DNA from: Pyrodictium abyssi | GTDB taxonomy: Archaea; Thermoproteota; Thermoprotei_A; Sulfolobales; Pyrodictiaceae | DNA length: 32,000 nucleotides | NCBI RefSeq assembly: GCF_036323395.1 | Contig: NZ_AP028907.1 | Span: 900,001 to 932,000 of the forward strand | Reading direction: 5' to 3' | Part shown: positions 1 through 32,000 of the stretch, in pieces | How positions within the stretch are numbered: position 1 is the first letter of the stretch | Layout of the letters: the number at the start of each line of letters is the position of its first letter | The notes under the pieces: model-generated | The model's database searches: none | Told to the model about the DNA's origin: nothing | The model's input: only the letters and a program-made list of their open reading frames with translations | Translations under genes and position numbers: made by a program

Positions 1-324
1 TACAACGTCCTCTATTATGAGAAGTGGTGGGAGCATACGTCTACGCGGCAGATCATGGTCTCCAGGGACTACTATAAAAGGTATACCAGCTTGGCTTAGT
101 CTGCGTAGAGACCTTATGGCATAGTGTATTGCCTGGGGCGGTGGACGTGTAGAGTCGAAGAAGTCACCAGAGTGTACTACGGCATCAACCCTTTCCCTAA
201 GTGCTATCTCGACTACCTCATCGAAGACCCGGTATACGTCCATCTCCCTATCTATCAGCCCATACTGCCTATAGCCAAGATGAGTATCCGACACGTGAAG
301 TATCTGGACAGATTCTGCAGTCAT
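1..324 (-). CDS. mre11: Mre11 DNA double-strand-break repair nuclease, N-terminal 108 codons (partial, continues beyond window start)
   Basis: Absent from the supplied ORF track because it has no stop inside the window. The reverse complement of 324..1 reads MTAESVQILHVSDTHLGYRQYGLIDREMDVYRVFDEVVEIALRERVDAVVHSGDFFDSTRPPPQAIHYAIRSLRRLSQAGIPFIVVPGDHDLPRRR. This gives calcineurin-like phosphoesterase motifs I (DTH), II (GDFFD) and III (GDHD) in Mre11/SbcD order and spacing. It lies 59 nt downstream of herA on the same strand, as in crenarchaeal herA-mre11-rad50-nurA operons. Confidence 0.85.
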   Translation of the reverse strand, partial: MTAESVQILHVSDTHLGYRQYGLIDREMDVYRVFDEVVEIALRERVDAVVHSGDFFDSTRPPPQAIHYAIRSLRRLSQAGIPFIVVPGDHDLPRRRMLPPLLIIEDVV

Positions 325-383
325 GCCTCCAAGCACCTAGCGCAGCCCAGGGGTATCCCTCCTTCTAGGCGTGTAGGGTGATA

Positions 384-1931
384 CTACATGAACTCTGAGA
401 CAAAGTCATCCACACTTGTAGCCTCGTCCATCGTCCTGCGAAGCGACACCCACTCAGCGACCACGTCTATATCGGCTCCTCCGAGACGCCCCTCATAGCG
501 GTCTATCCGCACCAGGGCTGGTATGCGTATAAAGGGGCCTATAACCACGGCCTCCCCCGTGTTGAGAGACGGTAGGTGGGCTACTAGGTCGTCGCTCAGG
601 CTCTCACTCGCTGCCTGGATGTAGCGCTGGTCACTCGGCTCCACTATCCGTAGCACTATGAGGTTGTTAGCCTGGCTAAGTATCTCCGGGTCTAGCCCCT
701 TAGGCCTCTGGCTAACCAGCATCAGGCCTACGCCGAACTTACGCCCCTCGCGGGCTATTCTGGCGAGCCAGTACTTGGACAAGGTATCCTCATCCCTAGG
801 GGCCAGTATGTGCGCCTCCTCCACGACTATGAGTATAGGGAACGGTATCTGGCTCGAGCCGGTGAGCTTGTGGCGCTTCCTTTCAGCTAGAACTATCCGC
901 AGTACATGGCTTACCACAGCGTCGGCAGCGTCACGGTCTACGCGGCTCAAGTCAACAACGTTAGCGTAGCCAGGACGGATCCTCGACACCGGGTCAGCCG
1001 CGTCGTCACGTATTATGTCACCATAGCGCTCCTGGAGCGACTCAATCTTGTTAACCACGGCTGTTGCTGCAGTAGACTCCTCCCTCCTCCGGTGCGCCAT
1101 ACGCTCCACTATACTAGCCAATGTCTCCAGGAACCCGCCTCGCTCCTCGGAGCCGGACTCTCTCAGCTGTGATAAGGCCTTGCGTAGGACGCGCTCCTGG
1201 TTATAGTAGCGCTGCTCTATGCCCAGCAGAACCATCAGCTCCGATATGCTTAGCAGCCGTGGGTTTAGGACCGGGTCAATTACGTTGACATGGCCGCCGA
1301 GGTTCGAGCCAACATACTCGCCGTGGAAATCGAATATGAGCACAGTGCCCCCATGCCTAACAAGCCTATCAACTATTATGGCCACTGTGTTGCTCTTGCC
1401 GGCACCAGTAACAGCGAGAATTGCGGTATGCCTCGTAACCAACCTATTGACATTAACGTAGACCGGTATATCCGGGCGCGAGGCGAGCACGCCCAGACGA
1501 ACCCAGTAGGGCTCCTCGCCTCCGAACACACGCTTGAGCATCTCGCTAGGAGCACGATACACCCTGGCGCCTGGCAGAGGAGGTAGACGAGGCATACGAA
1601 GCGAGTCAACAGTACCCAGAAGCCTTGCAGTACACTCGAAGAATACGTCCTCGTCGCCCATTTCCGCGCTGAGCTTCTCGACTATAGTCGGATCATATAC
1701 TCCTGGCAGAGCGTTCAACGTTATGCTCCTAGTGCCGACCTGCTCGACCATCCCTAAGATAGCGCCGCCAGGGTGTTCTATCATAACGTAGTCGCCGACG
1801 GGTGGCGGATTTGACGAGACAAACCTAGCTATTACCGGTGTAGAGTTGTCTACGACGAAGCCTAGAGGCCCCTCATGAGTAGATGGGCTGCTCTCGGAGT
1901 TGTCATGCCTAGCGGTTCCTGCTCTGTGCAT
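384..1931 (-). CDS. herA: HerA-type (DUF87/FtsK-HerA superfamily) DNA helicase/ATPase
   Basis: 515-aa ORF with Walker A AILAVTGAGKSNTV and Walker B ILIVVEEAHILAP. The size is typical of archaeal HerA and it sits immediately upstream of mre11. The many plus-strand ORFs inside it (658..969, 906..1172 and others) are antisense shadows. Confidence 0.8.
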   Translation of the reverse strand: MHRAGTARHDNSESSPSTHEGPLGFVVDNSTPVIARFVSSNPPPVGDYVMIEHPGGAILGMVEQVGTRSITLNALPGVYDPTIVEKLSAEMGDEDVFFECTARLLGTVDSLRMPRLPPLPGARVYRAPSEMLKRVFGGEEPYWVRLGVLASRPDIPVYVNVNRLVTRHTAILAVTGAGKSNTVAIIVDRLVRHGGTVLIFDFHGEYVGSNLGGHVNVIDPVLNPRLLSISELMVLLGIEQRYYNQERVLRKALSQLRESGSEERGGFLETLASIVERMAHRRREESTAATAVVNKIESLQERYGDIIRDDAADPVSRIRPGYANVVDLSRVDRDAADAVVSHVLRIVLAERKRHKLTGSSQIPFPILIVVEEAHILAPRDEDTLSKYWLARIAREGRKFGVGLMLVSQRPKGLDPEILSQANNLIVLRIVEPSDQRYIQAASESLSDDLVAHLPSLNTGEAVVIGPFIRIPALVRIDRYEGRLGGADIDVVAEWVSLRRTMDEATSVDDFVSEFM

Positions 1932-2034
1932 TACAGTGTCGCCTCCAGTGCGACGTCGGCGTACAGGACCCGCCTGGTCTGATGCATACTAGCCTCTGGA
2001 CGGGCGGCTAAGGAGGCTTCTACACAGCAGAGGT

Positions 2035-2598
2035 CTATATGCAGACGCCGCGCCGGTGGTGTGCACGAGAGTAGATAGCACATGGAGGTGCTACCATTAC
2101 AGCGGCATAGCCTAGCGAGCGATGTACACGTACTACTTTGACGAGCACTAGTATATCGGGGTTGTCCAGGTCCACTGGTAGATCTATGTTCTCAGCTATA
2201 GCCTCTATAGCCTCCCTCTTGTGCAGCAGTTTACCCGTCTCTCTATCGTAGAGCCTGCCCTCGAGCCTTATCGCGAAGCTAGCGCCCTCATCGGCCTTAG
2301 ACATGAGCAGGTCCTTCACGACAGCGGCTACGTAATCGACATACGGGGAAACCTCTAGGTCTATAGGCACAGCCCGCAGTATTACGCTGTCATCGGGAAC
2401 TCCTCTTGCTATGCGTCTCACGGCATCGTATGGATCCTCGACCTTTAGCAGTAGTAGCGAGCGGGGTGCGTCAAACAGCCTGGCCCGTCCAATGATGCTC
2501 TCTATCTCGCGTAGAGCCTTTCTCATGGAGTGGTATCCTGGCTCGTGGGCTACTATGAGGTTAAAGAGTCTATAGCGGGGTACATCCTCGGTCGTCAT
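2035..2598 (-). CDS. THUMP-domain protein (stand-alone, predicted RNA-binding)
   Basis: 187 aa. The central and C-terminal pattern SFAIRLEGRLYDRETGKLLHKREAIEAIAENIDLPVDLDNPDILVLVKVV matches the THUMP signature (f.v...R......s.e.....g..i....vdL.nPd..i.vei) as I remember it. No catalytic domain is attached. Confidence 0.55.
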   Translation of the reverse strand: MTTEDVPRYRLFNLIVAHEPGYHSMRKALREIESIIGRARLFDAPRSLLLLKVEDPYDAVRRIARGVPDDSVILRAVPIDLEVSPYVDYVAAVVKDLLMSKADEGASFAIRLEGRLYDRETGKLLHKREAIEAIAENIDLPVDLDNPDILVLVKVVRVHRSLGYAAVMVAPPCAIYSRAHHRRGVCI

Positions 2599-2701
2599 GC
2601 CGCTAGCTCCTCCGTGCTAGTGTATGCAAGCGCGCTGGTAGAGCGGCTGCACGCCTAAGGGCGGCTGCTTGTCTCCCCTTTTCTGAGGCTCGGCCCCAGG
2701 T

Positions 2702-3853
2702 TCACCTCCTTAGAGGCCTAACGACTGTCCGCATCTTTGTGACGGTCTCTATCCACACTGAAGCCACGTCCGCGAGACGCTTGTCACCCACACACTCAAC
2801 GTACACCATGTTTCGCTTCACCCTTGCCCGAGCCCTTCTACAGCCGAGAACCTCAGCAGCCTCTGCTACCTCGTTGTCCTCGGGAGGCTCTAGAGTCGAG
2901 CCACATGGCCCCCATTTGCACGCCCAGCACGCTAGTCTGTGAGCGACTATGTTGGCGGAGCAGCTACTCGGCAGCACTGCCAGGCCGTAGCGTCTGGCCA
3001 CTCTAGCGGCCAGCTCCTTCAAGTCGGTCTCGCGTATAGTGACCTGGTCGCGGCCACCTCGGGGAGGTCTTGGTAGACGCCTCTCTATGAGCGTAGTGTC
3101 CACGATTCTAGAGGCACGTAGCCTGCGTAGGATACCGTGTGTGACCCTCAGGCTGCCAGGAACCATTGTGCGTATACCAGCGTCCCTAGCTCTCCGCATT
3201 ATGTCGTCCAGCTCTCTGTCGGTAACGCCGGGTAATATGGGGCGTAGGAACAGCGTGACGCTGACCCCTCTACGTGCTAGCTCGCTAGCGAATTGGAATC
3301 TCTCCTCGGGACTAGGAGCTCCCGGCTCAAGCACTGAGGCATAGCGTATAGTAGTCATCGATAATAGTACGCTTATCCTGGGGTCGGCCTTCTTTGTGAA
3401 ATCCTCCAGGTACTCGCCGCTCAGAATCGACTTTGTAGATATCTGCTGCGGATTGCCGAGATAGCGCCATGTAGCCTCCAAGTACTCTAGCGCCTTCTCT
3501 ACGGTAGCCTCCATGAAGGGCTCTGTGACAGAGCCAAAGGCTAGTAGTGTCCCAGAGCTACCTGGCACGAAGTAGGGGTTTGTGAGCAGCGCGTATACTA
3601 GCTGTAGGCCAGAGAGCGGATAAGGGGCTGGCTTCAGTGGGAACCCCATCTCCGGCACATAGCAGTAGAGGCAGCCAAAGTTGCAGCCGATGCCAGTATG
3701 GATAGTCATGCCGCATGGGATGGGCCGGCGGCGGGTATGATGGTCTCTACGCGCCTCTCGGAGCTCTTCCTCGTCGAGCTTAGACTCTATGCTGGCTGCC
3801 AGCCTCTGTTTTTCGGCTAGGAGTATCTCCACGAGTCTCGCAAGTTTCTTCAA
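2702..3853 (-). CDS. Radical SAM protein (SplB/COG1533-like architecture)
   Basis: 383 aa with the canonical CxxxCxxC cluster GIGCNFGCLYCYVPE near the N-terminus. There is an additional C-terminal Cys-rich stretch, SSCSANIVAHRLACWACKWGPCGS. Confidence 0.7.
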   Translation of the reverse strand: MKKLARLVEILLAEKQRLAASIESKLDEEELREARRDHHTRRRPIPCGMTIHTGIGCNFGCLYCYVPEMGFPLKPAPYPLSGLQLVYALLTNPYFVPGSSGTLLAFGSVTEPFMEATVEKALEYLEATWRYLGNPQQISTKSILSGEYLEDFTKKADPRISVLLSMTTIRYASVLEPGAPSPEERFQFASELARRGVSVTLFLRPILPGVTDRELDDIMRRARDAGIRTMVPGSLRVTHGILRRLRASRIVDTTLIERRLPRPPRGGRDQVTIRETDLKELAARVARRYGLAVLPSSCSANIVAHRLACWACKWGPCGSTLEPPEDNEVAEAAEVLGCRRARARVKRNMVYVECVGDKRLADVASVWIETVTKMRTVVRPLRR

Positions 3854-3911
3854 CCACTGTATCCCTAACCGAGTTACCGAGTCAGCGCCCAGCTATTAGG
3901 CCCAACGGGGG

Positions 3912-5393
3912 ATGGAAGTTATTGTGTCCCAGAGCTTCAGCGTGATAGAATGGCGGGGTAAACCAGCGATACGTGTGCGGAATACGCTAGGCCAGCGACT
4001 GGAGGAGTTCAAGCCGCTAGAACCCGGGATAGTGCGCATGTATGTGTGCGGCCCGACGGTCTACGACTACACGCACATAGGTCACGCAAGGACATACGTG
4101 GCGTTCGACGCTATAAAGCGGTACCTTATGCTACGCGGCTACCACGTTATACATGTACAGAACATAACAGACATCGACGACAAGATAATCAATAGGGCTC
4201 AGCGCGAGGGTAGAGACTGGCGCGAGATAGTAGACGAGTATAGCCGCGACTACTTCGACATGCTGAAGAAGCTCAACATAAAGGTCCACATCCATCCACG
4301 CGTAACAGACCACATAAAGGAGATAATAGACTTCATACAAGGCCTCATAGACAAGGGCTATGCCTACGTAGCCCCGAGCGGCAGCGTATACTTCGACGTA
4401 GACGCCTTCCCCGACTACGGCAAGCTTAGTGGCCGATTCCACCCAGAAGACTGGCGGCAAGAAGAAGACGTACTACGCGAGAAGAAGAACCCCTACGACT
4501 TCGCCCTATGGAAGGCCTGGAAACCAGGCGAACCATACTGGGAGGCACCTTGGGGCCGCGGGAGACCCGGCTGGCACATAGAGTGTAGCGTAATGTCCTC
4601 GAGATACCTTGGAGGCCAGTTCGACATACACGGCGGCGGCCAGGACCTAGTATTCCCCCACCACGAGAACGAGAGAGCACAGAGCGAGGCATACTTCGGC
4701 AAAAGGCCCTGGGTCAAGTACTGGCTCCATACCGGGTATCTCACGATACACGGCGAGAAGATGAGTAAAAGCCTGGGCAACATAATACCGTTCCGCGAGG
4801 CAGCGAAGAAGTGGAACCCCCGCGTGCTGCGCATGTGGCTCCTAAGCGCGCATTATCGCACACAGCTAGACTTTAGCGAAGAAGCGCTAGCACAGGCAGA
4901 GGCGAATCTGCGCAGAATACGTGGAGCTGTATCAGAGCTGGCCCGTGTAATAGACGAGGCATCGCCTAGAGGCAGGCTAGACGACGACGAGGTAAAGACT
5001 GTGGAAGAAGTAGCAAAAGCCTACCTAGAGTTCCACGAGGCCATGAGCAACGACTTCAACACGGCGAAGGCACTCGCATCAGTATTAAGGCTCACTAGGA
5101 TAGTGAACAGCGCTATAATACCGGGCGAGTACTACACAGCAGGCATCCTCGCGCTACGACTCTACGAGGAGTTCAACACGGTATTCAGCGTCATAGACGA
5201 CATACTCTATGGTACAGCTGCACCTGGAGGCGAGATAGCAGAGAAGCTAATAGAACTGATAGTATCGGTACGCCAGGAGCTAAGAAAGCGAAGAATATAC
5301 GACGTAGCCGACAGTATACGCTCGGAACTCTCACAGCTAGGCATACGGCTCTACGACCATCCAGGCGGAAAGACAACTTGGCGCATAGAGTAG
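3912..5393 (+). CDS. cysS: Cysteinyl-tRNA synthetase
   Basis: 493 aa with NTLG..EEFKP...[22 protein letters not shown] (HIGH motif), WHIECS, and [11 protein letters not shown] (KMSKS motif). This is the class I CysRS layout. Confidence 0.95.
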
Positions 5394-5434
5394 GAACAAG
5401 TGGTAAACAAATAGCCGCAACCAGAGGGCGATTT

Positions 5435-6037
5435 CTAGCGTGAGTCGGGCGTGTTGTAATCCTGAGCAACGTCGCGGGTACCGCTCTTTCTTATCCTTTC
5501 AAGGGCCTGGTGGAGAAGCTTACCCCTGTCAAGAGGCTCTAGGCTTTGATCAGAAATGCCCCTTACATAGATATAGAAGGTCCTCTGCCATGAACGCTGC
5601 AGCTCGTACGTGGTAATGGGATTCCATCCTGGAACCGGGAAATCGAGCGACACGACTATGGCGCCGGGTTTCAGTTCAGATTCTAGCTTTGGACGGAGCT
5701 TCTGGTTAACACTAGTAAGCAGATACATGTACACTATGTCAGCGTCTCCAAGCGGTATCTTGAAGAAATCCGCCTCTATAACCTCTACACGGTCAGCGAG
5801 GCCGCGCTCCCTGACAACTTGCCGAGCCCTCTCAGCAAGGTCACTTCTCAGCTCAACGCATCTTACACGTATGTGGGGGAATGCCTCTGCCAGGGCTACT
5901 GCTACACGGCCATCGCCACAGCCTATATCGTAGATTATGTCGCCCCTCTTGGGCCTCAGTATAGAAACTAGGCTCCTTATCACCTCGTCTCGCGTTGGAA
6001 CCCACGGCACCGACGGCTGATAACCATACCCTATCAT
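5435..6037 (-). CDS. Class I SAM-dependent methyltransferase
   Basis: 200 aa. Motif I is IIYDIGCGDGRVAVALA, followed by an acidic residue at the end of beta-2 (RCVELRSD) and ADIVYMY. Convergent with cysS. Confidence 0.7.
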   Translation of the reverse strand: MIGYGYQPSVPWVPTRDEVIRSLVSILRPKRGDIIYDIGCGDGRVAVALAEAFPHIRVRCVELRSDLAERARQVVRERGLADRVEVIEADFFKIPLGDADIVYMYLLTSVNQKLRPKLESELKPGAIVVSLDFPVPGWNPITTYELQRSWQRTFYIYVRGISDQSLEPLDRGKLLHQALERIRKSGTRDVAQDYNTPDSR

Positions 6038-6224
6038 GATCTTATGCCTCCGGCGAGTACTCTACAGGGGGTGTACGCCACACTGTGCTGCAGCCAGGCG
6101 CCCAATAGGCTTAGAGACGCAGGGCTAGAGATTATATTCAGCTACGCCTGGCACCCACTACTAACGAGACTAGCCTTATTAGCGTCACTTTAGCACCTAC
6201 CACGCCAACAGTACTGGGGGCATA

Positions 6225-6521
6225 ATGGACACGCCGCCAGTGCATAGTGATACGGTCTCAAGACTCATACCTGCAGGAATAGCACTCATATTTATCGGGA
6301 TGTTACTAGTATTCATGGGCGTGTTCTATAGCATAATCCGTAGTAGTGGTAAAGGAGAATACGGTGGAGTCGTGGTGATAGGCCCCTTCCCCATAGTCTT
6401 TGGGACAAGCAGCGATGCCGTGAAGATAGCAGTAATAGGAGCAATAGTAATGATGGTCCTGGCCCTAGTGATAATGCTGCTACCATTGCTTGTTAGTAGG
6501 GGTATGGCGCCAACCAGGTGA
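6225..6521 (+). CDS. Small integral membrane protein (two predicted TM helices; DUF131/TIGR00304-like by recollection)
   Basis: 98 aa. Two long hydrophobic segments (LIPAGIALIFIGMLLVFMGVFY and IAVIGAIVMMVLALVIMLLPLLV) flank a Gly-rich loop, GVVVIGPFPIVFG. Confidence 0.5.
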   Translation: MDTPPVHSDTVSRLIPAGIALIFIGMLLVFMGVFYSIIRSSGKGEYGGVVVIGPFPIVFGTSSDAVKIAVIGAIVMMVLALVIMLLPLLVSRGMAPTR

Positions 6522-6637
6522 AGCCAGCTCAGCGACCAGGCCATAGTGCGGTGGCTTGCATGGCCCTACGCATCACAGCACTTATCTTATACAGATTTGC
6601 GGTGTAACCGGGCTGGAATCCTGGCTAGGTGTAGACG

Positions 6638-7201
6638 GTGTCTAGACAAGGCATAGACATTCATGTAGAAGACATGCTAATGAAAGCTGATAGGCAAGTG
6701 TTGAGGACACTATCGCCCCGTGCACGTTGTATCGTGTTGGCACTAAGAGTGATGGAGCCTACCGGGGTAGATATAGCTGACCTAGAGACCAGGATAGAGA
6801 GCTTCGGGTTTCGATGCATAAAGCTCAATGAAGTGCTATACATGCTATCGTATCATGGCATAGTTGAATGTATGGGTAGAGTCTGCAGACTAACAGATGC
6901 TGGGGCGGAGCTCTCAGCCGCTCTCAGCGAGTTCCTTGCGAATATACGGCGCCTAGCACACAGCGTCATAGAGGGCTCTGTCGACGAGGATGATGTGTTG
7001 TCAAGCCTAGTTACAGCTTTCGCAAGTACCCTAGGCCTTATAGAGTCGTACGTTGAGGAACCCACTCTGATGCCGCTGTACCTATCCCTGCACATGTACA
7101 TAACTGGGTTGAGTACAGCTGTATTAGCACAGCTGGCAAGAGTAAGCGCTACAGTGCTTGACACAGTGAAACGTTTCACCGAAGGCTACGGAACCGAGTG
7201 A
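6638..7201 (+). CDS. Hypothetical protein with N-terminal winged-helix-like region
   Basis: 187 aa with a GTG start. The N-terminal segment RARCIVLALRVMEPTGVDIADLETRI...LNEVLYMLSYHGIVECMGRVCRLTDAG looks like an ArsR/MarR-type wHTH. GC is lower than in the flanking core genes. Confidence 0.4.
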   Translation: MSRQGIDIHVEDMLMKADRQVLRTLSPRARCIVLALRVMEPTGVDIADLETRIESFGFRCIKLNEVLYMLSYHGIVECMGRVCRLTDAGAELSAALSEFLANIRRLAHSVIEGSVDEDDVLSSLVTAFASTLGLIESYVEEPTLMPLYLSLHMYITGLSTAVLAQLARVSATVLDTVKRFTEGYGTE

Positions 7202-7209
7202 AACGTTTC
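7165..7209. promoter_or_regulatory. Two copies of AGTGAAACGTTTC (each containing the 10-bp palindrome GAAACGTTTC), 32 bp apart start to start; candidate operator pair
   Basis: Exact 13-nt matches at 7165..7177 and 7197..7209. They straddle the stop codon (7199..7201) of the wHTH ORF and lead into the AT-rich 7202..7382 spacer upstream of the next wHTH ORF. Confidence 0.4.
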
Positions 7210-7382
7210 CACCCTATCCGCTTCCGCGGGCACAGCATATTCGATTCCTAATTGTGGTGTCATTATTATGTTATTGTGTAAAGCAATAATTTTACTAGTT
7301 AGTCCATCAACTTATATGAACATTGTATAGGGTAATACTTATCAAGAATGAACATGAACACTTGTTAACGGGGTGTATAGGT

Positions 7383-7760
7383 ATGAGTTTAGACCTAAAA
7401 GTACTATACGAGGATGAAGAACTAGTTGTAATGAAGGCGCCAACAGACGAAGAGCTAGTAGACCTAGTATACAACTTCATACGGAGCAAGGGCCGGCCAG
7501 TAACGTGGAAGGAGCTGCGTGACGCGTTTAGCGGCATAGCCGGCGAGGATAGGCTTCGCAAAGCACTAAGCAAGCTCCGCATGCGCGGCGACATAGTGGA
7601 GCTCCGGGGTGGCAGATACGCCACGCTAGACATGCCAGGGGTCATCGAAGAGCTCGAAGAACGTAGGCGCAGGAGGATGCTGCGGGAAGCACTAAGCCTT
7701 GAATGGAAGCTCTATGGCCCGCCACCCAGACGCAAGAAGAGCGTAGAGGCGACGAACTAG
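7383..7760 (+). CDS. Hypothetical small winged-helix-like protein
   Basis: The track ORF is 7323..7760. I prefer the first ATG at 7383 (MSLDLKVLYEDEE...) because 7323..7382 is AT-rich, promoter-like sequence. The segment LVDLVYNFIRSKGRPVTWKELRDAFSGIAGEDRLRKALSKLRMRGDIVELRGGRY resembles a wHTH, and the tail is basic. Confidence 0.4.
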   Translation: MSLDLKVLYEDEELVVMKAPTDEELVDLVYNFIRSKGRPVTWKELRDAFSGIAGEDRLRKALSKLRMRGDIVELRGGRYATLDMPGVIEELEERRRRRMLREALSLEWKLYGPPPRRKKSVEATN

Positions 7761-7945
7761 GCGGGCCGAGCTAGTAGGCGCCTAACAGTGTAGCATGTGT
7801 AGGGCCAGACTCCGGTATCCATGTCTCCCTTTTTGTCTTATTGAAGCGTTCCAACTCGTGTGGGGCTCCGTTCTGCGTCTGATACGCCTATAGGGCTTAT
7901 GAAGCATATACGACCCTACTCTTTTGTTACTGGGTGTAGCCTGGA

Positions 7946-8170
7946 GTGCCAGCCCGTAGACAGAGGCAGACAAGTATCTCGGAGGTAGTACTCCTAGCTA
8001 AGCCTAAGAAGCCTACGAAATTCTACGCCGACAATAAGGGCGGTATTGTAATACTTCGTGGGGAAGATGGGGCAATAGCTGTAGTTCCAGAAGACGAAGT
8101 ATGCGTCTTGGCGGAGAGGCTGAATATGATAATAGTGGGGTACAATTGTAGGAAACGTGGCAAACATTAG
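7946..8170 (+). CDS. Hypothetical protein (weak call)
   Basis: 74-aa ORF with no recognisable motif. I kept it only because nothing else occupies the region and it is co-directional with its neighbours. Confidence 0.2.
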   Translation: MPARRQRQTSISEVVLLAKPKKPTKFYADNKGGIVILRGEDGAIAVVPEDEVCVLAERLNMIIVGYNCRKRGKH

Positions 8171-8329
8171 AGGTGTATGGAGCCCTTCCTAAGGCGTATA
8201 AGGCGTCTCCTGTACGTGCTGTGCGTAAGAGTGAAAAACTGGGCGATGAAGGCCCCTCGCTTGAGAGCCCTAGTCTGTGTGGAGAGAGCGCCTGGGAGCT
8301 GCTGGAAGAGAGTAGTGGGGGCGACAGCA

Positions 8330-8755
8330 ATGGAGGTTGTTAGGAGAGAGGTGCAGCAGTACAGTAAGGCAGAAGACTTCATCGTGGGTAAGCACGTGTA
8401 TGGAAACCTATACGGCATTGACCCAGAGAAGCTCTGGGACGAAGAAAGCCTAAAGAACATTGTAGTAGAGGCGGCGAAGGTAGCCAACATGCACCTGGTG
8501 GAGCTAAAGTCGTGGAAGTTCACCGGATACCATGGTGGCGTCTCGATAATCGCCCTAGTGCTGGAGAGCCACATCGCGATACACACATGGCCCGACTACG
8601 GCTATGCTACAGTCGACGTGTATACTTGCGGAGCACAGAGCGACCCATGGAAAGCCTTCAACTACATCATAGCTAGGTTGAGGCCAAAACACTACATAGT
8701 ACACTACGCCGACCGGAGCAGTATACCAGGAGCTACAGAGAATGAGAGAAAGTAA
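8330..8755 (+). CDS. Pyruvoyl-dependent AdoMetDC-family proenzyme (S-adenosylmethionine decarboxylase, or its crenarchaeal arginine decarboxylase paralogue)
   Basis: The hallmark [25 protein letters not shown] is present, with the self-cleavage Glu-Ser site followed by HTWPE/D. The track ORF starts at 8177, but an in-frame ATG at 8330 ([13 protein letters not shown]...) gives the usual family size of about 140 aa. Confidence 0.85.
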
Positions 8756-9106
8756 GCCTCCGGTTCTACGTCTTTTAGCCCTCGGGCCCAGAGCAGGCTG
8801 CCTCAACCAGCCCATACAATAGGCCTTGTATGGTGCGGAGAAGAATAGTGGCATCTTACACCTGGCTAGCAGTTATTCGTGGCGCCAGCAGGGTTGCTGG
8901 TGCAATTCCGCAGCGTAGTTCTGTGCTAGTATGATGTTCCCTCAGAGACGGCCGCGGCTTCTTCATCGCATAGCGCTCATTGAAACACGGCTCTTCATCG
9001 GAGGGCTCGACACACCAAATACCAAACTGGATGCTGGGGCTGCTAGGCAGTAGGTACTCCCGGCTCGACGGGCTGCCTAGAGGACGACAAGACTATGGGT
9101 ATGGTG

Positions 9107-9346
9107 CTAGCCTAGCTCCGTCTTGCGGGAAAAGTCCATAATAGACATTGTGAGTATCTTGTTCCCCTTCACCCTAACCACTATGTCGTTCTCCGTGAGT
9201 ATGGCCTCATCGGCTTCCTCGTCGATGTCGCCGAAATGTATATAGAGGATATCGCTCTGCCTATCGTATTCTATCCATATCTTCTCTACGTCCTCTATGC
9301 AGAAGCTCTTTCTCCTTGCTTCCTCCTGCTGCCCCTGCTCTTGCAC
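9107..9346 (-). CDS. DUF2283-family small protein
   Basis: 79 aa. The pattern IEYDRQSDILYIHFGD...ILTENDIVVRVKGNKILTMSIMDFS matches the DUF2283 pattern (yD.e.D.lyi.f......gi.v..d..g.i.gieI.d.s) as I recall it. Confidence 0.6.
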   Translation of the reverse strand: MQEQGQQEEARRKSFCIEDVEKIWIEYDRQSDILYIHFGDIDEEADEAILTENDIVVRVKGNKILTMSIMDFSRKTELG

Positions 9347-9437
9347 GCGGCTCCACCACGGCTGCAGAGGAGTCTACCGAGGATAATGAAGCTCGCTGCC
9401 ATAGCTGCTAGTATTGCTGAGGCTAGCTCGGCCCCCT

Positions 9438-10160
9438 CTAGCATTCCCCTCTGCCCAGGTATGCTCTCAGTAGGTCACGCTCAGTTACTATTGCTCGTGC
9501 AAGCCTCTCCTCGTCAAGCAGTAGTAGAGCTCTCTCGTTCACAGCCAGTATAACCTCTGCTGCGTCGGATACGAGCGCTTGCTCGTACTCCAGTACTGGG
9601 GCTGGTGTAGAATGGCTAGCTAGCGGCTCGAGGAGAGTCTCCTCGACAGGCTTCCTAGCTATAGCCATCAGTATGGACGACATGGTTGCCATATAGTACT
9701 CGCCGTCTATGCTGAGAGGTAGTCTCCTGAACCCCTTCTCGTACATGTAGCCTAGAGCCTCTATGAGAGGCTCGCTAGGATCCCCCATAACTATGCTGTG
9801 GGTAGCATAGCATCTAGCAGGCTCTGCACGCCCCATAGTGGATACCGCGTAGTCTAGCTCCGTGTAGGCCGAGACAAGGCGGCCTGCTTCGTCCACCACG
9901 GGTAGGAATCCTATTCCACGCCGAAGCATTATCTCGGCTGCTTCGTTGAGCCCCACCTCCCCTCTTATGACATAGGGAGGTCTACTGGCTATCTCGTGAA
10001 CGCTGGTCTCAAGTGCGGCCCGGAAATCGAATCTTTCAACAGTACCCGCTTCCTCGAACAATTCCAGTACGTGGCGCGCCAGGTCTTTAACCGAAACTAT
10101 GCCCACGAGAAGCCCATCATCCTCTACTATGGCTGCATGGCTTATACCGCGTGTACCCAT
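9438..10160 (-). CDS. CBS-domain protein (about four CBS repeats)
   Basis: Repeated CBS signatures are present (GISHAAIVEDDGLLVGIVSVKDLARHV, GIGFLPVVDEAGRLVSAYTELD, GFRRLPLSIDGEYYMATMSSI, ERALLLLDEERLARAIVTERDLL). CBS-like sequence continues upstream of the first ATG; see the finding on this start. Confidence 0.8.
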   Translation of the reverse strand: MGTRGISHAAIVEDDGLLVGIVSVKDLARHVLELFEEAGTVERFDFRAALETSVHEIASRPPYVIRGEVGLNEAAEIMLRRGIGFLPVVDEAGRLVSAYTELDYAVSTMGRAEPARCYATHSIVMGDPSEPLIEALGYMYEKGFRRLPLSIDGEYYMATMSSILMAIARKPVEETLLEPLASHSTPAPVLEYEQALVSDAAEVILAVNERALLLLDEERLARAIVTERDLLRAYLGRGEC

Positions 10161-10327
10161 AAGCCGGATAGCCTTAGCTATAGTAGTCGTGGGGTCAAGC
10201 GTCTCGTAGAAACGTAGTGCCAGGGCCAGCTACACCCGGTACCAGCATCTATGCTAGGGAGTGATTAGAATCCTTTTTCTCGCAGCGAGGCGTTACACCA
10301 GGATATGTAGTAACGTGGTGGTCAGGT

Positions 10328-10651
10328 GTGGAGGAAGCACTACGTGCATATATAACTGAGGGAGATGGGTACGTAGATATACAGATCTATGTGAAGCCCG
10401 AGGCAAGGTTTACCGGACTACGTCTAGAGGCAGGGGATCTCGTATTCTACACCGAGGAGCCGCCGGTAGAGGGCCGCGCAAACGCGAGCATAATCCGGTT
10501 CTTCTCGAGGCTCTTCCGTGTCTCGCCCTCGATGGTGGACATAGTATATGGGGCGCGGAGCCGCACTAAGCGGATACGCGTCAAGGGGGTGACAGCGGAC
10601 CAGGCAATCCAGAAGATAATCGAGGCGCTACGGGAGAGCGAGGGAAGCTAG
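10328..10651 (+). CDS. DUF167 (YggU/UPF0235) family protein
   Basis: 107 aa with a GTG start. The pattern IYVKPEARFTGLRLEAGDLVFYTEEPPVEGRANASIIRFFSRLFRVSPSMVDIVYGARSRTKRIRVKG fits the DUF167 consensus (v.PgA....i....g.l.v.v.apPveGkAN..l..fLak.l.v....v.iv.G..sR.K.v.i.g). Confidence 0.65.
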   Translation: MEEALRAYITEGDGYVDIQIYVKPEARFTGLRLEAGDLVFYTEEPPVEGRANASIIRFFSRLFRVSPSMVDIVYGARSRTKRIRVKGVTADQAIQKIIEALRESEGS

Positions 10652-10705
10652 AGCCTACTTATCCTGGCGGGCTTTACTGGGCTACAGCCGCGGGGGCTAT
10701 GCGTT

Positions 10706-12703
10706 TTGCCAGAGCAGCCGTCAAGGAAAGTATACGAGTCGGCGCCCCAGCGTGTGCTAGCCAGAGCAGTAGCAGCGGTGCTCGAGCAGCAGGGAGTAGA
10801 GCTAAGCCAGCAAGAGCGCCAACAGATAGAATACATAGTGGCCGAGTCCCCGAGGCCAGAGCTAGGAGACTATGGGATACCACTAGCGAGGTATGCGAAG
10901 CGCTACAGAATAAACATGGATAAGTTCTTCGAGGAGGCATCAGTCCTGCTTACGAGAGAGCCCATTGTGGCCGAAGCTAAGCGTGTCGGGGGCTACCTCA
11001 ACATAGCGATAGACGCTGCGAACGCAGCAAGGCTTGTCTTCGAGGCAGTCCGCCTTGAGGGGTTTGACTACGGCCGCGTAAAGACCGATAAGCCGGAGAG
11101 AATAGTAGTAGAGCATACCAGTGCTAACCCTGTACACCCCCTCCACATAGGCCACGCGAGGAATGCTAGCCTCGGCGACGCCCTGGCACGTTTACTCCGT
11201 GCGCGGGGCCACATAGTCCAGACACGGTTCTACATAAACGACATGGGGCGCCAGGTAGCAGTACTAGCCTACGGCTACATAGCCGCCGGCCTAGACAAGC
11301 CGCCCGAGGGTGTGAAGCCCGACCACTGGATAGGCCTAGTCTACGCGATAACACACACACTGGCCGACATAGAGGAGCTGAAGAAGAAGCTGGAGCAGCT
11401 CAAGAAGGAGGAGAAGTACGACGAGTACCGCCAGCTCCTCCGCGAGCTCGACGAGCTAGTAGCGGTAGCCTCTAGGCTGAGAGAGCGCGACCCAGAACTC
11501 TTCGGGCGGATAGCTGACGCCATAAAGGGCAGCGACCCTGCTGCAGAGATTTCGAAGCTGATGCAGATCTACGAGTACCGCCGCGACCCCGAGAAGGTCG
11601 AGCTGTTCCGCAGAGTAGTAGAGCTATGCCTTCAGGGCTTCCGCGAGACACTCTCAAGGCTCGGCATAGAGATAGAGAAGTGGGACTGGGAGAGCGAGCT
11701 AGCATGGACCAGCATGGTCTCCAAGATACTCGAGCAAGCCCGCCGTAGCCCCTACGCCACGGTGCACAAGGGTGCTCTCGCCCTAAACCTGCAGCCCTTG
11801 CTCCGCGACCCAGTAGTCCGGGAACGGCTAGGCCTATCCGAGGACTACGAGGTGCCGCCACTAATACTCCAGAGGAGTGATGGTACGACGCTCTACACTA
11901 CCAGGGACATAGCCTACAGCATCAAGAAGTTCAGGGAGTTCAACGCCGACCGTGTATTCAACGTGATAGCGGCGGAGCAGAGGCTGGAACAGCTACAGGT
12001 AAGGCTAGCACTCATAGCGCTCGGGTACCGCCGCGAAGGGCTAAACCTGGTGCACTACGCCTACGAGATAGTAAACCTCCCTGGCCAGAAGATGAGCGGC
12101 CGCCGCGGCCGCTACATAACCCTCGACGAGCTAATAGACCAAGCAGTGGCGATAGCCCGCCAGGAGGTAGAGAAGCGGAGCCCAGACCTACCCGAAGAGG
12201 AGAAACAAAGGATAGCCGAGGCAGTAGGTACAGCAGCGGTACGCTACACCCTAGTATCAGTATCCGCGCCAAAGCCCATGACCTTCAACATCGACGAGGC
12301 GCTAAACTTTGACCGGAACAGTGCCCCCTACATACTATACACACACGCCCGCGCAGCCAGCATACTATCGAAGGCCCGCGAGCGCGGCATACAGCTAGAC
12401 TGGAACAGCATAGACTACAGCGCAGCTAGCGAGAACCAGCTCCGCCGCAGCCTGGTGATCCAAGCCCTAGTCTACCCCTACGTCTTCGCCAAGGCGGCCG
12501 ACGAGCAGCGCCCAGAACTGATAGTAGCCTACCTCAACAGGCTAGCAGACACCTTCAACAAGTGGTACACCAGCGGCGATAACGCCGTCAACGAGCCGGA
12601 CAGAAGAAAGCAAATGTTCAAACTAGCGCTAGTATACACAGTCAAGCAGATACTCGCGAACGCCCTAGACCTGCTAGGCATAAAAGCAATAGACCGGATG
12701 TAA
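10706..12703 (+). CDS. argS: Arginyl-tRNA synthetase
   Basis: 665 aa. It has VVEHTSANPVHPLHIGHARNASLGD (HIGH), LPGQKMSGRRGRYITLDEL (the ArgRS variant of KMSKS) and the anticodon-binding tail PYILYTHARAASIL. The TTG start at 10706 is uncertain. Confidence 0.93.
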   Translation: MPEQPSRKVYESAPQRVLARAVAAVLEQQGVELSQQERQQIEYIVAESPRPELGDYGIPLARYAKRYRINMDKFFEEASVLLTREPIVAEAKRVGGYLNIAIDAANAARLVFEAVRLEGFDYGRVKTDKPERIVVEHTSANPVHPLHIGHARNASLGDALARLLRARGHIVQTRFYINDMGRQVAVLAYGYIAAGLDKPPEGVKPDHWIGLVYAITHTLADIEELKKKLEQLKKEEKYDEYRQLLRELDELVAVASRLRERDPELFGRIADAIKGSDPAAEISKLMQIYEYRRDPEKVELFRRVVELCLQGFRETLSRLGIEIEKWDWESELAWTSMVSKILEQARRSPYATVHKGALALNLQPLLRDPVVRERLGLSEDYEVPPLILQRSDGTTLYTTRDIAYSIKKFREFNADRVFNVIAAEQRLEQLQVRLALIALGYRREGLNLVHYAYEIVNLPGQKMSGRRGRYITLDELIDQAVAIARQEVEKRSPDLPEEEKQRIAEAVGTAAVRYTLVSVSAPKPMTFNIDEALNFDRNSAPYILYTHARAASILSKARERGIQLDWNSIDYSAASENQLRRSLVIQALVYPYVFAKAADEQRPELIVAYLNRLADTFNKWYTSGDNAVNEPDRRKQMFKLALVYTVKQILANALDLLGIKAIDRM

Positions 12704-12737
12704 TAGAAGCACCTACCCGGCCAGCCTCCAGAAAGGC

Positions 12738-12815
12738 GGGCCCGTAGCCTAGCTAGGATAGGGCGCCGGCCTTCGGAGCCGGAGGTCCGGGGTTCAAATC
12801 CCCGCGGGCCCGCCA
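12738..12815 (+). tRNA. tRNA-Arg, anticodon TCG, with genomically encoded CCA
   Basis: Hand-folded cloverleaf. Acceptor is GGGCCCG/CGGGCCC. D-arm is GCCT-AGCTAGGATA-GGGC. Anticodon arm is CCGGC-CTTCGGA-GCCGG, with positions 34-36 reading TCG and G37. Variable loop is AGGTC. T-arm is CGGGG-TTCAAAT-CCCCG. Discriminator is G, followed by CCA. It lies 34 nt downstream of the argS stop. Confidence 0.9.
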
Positions 12816-12880
12816 CACTTATAAAACCCACCATCGCCGGTAGGATAACCCTTATAAGTTTTCTCCGGTGTTTCAGCTTC

Positions 12881-13621
12881 TTGGAGCAGGCTGAAACATC
12901 AAAAGTGGTATTCATGTCTGACAAGCAGGAGTGGTGGGAGACCGTTGATCCGGCCAAGCTCGGCGAGGATGTACGATACCGTATCCTAGTCCGTGTTGTC
13001 GAAAAGTATGGCCGTAAGAGGGTTCGCGAGGAGACGGGTATTAGTAGGGTCACCTTGTGGAGACTCATTGAGAGGAAGAGCCCAGTCAAGCCAGAGTACG
13101 TTAAGCCACTACTAAAGCTGCTATCGAGAGAAGAATTTGAAGAACTGGTATCGACAAGGGAGAAGCTTAAGGCCCTAGGCATACTAAGAGATGATGGAAC
13201 TATAGACTATAGCCTCGCCCTAGAGATACTAGCAGTAGCCAAGGACGACGAGTACCTCAAGAACGCGCTGCTAAGGTTCGTTGTCCAGGAGTTCCGGGAA
13301 GACCTCAAGAAGATGCTCGGGATAAGCTTCGCTGGAATAGTGTTGCAGTGGACGGAAGACTTTGAACAGTTTCTTGCTGAGCGTAAGAAGCGTAGAAAGG
13401 TGAAGGACCCAGAAACCCTAAAGTATTACAGAAGCTTGTTCATGAAGTACCTCGAGGGAAAGGAGCTATCCGAGGAGCTTATCGACTACGTTGTAAGCCA
13501 TCCCAACAAGTGGCTAAGGAACGTGTTCAGGCACTACATCCAGTACCTGTACTATAGGAGGAAGATTAGTCCAGAGACATTCGGGTGGATAATGGAGGTA
13601 GTACCGTACAAGAAGTTATAG
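12881..13621 (+). CDS. Integrase, N-terminal (HTH/DNA-binding) portion; probably the 5' part of a frameshifted integrase gene
   Basis: 246-aa ORF whose first ATG is at 12914 (MSDKQEWWETV...). An HTH-like segment is present (RVREETGISRVTLWRLIERK). The ORF ends at TAG 13619..13621, and the catalytic domain continues in the +1 frame from 13602/13629. Confidence 0.55.
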   Translation: MEQAETSKVVFMSDKQEWWETVDPAKLGEDVRYRILVRVVEKYGRKRVREETGISRVTLWRLIERKSPVKPEYVKPLLKLLSREEFEELVSTREKLKALGILRDDGTIDYSLALEILAVAKDDEYLKNALLRFVVQEFREDLKKMLGISFAGIVLQWTEDFEQFLAERKKRRKVKDPETLKYYRSLFMKYLEGKELSEELIDYVVSHPNKWLRNVFRHYIQYLYYRRKISPETFGWIMEVVPYKKL

Positions 13622-13628
13622 GCTTGAT

Positions 13629-14210
13629 GTGAGACCCTACCCGATAGAGTTGGAGGATGTTAGGAAAATGCTTGAATACCTCAAGGACCGCCACAAGGTC
13701 TACTACACCGTTTATCGTGTTATGCTTGAGAGTGGTGCCAGGTTTGAGCACGTGCTCCGGATGATAGAGACGTGGAGCCCCAGGGAGAGGGTTGAGATAC
13801 CCGGCACTAACATCGTTACGAGGAGGCTCGTGTGCTTCGATGATAAAGGCTTCTGCCGCTACTACATGGGGCTAAGGGAGGGAACCAAGCCCTGCGAATG
13901 GGTGTACTTCTCAACGGAGACCCTGGAGTTGCTAGGCCAGGTCGCTCCCAGACATATCAACCGGCACCAGGTGAGGAAGTATGCTGAGAGGCATAATCTC
14001 GTACTACCGAAGTATATGAGGAAGGTCTCGTGGAGGCTAATGGTGAAAGCAATGAGCAGGGAGACCGCCAGATTCATACAGAGCCGCCTAGGAGAGCTGA
14101 GGATAAGTGAGGCACGCTACGAAGACCTCCTAAGCGAGGCAGACCAACAGTACCCAGCATACCTGAAGCTACTAGAGGAGACCCTATCACCATCTATAAG
14201 CAAAGTCTAG
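13629..14210 (+). CDS. Tyrosine recombinase catalytic domain (integrase C-terminal portion)
   Basis: 193 aa. By eye it shows LESGAR (box I Arg), TKPCEWVYF (beta-hairpin Lys), LPKYMRKVSWR (box II xxR), IQSRLGE (Arg at the His/Trp position, as I recall for SSV-type integrases), and SEARYEDL (candidate Tyr nucleophile). Confidence 0.6.
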   Translation: MRPYPIELEDVRKMLEYLKDRHKVYYTVYRVMLESGARFEHVLRMIETWSPRERVEIPGTNIVTRRLVCFDDKGFCRYYMGLREGTKPCEWVYFSTETLELLGQVAPRHINRHQVRKYAERHNLVLPKYMRKVSWRLMVKAMSRETARFIQSRLGELRISEARYEDLLSEADQQYPAYLKLLEETLSPSISKV

Positions 14211-14234
14211 AGAGGCTAGTTTACGGTATCAGGC

Positions 14235-14519
14235 TTACCCTATCCGCCTTTGGAACTTCTCGTATATCTCGTCCCGGTGCCCCACTGCGACTATGTAGAC
14301 GGTGTCACGGCTCGGGATGTAGCAGTAGATGAGGCGGTAGTCTCCTCTCCGGAGCTTGAAGCAGTATAGGCCCCTGAGGCTCGCCGGGAGGCGGAGCCTC
14401 TCGCCGATAAAGGGGTCTCTTTCCAGTTCCCCGACAGCCTCTAGAACCCACTCGACAACCTCCCTCGGCAATCGCTTCAAGTCGCGCCTTGCAGAACCCT
14501 CAATGCGGACCTCCGGCAA
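14235..14519 (-). CDS. RelE/ParE-family type II toxin
   Basis: 94 aa. The pattern SARRDLKRLPREVVEWVLEAVGELERDPFIGERL...LYCFKLRRGDYRLIYCYIPSRDTVYIVAVGHRDEIY is the classic RelE/ParE fold signature (a.kdl.kl.....i...i..l...P..g..l....yr.R.GdYRiiY.i......v.i..v.hR...Y). Confidence 0.75.
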   Translation of the reverse strand: MPEVRIEGSARRDLKRLPREVVEWVLEAVGELERDPFIGERLRLPASLRGLYCFKLRRGDYRLIYCYIPSRDTVYIVAVGHRDEIYEKFQRRIG

Positions 14520-14558
14520 CCCCGGCAGAACCCCGAGACGCTCAGTGCGAGGTATGGC

Positions 14559-14792
14559 TTAGGGGCTACGTTTTCCCTCCTCCCTCTTCTTCTCGCGTAG
14601 AATCTCCTCGACAGCCTCTCTGGCTGGCTCCGTGCCTCGGTCGAGTAGTATATTCAGTGTCCTTTTTGCCAGCTCGCGGCGAAACTCCTCCCTATAGACA
14701 CCCTCCTCGTCACCCTCTGGAACCTCAACCTCCACCACAACCCTAACCCGGGACGCCCCCAGAGACACCCTCACACCACCATACCAGCGCAT
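14559..14792 (-). CDS. Putative cognate antitoxin (possibly RHH-like)
   Basis: The track ORF is 14559..14852 with a GTG start. An in-frame ATG at 14792 gives MRWYGGVRVSLGASRVRVVVEVEVPEGDEEGVYREEFRRELAKRTLNILLDRG.... It sits immediately upstream of the toxin (39-nt gap, same frame) and shows a short beta-strand followed by a helix pattern. Assigned by position only. Confidence 0.4.
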   Translation of the reverse strand: MRWYGGVRVSLGASRVRVVVEVEVPEGDEEGVYREEFRRELAKRTLNILLDRGTEPAREAVEEILREKKREEGKRSP

Positions 14793-14950
14793 GCAGATAG
14801 CCACCGCATCACCGCTCCCAACATCATCGCTCCGCGGCGGCCGCCGTCCCACAGCCCCCCAAAGGGGCTCAACGGCGGCTAACCATTGCCTACTGTAGTA
14901 TGGCTCTATAGAGCTTTATTAAGGTTTCATCTGCCTAGCATTGTCTGTCT

Positions 14951-15964
14951 TCACTTCTTGCCCTGGATAAACTTCGTGAAGACTTCTATAGCGCTGGCTA
15001 GCGAGTGTGCACCAGCTTCTCTTGCTAGCTTGATCATTTTGCTTGGTGTTATGATGTTTACGTTCAAGCCTTCACTACACATCTTCATGTTTTGCTCCTC
15101 AACTGCTTTACGTACTCTGGCCTTAAATTTGTCCTCCCACTCCTCGGTAACTTCATTGAACGTTATGGCTGCTACCTCTCTTACGCATACATCTCTGCCA
15201 ATCTCGTAGCTCCGGGTCTCCTCGTATAAAGGCTTCAGCTTCCCCGCGACGAGCTTCTCTGGGCTGAGCTTCCTAGGGTTTACCTTCACCTCTGCCAGAT
15301 GTAGCTTGACAACGCCGAACTCAACATCTCTGGCTATGAGGTCCAGCTCGGTGATCTTCTCGCCAGCTACCCTAGCCCAGCGCTTCTCGGCTAGACGCCA
15401 CGCACCACCCTTCACGACTGCTAGGAAGGCTATGGCAAGGGCCTCCGCTATGTAGCCAAGTCCATCCCTGCCGACCTGCCTTAACTCATCTTCTGTAAGC
15501 CCGTGCCTAGCAATACGGTCTGCTAACTGGCCATAAGCAGCCCCAAGGTCCCGAATAAGCAGCTGTAAAGTGAAGCCAAGGTCGGAGGCAAGATCCTCCA
15601 CTGCAAACCCTATGGTGCTTCTTAGAATCTCGGGGAGACGTTCAGACAGCTCCTCAGCTATAGGGGGAGGAACAGGGATAGGGAGTGCAAGAAGAATAGT
15701 CCTTCTCAGGCTAGCTAGTAGCGTCTCTAGACTAGGCACGCACTCATAGCTGCCCGCTAGCTCCTTGAGCTTAGCTAACAATGCCGTTAGAGACCTTGGC
15801 CTATACCCACCTCCATACGTTCGTGCAAGAAACTCTACATCCGCGACAACACTATCTACTAATTCAACGAACTCCGAGTAGGGTAGACATCCCTCCCTCC
15901 GGAGCTTTGTGAATAGTTCCTCTATTCGCTCCAGTCTCCTAATCCTATCTGTGAGCGCTTTCAC
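14951..15964 (-). CDS. Uncharacterised protein with a central PD-(D/E)xK (Hjc/YraN-like) nuclease core
   Basis: 337 aa. Residues about 167-228 (nt 15281..15466) read GLGYIAEALAIAFLAVVKGGAWRLAEKRWARVAGEKITELDLIARDVEFGVVKLHLAEVKV. This gives helix-Glu, then ...ELDLIA (Asp), then ...AEVK (ExK), as in YraN (GEIDLIA...vEVK) and Hjc. The N-terminal roughly 165 aa are helical or coiled. The C-terminal roughly 100 aa are unassigned. Confidence 0.5.
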   Translation of the reverse strand: MKALTDRIRRLERIEELFTKLRREGCLPYSEFVELVDSVVADVEFLARTYGGGYRPRSLTALLAKLKELAGSYECVPSLETLLASLRRTILLALPIPVPPPIAEELSERLPEILRSTIGFAVEDLASDLGFTLQLLIRDLGAAYGQLADRIARHGLTEDELRQVGRDGLGYIAEALAIAFLAVVKGGAWRLAEKRWARVAGEKITELDLIARDVEFGVVKLHLAEVKVNPRKLSPEKLVAGKLKPLYEETRSYEIGRDVCVREVAAITFNEVTEEWEDKFKARVRKAVEEQNMKMCSEGLNVNIITPSKMIKLAREAGAHSLASAIEVFTKFIQGKK

Positions 15965-15971
15965 GTCAAAG

Positions 15972-16520
15972 CTAGCGAGCAGAGCTACCTCCCCATAATC
16001 TAGGGATTATTTTGGTAAGCTTATGTACTTGCTCTGGGCTTAGTCTCACATAGCCGGCCCTGTAGAGGGAGTAGATTACCGGGTACTTCAGATGCATGAA
16101 GACCTCGGCTATAGATTTATCATTCTCGGCTTTCTCCTCCACTAAGTGCCTCCATGTTGGTATGTTGTACTTCTCCCCGTAGCGTAGGTTATACTCAAGC
16201 TTCTCGACGTAGTCTTCTAGGCTCTTCTCTGGATCGGGGTACTCCTTCAGACACTTCTTCAACCACTCAACGGCCTCCTCCTTGGTTACTAGGGGTGGTA
16301 GCTTTCCATCCCTGGTTTTCGGACCCTTGATTGCTACTGGTAGTACTGCCCAACAAAACGCTAGCCTTCCATCGGGTATGGGTATCTTCTCCTTGACAAG
16401 CACCTCAACCCATCCAAATCCTTCTAGCCTAGCATCGTATTCTATCTCCCCGAGGATGGGATCAACAGCTCTTCTCCACTCGGATATTGTAAGAGTTTTC
16501 AATGGTTTTCGCTTCGGCAA
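15972..16520 (-). CDS. Hypothetical protein, first gene of a two-gene cassette
   Basis: 182-aa ORF with a TTG start and no upstream ATG/GTG in frame. It ends 7 nt before the start of 14951..15964 on the same strand. I recognise no motif. Confidence 0.5.
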   Translation of the reverse strand: MPKRKPLKTLTISEWRRAVDPILGEIEYDARLEGFGWVEVLVKEKIPIPDGRLAFCWAVLPVAIKGPKTRDGKLPPLVTKEEAVEWLKKCLKEYPDPEKSLEDYVEKLEYNLRYGEKYNIPTWRHLVEEKAENDKSIAEVFMHLKYPVIYSLYRAGYVRLSPEQVHKLTKIIPRLWGGSSAR

Positions 16521-16609
16521 CTCGATGTTTAGCCTGAGGTCTGACTCCTCTAGCGCTAGGAAGAAGCCTAGTACCCTCAGATACTTCTCTGGATTTACTA
16601 TCCTACCCC

Positions 16610-16847
16610 AGGGACGTGCCTAAAGTTATTGAGCTATCCAGGAAGATGTACAGGAAAATTAAACAGAAATCTAATATGGGCAACAGTGTATAGCGCATTC
16701 GCTATACCGGCTGCTGCAGGAGCATTCTACGGTATGGGGTTCCTACTGCCTCCAGCTCTAGGAGCGTTGTTCATGTCGCTAAGCACTGTGATTGTGGCAG
16801 TAAATGCTAGCCTATCTAAGATAACATTCTACGCTCCACCAATATAG
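16610..16847 (+). pseudogene. copA: 3'-terminal remnant of a heavy-metal (CopA-type) P1B-ATPase gene, carrying an internal +1 frameshift
   Basis: The frame from 16610 reads RDVPKVIELSRKMYRKIKQ. After one extra A at about 16667 the next frame reads NLIWATVYSAFAIPAAAGAFYGMGFLLPPALGALFMSLSTVIVAVNASL...*. Together these match the last two TM helices of CopA-type pumps (DLRDV..AI.LSRKT..KIKQNL.WA..YN...IP.AAG........P..A..AM..SSV.VV.NS). The roughly 700 upstream codons of such a gene are absent. Confidence 0.75.
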
Positions 16848-17109
16848 TGCTCGGCTTAAGCTCCCACATGGTCCTGGTCATTTACTGTCAGTATAGCTGA
16901 ATCTGGCTTCCCAGAAAGGCGTCATCTTTGTGCCAAGGAGTGTCAGCTATGTTGTAAGGGGCTATACAGGAATATGTGGCGCCTAGCTGCAAGCTGGATA
17001 GGATCTAAAGGGTGTGTACTGGGGTAGGGCTTGCGAGGGTTCACTCAGTATACTGAAAGGCCCGAAGATTTGTGGCACAGTACTAATTTATCATATACGA
17101 GGGGCTGTG

Positions 17110-17147
17110 TTTAAAATTGGTAAATCAAGCAGAACAAGGAATGGTGA
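17110..17147 (+). promoter_or_regulatory. Candidate TATA box (TTTAAAAT, 17110..17117) and GGTGA ribosome-binding motif (17143..17147) for the cytochrome c gene
   Basis: The AT-rich octamer lies about 40 nt upstream of ATG 17157. GGTGA lies 10 nt upstream of the ATG. Spacing is compatible with an archaeal TATA-to-TSS distance of about 25 nt and a short leader. Sequence-only guess. Confidence 0.3.
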
Positions 17148-17156
17148 GTCCTTGCC

Positions 17157-17858
17157 ATGAAGCGGCTTCTACCTGTACTCGGCATACTAGCCTTCATGGT
17201 AGTAATTGGTGATGCCGCCCTCCATGCAAGCTCGATGAGCAACGGCGCTCCCCAGCTGAACTGTGTCCAGTGCCACGTAGGCGCAGATAAGAATCCTGCA
17301 GAGCTAGTAATTGAGGGACTCCCCGAGAAGTATGGGCCAGGCAAGACCTACAAGATAACAGTCAAGATAACAAAGGGTCCCGACTGCAGTGGCGGTGTTG
17401 CCTGTGGCGGCTTTGCAGTGCAGGTTAACGCTGGCGAGCTCGTGGTAACAGACGAAAAGAACACATTCATATCCACGACGCCAACTGGCGAGAAGCTACT
17501 AACACACACCAAGGATGGCTCTATGCTGCGCGAGTGGACCTTTGAGTGGAAGGCCCCCGACAAGCCTGAGCCGGTAACATTCAAGATAGCCGTAATTGCT
17601 GCCAATGGCGACGGTAGCTTCAACGGCGATGCCTATGCGTTTAAGGAGATAAGCATTGAGCCGACCAGTGGTGAGCAGGCGCAGACCCAAACACCGACAG
17701 TAACAACCAAGGTAGTCACCGAGACAAAGACCTCTACAACGGTTACAACAACACCGGCTGGCACCGTAAAGGAGCACAATACAGCAATGGCTATCGGCGT
17801 GGCAATAGTGGTGTTCATAATAGTAGTTGGCGGCTATCTAATGCTGACAAGGAAGTAG
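17157..17858 (+). CDS. Membrane-anchored monohaem c-type cytochrome (signal peptide, CxxCH, beta-rich ectodomain, Thr-rich stalk, C-terminal TM helix)
   Basis: 233 aa. The Sec-type signal is MKRLLPVLGILAFMVVIGDAALHA. There is a single haem-c motif, CVQCH (aa 36-40, nt 17262..17276). The Thr-rich linker is QTQTPTVTTKVVTETKTSTTVTTTP (nt about 17679..17768). The hydrophobic anchor is MAIGVAIVVFIIVVGGYLML, followed by TRK. Confidence 0.75.
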   Translation: MKRLLPVLGILAFMVVIGDAALHASSMSNGAPQLNCVQCHVGADKNPAELVIEGLPEKYGPGKTYKITVKITKGPDCSGGVACGGFAVQVNAGELVVTDEKNTFISTTPTGEKLLTHTKDGSMLREWTFEWKAPDKPEPVTFKIAVIAANGDGSFNGDAYAFKEISIEPTSGEQAQTQTPTVTTKVVTETKTSTTVTTTPAGTVKEHNTAMAIGVAIVVFIIVVGGYLMLTRK

Positions 17859-17876
17859 CCGGGCACGCCTTAAGCG

Positions 17877-17930
17877 TTTTGGATAGCTGAATCGTCAAAG
17901 TTCAAGATATTTTTAATAACTATTATTTTC
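17877..17930 (+). terminator. T-tract-rich region downstream of the cytochrome c gene (candidate archaeal intrinsic terminator, possibly also a promoter for the next gene)
   Basis: T4 at 17877..17880, T5 at 17910..17914 and T4 at 17926..17929, all within AT-rich sequence. Confidence 0.3.
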
Positions 17931-18090
17931 TAACACTAGAGTCTTCTAGCCGGCCGTAGATGGTCTAGAGTATTCCTATGCACCGTATATCGCGTCCACT
18001 AAAAATCCACGGCTACATTTGTTGCATAGTATGCCCGGGTGCGCGTCTCGTTGGCTGCCCTGGTTTAGCAGAATAAGGTGGAAGGCAATC

Positions 18091-19116
18091 ATGCCAGGTA
18101 GTGATGCGAGCGATAACACCGTCGAAGTATTCTGTATGGGAGGACTGGTATCGGAGAAGTGCACGAAAATTGTTGAGACACAACTCGATGAAACCAGTGC
18201 CGCCATAGACCTGATCGACAGTGTCTGGGCGAAAGAGCCGTCTAAACCGATACTACTTGTAGCGCCAGCGCTTAGCGGCTTCAGTAAGCTGCTAGAGGAG
18301 CTGAGCGAGCTTGGCAGAAACCCGTTCCTTGTAGAGGCAACCGGGATACCCGAGACCATATTGTCCGGGCTTTCTCTCGACAACATCATTGAGTACTGGG
18401 TGGGCATGCTAGTAGCGACTCTCGCAGAGAGAAAGAGTGCTCGACGAAGAAGCCCACGTGTCTCGCGGCGAGAGGTTCTGCGCCGCCTATTCCTAATACC
18501 TCCGAGGTACGTGATGCTGCCCAAACTCCGATCAACGCCAGTAGTTTGTAGACAGGATACCGTGTGCCCATTCTCCGCCTTGGAGGCAGGTAGGCTAGAT
18601 GAGGCCAAGTGCCAGGGCTGTATGCTCTGCGCTTGGGCGTGTCCAGAGAGCGTCGAGGCCCCGCTTTGGACGGGGCCTCTGGGGCTTCTCTACGCTTACC
18701 GATTCGTAGACGAATACGGGCTCGATGGCATACTCTTCATATGCCGTAGTAGGCTCGAGCGGCTAGACAGCTCAGCGGTCGAGGCCAGCCCGGCACGGCT
18801 CCTCCCCTTCCATGTACCGTGCGTGGGTTGGCTTGGTCCTGGGCTGCTCAGAGCACTAGCAGATCTCGGAGTTTATGTACACGTCTATGCTGGTAGGGAT
18901 GTGTGTCGTGGATGTGGCCTGGAGGCTGCTGGCGTTGGTGCAGCTGGTATGCTTGCTGCAAGCAGTATACGTGTTGGCGAGAATCTAGCCGAGGCGGGTG
19001 CAGCGGCGTTCACCGGCTATATGAGGCCAAGGAGGAGTCTTGAAGAGGTCGCTGAAAAAATGACGAAAGCTCTCGGGGTACCAGCTTCACATACTTCACA
19101 GAGGGAGCACAGCTAA
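18091..19116 (+). CDS. Iron-sulfur protein: 4Fe-4S ferredoxin motif fused to an MvhD/FlpD-like C-terminal domain
   Basis: The track ORF is 18019..19116, with in-frame ATGs at 18031, 18091 and 18136; the start is uncertain. It contains CPFSALEAGRLDEAKCQGCMLCAWACPE (a ferredoxin-type cluster). This is followed by ILFICRSRLERLD...LLPFHVPCVGWLGPGLLRALADLGVYVHVYAGRDVCRGCGLE, which mirrors the MvhD/FlpD pattern (C-containing strand ... vpC.G.v.p..il.Af..GadgV.v.gC....C). Confidence 0.5.
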   Translation: MPGSDASDNTVEVFCMGGLVSEKCTKIVETQLDETSAAIDLIDSVWAKEPSKPILLVAPALSGFSKLLEELSELGRNPFLVEATGIPETILSGLSLDNIIEYWVGMLVATLAERKSARRRSPRVSRREVLRRLFLIPPRYVMLPKLRSTPVVCRQDTVCPFSALEAGRLDEAKCQGCMLCAWACPESVEAPLWTGPLGLLYAYRFVDEYGLDGILFICRSRLERLDSSAVEASPARLLPFHVPCVGWLGPGLLRALADLGVYVHVYAGRDVCRGCGLEAAGVGAAGMLAASSIRVGENLAEAGAAAFTGYMRPRRSLEEVAEKMTKALGVPASHTSQREHS

Positions 19117-19117
19117 T

Positions 19118-20086
19118 CTAGTCTAGTCTCGTAGAGATACGGATATTGTCTATCCCTGTTCTCTTGAGCGGAAGCAGCTTTGAGGCCCTTTCGATAGCTG
19201 CTACACAGTCCTTGTCGGGTTCTCCGTGTTCTCCTGTCCTGCAGTAGACTCTAAGCTCTCCGTCCTGCCGGTCCACGTGTAGTATGTAGGGCTCGCCAGG
19301 GCCCAGAGCCTCGATGAGCGCCAGTGTACGTGAGTCCTCGTGCTCCATCCTGTCTATGTAGTCTCGGAGCACCTCTAGGGCTTCCTTGCCCCTTTCGCCG
19401 AGAAGCGCGATCAGGTTATCCTCTCCTACTGTGCTCAGCCGCCTCTCTAGCAGCTCGTGGGGAGAGCCTGGGCCCTCGACGAGGAAGTGGAGGAGTCCGG
19501 CCAGTATAGTGGTGTGGCTGGCGCCTATGAGGGCTAGCCATGACACAGCCTCTCCATAGTGTAGCCTACCGCGGCCATACTCGTAGTTCAGGGCAAGAGC
19601 CATGATGGGTGAGAGCTGGGACGCGCCTCCGGTTGCTCTGAGTGCAGCGTAGAGGCCGGTTAGCCCGGCCAGGCCTTGTATCCGGGGCCTCGGCATCTTG
19701 CCGTAGAGCTGCTCTAGTAGAGTGGCGGCCTCCTCTACTGCCTTGCTCGGCTCTTCGCCGCTGCGGTAGACACGGTGGGCGGCTAGTGCTAGGAGGCACT
19801 GGTCGGGGCTCACTCCGCACACGATGACGGAAGGCTCTGAGTCGAGGAGTACAGCAGCCGTGTAGAGGCCTACATAGTCTGCTCTTTTGGTGTCTATGGT
19901 CTCGGCTACAACGTCGTAGCCGAGGAACACGTAGTCGCCATAAACGTCTGCGTAGAATTCGTCAAGCAGTAGTATTCTCTGGCCTGGTTCGAGTACTTCG
20001 TCCAACCCAGGCCCAACTATGAGTATATGGTTGTTGTAGCGTGCTGTGGCCGGCATTCCAGCTTGTACCCCGCCACGCTGCTTCAA
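19118..20086 (-). CDS. Hypothetical protein (no recognisable family)
   Basis: 322-aa ORF with a TTG start at 20086 and an alternative ATG at 20056. Convergent with 18091..19116 (1-nt gap) and divergent from the napA-like gene. Codon usage looks native. The antisense ORFs 19324..19509, 19566..19820 and 19642..19827 were rejected. Confidence 0.5.
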   Translation of the reverse strand: MKQRGGVQAGMPATARYNNHILIVGPGLDEVLEPGQRILLLDEFYADVYGDYVFLGYDVVAETIDTKRADYVGLYTAAVLLDSEPSVIVCGVSPDQCLLALAAHRVYRSGEEPSKAVEEAATLLEQLYGKMPRPRIQGLAGLTGLYAALRATGGASQLSPIMALALNYEYGRGRLHYGEAVSWLALIGASHTTILAGLLHFLVEGPGSPHELLERRLSTVGEDNLIALLGERGKEALEVLRDYIDRMEHEDSRTLALIEALGPGEPYILHVDRQDGELRVYCRTGEHGEPDKDCVAAIERASKLLPLKRTGIDNIRISTRLD

Positions 20087-20258
20087 TTAGTTAGTTGTAG
20101 CCGATTTAATGCCCATCAGGGTATAGCCCTATACTCTGGAGGCCCGAAACAATATGGGTGACCACTAAAATATTGGTTTGAATGTGCAGATTCTTGTGGA
20201 GCCCTAAAGGGGTGTCCTTCTAGCGGCCTGTTCATAAGCTGCCAAGGGGGTCTGTATA

Positions 20259-23200
20259 TTGCCGGATGAGACTCGTAGAGATGTACTCAAGGCTATAGCT
20301 CTTGGTGCTGCCCTAGCTGCTGTAGGTGGTGTAGTCACATACTACGGTACTGGTAGAGAGAAGACGGTCTACGAGACAGTGACCAAGACGCTCACCGAGA
20401 CCCTAACAAAGACTGTGACCGAGACGATAACTCCTGGCCAGACTACCACTACAACCACAAAGGCTGAGGAGACCCAGCCTGCGAAGCCCAAGCTAGCTGT
20501 CGTCCCCGTAGGCCCCTGCAGGTTCTGTGGCGTTGGCTGCGGTGTCCAGGCGCAAGTGATACTGGACCCGCAGACCGGCATGGCTAAGGACATAGTAGCA
20601 CTAATGGGTATACCAGAATACCCCGTCAACAGGGGTGCACTCTGCACCAAGGCCTTCTACATTCACAAGGCAATAGGTTATGGTGGCAACAAGCAGGCGT
20701 TTGAGCAGAGGCTCAAGAAGCCACTGGTAATCAAGGACTGGATTATACCCGGCAAGAATAGGCCACCAATAACACCCGAGGAGATACCAGAGGCGCCTAG
20801 AGTCAAGAACCGCCAGGTAAGCAAGAACGTTGATGCTACAGTGCCCACGGTGGAGCACATAAAGAAGAACTATGTCGAAGTAGACTGGGACACTGCTGTA
20901 AAGTTCTTCACCGCAATGATGAAGTATGTTCTCCAGAAGTACGGCCCACACGGCTTCGCCTACTATGGTAGCGGCCAGCTAGGCACCGAGGAGAGCTACG
21001 CCATAAACAAGCTAACAAAGGCGGGCATACACACCAACAACCTAGACGGCAACCCGCGAATGTGTATGGTCAGCGCAGTCGGCGGCTTCATAACAAGCTA
21101 CGGTGCAGACGAGCCCGAAGTAAGCTACGACCACATAGACATACCAGAGCCCGATACTGGCGTACACGCCGACACGTTCCTACTAATAGGCACAAACACG
21201 GCAGAAGCCCACCCCATAGTATTCGGTCGTATTGCACAGGTGAAGCAGAAGAACCCCGACAAGGTCAAGGTTATACTAGCTGACCCCCGTAAGACAAGGA
21301 GCGGAAGCATCGCCGACCTATGGCTCCCGCTACGCTGGAGCATGGACGTGGCATTCCTCAACACTCTAGCCCACATACTAGCATTCGACCTAGACAAGTG
21401 TAGGGTAGACGCTAAGACCGGCAAGGTAGAGTGTAAGGGCGAGTACATAGACATAACCTGGCTAAAGCGCCACGCAGACTTCGCAATACCCGTCAACACT
21501 GCCAAGACATGGGCACTCAAGGAGTACAACAACAAGTACAACAACATGGGAGACCTAAACAAGGTCTGGGACATGGGTACAACAGCAAGCAACGCAGCAA
21601 ACTACAAGCTCTACCCAAGCGTCGGCAAGGAGTATAAGAGCGAAGACGAGGTAGAGAAGGACTGGTGGAAGGGCTTCGCGCTCTACCTAAAGTTCCTCGA
21701 GCTATACAAGCCAGAGATAATGGTGAAGATACTATTCGGCGACGAGAAGCCGCTAATCAGCAGGAAGACCGCTGAGCAGCTAATAAAGGCGGGTGAGCTG
21801 AGCCCAGACAAGGTAAACATGGCCAGCAACGAGCCGTTCGTCGAGATCGACCCGATAGAGGCTATGAGGCTAGCAGCTAAGTGGATGGCGAAGGGCAGGC
21901 TCCTCGTATTCTGGACGATGGGTGTCAACCAGAAGATCCAGGGCGTACACTCGGTCAACAGCATAATCAACATACTTGCCCTCACGGGCCAGATAGGCAA
22001 GTATGGCGCCGGTAGCTTTAGCCTCACCGGCCAGCCAAACGCTTGTGGCGGTATCCGTGACCAGGGCGGTCTGGCACACGTACTACCCTATGGCAGGCTT
22101 ATCGCCAAGAAGGCTGCTAGGGAGCAGGTAGAGAACATCTGGAAGAAGCTGACCGAAGAATACCTGAAGGAGCGCGGCTACTCGCCAGATGCCATAAAGA
22201 AGGAGGTAGAGAAGGTCTACGTACACCCGGTACCAGGCCCGCACGTAGTAGAGATGTTCCGCCGCGTCAACGCTGGCCAGCTAAAGATAGTCTGGATAGC
22301 CGAGACAAACCCAGGCCACAGCCTACCAAACGTGTTCAAGTTCCGCGCTGGCATGGCTAAGCCACACGACGATGACCCAGCGTTCCCGTTCATAGTAGTC
22401 AGCGACATCTACCCGACAAGGACAACCGACCTGGCGGACCTCGTACTGCCGGCAGCAGCATGGGGCGAGAAGGAGTTCAAGTACGGTTGTAGCGAGCGCC
22501 GCTACAGCGTAGCCAGGTACATAATACCGCCGCCAGGCGAAGCGGTAGGCGACCACATGATATTCGCGATGATAGGTAAGGCGCTAGAAGATGAGGGTCT
22601 AGTGCCAAAGGGTGTCGTAAGCGGCTTCTTCCCAGAGGATGTAGACAAGGCGGCTAAGGCTGCTGGTAAGAGCTGGGTACAGTACATAGTTGAGAAGAGC
22701 CGCGACAAGAAGTGGCATGAGGAGTTCCTCAACAGAGTATGGGACCGCGACATACTAAGCCTCGCCAAGAACACCTATTACGACTTCAGCTACGTGAAGC
22801 GTGAGGCATTCAGGAAGATGGTAAACGGCTTCCGCTGGCCATGGCCAGAGCAGTATGCTACCAACCCAAGCGTGAAGATGCGCTACGACAAGTACCAGTC
22901 TGCTAGCAGGTTCGCATACCCGTACGACCCGCTGATGCCAGATCCAGAGGTAATTAAGAAGATATACAACGACATAAAGGGCATGGACAGCGCTGAAGAG
23001 ATAGCAGCATACATAAGCAAGCTAGACCCCAACGTGGTACACCCAGTACACAAGGCCAAGTGGCTAGGCAAGCTATCGCACAACCCGGTGCTAATGAAGT
23101 GGGTGCTAAAGCACATAGTAGAGGAGATAGACGACCAGGCCTACAAGAAGGCAAGCAAGGTGCCGGTCGACTGGTATGTAGTGTTCTACGCTAAGCCTAC

Positions 23201-24023
23201 AGGCAGGATGACAATATGGGCTAGGCCGTGGCTACCAATAACCATGGACCATGAGACCGGTGAAGTAAAGATAAACAAGGAGGTCATAATAACCAGAGAG
23301 GCGCTAGACGTAGACACGGTGTTCAAGGGCAAGATATCGGTATTCAGCGAGCCAAAGGGCCCGTTCAAGGTACTTGAGAAGCACAAGGCCCTACCGGCCA
23401 GCGGCGACCCAGAGAAGGGCCTGCAGGTGCTAGCCACAAAGACTTGGGGCGAGGCCCTCCGGACAAACCGTGGCGACATAGAGGCGATCTTCGAGATAGC
23501 GCTAGCTCCGGCAGAGGCGCCAGGCTTCTCACTCAAGTACAAGCTCGACAACGGCCAGGTAATAACAGTGAGAGATGCTACTGGCTATGAGCTAGTAGCC
23601 ACCACCGGCCGTATAGTAGAGCACTGGCACACAGGAACAATGACAGGTAGAGTACCAGAACTCAAGCGTGTAAAGCCGGCAGCATACGTCGAGATACACA
23701 AGAAGCTGGCCGAGAAGCTAGGCATAAAGGACGGCGACTGGGTGACAGTAGAGAGCCCACGCGGCAAGGTAACCGTAAAGGCTGTGGTACTAGACCCGAA
23801 GACAGGCCTTGGCGGCCCCAGAATGGACTACGTGTTCATACCATGGTTCGACGAGAACAAGCTGGCGAACGCGCTAACACTAGACAACTACGACGTGCAG
23901 CCGTACTTCTTCCAGCCAGACTACAAGACATGCGCAGCGAGGATAAGGAAGGCGACGCCAGACGAGATACCCAAGAGCGAAGTCGAGCAGACCGGTAAGC
24001 CCAAGTACAGTATAAGAGTCTAA
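20259..24023 (+). CDS. napA: NapA-like molybdopterin (Mo-bisPGD) oxidoreductase catalytic subunit with Tat signal and Thr-rich stalk; unusually long at 1254 aa
   Basis: The Tat motif is [21 protein letters not shown]. The TxT repeat is [28 protein letters not shown] (nt 20364..20492). The [4Fe-4S] motif is [10 protein letters not shown]...[14 protein letters not shown], which closely resembles the E. coli-type NapA motif CRFCGTGCGV...PVNRGLNCIKGYF. The Mo-Cys context is [17 protein letters not shown]. Other NapA-like blocks are [59 protein letters not shown] and [11 protein letters not shown]. Confidence 0.85.
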   Translation: [1254 protein letters not shown]

Positions 24024-24025
24024 GC

Positions 24026-24053
24026 TGTTTTCTAATAAGTCAACGGTTTTTCT
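24026..24053 (+). terminator. T-tracts immediately after the napA-like stop (candidate intrinsic terminator)
   Basis: The sequence is TGTTTTCT (24026..24033) and GGTTTTTCT (24045..24053, with T5 at 24047..24051). The stop codon is at 24021..24023. Confidence 0.35.
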
Positions 24054-24503
24054 CACACTTAGACCGTATCGCACTGTTTCTCAGAATTCCGTAAACGCGG
24101 GCTCCAGCTCTTTAGGCGGTATCATGCTGTGATTTCTCCTAGAGGCGGTTACCGGACGGCTTCAATTCTTTTGTAGGACTTCTTAGGGATGTAAAATAGA
24201 ATGCGTAAACTGCTTCTTGGCGGTCGTCGTGTGTGACATGACGGCTAATAGTTGTCCAGGTTATTTGTCGAGGCGTGGCGTGTGCAACATCGTATGTAGT
24301 GTGCGCCGAAAAAGAGCGGTGTAGAGTTATTCGCTGGAGCTATGAGCGGCTTGTAACGAGGAGCTGAAGTAAGCGGGGCCACGTTCATAAGGAAGATTTG
24401 ATAGTGTTAATCAAGTGAATGTGAGTATTTTGCTATGTGGTGGTATGGTAGGAAGCGTCAGTGTACTAAGCTATATGTAGCTCACATGGAGGAATGGTTA
24501 AAG

Positions 24504-25508
24504 ATGAATAGGAGAACGGAAAGACGTGGCATTACGCGTAGAGAATTCATTAATGCAGGTATAGTGATTGCTGCTGCTACGGCTCTGGCTTCTTCAAGGC
24601 TGCTAGTAGTGGGTGTTTCAGCGGATTCTGGTGGTCCTGTTGGAGGCGGCGAATACTATGAGCCATTCTTCATAGAGGGTGATAATGAGCGTATCATGTA
24701 TTATGAGGCTTTGGGCTTCGTGGTCGATGTTGATGGTAGGAAGTGTGTAGCCAACCCCCTCTTACCGGGCAAGTGTATGGTGTACACGAAGCAGTACTAC
24801 GATGATAGGTTTGTACTCTTACCGCCAGGCGCTACGGAAGACTTCTATGGCCGGTGCATTCGCTGTGGTTTGTGCTACTTTGCGTGCCACTATATGGGGT
24901 ATAATGCGATAAAGCTAGCCGGGCTTAGTAGGGGTCTCCGCGAGCTCGGTGCACCTATAGTCGATGATATGATGAAATATCCGTGTACTCTGTGTATGGA
25001 GTGTACTAAGGTGTGTCCGACGGGGGCGCTTGAGGAGATACCTAAGGAAGAAGTGAAAATGGGTATAGCTCTCATAGACCCGGACCTCTGCTGGGCATGG
25101 AATAGTGGTGACTGTAAGAGCTGTGCTAAGGCGTGTCCCTTCGGCTCAGAAGTATTCGAATTCACGTATAACGAGTGGGGCGTTCACACGAAAGTGAACC
25201 CGGAGAAGTGTAAAGGGTGTGGTCTCTGTATACCTGCATGTCCTATAGGTGGCTCCGCCATACATGTGCTTCCTGTTGACGAGTATGAGCGTAGGGTAAA
25301 GAACTACAAGAACACTGACATGAGCTACGAGGAATATCTCAAACTGATACTCGAGACGGAGCGCACCGACCCGTTTAAGGCTACATGGAGGACGGCGATA
25401 AACACGGACTACATCTTGAATGTTAGGGGCTTGGAGGAGGAGAAGATCGAGACCGAGCTGGGCACTAGCAGTACAGGCATGAAACCAGCCAGCAACAATA
25501 AACAATAA
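24504..25508 (+). CDS. napG: NapG-like Tat-exported poly-ferredoxin (four 4Fe-4S motifs)
   Basis: The track ORF is 24435..25508. I prefer ATG 24504 (MNRRTERRGITRREFINAGIVIAAATALA), which places the twin-arginine motif at a normal distance from the N-terminus. The Cys clusters are CIRCGLCYFAC, CTLCMECTKVCP, CKSCAKACP and CKGCGLCIPACP. Confidence 0.75.
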   Translation: MNRRTERRGITRREFINAGIVIAAATALASSRLLVVGVSADSGGPVGGGEYYEPFFIEGDNERIMYYEALGFVVDVDGRKCVANPLLPGKCMVYTKQYYDDRFVLLPPGATEDFYGRCIRCGLCYFACHYMGYNAIKLAGLSRGLRELGAPIVDDMMKYPCTLCMECTKVCPTGALEEIPKEEVKMGIALIDPDLCWAWNSGDCKSCAKACPFGSEVFEFTYNEWGVHTKVNPEKCKGCGLCIPACPIGGSAIHVLPVDEYERRVKNYKNTDMSYEEYLKLILETERTDPFKATWRTAINTDYILNVRGLEEEKIETELGTSSTGMKPASNNKQ

Positions 25509-25527
25509 TAGTATATAGACGTAATGT

Positions 25528-26475
25528 ATGGGTGATACATACATGCCTCCACGCAGTGGTCTTGCCCGCAGGCTCTGGCTCACTATTCGCGGTGTACCGC
25601 CCCGTGGCAGGTATACCGTGGCTAGAAGGTTGATGCAGATAATAGTACTAAGCTTGTTTACAACTCAGCTACTAGTCTCGGGGGCAATCATTGCAGGCAG
25701 CCTCGCCTCGAGCAGGATATTCAACACGATACCCATGATGGATGTGTTCGCCTGGCTAGAACAAACAGCTGCAACACGCAGTCCGACATTCGAATCCGTT
25801 ATAGCTGTACTAGTAGTGTTCACGCTCTACAGCGTCCTGGGACGCTTCTTCTGCGGCTGGGTCTGCCCAATGGACCTAGTCTTTAGCCTATTTGAACGCA
25901 AGCTCTCGGGCCCAAGAGCGGCACCTCTAACAAGACCGCATAGCGCAGGACGTGTAGAGACGGCTATACCACTAGTGATGATGGCTATATACCTCGTGCT
26001 ATCAGTGCTACTAGGCCAGCCATTCTTCACTACAGTATCGCCGGTAGCGGGCATGACGAAGCTAGGCTCTACGCTTGTCGGCGTGATCTATAATATCCCT
26101 GGGGCTGCAATAGGGCTGGTCATGGCCTGGGCCACTATTACAGGGTTCGCTCTCATAGTAAACATAATAGCAGAGTATGTATTCGGCGTGAAGAGGCTCT
26201 GGTGCCGGTTCATCTGCCCTATAGGCAACACGTATGGTTACGTAATGAACCGCTATAGCCCTCTCCGCATAAAGGTGACAAGTGTAGAGAAGTGTAAGGG
26301 CTGTAACCTCTGTAGCATGGCATGTCCGATGAGCATAGACCTCCTGGAATACATACAGAGCGGAAGAGACGTTAGCGACTATAGGTGCTTCAAGTGCGGT
26401 CGCTGCATCGAGGCATGTCCGCATGGTGTGCTAAAGCTAGGCTTCAGCATCAAGAGAAGCAAAGACAAGCAGTAG
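25528..26475 (+). CDS. napH: NapH-like (NapH/MauN/NosR-type) integral membrane iron-sulfur protein
   Basis: 315 aa with about four hydrophobic helices. Two CxxCP motifs are embedded after TM helices (GRFFCGWVCPMD and RLWCRFICPIGN). The C-terminus carries two ferredoxin motifs, CKGCNLCSMACP and CFKCGRCIEACP. Confidence 0.8.
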   Translation: MGDTYMPPRSGLARRLWLTIRGVPPRGRYTVARRLMQIIVLSLFTTQLLVSGAIIAGSLASSRIFNTIPMMDVFAWLEQTAATRSPTFESVIAVLVVFTLYSVLGRFFCGWVCPMDLVFSLFERKLSGPRAAPLTRPHSAGRVETAIPLVMMAIYLVLSVLLGQPFFTTVSPVAGMTKLGSTLVGVIYNIPGAAIGLVMAWATITGFALIVNIIAEYVFGVKRLWCRFICPIGNTYGYVMNRYSPLRIKVTSVEKCKGCNLCSMACPMSIDLLEYIQSGRDVSDYRCFKCGRCIEACPHGVLKLGFSIKRSKDKQ

Positions 26476-26587
26476 ATCTGCTAAATGCCAGGCGTGTGGT
26501 GGGCCTGTCGATGCGTCATGGAATAGTGTGTTGTATAAAGGGGCTACCACGCGACAGAAATAGCTCGGGTCAAAACAAGGCTACAAG

Positions 26588-26971
26588 GTGGATGACGGAT
26601 TGGCTTTCGCTGCAGGCTTTCTCCTCCTAACCCCTCATTACCGTGACGAGCCTAAAAGGCGTGAGGTAAAACAGTACCTGGAGAATCTAGGCTTCGAACT
26701 CTACGAGGTCGGCAAACAAGCATTCATAGTATTCTACGTAGAGGCGCCCAACCCTAAGGCCCTTGAGGACGTCATTAAGATGGCAGAACAGCACGACGGT
26801 GTAGCAAAGGCATACATAGCTTTCGGCTTTATGGGCGACGATGCCGTTAGGGAGTGGATTAATGACGCTCTGGCTAGAGGCGAACTTGAGCTAGACGAGA
26901 GCACAAAAGAATACATACGAGGCATCTTGGCCAAGATAGCCCCGGACAAACTACGCGCTCAATCCCCGTAA
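26588..26971 (+). CDS. Small cytoplasmic protein with a NapD-like ferredoxin-fold core (tentative)
   Basis: 127 aa with a GTG start. The segment GFLLLTPHYRDEPKRREVKQYLENLGFELYEVGKQAFIVFYVEAPNPKALEDVIKMAEQHDGVAKAYIAFGF lines up by eye, element for element, with E. coli NapA-chaperone NapD (SLVVQAKSERISDISTQLNAFPGCEVAVSDAPSGQLIVVVEAEDSETLIQTIESVRNVEGVLAVSLVYH). The position after napAGH supports the call. The fold pattern is common (ACT/Lrp-like), so confidence is low. Confidence 0.35.
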   Translation: MDDGLAFAAGFLLLTPHYRDEPKRREVKQYLENLGFELYEVGKQAFIVFYVEAPNPKALEDVIKMAEQHDGVAKAYIAFGFMGDDAVREWINDALARGELELDESTKEYIRGILAKIAPDKLRAQSP

Positions 26972-27052
26972 TAGCGCATCCATGCCAGTTCCCGGGTGCG
27001 TCCCAATAGCAGTGTTTCTTAACACCCTAGTCACTCTGAAGCCCCGCGATTC

Positions 27053-28750
27053 TTGAGGCTCAATAGGGGCTCGGCCATGGCTCTACACCAGGTACTCCAG
27101 GAAGCCTCTAGAGCGATTGACGGACTCCGAGCCTTCGAGCTTGTTTCGCTCCTCTCGAGGTTGCACCGTATCCAGGGCGGCAGCGAGGTAGCAATAGCTG
27201 CTGAGCATGTAGCCCAGCTTCTGGGGGAACTAGGCATAGAGACTAGGCTGGAGACTTTCCGGGGTCCTCTAGGACTCTACGAGCATTGGGGCTTCTGGGA
27301 GCCTAGGGGCTGGCAGCTCTACTCGGCTGTGCTGGAGAGGAGGCGGAGTGACGGAAGTTGGGAAACAGTCGCGTCGAGCCATGAGACCCCCCTCATAGCT
27401 GTCGTGCATTCTCCGCCGGGTAGTGTGGAGGGAGAGGCTAGGCTAGTGGGCAGCCCCGATAGCTACCAGGGCGAGCCAGTGCCGGTGGTGTCTAGCCTGG
27501 CATGGGAGGCGTACTACCGCCTCGTTGAGGCCGGCGCAGATGCAGTAATAGCGTTCCACGAGGGGCCGGGCGTCAGGTACTGGGGCCTCTACCCTCCGTT
27601 CTTCCAGGAGCCGCCAAGCGCGCCAGCGGTGAGTATCGAACGGGAGAAAGCGCTCCGTCTAAACCGCGAGAGAGTCAGGATACGCGTAGAAGCCGAGTAC
27701 CACACAATGCCGGAGACGCCGGTGCTGCTAGCCCGCGTTGGAGGCGATGGCGGCCCTGTGGTGCTGCTGGTAGCCCATATTTGTCATCCAAGACCTGGCG
27801 CGCATGATAACGCTAGTGGCGTCGCTGTGCTCGTCGAGGTAATGGCAGCGCTCAAGGCTGTAGAGAGCCGGCTAAGAGACGCGGGGGTCTCGGTTATAGC
27901 GGTCGCAGCGCCCGAGTGGACGGGGCTTGCAGCAGCCTTTACCCAGGGCCTGCTAGAGCCCTCAGGCATCATAGCCGCGCTGAGCATAGACATGGTTGGC
28001 GCGCGGCTAGGCTCTACGGGTGGGGTACTCCACCTCATAGGGAGCCCGCCCCCGCTAGTGTCTCCGCTAGACCCGGCGCTAGACGCGGCTATCGCAGCGA
28101 GCGTAGAGGGGCCCTATACCGGTCTAAAGAGCTACGAGTGGGGAAGCGACCATGACGTAGCAATAGGGATGGGTGTGCCGAGCTCGCTGCTCAATGAGTG
28201 GCCCGACCGGTACTACCACACAAGCCTCGACACGCCAGACAACCTGTCGCCGCAACGGCTGGCAGCTACAGCCAGGGCTATAGCCGGTGCCATAGTAGCT
28301 CTCGGAGAGAGGCTAGAATATGCAATAGAGGCGGCAAAGGCCAGCACCAGCCTCTACATCTACAGGGCGCTGCTATCCGACATGGCTGTGGAAGGCAACG
28401 CCCGGGAGGCAGCCGTCAAGCTAGCAGAGTACTCCAGAGCGTACCTCGACTCCATCCGTCGCGCCATGAAGAGAGGTGAGCAGGAGCAGCCGTGGAGCCG
28501 CGACATAGATGCCGTGGTTAGGCCGCCCATAACCCGGACTTACCTCTACCTGCGCGGCGGCGAGGCTGGCAAGAAGATACTAGAGCTCGGGGATCGGGAG
28601 AGGAGCGGGGTCAAGGCTATGATGACTATCGCCGCGGCTACTGGTAGCATGGAGATAGCTAAGCTATACTACCAGATGAAGACCGGTAGGCAGCCTAGCG
28701 AAGAGCTAGTAGAACTCGTAGAGAGGATGCTAGCCATGGGCCGCGGCTAG
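27053..28750 (+). CDS. M28-family metallopeptidase-like protein
   Basis: 565 aa with a TTG start at 27053 and an alternative ATG at 27077. It contains the zinc-site block VAHICHPRPGAHDNASGVAVLVEVMAAL (H...GA.DNASG) and later SDHD and YHTSLDTPDN, which are typical of M28 aminopeptidase-like proteins. Confidence 0.7.
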   Translation: MRLNRGSAMALHQVLQEASRAIDGLRAFELVSLLSRLHRIQGGSEVAIAAEHVAQLLGELGIETRLETFRGPLGLYEHWGFWEPRGWQLYSAVLERRRSDGSWETVASSHETPLIAVVHSPPGSVEGEARLVGSPDSYQGEPVPVVSSLAWEAYYRLVEAGADAVIAFHEGPGVRYWGLYPPFFQEPPSAPAVSIEREKALRLNRERVRIRVEAEYHTMPETPVLLARVGGDGGPVVLLVAHICHPRPGAHDNASGVAVLVEVMAALKAVESRLRDAGVSVIAVAAPEWTGLAAAFTQGLLEPSGIIAALSIDMVGARLGSTGGVLHLIGSPPPLVSPLDPALDAAIAASVEGPYTGLKSYEWGSDHDVAIGMGVPSSLLNEWPDRYYHTSLDTPDNLSPQRLAATARAIAGAIVALGERLEYAIEAAKASTSLYIYRALLSDMAVEGNAREAAVKLAEYSRAYLDSIRRAMKRGEQEQPWSRDIDAVVRPPITRTYLYLRGGEAGKKILELGDRERSGVKAMMTIAAATGSMEIAKLYYQMKTGRQPSEELVELVERMLAMGRG

Positions 28751-29481
28751 CACTCAACGCTATAGCCTAGCCGCCTAGCCGCCTCGCAGACGGTGGTAAC
28801 AGCATAGCCTTTTCCGCGTAGGAAACGTATCAGCCTCCTTAAGAGGTTCAGGGCGGTATCCCCAGTATTAAAGCGGCAGTCGAGCCGGATAGGAGCACTA
28901 CGCATGTCAACGTACTCCCAGGGATGAGAGAAGTACACCAATGGCGGCGCTAACGCGCTGTGGATAAGCCGCTGCAGCCGCCAGGGTAGACGTAGCACCG
29001 AAGAGGTAACGGAGACTGGCAGGCGCACGAGCCCTCCAGCCACCCGCACTCCTCGCGGGAACGGCGGCTTGTACCTGGCTAGGGAAGAGTCCACAGCGTA
29101 GCCTAGCTCCACGAGTACTGGTAATAGCTCGTCGGGAAGCTGTAGATTTGGTGCACGGAAGGAACGTGTATCGCCATACCTACGTAGCTCCTTAGTAGCC
29201 TTCTCCAGGAGGCGACGAGCCTCAGAGAAGCCGAGCTTGTCAAGACGCTCGTGCATATAGCCATGGGACCCGAGCTCGTGCCCCTCGTCGACAACCCGGC
29301 GGACTAGGCCGGGAAACTTCCTCGCCATCTCCGCGGTGAAGAAGAACGTGGCCTTAACGCCCTCCTCGGAGAGCACGTCTAGGATGCGCGGCAGCCCCTC
29401 CCCCATGCCCCGGGTAGAAGCCAGATAGGGCGGGCAATCCTGCTCAACATCAAAGCTCAACACAGCTATTCTCGGCGTCAA
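28747..29481 (-). CDS. Polysaccharide deacetylase (NodB/CE4-like) family protein
   Basis: 244 aa. It has FDVEQDCPPY (the first Asp motif), GHELGSHGYMHE (the His-His motif) and FRAPNLQ. The TTG start overlaps the GT4 stop (TTGA at 29478..29481). Confidence 0.72.
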   Translation of the reverse strand: MTPRIAVLSFDVEQDCPPYLASTRGMGEGLPRILDVLSEEGVKATFFFTAEMARKFPGLVRRVVDEGHELGSHGYMHERLDKLGFSEARRLLEKATKELRRYGDTRSFRAPNLQLPDELLPVLVELGYAVDSSLARYKPPFPRGVRVAGGLVRLPVSVTSSVLRLPWRLQRLIHSALAPPLVYFSHPWEYVDMRSAPIRLDCRFNTGDTALNLLRRLIRFLRGKGYAVTTVCEAARRLGYSVEC

Positions 29482-30692
29482 CCCTTAATCCACCGCCACA
29501 GCCTGTATAGGAGATAACGCTTATCGCTCCCGGAGGCAGCGTCTATCGTGGCACGGTATATCTCCAGTATGCTCTGAACCACCCTATCCCACGAGAAGTG
29601 CCTTGCCACGTGTAGCGGGGCATTCTGCGATAGTCTTGCATGTAGATCGTCGTCGAGAGCTAGCTCCGCTATCCTGGCCGCAGCCTCCTCATCACTATCC
29701 ACAAGGAACCCTGTAACCCCGTCGGCTATGGCATCGCTTACACCGCTCTCCCGGAAGCCGATAACCGGGACACCACACGCCATGGACTCGAGAGCAGCTA
29801 TAGAGAAAGCCTCAAGCCGGGCAGGCACTATAGCGACGTCGGCAGCCCAGTATATCTCGCGCAGACGTTGCCTCTCAACGAAGCCAATGATATCTATACT
29901 CGTATAACGGGAGTATCTACGTGCCTCCTCCCTGACGAGGCCTGCTAACGGCCCATCTCCGACTATGACTACGTGGAGACGCTTCCCGGCGCGTCTGGCG
30001 GCCTCCTCGACTATCCTAGGCACGACGTGCATCCTCTTACGCCTTGTGAACCTCCCAACAGCCACTACCGTGAACCGGTCTTCGGGTATCCCTAGCCTCC
30101 TCCGGGCCCTGTTCCTTTCCTCGGCTTCATGGGGCCTCCAGAAAGACGGGTCAACGGCATTCGGGACAATGTAGACTGGGTGGCCGTTAACGTTGAGGAG
30201 CTTTCGAGAGTCTTTGGCTACCTTACGGCTTACCGCTATGTAGGCGTCTACGCGCCTAAGAAGGCGGCGAAGAATGTAGACTATAGGGATCGTCGAGTAG
30301 CGCCAGCTAAAAAGCGAATGATTTGTGGCTACGACTGGCACGCCACGTATACCTCTAGAAAGGTTGGCTATAGCTATAGCCAGGGGAGAGTATATGCTGT
30401 GGATATGCGTAATGTCGAAGCCAACCTCCTTGTATATACGGTTGGCTTCTATGAGCGAGCCAGCGCCAAGGCTTATATGGGCCGACTTTAGGTAGAATGT
30501 CCCTCTAAGCCTGTGGACCGGGTAAGGGAAGGAGTCCCGGTAAGGTTTAAGCACCCTATAATCGTGGGTAAAGACGTGGGGCTCATGCCCCATCCTCTGT
30601 AGAGCAAGTGCCAGCTCGTGTATGTGGGTCTCTATGCCGCCTACCTTGGGGTAAAACCAGTCCGACGCCAGCGCGATTTTAAGAGAGTCCAA
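29478..30692 (-). CDS. GT4-family (GT-B fold) glycosyltransferase
   Basis: 404 aa. The N-terminus is KIALASDWFYPKVGGIETHIHELA. The C-terminal EX7E-type block is PARLEAFSIAALESMACGVPVIGF. Confidence 0.85.
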   Translation of the reverse strand: MDSLKIALASDWFYPKVGGIETHIHELALALQRMGHEPHVFTHDYRVLKPYRDSFPYPVHRLRGTFYLKSAHISLGAGSLIEANRIYKEVGFDITHIHSIYSPLAIAIANLSRGIRGVPVVATNHSLFSWRYSTIPIVYILRRLLRRVDAYIAVSRKVAKDSRKLLNVNGHPVYIVPNAVDPSFWRPHEAEERNRARRRLGIPEDRFTVVAVGRFTRRKRMHVVPRIVEEAARRAGKRLHVVIVGDGPLAGLVREEARRYSRYTSIDIIGFVERQRLREIYWAADVAIVPARLEAFSIAALESMACGVPVIGFRESGVSDAIADGVTGFLVDSDEEAAARIAELALDDDLHARLSQNAPLHVARHFSWDRVVQSILEIYRATIDAASGSDKRYLLYRLWRWIKG

Positions 30693-31492
30693 GCCTGCGG
30701 GCCTCCGCCGATAACCACCACGAGGAGTCCAATTAGCGATGCGAAACCATAGGAGATAAGTCTCTCTATCATGACTAGAGCAAGAGCCACACTAGGCTCA
30801 GCACCTAGAGCCACGAAGACCGCTGTAAGCCCACCCTCTACTATGCCAAGGCCACCGGGGGTGATAGCTAGTATGCCGACAACGAGGTACATCACCGATG
30901 CTAGGGCGAAGCGGAGTAGTGGCGCTTCCCAGCCAACAGCTAGCGCAGCTGCGTACAGCCTAAGAACGTCAAATACCCACACCAGAGCGCTAAGAGCGAT
31001 AGTAGTGGCAAAGAGGCCTCTATCGCTTATGAGCCTTCTAACCGAAGCCTCTGTGTCCAACTGGTCGTCGAAGCCGAGCCTCTTAGCCGCTACGGCAAGT
31101 ATTCTATCCCAGTACTTCACGCCAACTATAGTGGCTATGACTATCAGCGCAAACCCGAGGAACACACCGAGAGGCCTATCACCCGAGAGGAGTGCCTCAG
31201 CAATAGATACAACAGCTAACGCTATAACTGGTATGGATTCACATATGCGCTCGAACGCTACGGTATTGAGCAGCTTTACCAGCGGCGCGCCCGTCTTCAC
31301 ATAAGCGTATAGTATCCTCATGAGTTCGCCGCCAGCCCGGGCGCTCGGAGTGATATTGTTAACCAGTATAGACGCCAGATACGCCGCCATGGAGTCCCAG
31401 AGCCGTAGCCTCACCCCGGCCCGCTGGAGCACAATCACCCAGCGGACAGCGTATATGAGAACAGACGCGAGGTAGAGTAGTAATGCAAGCAA
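30641..31492 (-). CDS. UPF0104 / lysylphosphatidylglycerol-synthase-TM-region-like (flippase-like) membrane protein
   Basis: Polytopic membrane ORF with YAVRWVIVLQRAGVRLRLWDSMAAYLASILVNNITPSARAGGELMRILY, characteristic of the UPF0104 family. The frame stays open upstream to 31562 without ATG/GTG, so the TTG start at 31492 is uncertain. Its 3' end overlaps the GT4 start by 52 nt. Confidence 0.7.
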   Translation of the reverse strand: MLALLLYLASVLIYAVRWVIVLQRAGVRLRLWDSMAAYLASILVNNITPSARAGGELMRILYAYVKTGAPLVKLLNTVAFERICESIPVIALAVVSIAEALLSGDRPLGVFLGFALIVIATIVGVKYWDRILAVAAKRLGFDDQLDTEASVRRLISDRGLFATTIALSALVWVFDVLRLYAAALAVGWEAPLLRFALASVMYLVVGILAITPGGLGIVEGGLTAVFVALGAEPSVALALVMIERLISYGFASLIGLLVVVIGGGPQAWTLLKSRWRRTGFTPR

Positions 31493-31716
31493 GATATACG
31501 CTGCATCAGCCTCGGCGAGGACCCTGAGGGAGCCCCGGATCCAGCCTAGTGCCTCCAGGGCATTTCACCGCTACGTCCCTTTACATGCCTATTAAGGCCA
31601 TGCAGCGAGGCGGCAGCGAGAACCCTATATTTAGCCTAATCTGGGGCTCCATGATGTGCGTCTAAATTACGTAGAGCCGGGCTCCGGGGACCGGCGTGTC
31701 CAGGGCCCAAAAGACG

Positions 31717-32000
31717 TTAGCGCTTAATGAACTCGAGTAACGAGGCGGCGCCACCGCGGCGTTTCTCGCGCTTAGCTTCACGATACAGCTTTGCAACATC
31801 TATGTGGCGGTACTCCAGGCCGAGGCTAGTGAGTAGTGAGAGAGCGTCCTTGGTTATCGCTGGCGCGGCCAGAATTCCTCTAACCTTGGCCTCTGGGTTG
31901 GCCTTGCGGAAGTTCTCTACGTATCTATGGAGCTGTTTGACTGCTTCAAGCCCCGCTGTGACGCGCTTAACCTCTATCACTACGTAGCGGCCCTCGGAAT
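31717..32000 (-). CDS. nucS: NucS/EndoMS endonuclease, C-terminal catalytic domain (partial, continues beyond window end)
   Basis: The frame is open to the window edge (SEGRYVVIEVKRVTAGLEAVKQLHRYVENFRKANPEAKVRGILAAPAITKDALSLLTSLGLEYRHID). This matches Pyrococcus NucS (LVVLELKRRRADLHAVSQLKRYVEALKEE..VRGILVAPSLTSGAKKLLEKEGLEFRKL) as I recall it. The GTG at 31980 used by the ORF track is internal. Confidence 0.85.
   Translation of the reverse strand, partial: SEGRYVVIEVKRVTAGLEAVKQLHRYVENFRKANPEAKVRGILAAPAITKDALSLLTSLGLEYRHIDVAKLYREAKREKRRGGAASLLEFIKR

Follow-up and report, generated by a model that had tools for sequence, protein, structure and literature searches.

A putative stand-alone PD-(D/E)xK nuclease gene in the apparent remnant of an integrative element of Pyrodictium abyssi

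Introduction

Nucleases of the PD-(D/E)xK superfamily share a core fold with a conserved acidic residue in strand 2 and a (D/E)xK motif in strand 3, often together with a glutamate in helix 1. Glutamate in place of the motif lysine is tolerated in some restriction enzymes, such as BamHI, though it is atypical. Hjc and YraN (UPF0102) have the same superfamily fold and are single-domain proteins of approximately 120–145 aa. PDC-M23A is a candidate defence protein according to the naming of the PADLOC library and is itself unvalidated. Archaeal elements with SSV/pTN3-type ('Phage_integr_3', PF16795) integrases insert at a tRNA and carry primase and helicase replication modules, with variable cargo behind the replication genes.

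Here, we analyzed a 32,000-nt stretch of the Pyrodictium abyssi chromosome (NZ_AP028907.1, positions 900,001 to 932,000), referred to below as the window. A preliminary description had singled out two neighboring genes of 182 and 337 aa and proposed that they form a nuclease-based defence or maintenance pair. The predicted core of the 337-aa protein has the superfamily fold and motif arrangement; its closest structural matches were the RLE domain of the R2 retrotransposon, the nuclease domains of Cdn1 and Card1, EcoO109I and the FokI cleavage domain. It differs from Pfam and PDB members of the superfamily in lacking profile-level similarity to them (Foldseek E-values were 1e-3 to 1e-2), in an added helical N-terminal domain of about 160 aa that has no detectable relatives, and in the replacement of lysine by glutamate in most distant family members. 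With Hjc and YraN it shares the short motif xELDLIA ... AEVK. Unlike them, it is more than twice as long, carries the extra domain, matches neither PF01870 (Hjc) nor PF02021 (UPF0102), and is encoded on a mobile-element remnant rather than by a conserved chromosomal gene. The likeness to PDC-M23A is a weak profile match of marginal score across the nuclease core, with the N-terminal domain outside the match. The surrounding element is similar to SSV/pTN3-type integrase elements in its target, integrase and gene order, and the sibling locus L027 (L numbers designate related loci) encodes both a DUF5906 helicase and a PriL-like protein; in contrast to those elements, its backbone proteins had no matches in Pfam or in the phage/virus collection, and the window copy is a truncated, immobilised remnant. 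The 337-aa gene is a stand-alone cargo gene of this element and not half of a two-gene defence system.

Organization of the locus

The features of the locus are listed in Table 1. The two open reading frames (ORFs) are co-directional and tightly spaced, with 7 nt between them (15965–15971), as first described, and the peptide strings quoted at that time were found in their translations. A RelE-type toxin–antitoxin (TA) pair lies on the same strand downstream of both ORFs, also in agreement with the preliminary description. The toxin scored 41.4 bits against PF05016 (cut-off 23), which places it in the ParE/RelE superfamily, and it is conserved in L003, L005 and L006. The putative antitoxin had no domain match; an ORF occupies the same position in these three loci. 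Because the antitoxin homologues are only about 65 aa long, its start is probably internal to the listed ORF. Integrase and TA genes next to the 337-aa gene bear out the mobile-element setting suggested earlier.

Table 1. Features of the P. abyssi locus; coordinates are those of the window.
Feature	Position	Strand	Basis or remark
tRNA-Arg (TCG), target of integration; left border of the element remnant	12738–12815	+	ARAGORN
Tyrosine integrase, archaeal 'Phage_integr_3' type, frameshifted	12881–14210	+	PF16795
ParE/RelE-superfamily toxin	14235–14519	−	PF05016, E = 2.2e-10; phrog_1213 'RelE-like toxin', E = 1.7e-11
Putative antitoxin	14559–14852	−	Assigned by position only, directly upstream of ParE
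337-aa ORF	14951–15964	−	GTG start
Predicted PD-(D/E)xK-fold domain, residues ~165–337	about 14951–15472	−	AlphaFold2, alignment, Foldseek
Helical N-terminal domain, residues ~1–160			~160 aa, conserved in the family
Candidate catalytic codon E174	15443–15445	−	
Candidate catalytic codon D208	15341–15343	−	
Candidate catalytic codon E225	15290–15292	−	
Candidate catalytic codon K227	15284–15286	−	
Codon E263	15176–15178	−	
182-aa ORF	15972–16520	−	TTG start
Putative replication-gene remnant, last ~205 codons, 5'-truncated	15972–16610	−	tblastn against intact relatives
Junction of the replication-gene and copA remnants, from deletion or rearrangement	16611–16646	.	Homology ends
Copper-exporting P-type ATPase (copA), 3'-terminal fragment, 72 codons	16629–16847	+	phmmer

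The region 12816–16610 has a GC-content of 51.9%; the window as a whole has 54.3% and argS 57.6%. The low-GC island named in the preliminary description is modest; dips of this kind are also seen in other parts of the window, and the TA pair inside the region has a GC-content of 59–60%.

The integrase gene begins 66 nt downstream of tRNA-Arg, and a tRNA-like sequence was also found just upstream of the integrase in L005 and L027. A frameshift at approximately 13606–13629 splits the gene into ORFs of 246 aa and 193 aa in different frames, and the PF16795 match (E = 3.1e-23) falls on the 193-aa part. The homologue in L027 is uninterrupted (440 aa), and that in L005 runs without a stop for at least 482 codons before the contig ends; each shares 75–84% identity with the two integrase pieces of the window. 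No attR was found in the window, either by a repeat search or when the 3' end of the tRNA was used as query and 3 mismatches were allowed. Given the frameshifted integrase and the missing attR, the region is what is left, on the integrase side, of a decayed integrative element at tRNA-Arg.

At the other end, the copA fragment matched residues 654–718 of 723 of CopA (3j09_A) in a phmmer search against the PDB (E = 1.6e-6). The homology starts at residue 7 of the ORF beginning at 16629 and covers the last ~66 codons of the gene. This fragment is host DNA across the junction. As the homology to the replication gene ends at 16610 beside the copA tail, the boundary is best read as a deletion junction, and the deletion that left the 182-aa ORF behind would have removed attR, the remainder of the element and the greater part of the host copA.

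The backbone of the element family comprises genes for proteins of approximately 450 aa (wHTH), 320 aa, 700 aa and 520 aa, none of which had Pfam matches. Queries with the nuclease, the ~520-aa protein and the ~450-aa protein gave no tblastn hits in the GenBank phage/virus collection, and no IMG/VR viral contig matched the nuclease or ~520-aa families. Literature searches returned no papers on Pyrodictium integrated elements and none on PDC-M23. The related loci delineate a family of integrative elements that lacks annotation so far, is carried by Pyrodictium-like archaea and has uncharacterised backbone proteins, including a putative primase without a Pfam match.

Origin of the 182-aa ORF

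The preliminary description treated the 182-aa gene as a complete orphan; its homology, however, runs past the TTG start up to position 16610, and the ORF is the listed-start version of a longer remnant. In a tblastn search, window positions 16610–16005 matched residues 316–519 of the intact 521-aa protein of L012 with 76% identity, and no homology to this gene was found upstream of 16610, where the alignment stops abruptly. The gene is intact in the metagenomic relatives L012, L013 and L014. By homology, the 182-aa ORF is the C-terminal third of a putative primase-like replication protein of the element.

The primase-like assignment is based on the intact ~520-aa proteins. Their conserved motif-like strings (VPVAYDFIIDLDL, SRGVQLR and IDTQVYD..R.TRLDLSIHSG) were compared by eye with motifs I (DxD), II (sGxGxH-like) and III (D...R..R...S.H) of the archaeo-eukaryotic primase (AEP) superfamily, and all of them lie in the portion that was lost here by deletion. 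Weak PHROG matches were obtained with phrog_16345 'primase' (E = 6.1e-4) and phrog_18685 (E = 4.1e-4), while Pfam and PDB profile searches of the ~520-aa protein gave no match. The 182-aa ORF itself had no match in PADLOC, and its family was not found in GTDB genomes.

A split SSV-type Int(N) fragment was also considered as the identity of the 182-aa ORF on the basis of a weak match to phrog_5127 'integrase' (E = 0.0019). It was rejected, since the alignment of the ORF with the C-terminal end of the ~520-aa protein spans its full length, and since the N-terminal part of the integrase is already present beside the tRNA.

Fold and conservation of the 337-aa protein

A hypothetical protein of P. 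abyssi matches the 337-aa protein with 100% identity. Scans against Pfam, NCBIfam and PHROGs assigned no meaningful family (no nuclease family at E ≤ 1). The outcome was no different when eight members of the family were re-scanned against Pfam, and PDB sequence searches with the single sequence and three profiles returned nothing relevant. AlphaFold2 modelled residues 150–337 with a pLDDT of 89 and a pTM of 0.84 as an alpha-beta-beta-beta-alpha-beta core (H165–185, E193–199, E203–215, E218–227, H235–253, E258–268, H274–290, E301–305). In this model, E174 is placed in helix 1, D208 in strand 203–215, E225 and K227 in strand 218–227 and E263 in strand 258–268. The full-length model, built from a shallow 6-sequence alignment, was poor (pLDDT 48) and was kept out of the fold search.

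Foldseek matches of the core in the PDB were weak, with a best E-value of 2.7e-3, none at or below 1e-3 and TM-scores of 0.3–0.4, but the list was dominated by PD-(D/E)xK nucleases. Matches included the R2 restriction-like endonuclease domain, Cdn1, Card1, EcoO109I and FokI, as well as the arenavirus L endonuclease, McrC, the Avs4 nuclease, AF1548 and BstEII. The best match in BFVD had an E-value of 9.1e-4, and matches there included a 'PD-(D/E)XK nuclease superfamily protein', a 'Restriction endonuclease' and the RPB5 N-terminal domain. No Hjc, Hje or YraN structure was among the top 50 PDB matches. Together with the absent Pfam matches and the extra N-terminal domain, this does not agree with the Hjc/YraN type proposed initially.

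Conservation was assessed in an alignment of 14 sequences, including relatives at 23–28% identity. E174, D208 and E225 are invariant, as are L169, A173, L181, G187 and W189, and E263 is nearly so. K227 is kept in the Pyrodictium clade and in P0022 and is replaced by glutamate in seven of the eight distant relatives. The helix-E / D / ExK motif recognized in the preliminary description is therefore real and conserved, with variation at the lysine. The dN/dS value of 0.16–0.20 shows that the gene is under purifying selection.

Taken together, the conserved motif, the confidently predicted fold and the Foldseek list dominated by restriction-like nucleases support a PD-(D/E)xK-type core, and on this modelled basis the initial assignment holds at the superfamily level. 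We infer that the protein represents a divergent new family within the superfamily with probable nuclease activity.

A catalytically inactive PD-(D/E)xK fold, serving as a DNA-binding regulator or a structural protein, would account for the replacement of K227 by glutamate in most distant relatives and for the missing sequence-level match to nuclease families. Inactivated domains of this kind exist, and one of them, the RPB5 N-terminal domain, was among the BFVD matches. However, invariance of E174, D208 and E225 over deep divergence is typical of retained metal-binding catalytic sites, and we regard an inactive fold as improbable.

The family is tiny and very rare: only 7 hits were found at E ≤ 1e-3 among 1.84 billion cluster representatives, and a family profile search yielded 12 matches at the same threshold among 5.8 billion. 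The sole match in PADLOC-DB v2 was to PDC-M23A (E = 6.4e-4, 16.8 bits), with residues 172–309 aligned to profile positions 82–218 of 265; four of the eight family members examined matched this profile.

Distribution and genomic context

The ~520-aa and 337-aa genes are adjacent in the window, L003, L004 and L005. Absence of the pair from other genomes had been named as a result that would speak against a cassette; the pair does recur, but the loci that share it are 76–84% identical descendants of one element. The pairing is synteny inside one close element lineage and gives no independent evidence of a functional pair. In at least 12 loci, the ~520-aa gene is present but the nuclease gene is not, and other genes take its place; at least 10 loci have a nuclease relative and no ~520-aa gene.

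These data bear directly on the proposal of a cassette with the 182-aa protein as sensor of infection and the 337-aa nuclease as effector. The close, co-directional arrangement, its repetition in three further loci and the weak PADLOC candidate match on the nuclease core fit such a system. Against it, the supposed sensor of unknown fold is the 3' third of a putative replication gene severed at a deletion junction, it has no counterpart in PADLOC, and two intact genes co-inherited across unrelated backgrounds were not observed: one is truncated and the pair is limited to a single close lineage. Truncation and distribution largely refute the two-gene model, which we consider extremely unlikely, and the apparent cassette is better described as an artefact of element decay. 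The caveat in the preliminary description that the genes could be ordinary viral cargo came close to the truth.

The 337-aa gene lies in a variable accessory slot between the replication genes and the integrase. In the window, L003, L005 and L006, this slot holds the 337-aa gene (truncated in L006), the antitoxin gene and the ParE gene. In sibling elements, the cargo after the replication gene includes restriction-modification genes: an N6_N4 methyltransferase with Tsp45I in L007 and L008, an N6_N4 methyltransferase (E = 3.4e-48) in L014, and a topoisomerase-like gene with an N6 methyltransferase in L013.

Distant relatives, found in Desulfurococcales, Acidilobaceae and Ca. Culexmicrobium MAGs, are patchy in distribution and solitary; their contexts are unrelated and have no neighbour in common. 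This spread, and the presence or absence of the gene among otherwise syntenic elements, would be expected of a selfish homing-type endonuclease that inserts into elements and chromosomes. Such a gene is quite improbable here, as neither flanking repeats nor a disrupted target gene was observed, intein or intron context is absent, and the position with the TA pair is steady within the element lineage.

Proposed role

We propose that the 337-aa protein acts on its own as a DNA endonuclease that probably requires metal ions; a divergent domain with E174, D208 and E225-x-K227 would perform catalysis and is joined to a novel helical N-terminal domain. As cargo of the element, it would act as a single-gene exclusion, defence or maintenance nuclease to the benefit of the element. 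The structural and contextual parts of this explanation appear highly probable. The defence or maintenance role, which is suggested by position and neighbours, is put forward tentatively. The explanation as a whole, including the decayed element and the 182-aa remnant, is somewhat favoured by the data.

Should the protein prove to be an active nuclease, it would represent a very rare, hyperthermophile-restricted PD-(D/E)xK branch with an uncharacterised N-terminal domain, and it could attract interest as a thermostable enzyme or an archaeal exclusion or defence gene. Neither the gene nor the element overturns current understanding. In a more speculative extension, which we consider unlikely, the protein would found a single-gene immunity or exclusion system of hyperthermophilic Thermoproteota (Pyrodictiaceae, Desulfurococcales, Acidilobaceae), with the N-terminal domain sensing foreign DNA or an infection cue and licensing the nuclease, and would be spread by the uncharacterised family of tRNA-integrating elements.

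The protein could instead be an accessory nuclease that works in replication or recombination with the primase-helicase module of the element, for example, on replication intermediates, in concatemer or junction resolution, or in excision and integration. Archaeal viruses and plasmids commonly encode PD-(D/E)xK nucleases in their replication and recombination modules, and the 337-aa gene follows the last replication gene by 1–23 nt in the window, L003 and L005. A 24%-identical relative in L027–L029 directly follows a helicase and PriL-like replication module, represented in L027 by a DUF5906 helicase and a PF04104 protein, and it precedes an integrase that shares 76–84% identity with that of the window. 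No relationship was detected between the L027 PriL-like protein and the ~520-aa family by hhalign, or between the L027 helicase and the ~700-aa protein by BLASTP, indicating that the two replication modules are non-homologous; the shared position fits a replication role equally well. Nevertheless, an accessory nuclease is rather unlikely in view of the elements that carry other genes beside the same ~520-aa replication gene. Some distant relatives also have no replication or integrase genes nearby, such as that of L033, which lies between a PAPS-reductase gene and the gene of ribosomal protein L2. A further observation against this role comes from L006, where the replication genes are gone but a truncated copy of the 337-aa gene has been kept together with the TA pair. 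The exclusion, defence or maintenance role remains our preferred reading.

Locus organization

The two co-directional open reading frames (ORFs) of 182 and 337 aa noted in the preliminary description are present with a 7-nt spacing, and profile matches confirm the RelE-type toxin gene downstream on the same strand. The region was also described as a low-GC island; its GC-content is modestly low (51.9% over 12816-16610 vs 54.3% in the whole window), but the dip is neither uniform nor unique within the window.

Features of the Pyrodictium abyssi window and of related loci (L-numbers)
Feature	Location	Strand	Remarks
argS	10706-12703	plus	
tRNA-Arg(TCG)	12738-12815	plus	after argS
Integrase ORF 1, 246 aa	12881-13621	plus	after tRNA-Arg
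Integrase ORF 2, 193 aa	13629-14210	plus	catalytic domain, archaeal 'Phage_integr_3', PF16795 E = 3.1e-23
ParE/RelE-superfamily toxin, 94 aa	14235-14519	minus	PF05016 E = 2.2e-10; phrog_1213 'RelE-like toxin' E = 1.7e-11
97-aa ORF	14559-14852	minus	downstream of 337-aa ORF
337-aa ORF	14951-15964	minus	GTG start
182-aa ORF	15972-16520	minus	TTG start
Junction, ~520-aa-gene stub / copA stub	about 16611-16646		
CopA C-terminal stub, 72-codon ORF	16629-16847	plus	3j09 residues 654-718 of 723, E = 1.6e-6
233-aa protein	17157-17858	plus	
Intact ~520-aa genes	L012 3853-5418; L013 489-2051; L014 5495-7057		520-521 aa
Element family	L012 1615-5418; L014 491-7057; L027 3820-13101; also L023, L022, L001		
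Frameshifted or truncated element genes	L003 700-2310; L006 681-1569, 3078-3677		
~434-aa protein	L010 212-1516; L025 145-846; L032 2030-3283	minus	
~434-aa protein, second copy	L032 4841-6112	plus	
Type I restriction-modification system	L027 and L028 1-3735	minus	hsdR, hsdS, hsdM
Cargo: 337-aa gene, putative antitoxin, ParE	window, L003, L005, L006		
Cargo: methyltransferase, Tsp45I restriction enzyme	L007, L008		
Cargo: N6_N4 methyltransferase	L014		E = 3.4e-48
Cargo: topoisomerase-like gene, N6 methyltransferase	L013		
Cargo: unrelated 364-aa gene	L012, L024		

Predicted fold of the 337-aa protein

The full-length model was poor (pLDDT 48, shallow alignment), while residues 150-337 with a deeper alignment gave pLDDT 89 and pTM 0.84. 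In the modeled domain, a first helix bearing E174 is followed by three strands, the second bearing D208 and the third E225-x-K227, and then by helix, strand, helix and strand. Foldseek returned no strong match to this model (best E = 2.7e-3 in PDB and 9.1e-4 in BFVD); PD-(D/E)xK nucleases nevertheless dominated both lists of weak matches. Among those from PDB were the restriction-like endonuclease domain of R2, the nuclease domain of Avs4, Cdn1, Card1, EcoO109I, FokI, McrC, AF1548, BstEII and the L endonucleases of arenaviruses and bunyaviruses, and those from BFVD included proteins annotated as PD-(D/E)XK nuclease or restriction endonuclease. Motif and predicted fold thus uphold the proposed superfamily, but not the narrower Hjc/YraN-type assignment, as Hjc and Hje structures were absent from the best 50 PDB matches.

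Conservation of the 337-aa family

The protein is 100% identical to one P. abyssi hypothetical protein. No family was recognized in the curated libraries Pfam, NCBIfam and PHROGs, sequence searches of PDB found no relative, and the sole PADLOC match was the marginal candidate PDC-M23A (E = 6.4e-4, residues 172-309). Members are extremely few: 5.8 billion clustered proteins included six close relatives (74-100% identity), and when 1.84 billion representatives were searched exhaustively with an HMMER profile, only seven matched at E ≤ 1e-3. A second profile search added five distant members (23-27% identity), and four more occur in metagenome-assembled genomes of Desulfurococcales, Acidilobaceae and 'Ca. 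Culexmicrobium'.

Across the 14 aligned sequences, L169, A173, E174, L181, G187, W189, D208 and E225 are invariant and E263 nearly so. K227 is retained in the Pyrodictium clade and in the homolog P0022, and the seven remaining distant members have E at this position; certain restriction enzymes, e.g., BamHI, tolerate an ExE motif of this kind. The N-terminal ~160 residues, predicted to be helical, are also conserved across the family. The dN/dS of 0.16-0.20 among the three full-length orthologs shows purifying selection and hence a genuine gene. The family is a new, very rare branch of the well-known PD-(D/E)xK superfamily, carried on an unannotated element family.

Origin of the 182-aa ORF

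Some homologs of the 182-aa ORF extend further N-terminally (P0008, 311 aa; P0014, 288 aa), and tblastn homology in the window passes the listed start of the ORF, reaches 16610 and ends there. A metagenome scan found 13 additional loci with homologs, and intact ~520-aa genes occur in L012, L013 and L014. Residues 316-519 of the L012 protein match window positions 16610-16005 at 76% identity; therefore, the window retains only the last ~40% of this gene.

The deleted N-terminal part holds the conserved strings VPVAYDFIIDLDL, SRGVQLR and IDTQVYD..R.TRLDLSIHSG, given for the same intact proteins also as DFIIDLDL, SRGVQLR and DTQVYD..R.TRLDLSIHSG, which might be read as AEP-primase motifs I-III. 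PHROG matches were weak (phrog_16345 'primase', E = 6.1e-4; phrog_18685, E = 4.1e-4) and Pfam and PDB profiles gave none, so the assignment stays a lead, with a highly divergent primase-polymerase as a possible identity of the protein.

At least 12 loci carry the ~520-aa gene but not the nuclease gene. Conversely, P0023, a 24%-identical nuclease relative, lies after the PriL-like gene and before an integrase 76-84% identical to that of the window, and the remaining distant relatives adjoin neither replication nor integrase genes; one of them, in L033, is flanked by the genes for PAPS reductase and ribosomal protein L2. As each gene occurs without the other, their adjacency reflects synteny inherited within one lineage rather than an obligate functional pair. 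The proposed sensor-effector cassette, its presumed sensor being a truncated remnant, is essentially refuted; a predicted stand-alone nuclease plausibly remains.

Some distant relatives (L010, L025, L032) adjoin an unrelated, unannotated ~434-aa protein, present twice in L032, with no Pfam match and not found beside the Pyrodictium-clade genes. It might serve in mobility or act as a partner of the distant nuclease subfamily.

Element family and proposed role of the predicted nuclease

Mapping of all the loci yielded a backbone that comprises a minus-strand protein of ~450 aa (weak wHTH match, PadR/MarR; 54% identity between L014 and L027), a plus-strand protein of ~320-360 aa and a replication module, then variable cargo and a convergent integrase. 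The replication module consists of ~700-aa and ~520-aa proteins or, in L027-L029, of a DUF5906 helicase and a PF04104 PriL-like protein, with no detectable homology between the two modules. Backbone proteins had no match in Pfam or in phage and virus collections; for the 337-aa and element families, virus collections gave no match and no literature was found. Apparently, these integrative elements of hydrothermal-vent metagenomes form a family that has not been described. In L027 and L028, where a distant relative of the nuclease is encoded, the ~450-aa gene is adjoined at the end away from the integrase by a complete type I restriction-modification system.

The 337-aa gene, which is conserved and under selection, occupies the accessory slot of an integrative element beside a toxin-antitoxin pair; the core predicted for its product is of PD-(D/E)xK type, and its acidic residues are invariant. 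This product would be an active metal-dependent DNA endonuclease acting alone, with substrate or signal specificity possibly supplied by the N-terminal domain. The main alternative, a replication or recombination accessory nuclease, draws on the consistent placement of the gene right after two different replication modules, and we regard it as rather unlikely. A role in element-borne exclusion, defense or maintenance is preferred because sibling elements hold restriction-modification genes in that slot and because elsewhere members of the family are scattered and stand alone.

Deletion junction and element decay

The CopA stub sits right past 16610, on the strand opposite the ~520-aa-gene remnant, and two gene stubs within ~35 nt are a deletion signature. 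The sequence here indicates that a deletion removed most of copA, most of the integrated element and attR; no repeat of the tRNA 3' end was found within the window. The two integrase pieces, in different frames and 75-84% identical to the uninterrupted L005 and L027 homologs, are separated by a frameshift at ~13606-13629, so that the gene is a pseudogene unless the P. abyssi assembly has a sequencing error here. Given the stubs, the missing attR and the frameshift, the island is what is left of an integrated element that has decayed and is probably no longer mobile.

Many metagenomic copies are frameshifted or truncated as well. In L003, L020, L021 and L022 this affects the replication gene; in L006, which has lost the replication genes, it affects the ~450-aa gene, and the nuclease gene is 5'-truncated. 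The pattern points to frequent element decay or to errors in assembly.

Beside the copA remnant, the 233-aa protein has a signal- or anchor-like segment at its N-terminus and a hydrophobic helix at its C-terminus, together with a CxxCH motif (NCVQCH), a linker rich in Thr and a borderline Reeler-domain match (E = 4.5e-4, 21.2 bits vs a cut-off of 21). It may be a surface-anchored heme- or metal-binding protein.

What the first reader, a model, noticed from the sequence alone, without database searches (positions are those of the whole stretch)
17157..26971. Nap-type (periplasmic-nitrate-reductase-like) respiratory gene set in an archaeal context, with no NapB or NapC
Seen: 20259..24023 encodes a Mo-bisPGD enzyme. 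Its Fe-S motif ([10 protein letters not shown]...[13 protein letters not shown]), Mo-Cys context ([13 protein letters not shown]) and C-terminus ([48 protein letters not shown]) are NapA-like. It is followed by a Tat-signal tetra-cluster ferredoxin (NapG-like). Next is a membrane protein with two CxxCP motifs plus two ferredoxin motifs (NapH-like), then a small NapD-like ORF. No dihaem NapB-like and no tetrahaem NapC/NrfH-like ORF exists anywhere in the window. The only CxxCH nearby is the monohaem protein at 17157..17858.

Established: NapGH serves as a quinol-oxidising module for NapAB in several bacteria. The archaeal dissimilatory nitrate reductases I know of as characterised are Nar-type (outward-facing pNar).

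Inference: this is an archaeal NapAGH(D)-type oxyanion reductase wired differently from the bacterial systems. The substrate (nitrate or another oxyanion) cannot be decided by eye.
Basis: partly seen in the sequence, partly recalled or inferred. Interest (0 to 1): 0.72.

Follow-up and report, generated by a model that had tools for sequence, protein, structure and literature searches.

The report
Archaeal Nap-type nitrate reductase cluster
This Pyrodictium abyssi locus encodes an outward-facing, Nap-type nitrate reductase system of an unusually long subtype already reported in its relative P. delaneyi and in some bacteria; the one new lead is that the neighbouring single-haem protein looks like the missing electron-donor subunit of that subtype.

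Summary
Window 17157..26971 (Pyrodictium abyssi) encodes a 1254-aa Mo-bisPGD enzyme, NapG-like and NapH-like proteins and a small divergent NapD-like ORF. No NapB or NapC exists in the 32 kb.

The catalytic subunit is Nap:
- NCBIfam and PDB both rank NapA first.
- The D. desulfuricans NapA residues C140/M141/D155/E156/M308/R354 are all conserved.
- An NJ tree separates Nap, including this clade, from Nas plus Fdh with bootstrap 99.

It is not new in kind. P. delaneyi has the collinear cluster, published as "NapADFGH", with the protein detected and nitrate reductase activity measured. The enzyme belongs to a "long NapA" subfamily shared with Desulfurivibrio, Nitrospirota and Ca. Kryptonia. Thorup 2017 described that type as napAGHD without napB, "electron donor unknown".

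The added result concerns the monohaem protein at 17157..17858. It is a Reeler-fold cytochrome c encoded next to long NapA in 21 of 23 loci across Bacteria and Archaea. It is never found beside canonical NapA, where NapB sits instead. Its Desulfurivibrio dismutans orthologue was detected only in nitrate-grown cells. It is therefore the likely NapB substitute.

Two further cytoplasmic genes (365 aa Fe-S, 322 aa orphan) accompany the archaeal clusters. The substrate in P. abyssi itself is untested.

The parts
17157..17858 (+). Monohaem c-type cytochrome with a Reeler/F-spondin-type beta-sandwich. It has an N-terminal signal or anchor helix, CVQCH at residues 36-40, a Thr-rich linker (170-199) and a C-terminal TM helix (212-230). 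It is the proposed electron donor to NapA, standing in for NapB.
   Evidence: - NCBIfam choice_anch_V, E 3e-29; Pfam Reeler, weak.
- AF2 model is a beta-sandwich, pLDDT 73; best Foldseek hit is the F-spondin reeler domain, E 2e-5.
- Invariant AP..C..CH, GGFA, THT and R.W...W.AP across archaeal and bacterial homologues.
- Adjacent to long NapA in 21 of 23 loci and in none of the 74 canonical NapA loci (L007-L080).
- No similarity to E. coli NapB beyond CxxCH.
- D. dismutans orthologue RS11650 was detected only on formate+nitrate.
18019..19116 (+). Cytoplasmic Fe-S protein (365 aa as the longest ORF; probable start about 18091). It has 12 invariant Cys, including one CX2CX2CX3CP motif at residue 198. 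It is an accessory gene of the archaeal clusters, called "NapF" in the P. delaneyi Hulk paper, and its function is unknown.
   Evidence: - Only weak single-motif Fer4 hits.
- Not hit by a NapF profile.
- A PDB profile search gives only generic ferredoxin-motif matches, E >= 0.012.
- Conserved near NapA in L001, L081, L084, L090-L092 and L115, but not in bacterial loci.
- Alignment A6.
- P. delaneyi orthologue Pyrde_1152 is higher on nitrate, not significant.
19118..20086 (-). 322-aa cytoplasmic orphan protein with four invariant Cys (C90, C97, C282, C294), transcribed divergently from napA. It is the most faithful archaeal companion of NapA. Proposed role: a maturation or assembly factor.
   Evidence: - No Pfam, NCBIfam or PDB hit.
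- Only 25 representatives among 1.84 billion proteins.
- Present next to NapA in every Pyrodictiaceae locus, including Ignicoccus islandicus.
- P. delaneyi orthologue Pyrde_1153 was detected only in nitrate-grown cells: N 12.6-53.8 versus F 0,0,0,0; padj 3.8e-8.
20259..24023 (+). Long-type NapA (1254 aa).
- Twin-arginine signal (TRRDVLK, residues 5-11) and hydrophobic segment 9-27.
- Thr-rich linker 38-67, specific to the archaeal proteins.
- [4Fe-4S] ligands C87, C90, C94, C129.
- Mo ligand C269.
- About 500 aa of insertions relative to the 723-aa D. desulfuricans NapA.
   Evidence: - NCBIfam NapA is the best hit.
- PDB best hit is monomeric D. desulfuricans NapA at 392 bits, then heterodimeric NapAs at 276-288, then Fdh at 201 or less. 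Dd C140/M141/D155/E156/M308/R354 align with C269/M270/D284/E285/M554/R600, all invariant in A1.
- NJ tree support: long clade 100; Nap versus Nas+Fdh 99.
- Topology.
24435..25508 (+). NapG-like Tat-exported poly-ferredoxin with four Fe-S motifs. Probable true start is about 24504.
   Evidence: - NCBIfam NapG is the best hit, 94.6 bits, covering profile positions 34-217 of 254.
- NapG jackhmmer profile, E 2.3e-52.
- TRREF twin-arginine motif, h-region and Cys motifs.
25528..26475 (+). NapH-like integral membrane quinol dehydrogenase subunit. It has 4-5 hydrophobic segments, two CX3CP motifs (residues 109 and 226) and two C-terminal CX2CX2CX3CP motifs (256 and 287).
   Evidence: - NCBIfam NapH is the best hit, 154 bits, nearly full length.
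- NapH jackhmmer profile, E 6.8e-90.
- Motifs and hydropathy.
26588..26971 (+). Divergent NapD-like protein (123-127 aa; annotated start 26600). It has a ferredoxin-like beta-alpha-beta-beta-alpha-beta core plus two extra C-terminal helices. Proposed role: the Tat-signal-binding chaperone of NapA.
   Evidence: - Pfam NapD is the top family for 18 of 19 homologues: best E 6.4e-4, window E 0.019 at 15.5 bits, cut-off 28.
- NapD profile bridged through the D. alkaliphilus NapD: E 1.3e-6. NapD HMM built from canonical loci only: E 0.046 for the window and 5.5e-4 for H. butylicus.
- Same position after napH as the D. alkaliphilus napD.
- AF2 pLDDT 82. Foldseek returns only generic ferredoxin-like/ACT folds.

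Best explanation
[quoted passage not shown] It belongs to a distinct "long NapA" subfamily shared by Pyrodictiaceae and several bacterial lineages.

Proposed electron path (inferred from anatomy and from the known NapGH function in Wolinella and E. coli):
1. Quinol is oxidised by the NapH/NapG module.
2. NapG passes electrons to the monohaem Reeler-fold cytochrome c (17157..17858). This protein takes the place of dihaem NapB.
3. The cytochrome reduces the [4Fe-4S] cluster of NapA.
4. Electrons reach Mo-bisPGD, bound by Cys269, where nitrate is reduced to nitrite.

Maturation and export:
- NapA and NapG are exported folded through Tat.
- The NapD-like protein chaperones the NapA signal peptide.
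- The 365-aa Fe-S protein and the 322-aa orphan are cytoplasmic accessory or maturation factors found only in the archaeal clusters.

Archaeal adaptation (inferred): there is no outer membrane, so the partners are tethered. NapA carries an N-terminal hydrophobic anchor plus a Thr-rich stalk. The cytochrome carries a Thr-rich stalk plus a C-terminal TM helix. Bacterial homologues have neither.

What is shown here: homology, active-site conservation, phylogeny and gene linkage. What is taken from orthologues only: expression and enzyme activity. What is inferred: the cytochrome-to-NapA step, the tethering, and the roles of the two accessory proteins.
For: NapA identity:
- Best NCBIfam and PDB hits are NapA.
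- All six D. desulfuricans NapA active-site and funnel residues checked (C140, M141, D155, E156, M308, R354) are conserved.
- NJ bootstrap 99 separates Nap plus the long clade from Nas and Fdh.

NapG, NapH and NapD:
-.
- Gene order is the same as the D. alkaliphilus cyt-napAGHD operon.

Cytochrome as partner:
- Homologues sit directly upstream of long napA in Nitrospirota, Desulfurivibrio and an unclassified archaeal MAG, and inside all Pyrodictiaceae clusters.
- Of 22 metagenome loci found through the cytochrome, 16 carry long NapA, 5 end too early and 1 is unclear.
- 21 of 23 long-NapA loci have the cytochrome and none has NapB. None of the 74 canonical NapA loci (L007-L080) has the cytochrome, and 69 loci in the set scored as canonical have a NapB hit.

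Nitrate link in orthologues:
- D. alkaliphilus napAGHD is highly expressed with nitrate but not during S disproportionation. Its authors call the electron donor "unknown" (PMC5516251).
- In the D. dismutans proteome, NapA changes by log2FC -6 (S8 versus nitrate). NapG, NapH and the choice-of-anchor-V protein RS11650 were detected only on nitrate.
- P. delaneyi grows on nitrate. Pyrde_1154 is very abundant, nitrate reductase activity was measured, and Pyrde_1153 was detected only on nitrate.

Orthology: the P. abyssi and P. delaneyi clusters are collinear at 73-78% nucleotide identity.
Against: - All Nap HMM scores are below the curated equivalog cut-offs.
- NapA of P. delaneyi is not nitrate-induced and is at least as abundant on Fe(III) oxide.
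- P. abyssi, Hyperthermus butylicus and Ignicoccus islandicus carry the enzyme but are not known to me as nitrate respirers. This is my own recollection and was not checked.
- The cytochrome family also occurs without an adjacent Nap in Ignicoccus pacificus. It also occurs in I. hospitalis (PMC4429474), where I did not examine gene context and my recollection that this organism lacks Nap is unchecked. I. islandicus has NapA without adjacent cytochrome, NapG or NapH.
- There is no biochemical evidence for haem attachment or for electron transfer from the cytochrome to NapA.
- The NapD assignment is sub-threshold and the fold match is not specific.
- Only 32 kb of the genome could be inspected for NapB and NapC.
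Confidence: 0.62

Rival explanations
1. It is a Nap-type nitrate reductase, but NapA is truly monomeric and takes electrons directly from NapG. The adjacent Reeler-fold cytochrome would then have another role, for example a general extracytoplasmic electron shuttle as in the Nap-free Ignicoccus species.
For: - The closest solved relative is the monomeric D. desulfuricans NapA.
- Thorup et al. inferred a monomeric enzyme.
- The cytochrome family occurs without an adjacent Nap in I. pacificus, and also occurs in I. hospitalis.
- In P. delaneyi the cytochrome is about 40-fold less abundant than NapA in TMT intensities.
Against: - Gene linkage is near-obligate across two domains, and the cytochrome and NapB are mutually exclusive.
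- The D. dismutans orthologue was detected only on nitrate, together with NapG and NapH.
Confidence: 0.2
2. The archaeal enzyme has a Nap fold, but its physiological substrate in P. abyssi and other Pyrodictiaceae is a different acceptor (another oxyanion, or an acceptor connected with Fe(III) or sulfur metabolism). Nitrate reduction would be a side activity.
For: - Pyrde_1154 is constitutive and slightly more abundant on ferrihydrite.
- The gene is present in H. butylicus and I. islandicus, which are not described as nitrate reducers as far as I recall.
- About 500 aa of insertions of unknown function are present.
- HMM scores are far below the NapA equivalog cut-off.
Against: - All six NapA active-site and funnel residues checked are conserved.
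- Bacterial members of the same clade respond to nitrate.
- P. delaneyi and Pyrolobus fumarii, which carry the enzyme, do respire nitrate. The P. delaneyi strain Hulk genome paper reports the Nap complex as the dissimilatory nitrate reductase it identified.
- The orf322 orthologue was detected only on nitrate.
Confidence: 0.13
3. In P. abyssi the cluster is a silent or decaying inheritance with no role in the organism's physiology.
For: - As far as I recall, P. abyssi is described as a heterotroph without reported nitrate respiration (own recollection, not checked).
- A mobile element has inserted 100 bp upstream of the first gene.
- In a related genome (L081) the cytochrome gene is N-terminally truncated.
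Against: - All seven ORFs are intact and full-length, with every catalytic and cluster-binding residue conserved.
- The 100-bp upstream region is conserved with P. delaneyi.
Confidence: 0.05

Closest known systems
Pyrodictium delaneyi Nap-like cluster (Pyrde_1151-1157; strain Hulk Pdsh_02795 and Pdsh_02785-02770, published as NapADFGH)
   Same: - Orthologous and collinear: same seven genes in the same order and orientation, with the same flanks (ArgRS and tRNA-Arg upstream, M28 peptidase downstream), at 73-78% nucleotide identity.
- The organism respires nitrate, and the protein was detected.
   Different: - P. abyssi has a 4.2-kb integrase/ParE element inserted between tRNA-Arg and the cluster.
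- The publications do not count the monohaem protein or the 322-aa protein as part of the system. They label the 365-aa Fe-S protein NapF, which profile searches here do not support.
Desulfurivibrio alkaliphilus / D. dismutans napAGHD ("novel type of NapA", Thorup et al. 2017)
   Same: - Same long-NapA subfamily: 38-46% identity over 92% of the length, with shared insertions.
- Same order cyt-napA-napG-napH-napD.
- No napB or napC.
- Nitrate-responsive expression.
   Different: - The bacterial proteins are soluble periplasmic forms, with no Thr-rich stalks and no C-terminal anchor on the cytochrome.
- The bacterial loci lack the 365-aa Fe-S and 322-aa genes.
- The bacterial NapD is a recognisable 85-aa protein.
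Wolinella succinogenes-type NapC-independent Nap (napAGHBFLD)
   Same: NapGH serves as the quinol-oxidising module feeding a periplasmic NapA without NapC. This is established knowledge, cited in PMC5812927.
   Different: Wolinella has dihaem NapB and an approximately 930-aa NapA. In my loci, the canonical NapAs of Campylobacterota come with NapB and never with the Reeler cytochrome.
Monomeric NapA of Desulfovibrio desulfuricans ATCC 27774 (PDB 2NAP, 2JIO)
   Same: It is the best solved relative (392 bits). The Fe-S ligands, Mo-Cys, M141, M308, R354 and D155/E156 are identical, and no NapB is present.
   Different: It is 723 aa versus 1254 aa. In the tree the long clade does not group specifically with the Desulfovibrio NapAs (bootstrap 1).
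E. coli NapFDAGHBC
   Same: It has homologous NapA, NapG, NapH and (weakly) NapD.
   Different: E. coli has NapB, NapC and NapF. None is detectable in this window.
Archaeal outward-facing Nar (pNar) of Pyrobaculum and haloarchaea
   Same: It is also an archaeal, Tat-exported, outward-facing respiratory nitrate reductase (my own knowledge; PAE3611/3612 are mentioned in PMC8105010).
   Different: It belongs to a different Mo-bisPGD family (NarGH type, Asp ligand). The DMSO-reductase type II profile scores only 28.6 bits on this protein.
Spondin-fold monohaem cytochromes c of Ignicoccus hospitalis (Igni_0579, Igni_1052; Kletzin et al. 2015)
   Same: Same predicted family and fold. Homologues in Pyrolobus and Hyperthermus with a C-terminal TM helix were noted there.
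   Different: That paper contains no mention of Nap or nitrate reductase, so the link was not made there. I recall that I. hospitalis lacks Nap, but I did not check this. The family is therefore probably broader than the Nap-linked subgroup.

Membership tests
NapA (periplasmic nitrate reductase catalytic subunit) | N-terminal [4Fe-4S] motif CX2CX3C...C followed by Mo-bisPGD domains | tested here: met
   C87, C90, C94 and C129 are invariant. Pfam Molybdop_Fe4S4, Molybdopterin and Molydop_binding all hit.
NapA (periplasmic nitrate reductase catalytic subunit) | Cys ligand to Mo followed by Met, plus the NapA active-site and funnel residues (Dd NapA C140, M141, D155, E156, M308, R354) | tested here: met
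   They align with C269, M270, D284, E285, M554 and R600. All are invariant across archaeal and bacterial long NapAs.
NapA (periplasmic nitrate reductase catalytic subunit) | Twin-arginine signal peptide | tested here: met
   TRRDVLK at residues 5-11, followed by a hydrophobic region.
NapA (periplasmic nitrate reductase catalytic subunit) | Score at or above the curated NCBIfam/TIGRFAM equivalog cut-off | tested here: not met
   NF010055 scores 396 bits against a cut-off of 904. TIGR01706 scores 375 against 930.55. The match is split into three stretches by insertions.
NapA (periplasmic nitrate reductase catalytic subunit) | Branches within Nap to the exclusion of Nas and Fdh | tested here: met
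   NJ tree, 52 sequences, 745 columns. The split (2 Fdh + 3 Nas) versus (all Nap including the long clade) has bootstrap 99/100. This is distance-based only, and Psr, Arr and Ttr references were not included. Their HMMs score 64 bits or less.
NapA (periplasmic nitrate reductase catalytic subunit) | Nitrate reductase activity | not testable with these tools
   Evidence comes from orthologues only: activity and nitrate growth in P. delaneyi, and nitrate-dependent expression in Desulfurivibrio.
Heterodimeric NapAB | Dihaem NapB subunit encoded with NapA | tested here: not met
   The window has no ORF with two CxxCH motifs. The NapB profile has no hit in the window or in any long-NapA locus.
NapC/NrfH-dependent Nap | Tetrahaem membrane quinol dehydrogenase NapC | tested here: not met
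   There is no NapC profile hit and no multihaem ORF in the 32 kb.
NapG | Tat-exported protein with four [4Fe-4S] motifs, encoded next to napH | tested here: met
   TRREF motif, three canonical motifs and one variant Cys motif. NapG is the best NCBIfam hit, but at 94.6 bits it is below the cut-off of 269.
NapH | Four TM helices, two CX3CP motifs and two C-terminal [4Fe-4S] motifs | tested here: met
   Hydrophobic segments at 38-56, 91-109, 145-163 and 182-221. CX3CP at residues 109 and 226. Ferredoxin motifs at 256 and 287. NapH is the best hit at 154 bits, below the cut-off of 234.
NapD | Small ferredoxin-fold protein matching PF03927 that binds the NapA Tat signal | tested here: inconclusive
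   - PF03927 is the top family for 18 of 19 homologues, but all are below threshold. The window scores E 0.019 at 15.5 bits (cut-off 28).
- NapD HMM from canonical loci only: E 0.046. Profile bridged through D. alkaliphilus: E 1.3e-6.
- The fold class is compatible, but Foldseek shows no NapD-specific match.
- Binding to the signal peptide is not testable here.
NapF | Cytoplasmic protein with four ferredoxin-type motifs matching TIGR00402 | tested here: not met
   The 365-aa Fe-S protein has one canonical motif only. It has no TIGR00402 hit at E < 0.01 and is not found by a NapF profile.
Long-NapA subfamily (Desulfurivibrio / Kryptonia type) | NapA of about 1100-1250 aa with shared insertions, an upstream Reeler-fold monohaem gene, napGH(D) downstream, and no napB or napC | tested here: met
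   Clade bootstrap is 100. Alignments cover 92-100% of the protein. Synteny is conserved.

The most novel reading that the evidence does not exclude
The Reeler/F-spondin-fold monohaem cytochrome c is the dedicated redox partner of a cross-domain "long NapA" subfamily. It would be a structurally unrelated replacement for dihaem NapB, defining a fourth Nap architecture (cyt-NapA-NapGH-NapD). This would answer the "electron donor unknown" question left open for Desulfurivibrio. In Pyrodictiaceae the module has been converted into a membrane-tethered ecto-complex and has gained two lineage-specific cytoplasmic factors. One of these, the 322-aa protein, was detected only in nitrate-grown cells in its P. 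delaneyi orthologue.
Probability: 0.55. Interest if true: 0.6.

Novelty: new member of a known kind. Interest (0 to 1): 0.4.

Why it matters
The basic finding is already in the literature. An archaeal Nap without NapB or NapC is published for the sister species P. delaneyi, and the same enzyme type is published for Desulfurivibrio. The P. abyssi locus therefore adds an orthologue, not a new system.

Three things are worth carrying forward:
- The archaeal and bacterial "long NapA" enzymes are one subfamily.
- That subfamily has a conserved, previously overlooked monohaem partner with a non-cytochrome-like beta-sandwich fold. This gives a concrete, testable answer to how these NapB-less enzymes are reduced.
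- The cluster is present in species not known to respire nitrate (P. abyssi, H. butylicus, I. islandicus). This suggests an untested respiratory capacity near the upper temperature limit of life.

Tried and rejected
1. Genomic-island hypothesis. A tRNA-Arg, an archaeal integrase, ParE and a GC dip lie just upstream. I rejected the idea for the nap genes. P. delaneyi is collinear up to the tRNA 3' end and again from 100 bp before the cytochrome gene, so only 12816..17056 is an insertion. No att repeat was found.

2. NapF identity of the 365-aa Fe-S protein. It is not supported.

3. Homology of the monohaem protein to NapB. There is none beyond CxxCH.

4. Structural proof of NapD. The AF2 model is good, but Foldseek gives only generic ferredoxin-like/ACT hits.

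5. Function of the 322-aa protein. It has no hit in Pfam, NCBIfam or a PDB profile search, and only 25 relatives in 1.84 billion proteins.

6. The genome-contig scan was saturated by canonical NapAs and missed the complete Pyrodictiaceae genomes. I recovered those through the look-up of encoding contigs.

7. Expression of the D. alkaliphilus cytochrome gene. Table S3 of Thorup et al. is not held as text (one search was rejected as a malformed query).

8. Rfam, tRNA and small-ORF scans of the cluster and of the 480-nt napA-napG spacer gave nothing.

Full report

NCBIfam ranks NapA first for the 1254-aa protein: 396 and 375 bits, against Fdh-alpha 306, NasC 238, NasA 203, and 64 bits or less for arsenite oxidase, PhsA and TtrA. 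It ranks NapG first for 24435..25508 (94.6 bits) and NapH first for 25528..26475 (154 bits). All of these are below the curated equivalog cut-offs of 904, 269 and 234.

Pfam sees only the generic Mo-bisPGD and ferredoxin domains. A six-frame scan finds three CxxCH in the 32 kb, and only the one in ORF 17157..17858 lies in a credible ORF. Iterated profiles seeded with E. coli NapB, NapC and NapF hit no further ORF in the window: NapB and NapC hit nothing, and NapF hits only the NapG and NapH ORFs.

Small corrections:
- The NapH motifs are CX3CP, not CxxCP.
- NapG probably starts near 24504.
- The small ORF is only weakly NapD-like.

The window comes from Pyrodictium abyssi. The cytochrome and the small ORF match its proteins at 100% and 99% identity.

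**2. What is the catalytic subunit?**

Among solved structures the best match is the monomeric NapA of Desulfovibrio desulfuricans (392 bits). Heterodimeric NapAs follow at 276-288 bits and formate dehydrogenases at 201 bits or less.

In that alignment Dd C140 (the Mo ligand), M141, D155, E156, M308 and R354 correspond to window C269, M270, D284, E285, M554 and R600. All six are invariant in an alignment of archaeal and bacterial relatives.

A neighbour-joining tree of 52 sequences and 745 columns included three assimilatory nitrate reductases, E. coli FdhF and FdnG (references fetched). It separates (Fdh + Nas) from (all Nap including this protein) with bootstrap 99.

Two caveats apply. The tree is distance-based. 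Psr, Arr and Ttr were judged only from HMM scores.

**3. A distinct "long NapA" subfamily shared by two domains**

Database relatives fall into three groups:
- 67-92% identity in Pyrodictiaceae: Hyperthermus butylicus, Pyrolobus fumarii, Ignicoccus islandicus and MAGs.
- A gap, then about 38-42% identity over 92% of the length in bacterial proteins of about 1110 aa. These come from Nitrospirota/Thermodesulfovibrionales, Dissulfurispira, Desulfurivibrio and Ca. Kryptonium.
- Ordinary 750-830-aa NapAs, which align over only 23-31% of the query.

The roughly 500 extra residues are insertions largely shared by the archaeal and bacterial long forms. In the tree the long clade, its archaeal half and its bacterial half each have bootstrap 100.

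This is the enzyme Thorup et al. (PMC5516251) described in D. alkaliphilus. They reported a napAGHD operon, highly expressed with nitrate. They noted the lack of napB and wrote "its electron donor is unknown". They called it "a novel type of NapA ... similar to that of Ca. Kryptonia".

**4. The surroundings: a conserved seven-gene archaeal module and a five-gene bacterial core**

I ran tblastn with the window ORFs against fetched loci.

- H. butylicus and P. delaneyi have the same seven genes in the same order as the window.
- Two other Pyrodictiaceae genomes have the same genes rearranged.
- Pyrolobus lacks the 365-aa gene nearby.
- I. islandicus keeps only the 322-aa gene next to NapA.

In bacteria the order is monohaem gene, napA, napG, napH, and napD where the contig reaches that far. 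In D. alkaliphilus the last gene carries a weak PF03927 NapD hit.

**5. The monohaem protein**

It matches NCBIfam choice_anch_V (E 3e-29) and weakly matches Pfam Reeler. The AF2 model (pLDDT 73) is a beta-sandwich, and its best PDB match is the F-spondin reeler domain. It shares nothing with E. coli NapB except CxxCH.

Archaeal and bacterial homologues share invariant AP..C..CH, GGFA, THT and R.W...W.AP.

Linkage tested from both directions:
- In loci found through NapA, 9 of 10 informative long-type loci have the cytochrome.
- In 22 metagenome loci found through the cytochrome (36% identity or more), 16 have long NapA alongside, 5 contigs end too early and 1 is unclear.
- With an HMM, 21 of 23 long-NapA loci have the cytochrome and none has NapB. 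None of the 74 canonical NapA loci (L007-L080) has the cytochrome, and 69 loci in the set scored as canonical have a NapB hit.

Independent expression evidence comes from the D. dismutans proteome table. [quoted passage not shown] NapA changed by log2FC -6.0. The authors list only NapAGHD.

I found no paper in the searchable library that links this protein to Nap. Kletzin et al. 2015 had predicted the spondin-fold monohaem family in Ignicoccus hospitalis and noted C-terminally anchored homologues in Pyrolobus and Hyperthermus. That paper contains no mention of Nap or nitrate reductase.

The linkage is not absolute:
- I. pacificus has a homologue with no Nap nearby.
- I. hospitalis, which I recall as lacking Nap (not checked here), has two copies.

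**6. The other components**

NapG and NapH have the canonical features: Tat motif, four clusters, 4-5 hydrophobic segments, two CX3CP motifs and two ferredoxin motifs.

The 127-aa ORF:
- PF03927 NapD is the top Pfam family for 18 of 19 homologues, but always below threshold.
- A NapD HMM built only from canonical loci gives E 0.046 for the window and 5.5e-4 for H. butylicus. Bridging through the D. alkaliphilus NapD gives 1.3e-6.
- The AF2 model (pLDDT 82) is beta-alpha-beta-beta-alpha-beta plus two helices, but Foldseek finds only generic ferredoxin-like folds.
- I call it a probable divergent NapD.

The 365-aa protein has 12 invariant Cys but only one canonical ferredoxin motif. It is not NapF by any profile.

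The 322-aa protein is an orphan. It has no family or PDB hit and only 25 relatives in 1.84 billion proteins. It has four invariant Cys. Its P. delaneyi orthologue Pyrde_1153 was found only in nitrate-grown cells (padj 3.8e-8).

**7. Archaeal adaptations**

Compared with the bacterial homologues, archaeal NapA has a roughly 40-residue Thr-rich segment after the Tat h-region (16 Thr in 30 residues). The archaeal cytochrome has a Thr-rich segment plus a C-terminal TM helix. I infer that both are tethered to the outer face of the membrane on probably glycosylated stalks. That would make sense in a cell without an outer membrane. This was not tested.

**8. Context and mobility**

A tRNA-Arg, an archaeal phage-type integrase and a ParE toxin lie just upstream, and GC dips there. 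That suggested a genomic island.

Comparison with P. delaneyi settles the question. The genomes are collinear up to the 3' end of tRNA-Arg (window 12815) and again from 17057. So 12816..17056 is a 4.2-kb insertion specific to P. abyssi, and the nap cluster lies outside it. No att repeat was found.

**9. Comparison with what is known, and novelty**

The orthologous P. delaneyi cluster is published as "NapADFGH", with growth on nitrate (PMC5556600). [quoted passage not shown] It was not differentially abundant between nitrate and ferrihydrite (PMC8105010). A 2026 Pyrodictiaceae MAG paper also lists napA.

The headline of the finding, a Nap-type set in an archaeon without NapB or NapC, is therefore already known in kind. 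The P. abyssi locus is a new member.

The additions from this work:
- The archaeal enzyme and the Desulfurivibrio/Kryptonia type are unified into one subfamily.
- The Reeler-fold cytochrome shows strong comparative and proteomic support as its conserved partner.
- Two further archaeal companions are recognised.

**10. Verdict**

Novelty is "new member of a known kind", and interest is moderate at 0.40.

The substrate in P. abyssi itself remains untested. NapA is constitutive in P. delaneyi. Several carriers are not known nitrate respirers, which keeps a minority alternative-substrate reading alive.

Noticed in passing
window 12816..17056: A 4.2-kb insertion sits exactly at the 3' end of tRNA-Arg(tcg) (12738..12815) and is absent from P. 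delaneyi.

ORFs in the insertion:
- 12881..13621: unknown.
- 13629..14210: archaeal phage integrase PF16795.
- 14235..14519 (-): ParE toxin.
- 14559..14852 (-): candidate antitoxin.
- 14951..15964 (-) and 15972..16520 (-): unknown.
- 16629..16847: small membrane ORF.

No flanking att repeat was found, so it is probably a decayed integrated element.
   Followed up: yes
window 24284..24371 (inside the 480-nt napA-napG spacer): An 88-nt block is conserved with P. delaneyi at 78% identity inside an otherwise unalignable intergenic region. It holds no ORF of 36 aa or more on the + strand and has no Rfam hit. It could be a promoter or regulatory element for napGH-napD.
   Followed up: partly
window 17057..17156: The 100 nt upstream of the cytochrome gene are highly conserved with P. 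delaneyi, even though the mobile element abuts them. The region includes a TTTAAAA box about 40 nt before the ATG and is likely the promoter of the cyt / Fe-S gene pair.
   Followed up: no
L085 (Ignicoccus islandicus CP006867.1) 8908..13741: An obligate sulfur reducer (as I recall) carries the long NapA at 69% identity with only the 322-aa companion. No NapG, NapH, NapD or cytochrome lies within 10 kb. A rubrerythrin-like gene follows instead.
   Followed up: partly
L116 (Ignicoccus pacificus CP006868.1) 8001..8642: A close homologue of the monohaem Reeler cytochrome (63% identity over 70% of the query) has no Nap genes within 8 kb. A 528-aa multihaem cytochrome lies upstream. The family therefore has roles beyond Nap.
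   Followed up: partly
L006 (archaeon MAG JALTZH010000177.1) 281..2460: An unclassified archaeal MAG has a long NapA closer to the bacterial type (40% identity to the window). It is preceded by a cytochrome with a C-terminal TM anchor but no Thr-rich stalk. This may be a second archaeal lineage carrying the system.
   Followed up: no
L081 (GCA_013540595.1) 18579..19064: In this Pyrodictiaceae genome the cytochrome gene appears N-terminally truncated. The signal peptide and the CxxCH motif are missing from the ORF, while the other six genes are intact. This could be a pseudogene or a sequencing frameshift.
   Followed up: no
L082 (Pyrolobus fumarii) 5219..7798 and 1..392; L084 (H. butylicus) 23217..23729; L005 5425..7065: Large multihaem cytochromes (859, 553 and 835 aa) lie within a few kb of the nap cluster in several genomes, but not in the P. 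abyssi window. They may be alternative electron inputs.
   Followed up: no
P. delaneyi proteome tables (PMC8105010, supplement 2): Pyrde_1153, the orthologue of window ORF 19118..20086, is listed among proteins "significantly down in Fe": present in all four nitrate replicates and absent from all four ferrihydrite replicates. None of the main-text passages I retrieved mentions it in connection with nitrate reduction.
   Followed up: yes
window 27053..28750: An M28-family peptidase gene follows the cluster in both P. abyssi and P. delaneyi. It is probably unrelated flanking synteny.
   Followed up: no

What the first reader, a model, noticed from the sequence alone, without database searches (positions are those of the whole stretch)
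17157..17858. Membrane-tethered monohaem cytochrome c with a matching Thr-rich stalk: candidate stand-in for NapB/NapC
Seen: the protein has a Sec-type signal peptide and a single CVQCH close to the mature N-terminus. A roughly 130-aa beta-rich domain follows (GKTYKITVKITKG, GGFAVQVNAGELVV, VTFKIAVIAANGDG). Next come a Thr-rich linker (QTQTPTVTTKVVTETKTSTTVTTTP) and a C-terminal TM helix with a basic tail. The TxT low-complexity style is the same as at the N-terminus of the NapA-like protein 2.4 kb away, but here it sits at the opposite terminus.

Established: c-type cytochromes are uncommon in Crenarchaeota and need a dedicated maturation system. Haem near the N-terminus, a beta-sandwich and a C-terminal anchor together form the cytochrome f style of architecture (analogy only).

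Inference: both proteins are displayed at a similar height on the outer face of the membrane, and this cytochrome may relay electrons to the NapA-like enzyme in place of NapB/NapC.
Basis: partly seen in the sequence, partly recalled or inferred. Interest (0 to 1): 0.58.

Follow-up and report, generated by a model that had tools for sequence, protein, structure and literature searches.

The report
Reeler-fold cytochrome partner of long NapA
This small membrane-tethered protein is probably a one-haem cytochrome with an unusual beta-sandwich (Reeler) fold, and its gene accompanies an oversized periplasmic-type nitrate reductase in both archaea and bacteria, so it is the likely stand-in for the missing NapB subunit.

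Summary
ORF 17157-17858 (+) of Pyrodictium abyssi encodes a 233-aa protein with four parts: a signal peptide, an invariant CxxCH at residues 36-40, a confidently modelled beta-sandwich, then a Thr-rich linker and a C-terminal TM helix.

It is not a new family. Kletzin et al. 2015 listed it as a "hypothetical monohaem cytochrome c" modelled on the F-spondin reelin-N domain. NCBI calls it choice-of-anchor V. Haem binding has never been shown.

I found no report of the linkage to Nap. The gene sits in a conserved block with a 1250-aa NapA-like enzyme, NapG and NapH in four Pyrodictiaceae genera. In 22 bacterial genome loci plus one from an unnamed archaeon (Nitrospirota, Kryptonia, Bacteroidota and others), a soluble homologue lies directly upstream of the same "long NapA".

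The reverse test agrees. Of the metagenome loci found through a long-NapA-specific insertion, 32 of 32 that retain upstream sequence carry the Reeler-CxxCH gene.

No NapB, NapC or NapM is present in the window. The best reading is a NapB-analogous electron relay between NapG and NapA; the NapC role belongs to NapGH.

Caveats:
- Haem is unproven.
- Relatives with CxCH exist, some fused to oxidase subunit I.
- Ignicoccus and some other loci keep the gene without an adjacent Nap cluster.
- The cytochrome f analogy is not supported by fold search.

The parts
17110..17116 (+). TTTAAAA, a TATA-box-like element about 40 nt upstream of the ATG. A GGTGA Shine-Dalgarno-like motif lies at 17143-17147.
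   Evidence: Read from the sequence. The 100 bp upstream of the ATG are 83.6% identical to P. delaneyi, whereas everything further upstream is an insertion.
17157..17234 (+). Sec-type signal peptide (aa 1-26), with predicted cleavage before Met27 (..HASS|MSNGAP).
   Evidence: Hydrophobic h-region at aa 1-19. A small-x-small residue pattern followed by MSNGAP is conserved in archaeal homologues. The cleavage site is inferred.
17235..17660 (+). Reeler / choice-of-anchor V beta-sandwich domain (aa 27-168).
   Evidence: NCBIfam NF041895 at E 3e-29, 102 bits against a cutoff of 42. Pfam Reeler at 21.2 bits against a cutoff of 21. AF2 pLDDT about 90 or higher across most of the domain. Foldseek hits F-spondin reeler domains 2zot and 3coo.
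17262..17276 (+). CVQCH (Cys36, Cys39, His40): the putative haem c attachment site with its proximal His.
   Evidence: Invariant in all 36 aligned homologues, in all Nap-linked genome loci and in 32/32 metagenome loci.
17505..17507 (+). His117 (THT motif): candidate distal haem ligand.
   Evidence: Invariant in the 28 Nap-linked sequences and present in 31/32. Largely conserved across the wider superfamily. The ligand role is inferred.
17385..17405 (+). Cys77 and Cys83: probable disulfide, not haem ligands.
   Evidence: Both are lost together in one subgroup, where another Cys pair appears instead. Both are absent from bacterial homologues.
17661..17771 (+). Thr-rich linker or stalk (aa 169-205).
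   Evidence: 13 T per 25 aa. AF2 pLDDT below 50, so disordered. Present in archaeal homologues and absent from bacterial ones.
17772..17858 (+). C-terminal TM helix (aa ~206-229), basic tail TRK and stop codon.
   Evidence: Kyte-Doolittle score 1.99. AF2 models a helix at aa 209-232.
17910..17929 (+). T-rich tracts (TTTTT, TTTT) downstream of the stop codon. They are terminator-like, and also TATA-like for the next gene.
   Evidence: Read from the sequence. The function is inferred.
18091..19116 (+). orf341: a cytoplasmic Fe-S protein with one ferredoxin-type 4Fe-4S motif. Demey et al. call it NapF-like.
   Evidence: Pfam Fer4. It is syntenic with the cytochrome gene in all Pyrodictiaceae loci, including L007, which lacks Nap.
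19118..20086 (-). orf321: a conserved protein of unknown function on the opposite strand.
   Evidence: Syntenic. Its P. delaneyi orthologue Pyrde_1153 was detected only in nitrate-grown cells.
20259..24023 (+). Long NapA-like Mo-bisPGD enzyme (1254 aa). It has a TAT motif (TRRD), an N-terminal hydrophobic anchor, a Thr-rich stalk and then the catalytic domain.
   Evidence: Pfam and NCBIfam hits. Best PDB hit is the D. desulfuricans monomeric NapA at E 6e-116, with the Mo-Cys motif GNPRMCMVSAVGG conserved. N-terminus read.
24435..25508 (+). NapG-like poly-ferredoxin with a TAT motif. The likely true start is the Met at 24504.
   Evidence: NCBIfam NapG at E 5e-27. Sequence read.
25528..26475 (+). 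NapH-like membrane quinol dehydrogenase subunit.
   Evidence: NCBIfam NapH at E 4e-45.
26588..26971 (+). orf127: a possible NapD-like chaperone.
   Evidence: Weak Pfam NapD hit at E 0.021, below the cutoff. Syntenic.

Best explanation
The ORF encodes the archaeal, membrane-tethered form of a conserved Reeler-fold (choice-of-anchor V) monohaem c-type cytochrome. This cytochrome is the dedicated small redox partner of a distinct 'long NapA' periplasmic-type nitrate reductase.

Proposed mechanism:
1. The protein is exported by Sec.
2. The Ccm system attaches haem to Cys36 and Cys39. His40 is the proximal ligand, and the conserved His117 is the likely distal ligand.
3. The beta-sandwich sits on a roughly 40-residue Thr-rich stalk above a C-terminal TM helix.
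4. The NapA-like enzyme is held at the same face by an uncleaved TAT signal-anchor with a similar stalk.
5. Electrons flow from menaquinol to NapH, then NapG, then the Reeler cytochrome, then the NapA [4Fe-4S] cluster, then Mo-bisPGD, and finally to nitrate.

In this scheme the protein takes the place that NapB (or NapM) has in other Nap systems.

Shown: the architecture, motif conservation, the fold, reciprocal gene linkage across Bacteria and Archaea, the presence of maturation genes, and expression of the orthologue as protein.

Inferred: haem attachment, the ligand set, the direction and partners of electron transfer, and nitrate as substrate in P. abyssi.
For: Architecture and motif.

Fold: Reeler.

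Synteny in archaea: cyt-orf341-orf321(-)-NapA-NapG-NapH-orf127 is conserved in P. delaneyi, Hyperthermus butylicus, Pyrofollis japonicus and MAGs despite different flanks. It is rearranged but still contiguous in L006, L010 and L020.

Forward test: in 22 bacterial loci plus one archaeal locus (L022-L043), the CxxCH homologue lies directly upstream of a 1110-1135-aa NapA-like gene that is about 40% identical to the window's over about 1180 aa. Where the contig extends far enough, NapG and NapH follow.

Reverse test: loci were found using only the long-NapA-specific insertion. All 32 that retain upstream sequence have the Reeler-CxxCH ORF, and the 11 without it are all cut at the NapA 5' end.

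Nitrogen-oxide context in bacteria: an octahaem NrfA-like gene sits upstream in 19 of the 22 L022-L043 loci, one of them the archaeon L025. A ResB haem-lyase gene lies inside three clusters.

The NapA-like enzyme is closest to the NapB-independent monomeric NapA of D. desulfuricans and keeps the Mo-ligand Cys motif.

No other CxxCH ORF is present in the window.

Maturation genes: Ccm genes in P. delaneyi (PMC5556600), near the locus in Pyrofollis, and a CcmC/CcsA-family protein in P. abyssi.

Expression: the orthologue Pyrde_1151 was detected as protein (PMC8105010 supplement).

Prior modelling: Kletzin et al. found a cleft able to hold haem (PMC4429474).

Rosetta-stone hint: a related domain plus TM helix is fused to oxidase subunit I in marine group II/III archaea.
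Against: Haem binding has never been demonstrated for any member.

In P. delaneyi the haem-stained bands that were analysed ran at 110-160 kDa on 8% gels, so they say nothing about a 25-kDa protein.

79 of the top 202 superfamily representatives carry CxCH at the same position. To my knowledge CxCH is not a known haem c attachment motif. The conserved Cys-Cys-His could therefore serve another purpose.

The eukaryotic Reeler domain used as modelling template is a non-haem protein.

Ignicoccus (two paralogues), L008, L016-L018 and L021 have the gene with no adjacent Nap genes. L007 keeps only cyt+orf341+orf321.

Pyrde_1151 is roughly 50-fold lower in TMT intensity than NapA and is not regulated by nitrate versus iron.

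In P. abyssi the gene appears monocistronic and lies 2.4 kb from napA.

One metagenome homologue has Asn in place of His117.

From my own knowledge, P. abyssi and H. butylicus are not described as nitrate respirers.
Confidence: 0.55

Rival explanations
1. It is a genuine monohaem cytochrome c but a general-purpose, membrane-tethered electron shuttle of the pseudo-periplasm. It would serve several oxidoreductases (multihaem/NrfD complexes, sulfur reductase and others) and is merely parked next to nap in the Pyrodictiaceae.
For: The gene is retained without adjacent Nap genes in Ignicoccus pacificus (two paralogues), L008, L016-L018 and L021. In L018 and Pyrofollis it lies divergently next to a c7-like multihaem/Fer4_11/NrfD complex, and in L018 the Nap block is absent. 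It is constitutive in P. delaneyi under nitrate and Fe(III) and far less abundant than NapA. It has its own promoter and terminator-like signals.
Against: The pairing with long NapA is reciprocal and universal outside the Desulfurococcales: 22 bacterial loci and one archaeal locus forward, and 32/32 reverse, with gaps of roughly 100-300 bp or less. That is the signature of a dedicated subunit. Whether the genomes lacking an adjacent Nap cluster carry a long NapA elsewhere was not tested.
Confidence: 0.2
2. It carries no haem. The Reeler domain would be a structural, docking or metal-binding (for example Cu or Fe) accessory of the long NapA. The two Cys would form a disulfide or, together with His40 and His117, a metal site. 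Its role would be assembly, stabilisation or tethering rather than electron transfer.
For: CxCH and C-x(4-8)-CH variants occupy the same position in many relatives, and the CH and His117 are the conserved core. The closest solved folds are non-haem: the F-spondin reeler domain, cohesin, and the Cu-binding YcnI, which to my knowledge is also tethered by a C-terminal TM. No haem evidence exists.
Against: Within every Nap-linked member the spacing is strictly CxxCH: all 28 Nap-linked sequences and 32/32. All host lineages checked have cytochrome c maturation genes, and some clusters embed ResB. All known Nap systems place a c-type cytochrome before NapA, and this is the only candidate in the module.
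Confidence: 0.15
3. Its ancestral partner is the octahaem NrfA-like nitrite reductase rather than NapA. In this reading it would deliver electrons from NapGH to nitrite reduction, and in the Pyrodictiaceae it is a leftover or has been re-purposed.
For: In 19 of the 22 L022-L043 genome loci and most metagenome loci, the order is NrfA-like, Reeler, NapA, NapG, NapH, with no NrfH.
Against: Several bacterial loci have Reeler+NapA+NapGH without an adjacent NrfA-like gene: L028, L029 and L033, and L061, L063, L065-L067, L069, L085 and L086. Every Pyrodictiaceae cluster lacks it as well. NapA is therefore the invariant neighbour.
Confidence: 0.07

Closest known systems
Cluster 38 'hypothetical monohaem cytochromes c' Igni_0759 / Igni_1052 of Ignicoccus hospitalis, with Pyrolobus and Hyperthermus homologues (Kletzin et al. 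2015, PMC4429474)
   Same: It is the same protein family. Hyperthermus, Pyrolobus and Ignicoccus proteins are among the direct homologues. They share the N-terminal CxxCH, the spondin/reelin-N fold and the optional C-terminal TM helix.
   Different: That paper did not link the family to any enzyme or gene cluster. It also left the distal ligand open between Cys77 and His111. Here Cys77 is shown to covary with Cys83, which points to a disulfide, and the His is the conserved residue. The linkage to long NapA is added here.
NapB, the dihaem small subunit of NapAB periplasmic nitrate reductase
   Same: The proposed position in the chain is the same: a small exported c-type cytochrome that feeds the NapA [4Fe-4S] cluster and is encoded in the nap cluster alongside NapGH.
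   Different: There is no sequence or fold relationship, and no Pfam NapB hit at E<=1. This protein has one CxxCH rather than two, is a beta-sandwich rather than (from my own knowledge of NapB) a small helical dihaem protein, and is membrane-tethered in archaea.
NapM, the tetrahaem cytochrome of NapB-less Nap systems (Desulfovibrio desulfuricans, Thermosulfurimonas; PMC5276818)
   Same: It is a precedent for a monomeric-type NapA using a non-NapB cytochrome encoded immediately upstream of napA. The window's NapA-like enzyme is most similar to D. desulfuricans NapA.
   Different: NapM has four haems and a cytochrome c3/c7-like fold. The protein here is a monohaem Reeler fold. In addition, the NapA here carries about 400 extra residues of insertions.
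Eukaryotic Reeler domain (F-spondin 2ZOT/3COO; reelin; FRRS1/SDR2)
   Same: The fold matches (Foldseek E 1e-5). The Pfam Reeler model also hits relatives.
   Different: The solved eukaryotic domain is a non-haem protein. By my recollection, the eukaryotic domains have C-x2-M-x-P-x-H rather than CxxCH.
Cytochrome f
   Same: The gross layout is similar: a haem motif near the mature N-terminus, a beta-rich ectodomain and a single C-terminal TM anchor.
   Different: It does not appear among the top 50 structural matches. The N-terminal residue Met27 is not conserved in bacterial homologues, so an alpha-amino ligand like that of cytochrome f is unlikely.
YcnI (DUF1775), a copper-binding protein of Bacillus subtilis
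   Same: It is a structural match (7mek/7me6, E 2e-4). Both are extracytoplasmic beta-sandwiches. From my own knowledge, YcnI has its metal site at the mature N-terminus and a C-terminal TM tether.
   Different: YcnI binds Cu, by my recollection through an N-terminal His brace. It has no CxxCH and no link to Nap.

Membership tests
c-type cytochrome (covalent haem via CxxCH) | A CxxCH motif in an exported polypeptide | tested here: met
   CVQCH at aa 36-40, about 10 residues after the predicted signal-peptide cleavage site. The motif is invariant across homologues.
c-type cytochrome (covalent haem via CxxCH) | A cytochrome c maturation system encoded by the organism | tested here: met
   P. abyssi encodes a CcmC/CcsA-family protein, PABY_02420. 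P. delaneyi has ccmA, B, C and F (PMC5556600). CcmF, CcmA and CcmC lie 7-10 kb from the orthologue in Pyrofollis. A complete set in P. abyssi itself was not checked.
c-type cytochrome (covalent haem via CxxCH) | Covalently bound haem demonstrated by haem stain, spectrum or mass | not testable with these tools
   No experimental evidence was found for any family member.
Reeler / choice-of-anchor V domain | Match to the family HMM above its curated cutoff | tested here: met
   NF041895 at 102 bits against a cutoff of 42. Pfam PF02014 at 21.2 bits against a cutoff of 21, which is borderline.
Reeler / choice-of-anchor V domain | Reeler beta-sandwich fold | tested here: met
   The AF2 domain has pLDDT of about 90 or higher. 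F-spondin reeler domains are ranks 2-3 in Foldseek against the PDB.
NapB | Dihaem protein homologous to Pfam NapB (PF03892) | tested here: not met
   There is only one CxxCH. There is no NapB hit in Pfam at E<=1 or in NCBIfam at E<=0.01. It is a functional analogue at most.
NapC/NirT | Tetrahaem quinol dehydrogenase with an N-terminal TM anchor | tested here: not met
   It has one haem motif, a cleavable N-terminal signal and a C-terminal anchor. NapG and NapH homologues are present to oxidise quinol.
Cytochrome f | Cytochrome f fold with the N-terminal alpha-amino group as haem ligand | tested here: not met
   No cytochrome f appears in the top 50 Foldseek hits. The mature N-terminal residue is not conserved outside the archaea.
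Nap system (the gene cluster as a whole) | NapA-type catalytic subunit with a Mo-ligand Cys, a TAT signal and an Fe4S4 domain | tested here: met
   The best PDB hits are NapA proteins, led by 2NAP at E 6e-116. The motif GNPRMCMVSAVGG aligns to the Cys140 region. TAT motif TRRD seen. However, the NCBIfam NapA score of 396 bits is below the equivalog cutoff of 904, so this is a divergent 'long' clade.
Nap system (the gene cluster as a whole) | Nitrate reductase activity of this enzyme | not testable with these tools
   Nitrate reductase activity was measured in P. delaneyi extracts, and Pyrde_1154 is abundant there (PMC8105010). The activity has not been assigned to the purified enzyme, and there are no data for P. 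abyssi.

The most novel reading that the evidence does not exclude
The Reeler / choice-of-anchor V domain may be a widespread, unrecognised class of extracytoplasmic beta-sandwich redox domains. On this reading, the CxxCH forms are haem c cytochromes that act as the obligate NapB-equivalent of a distinct 'long NapA' nitrate reductase family shared by Pyrodictiaceae, Nitrospirota, Kryptonia, Bacteroidota and others. The CxCH forms, fused with a TM helix to haem-copper oxidase subunit I in marine group II/III archaea, would be the electron-entry module of those oxidases with a different or atypically bound cofactor. The eukaryotic Reeler domain next to DOMON and cytochrome b561 in FRRS1 might descend from the same redox module.
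Probability: 0.3. Interest if true: 0.8.

Novelty: new variant of a known kind. Interest (0 to 1): 0.64.

Why it matters
All characterised Nap systems hand electrons to NapA through a c-type cytochrome (NapB, NapC or NapM). Here a structurally unrelated Reeler-fold protein takes that genomic position in a large NapA clade that is uncharacterised as far as I could find. The clade spans hyperthermophilic archaea and environmentally important bacteria, including Nitrospirota and Thermodesulfovibrionia.

If confirmed, it would do three things:
- It would define a new Nap subtype, often coupled to an octahaem nitrite reductase, which suggests a nitrate-to-ammonium (DNRA-type) module.
- It would add a new fold to the c-type cytochromes.
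- It would give the first functional handle on prokaryotic Reeler domains.

It also shows how partners that are soluble in bacteria were converted into stalk-tethered membrane proteins in archaea that lack a closed periplasm.

Tried and rejected
- **Cytochrome f-like fold.** Rejected: Foldseek against the PDB gave no cytochrome f in the top 50.
- **Met27 or the N-terminal amine as distal ligand.** Rejected: Met27 is replaced by H, F, S or N in bacterial homologues.
- **Cys77 as distal ligand (Kletzin's option).** Rejected: Cys77 and Cys83 are lost together and replaced by another Cys pair, and both are absent in bacteria.
- **Sequence search of the PDB with the protein.** Only insignificant hits.
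- **att-site direct repeats for the upstream insertion.** None found.
- **Taxon names for distant representatives via the listing of cluster members.** No names returned.
- **Loci for the Pyrolobus homologue P0039 and for P. abyssi CcmC (P0345).** Not on record.
- **Was the 'NapB' reported for Ca. Sulfobium this protein?** No. That locus has a canonical 923-aa NapA with a separate 185-aa napB.
- **The 'napB' (K02568) reported for an Antarctic Pyrodictiaceae MAG.** It could not be traced in the supplements.
- **My guess that ORF 16629-16847 is a P-type ATPase fragment.** Pfam gave no support.
- **Literature search for Reelin domain + cytochrome c + molybdopterin.** Zero papers.
Full report
**Origin and observation**

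The window is part of the Pyrodictium abyssi chromosome. The ORF product is 100% identical to a P. abyssi protein that NCBI names "choice-of-anchor V domain-containing protein" and UniRef names "Reelin domain-containing".

- Hydrophobic segments lie at aa 1-19 and aa 206-224+.
- CVQCH sits at aa 36-40. It is the only CxxCH among the 113 six-frame ORFs of at least 60 aa in the whole 32-kb window.
- An AlphaFold2 model built on 36 homologues has pLDDT of about 90 or higher for aa ~41-170, with nine strands. It models a disordered linker (pLDDT below 50 for aa 178-200) and a terminal helix at aa 209-232.
- The Thr-rich linker has 13 T in 25 residues, and the N-terminus of the NapA-like ORF 20259..24023 has 14 T in 25. 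These are the only two such segments in any ORF of at least 100 aa in the window.

**What the protein is**

Pfam gives a borderline Reeler hit of 21.2 bits against a cutoff of 21. NCBIfam gives a solid choice_anch_V hit at E 3e-29, covering aa 28-164 and so including the CxxCH.

Foldseek against the PDB returns a cohesin, then the F-spondin reeler domains 2ZOT and 3COO, then pilins and the Cu-binding YcnI. No cytochrome f appears in the top 50. A sequence search of the PDB gave nothing significant.

The family is not new. Kletzin et al. 2015 (PMC4429474) described Igni_0759 and Igni_1052 of Ignicoccus hospitalis, with homologues in Pyrolobus and Hyperthermus, as "hypothetical monohaem cytochromes c" (their cluster 38). 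They modelled them on the F-spondin reelin-N domain, found a cleft able to hold haem, and left the distal ligand open between Cys77 and His111. No experiment has shown haem in any member.

**Conservation**

In 36 aligned archaeal homologues, S28, G30-A31-P32, C36, C39, H40, GGFA, T116-H117, R125, W127, W131-x-A-P and others are invariant.

Cys77 and Cys83 are lost together in one subgroup, which gains another Cys pair instead. Both are absent from bacterial homologues. They therefore look like a disulfide, not a haem ligand.

Met27, the probable mature N-terminus, is not conserved in bacteria.

His117 is invariant in the 28 Nap-linked sequences and present in 31 of 32 further ones. It is the best candidate for the distal ligand.

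- P. delaneyi encodes ccmA, B, C and F (PMC5556600).
- In Pyrofollis japonicus, CcmF, CcmA and CcmC lie 7-10 kb from the orthologue.
- A search with the Pyrofollis CcmC found orthologues in Hyperthermus, P. delaneyi, P. occultum, Ignicoccus and P. abyssi (PABY_02420, on the same 2,224,219-bp chromosome).

The refutation condition "no maturation system" therefore fails.

**Gene context in archaea**

In the window the order is as follows:

- the cytochrome gene;
- orf341, an Fe-S protein at 18091-19116;
- orf321 on the minus strand;
- the 1254-aa NapA-like enzyme;
- a NapG-like gene;
- a NapH-like gene;
- orf127, with a weak NapD hit.

The same block occurs with different flanking genes in P. 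delaneyi, Hyperthermus butylicus, Pyrofollis japonicus and several MAGs. It is rearranged but still contiguous in L006, L010 and L020.

In P. abyssi the cytochrome gene has its own TTTAAAA box and a GGTGA motif. It is followed by T-tracts and a roughly 230-bp spacer.

The upstream region 12816-17056 is a 4.24-kb insertion at the 3' end of tRNA-Arg that carries an integrase and is absent from P. delaneyi. Homology to P. delaneyi resumes 100 bp before the ATG.

Some loci lack the Nap block:

- Ignicoccus pacificus, both paralogues;
- L008, L016-L018 and L021;
- L007, which keeps only cyt+orf341+orf321;
- L018, where the gene sits next to a c7-like multihaem/Fer4_11 complex, as in Pyrofollis, but the Nap block is missing.

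**Gene context beyond the Desulfurococcales: the decisive result**

A profile search of 1.84 billion representatives shows a large superfamily: 4354 representatives at E<=1e-3.

A scan of one genome per GTDB species returned 47 loci. Twenty-two of these, L022-L043, form the Nap-linked group: 21 from bacteria and one from an unnamed archaeon (L025). The bacterial lineages are Nitrospira and other Nitrospirota, Thermodesulfovibrionia, Dissulfurispiraceae, Caldimicrobium, Kryptonia and Bacteroidota.

In every one of these 22 loci, a soluble homologue of about 165 aa with CxxCH lies directly upstream of a 1110-1135-aa TAT-exported NapA-like gene. That gene is about 40% identical to the window's over about 1180 aa. 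Where the contig extends far enough, NapG- and NapH-like genes follow.

I then ran the reverse test. An alignment of only the clade-specific insertion of the long NapA (window NapA residues 860-1110) was used to scan metagenome contigs.

- 43 loci were found.
- 32 retain sequence upstream of the NapA start, and all 32 carry a Reeler ORF with CxxCH immediately upstream.
- The 11 loci without it are all cut at or inside the 5' end of NapA.

The pairing is thus reciprocal and, where it can be evaluated, universal.

In 19 of the 22 genome loci and in most metagenome loci, an octahaem NrfA-like gene (Pfam Cytochrom_C552) precedes the Reeler gene. In three clusters a ResB haem-lyase gene and a PpiC gene sit between NapA and NapG. 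This places the module in nitrate/nitrite respiration and in a cytochrome c context.

**The NapA-like enzyme**

Its best solved relative is the monomeric, NapB-independent NapA of Desulfovibrio desulfuricans (E 6e-116). The Mo-ligand Cys motif is conserved: GNPRMCMVSAVGG against GNPRLCMASAVGG. About 400 residues of insertions are shared by the archaeal and bacterial members.

It scores below the NCBIfam NapA equivalog cutoff, at 396 bits against 904. It is therefore a divergent "long NapA" clade.

In P. delaneyi, nitrate reductase activity was measured in extracts, and Pyrde_1154 is abundant under both nitrate and Fe(III) growth (PMC8105010). Precedent for NapB-less Nap systems with another cytochrome (NapM) encoded upstream of napA exists (PMC5276818).

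**Tethering**

In the Pyrodictiaceae the NapA-like protein begins with a TAT motif (TRRD), a hydrophobic segment and a T/K/E-rich linker before the Fe4S4 domain. The bacterial enzymes have ordinary TAT signals and no linker.

The cytochrome shows the mirror pattern. Archaeal forms carry a C-terminal linker and TM helix, while bacterial forms stop after the domain.

Both partners were therefore converted from soluble to stalk-tethered proteins in the archaeal lineage.

**Expression**

The P. delaneyi orthologue Pyrde_1151 was detected by TMT proteomics at similar levels on nitrate (86-168) and ferrihydrite (68-77), with padj of 1. NapA scored 3500-8300. Pyrde_1153, the orthologue of orf321, was seen only on nitrate.

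The haem-stained bands analysed in that study ran at 110-160 kDa on 8% gels. They are uninformative for a 25-kDa protein.

**Caveat from the superfamily**

Of the top 202 representatives, 108 have CxxCH, 79 have CxCH and a few have longer spacings. The CH, His117, W127 and W131-x-A-P are the common core.

The CxCH forms come from marine group II/III archaea and related lineages and are not near Nap genes. In L044-L046 and L049 the domain plus one TM helix is fused in frame to haem-copper oxidase subunit I (COX1 at E 1e-154).

This cuts both ways. It suggests the domain is a redox module attached to terminal oxidoreductases. But to my knowledge CxCH is not a known haem c attachment motif, so the conserved Cys-Cys-His may have a non-haem role in at least part of the family.

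**Conclusion**

The most likely reading, at confidence of about 0.55, is a Reeler-fold monohaem cytochrome c that acts as the NapB-analogous electron relay between NapG and the long NapA. In archaea it is tethered to the membrane.

The rivals are:

- a general electron shuttle that is not specific to Nap (0.2);
- a non-haem structural or metal-binding accessory (0.15);
- a donor primarily for the NrfA-like nitrite reductase (0.07).

The protein family is known, although its function was only predicted. I found no description of its obligate pairing with a distinct NapA clade across two domains of life. That makes this a new variant of a known kind of system, and one that is directly testable.

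Noticed in passing
L045:416-2653 (also L044, L046, L049): In marine group II/III archaea, a Reeler/choice-of-anchor V domain carries CxCH instead of CxxCH. With one TM helix it is fused in frame to the N-terminus of haem-copper oxidase subunit I (745 aa; Pfam COX1 at aa 242-687, E 1e-154). 79 of the top 202 superfamily representatives have CxCH. The cofactor is unknown.
   Followed up: partly
window 12816-17056: A 4.24-kb insertion relative to P. delaneyi lies exactly at the 3' end of tRNA-Arg(TCG) 12738-12815. It carries an archaeal integrase (13629-14210; Pfam PF16795, PHROG 5127) and three ORFs with no family hits. No flanking direct repeat was found. It ends 100 bp upstream of the cytochrome ATG.
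   Followed up: partly
window 19118-20086 (-): This conserved 321-aa ORF has no Pfam or NCBIfam hit and sits between orf341 and the NapA-like gene on the opposite strand. Its P. delaneyi orthologue Pyrde_1153 was detected only in nitrate-grown cells (padj 3.8e-8). That makes it the only nitrate-specific product of the cluster.
   Followed up: no
L007:10001-12841; L018:7794-10624: The trio cyt+orf341+orf321 persists in a vent metagenome contig with no Nap genes within 10 kb. In another Pyrodictiaceae MAG, the cytochrome gene sits beside a c7-like multihaem/Fer4_11 complex and the whole Nap block is absent.
   Followed up: partly
L027:8143-9858; L041:13912-16272: In the bacterial versions of the module, an octahaem NrfA-like cytochrome gene lies immediately upstream. 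This holds for 19 of the 22 L022-L043 genome loci, one of which is the archaeon L025. In three loci a ResB (system II haem lyase) gene and a PpiC isomerase gene lie between NapA and NapG. Together these suggest a compact nitrate-to-ammonium module without NrfH.
   Followed up: partly
window 20259-24023: The NapA-like enzyme carries about 400 residues of insertions relative to D. desulfuricans NapA, for example at aa 383-531 and 881-1108. The archaeal and bacterial members share them, and they define a 'long NapA' clade. The insertions are candidate docking surfaces for the Reeler protein.
   Followed up: partly
window 26588-26971: This 127-aa ORF downstream of NapH has only a weak NapD hit (E 0.021, 15.4 bits against a cutoff of 28). 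It is syntenic in all Pyrodictiaceae clusters.
   Followed up: no
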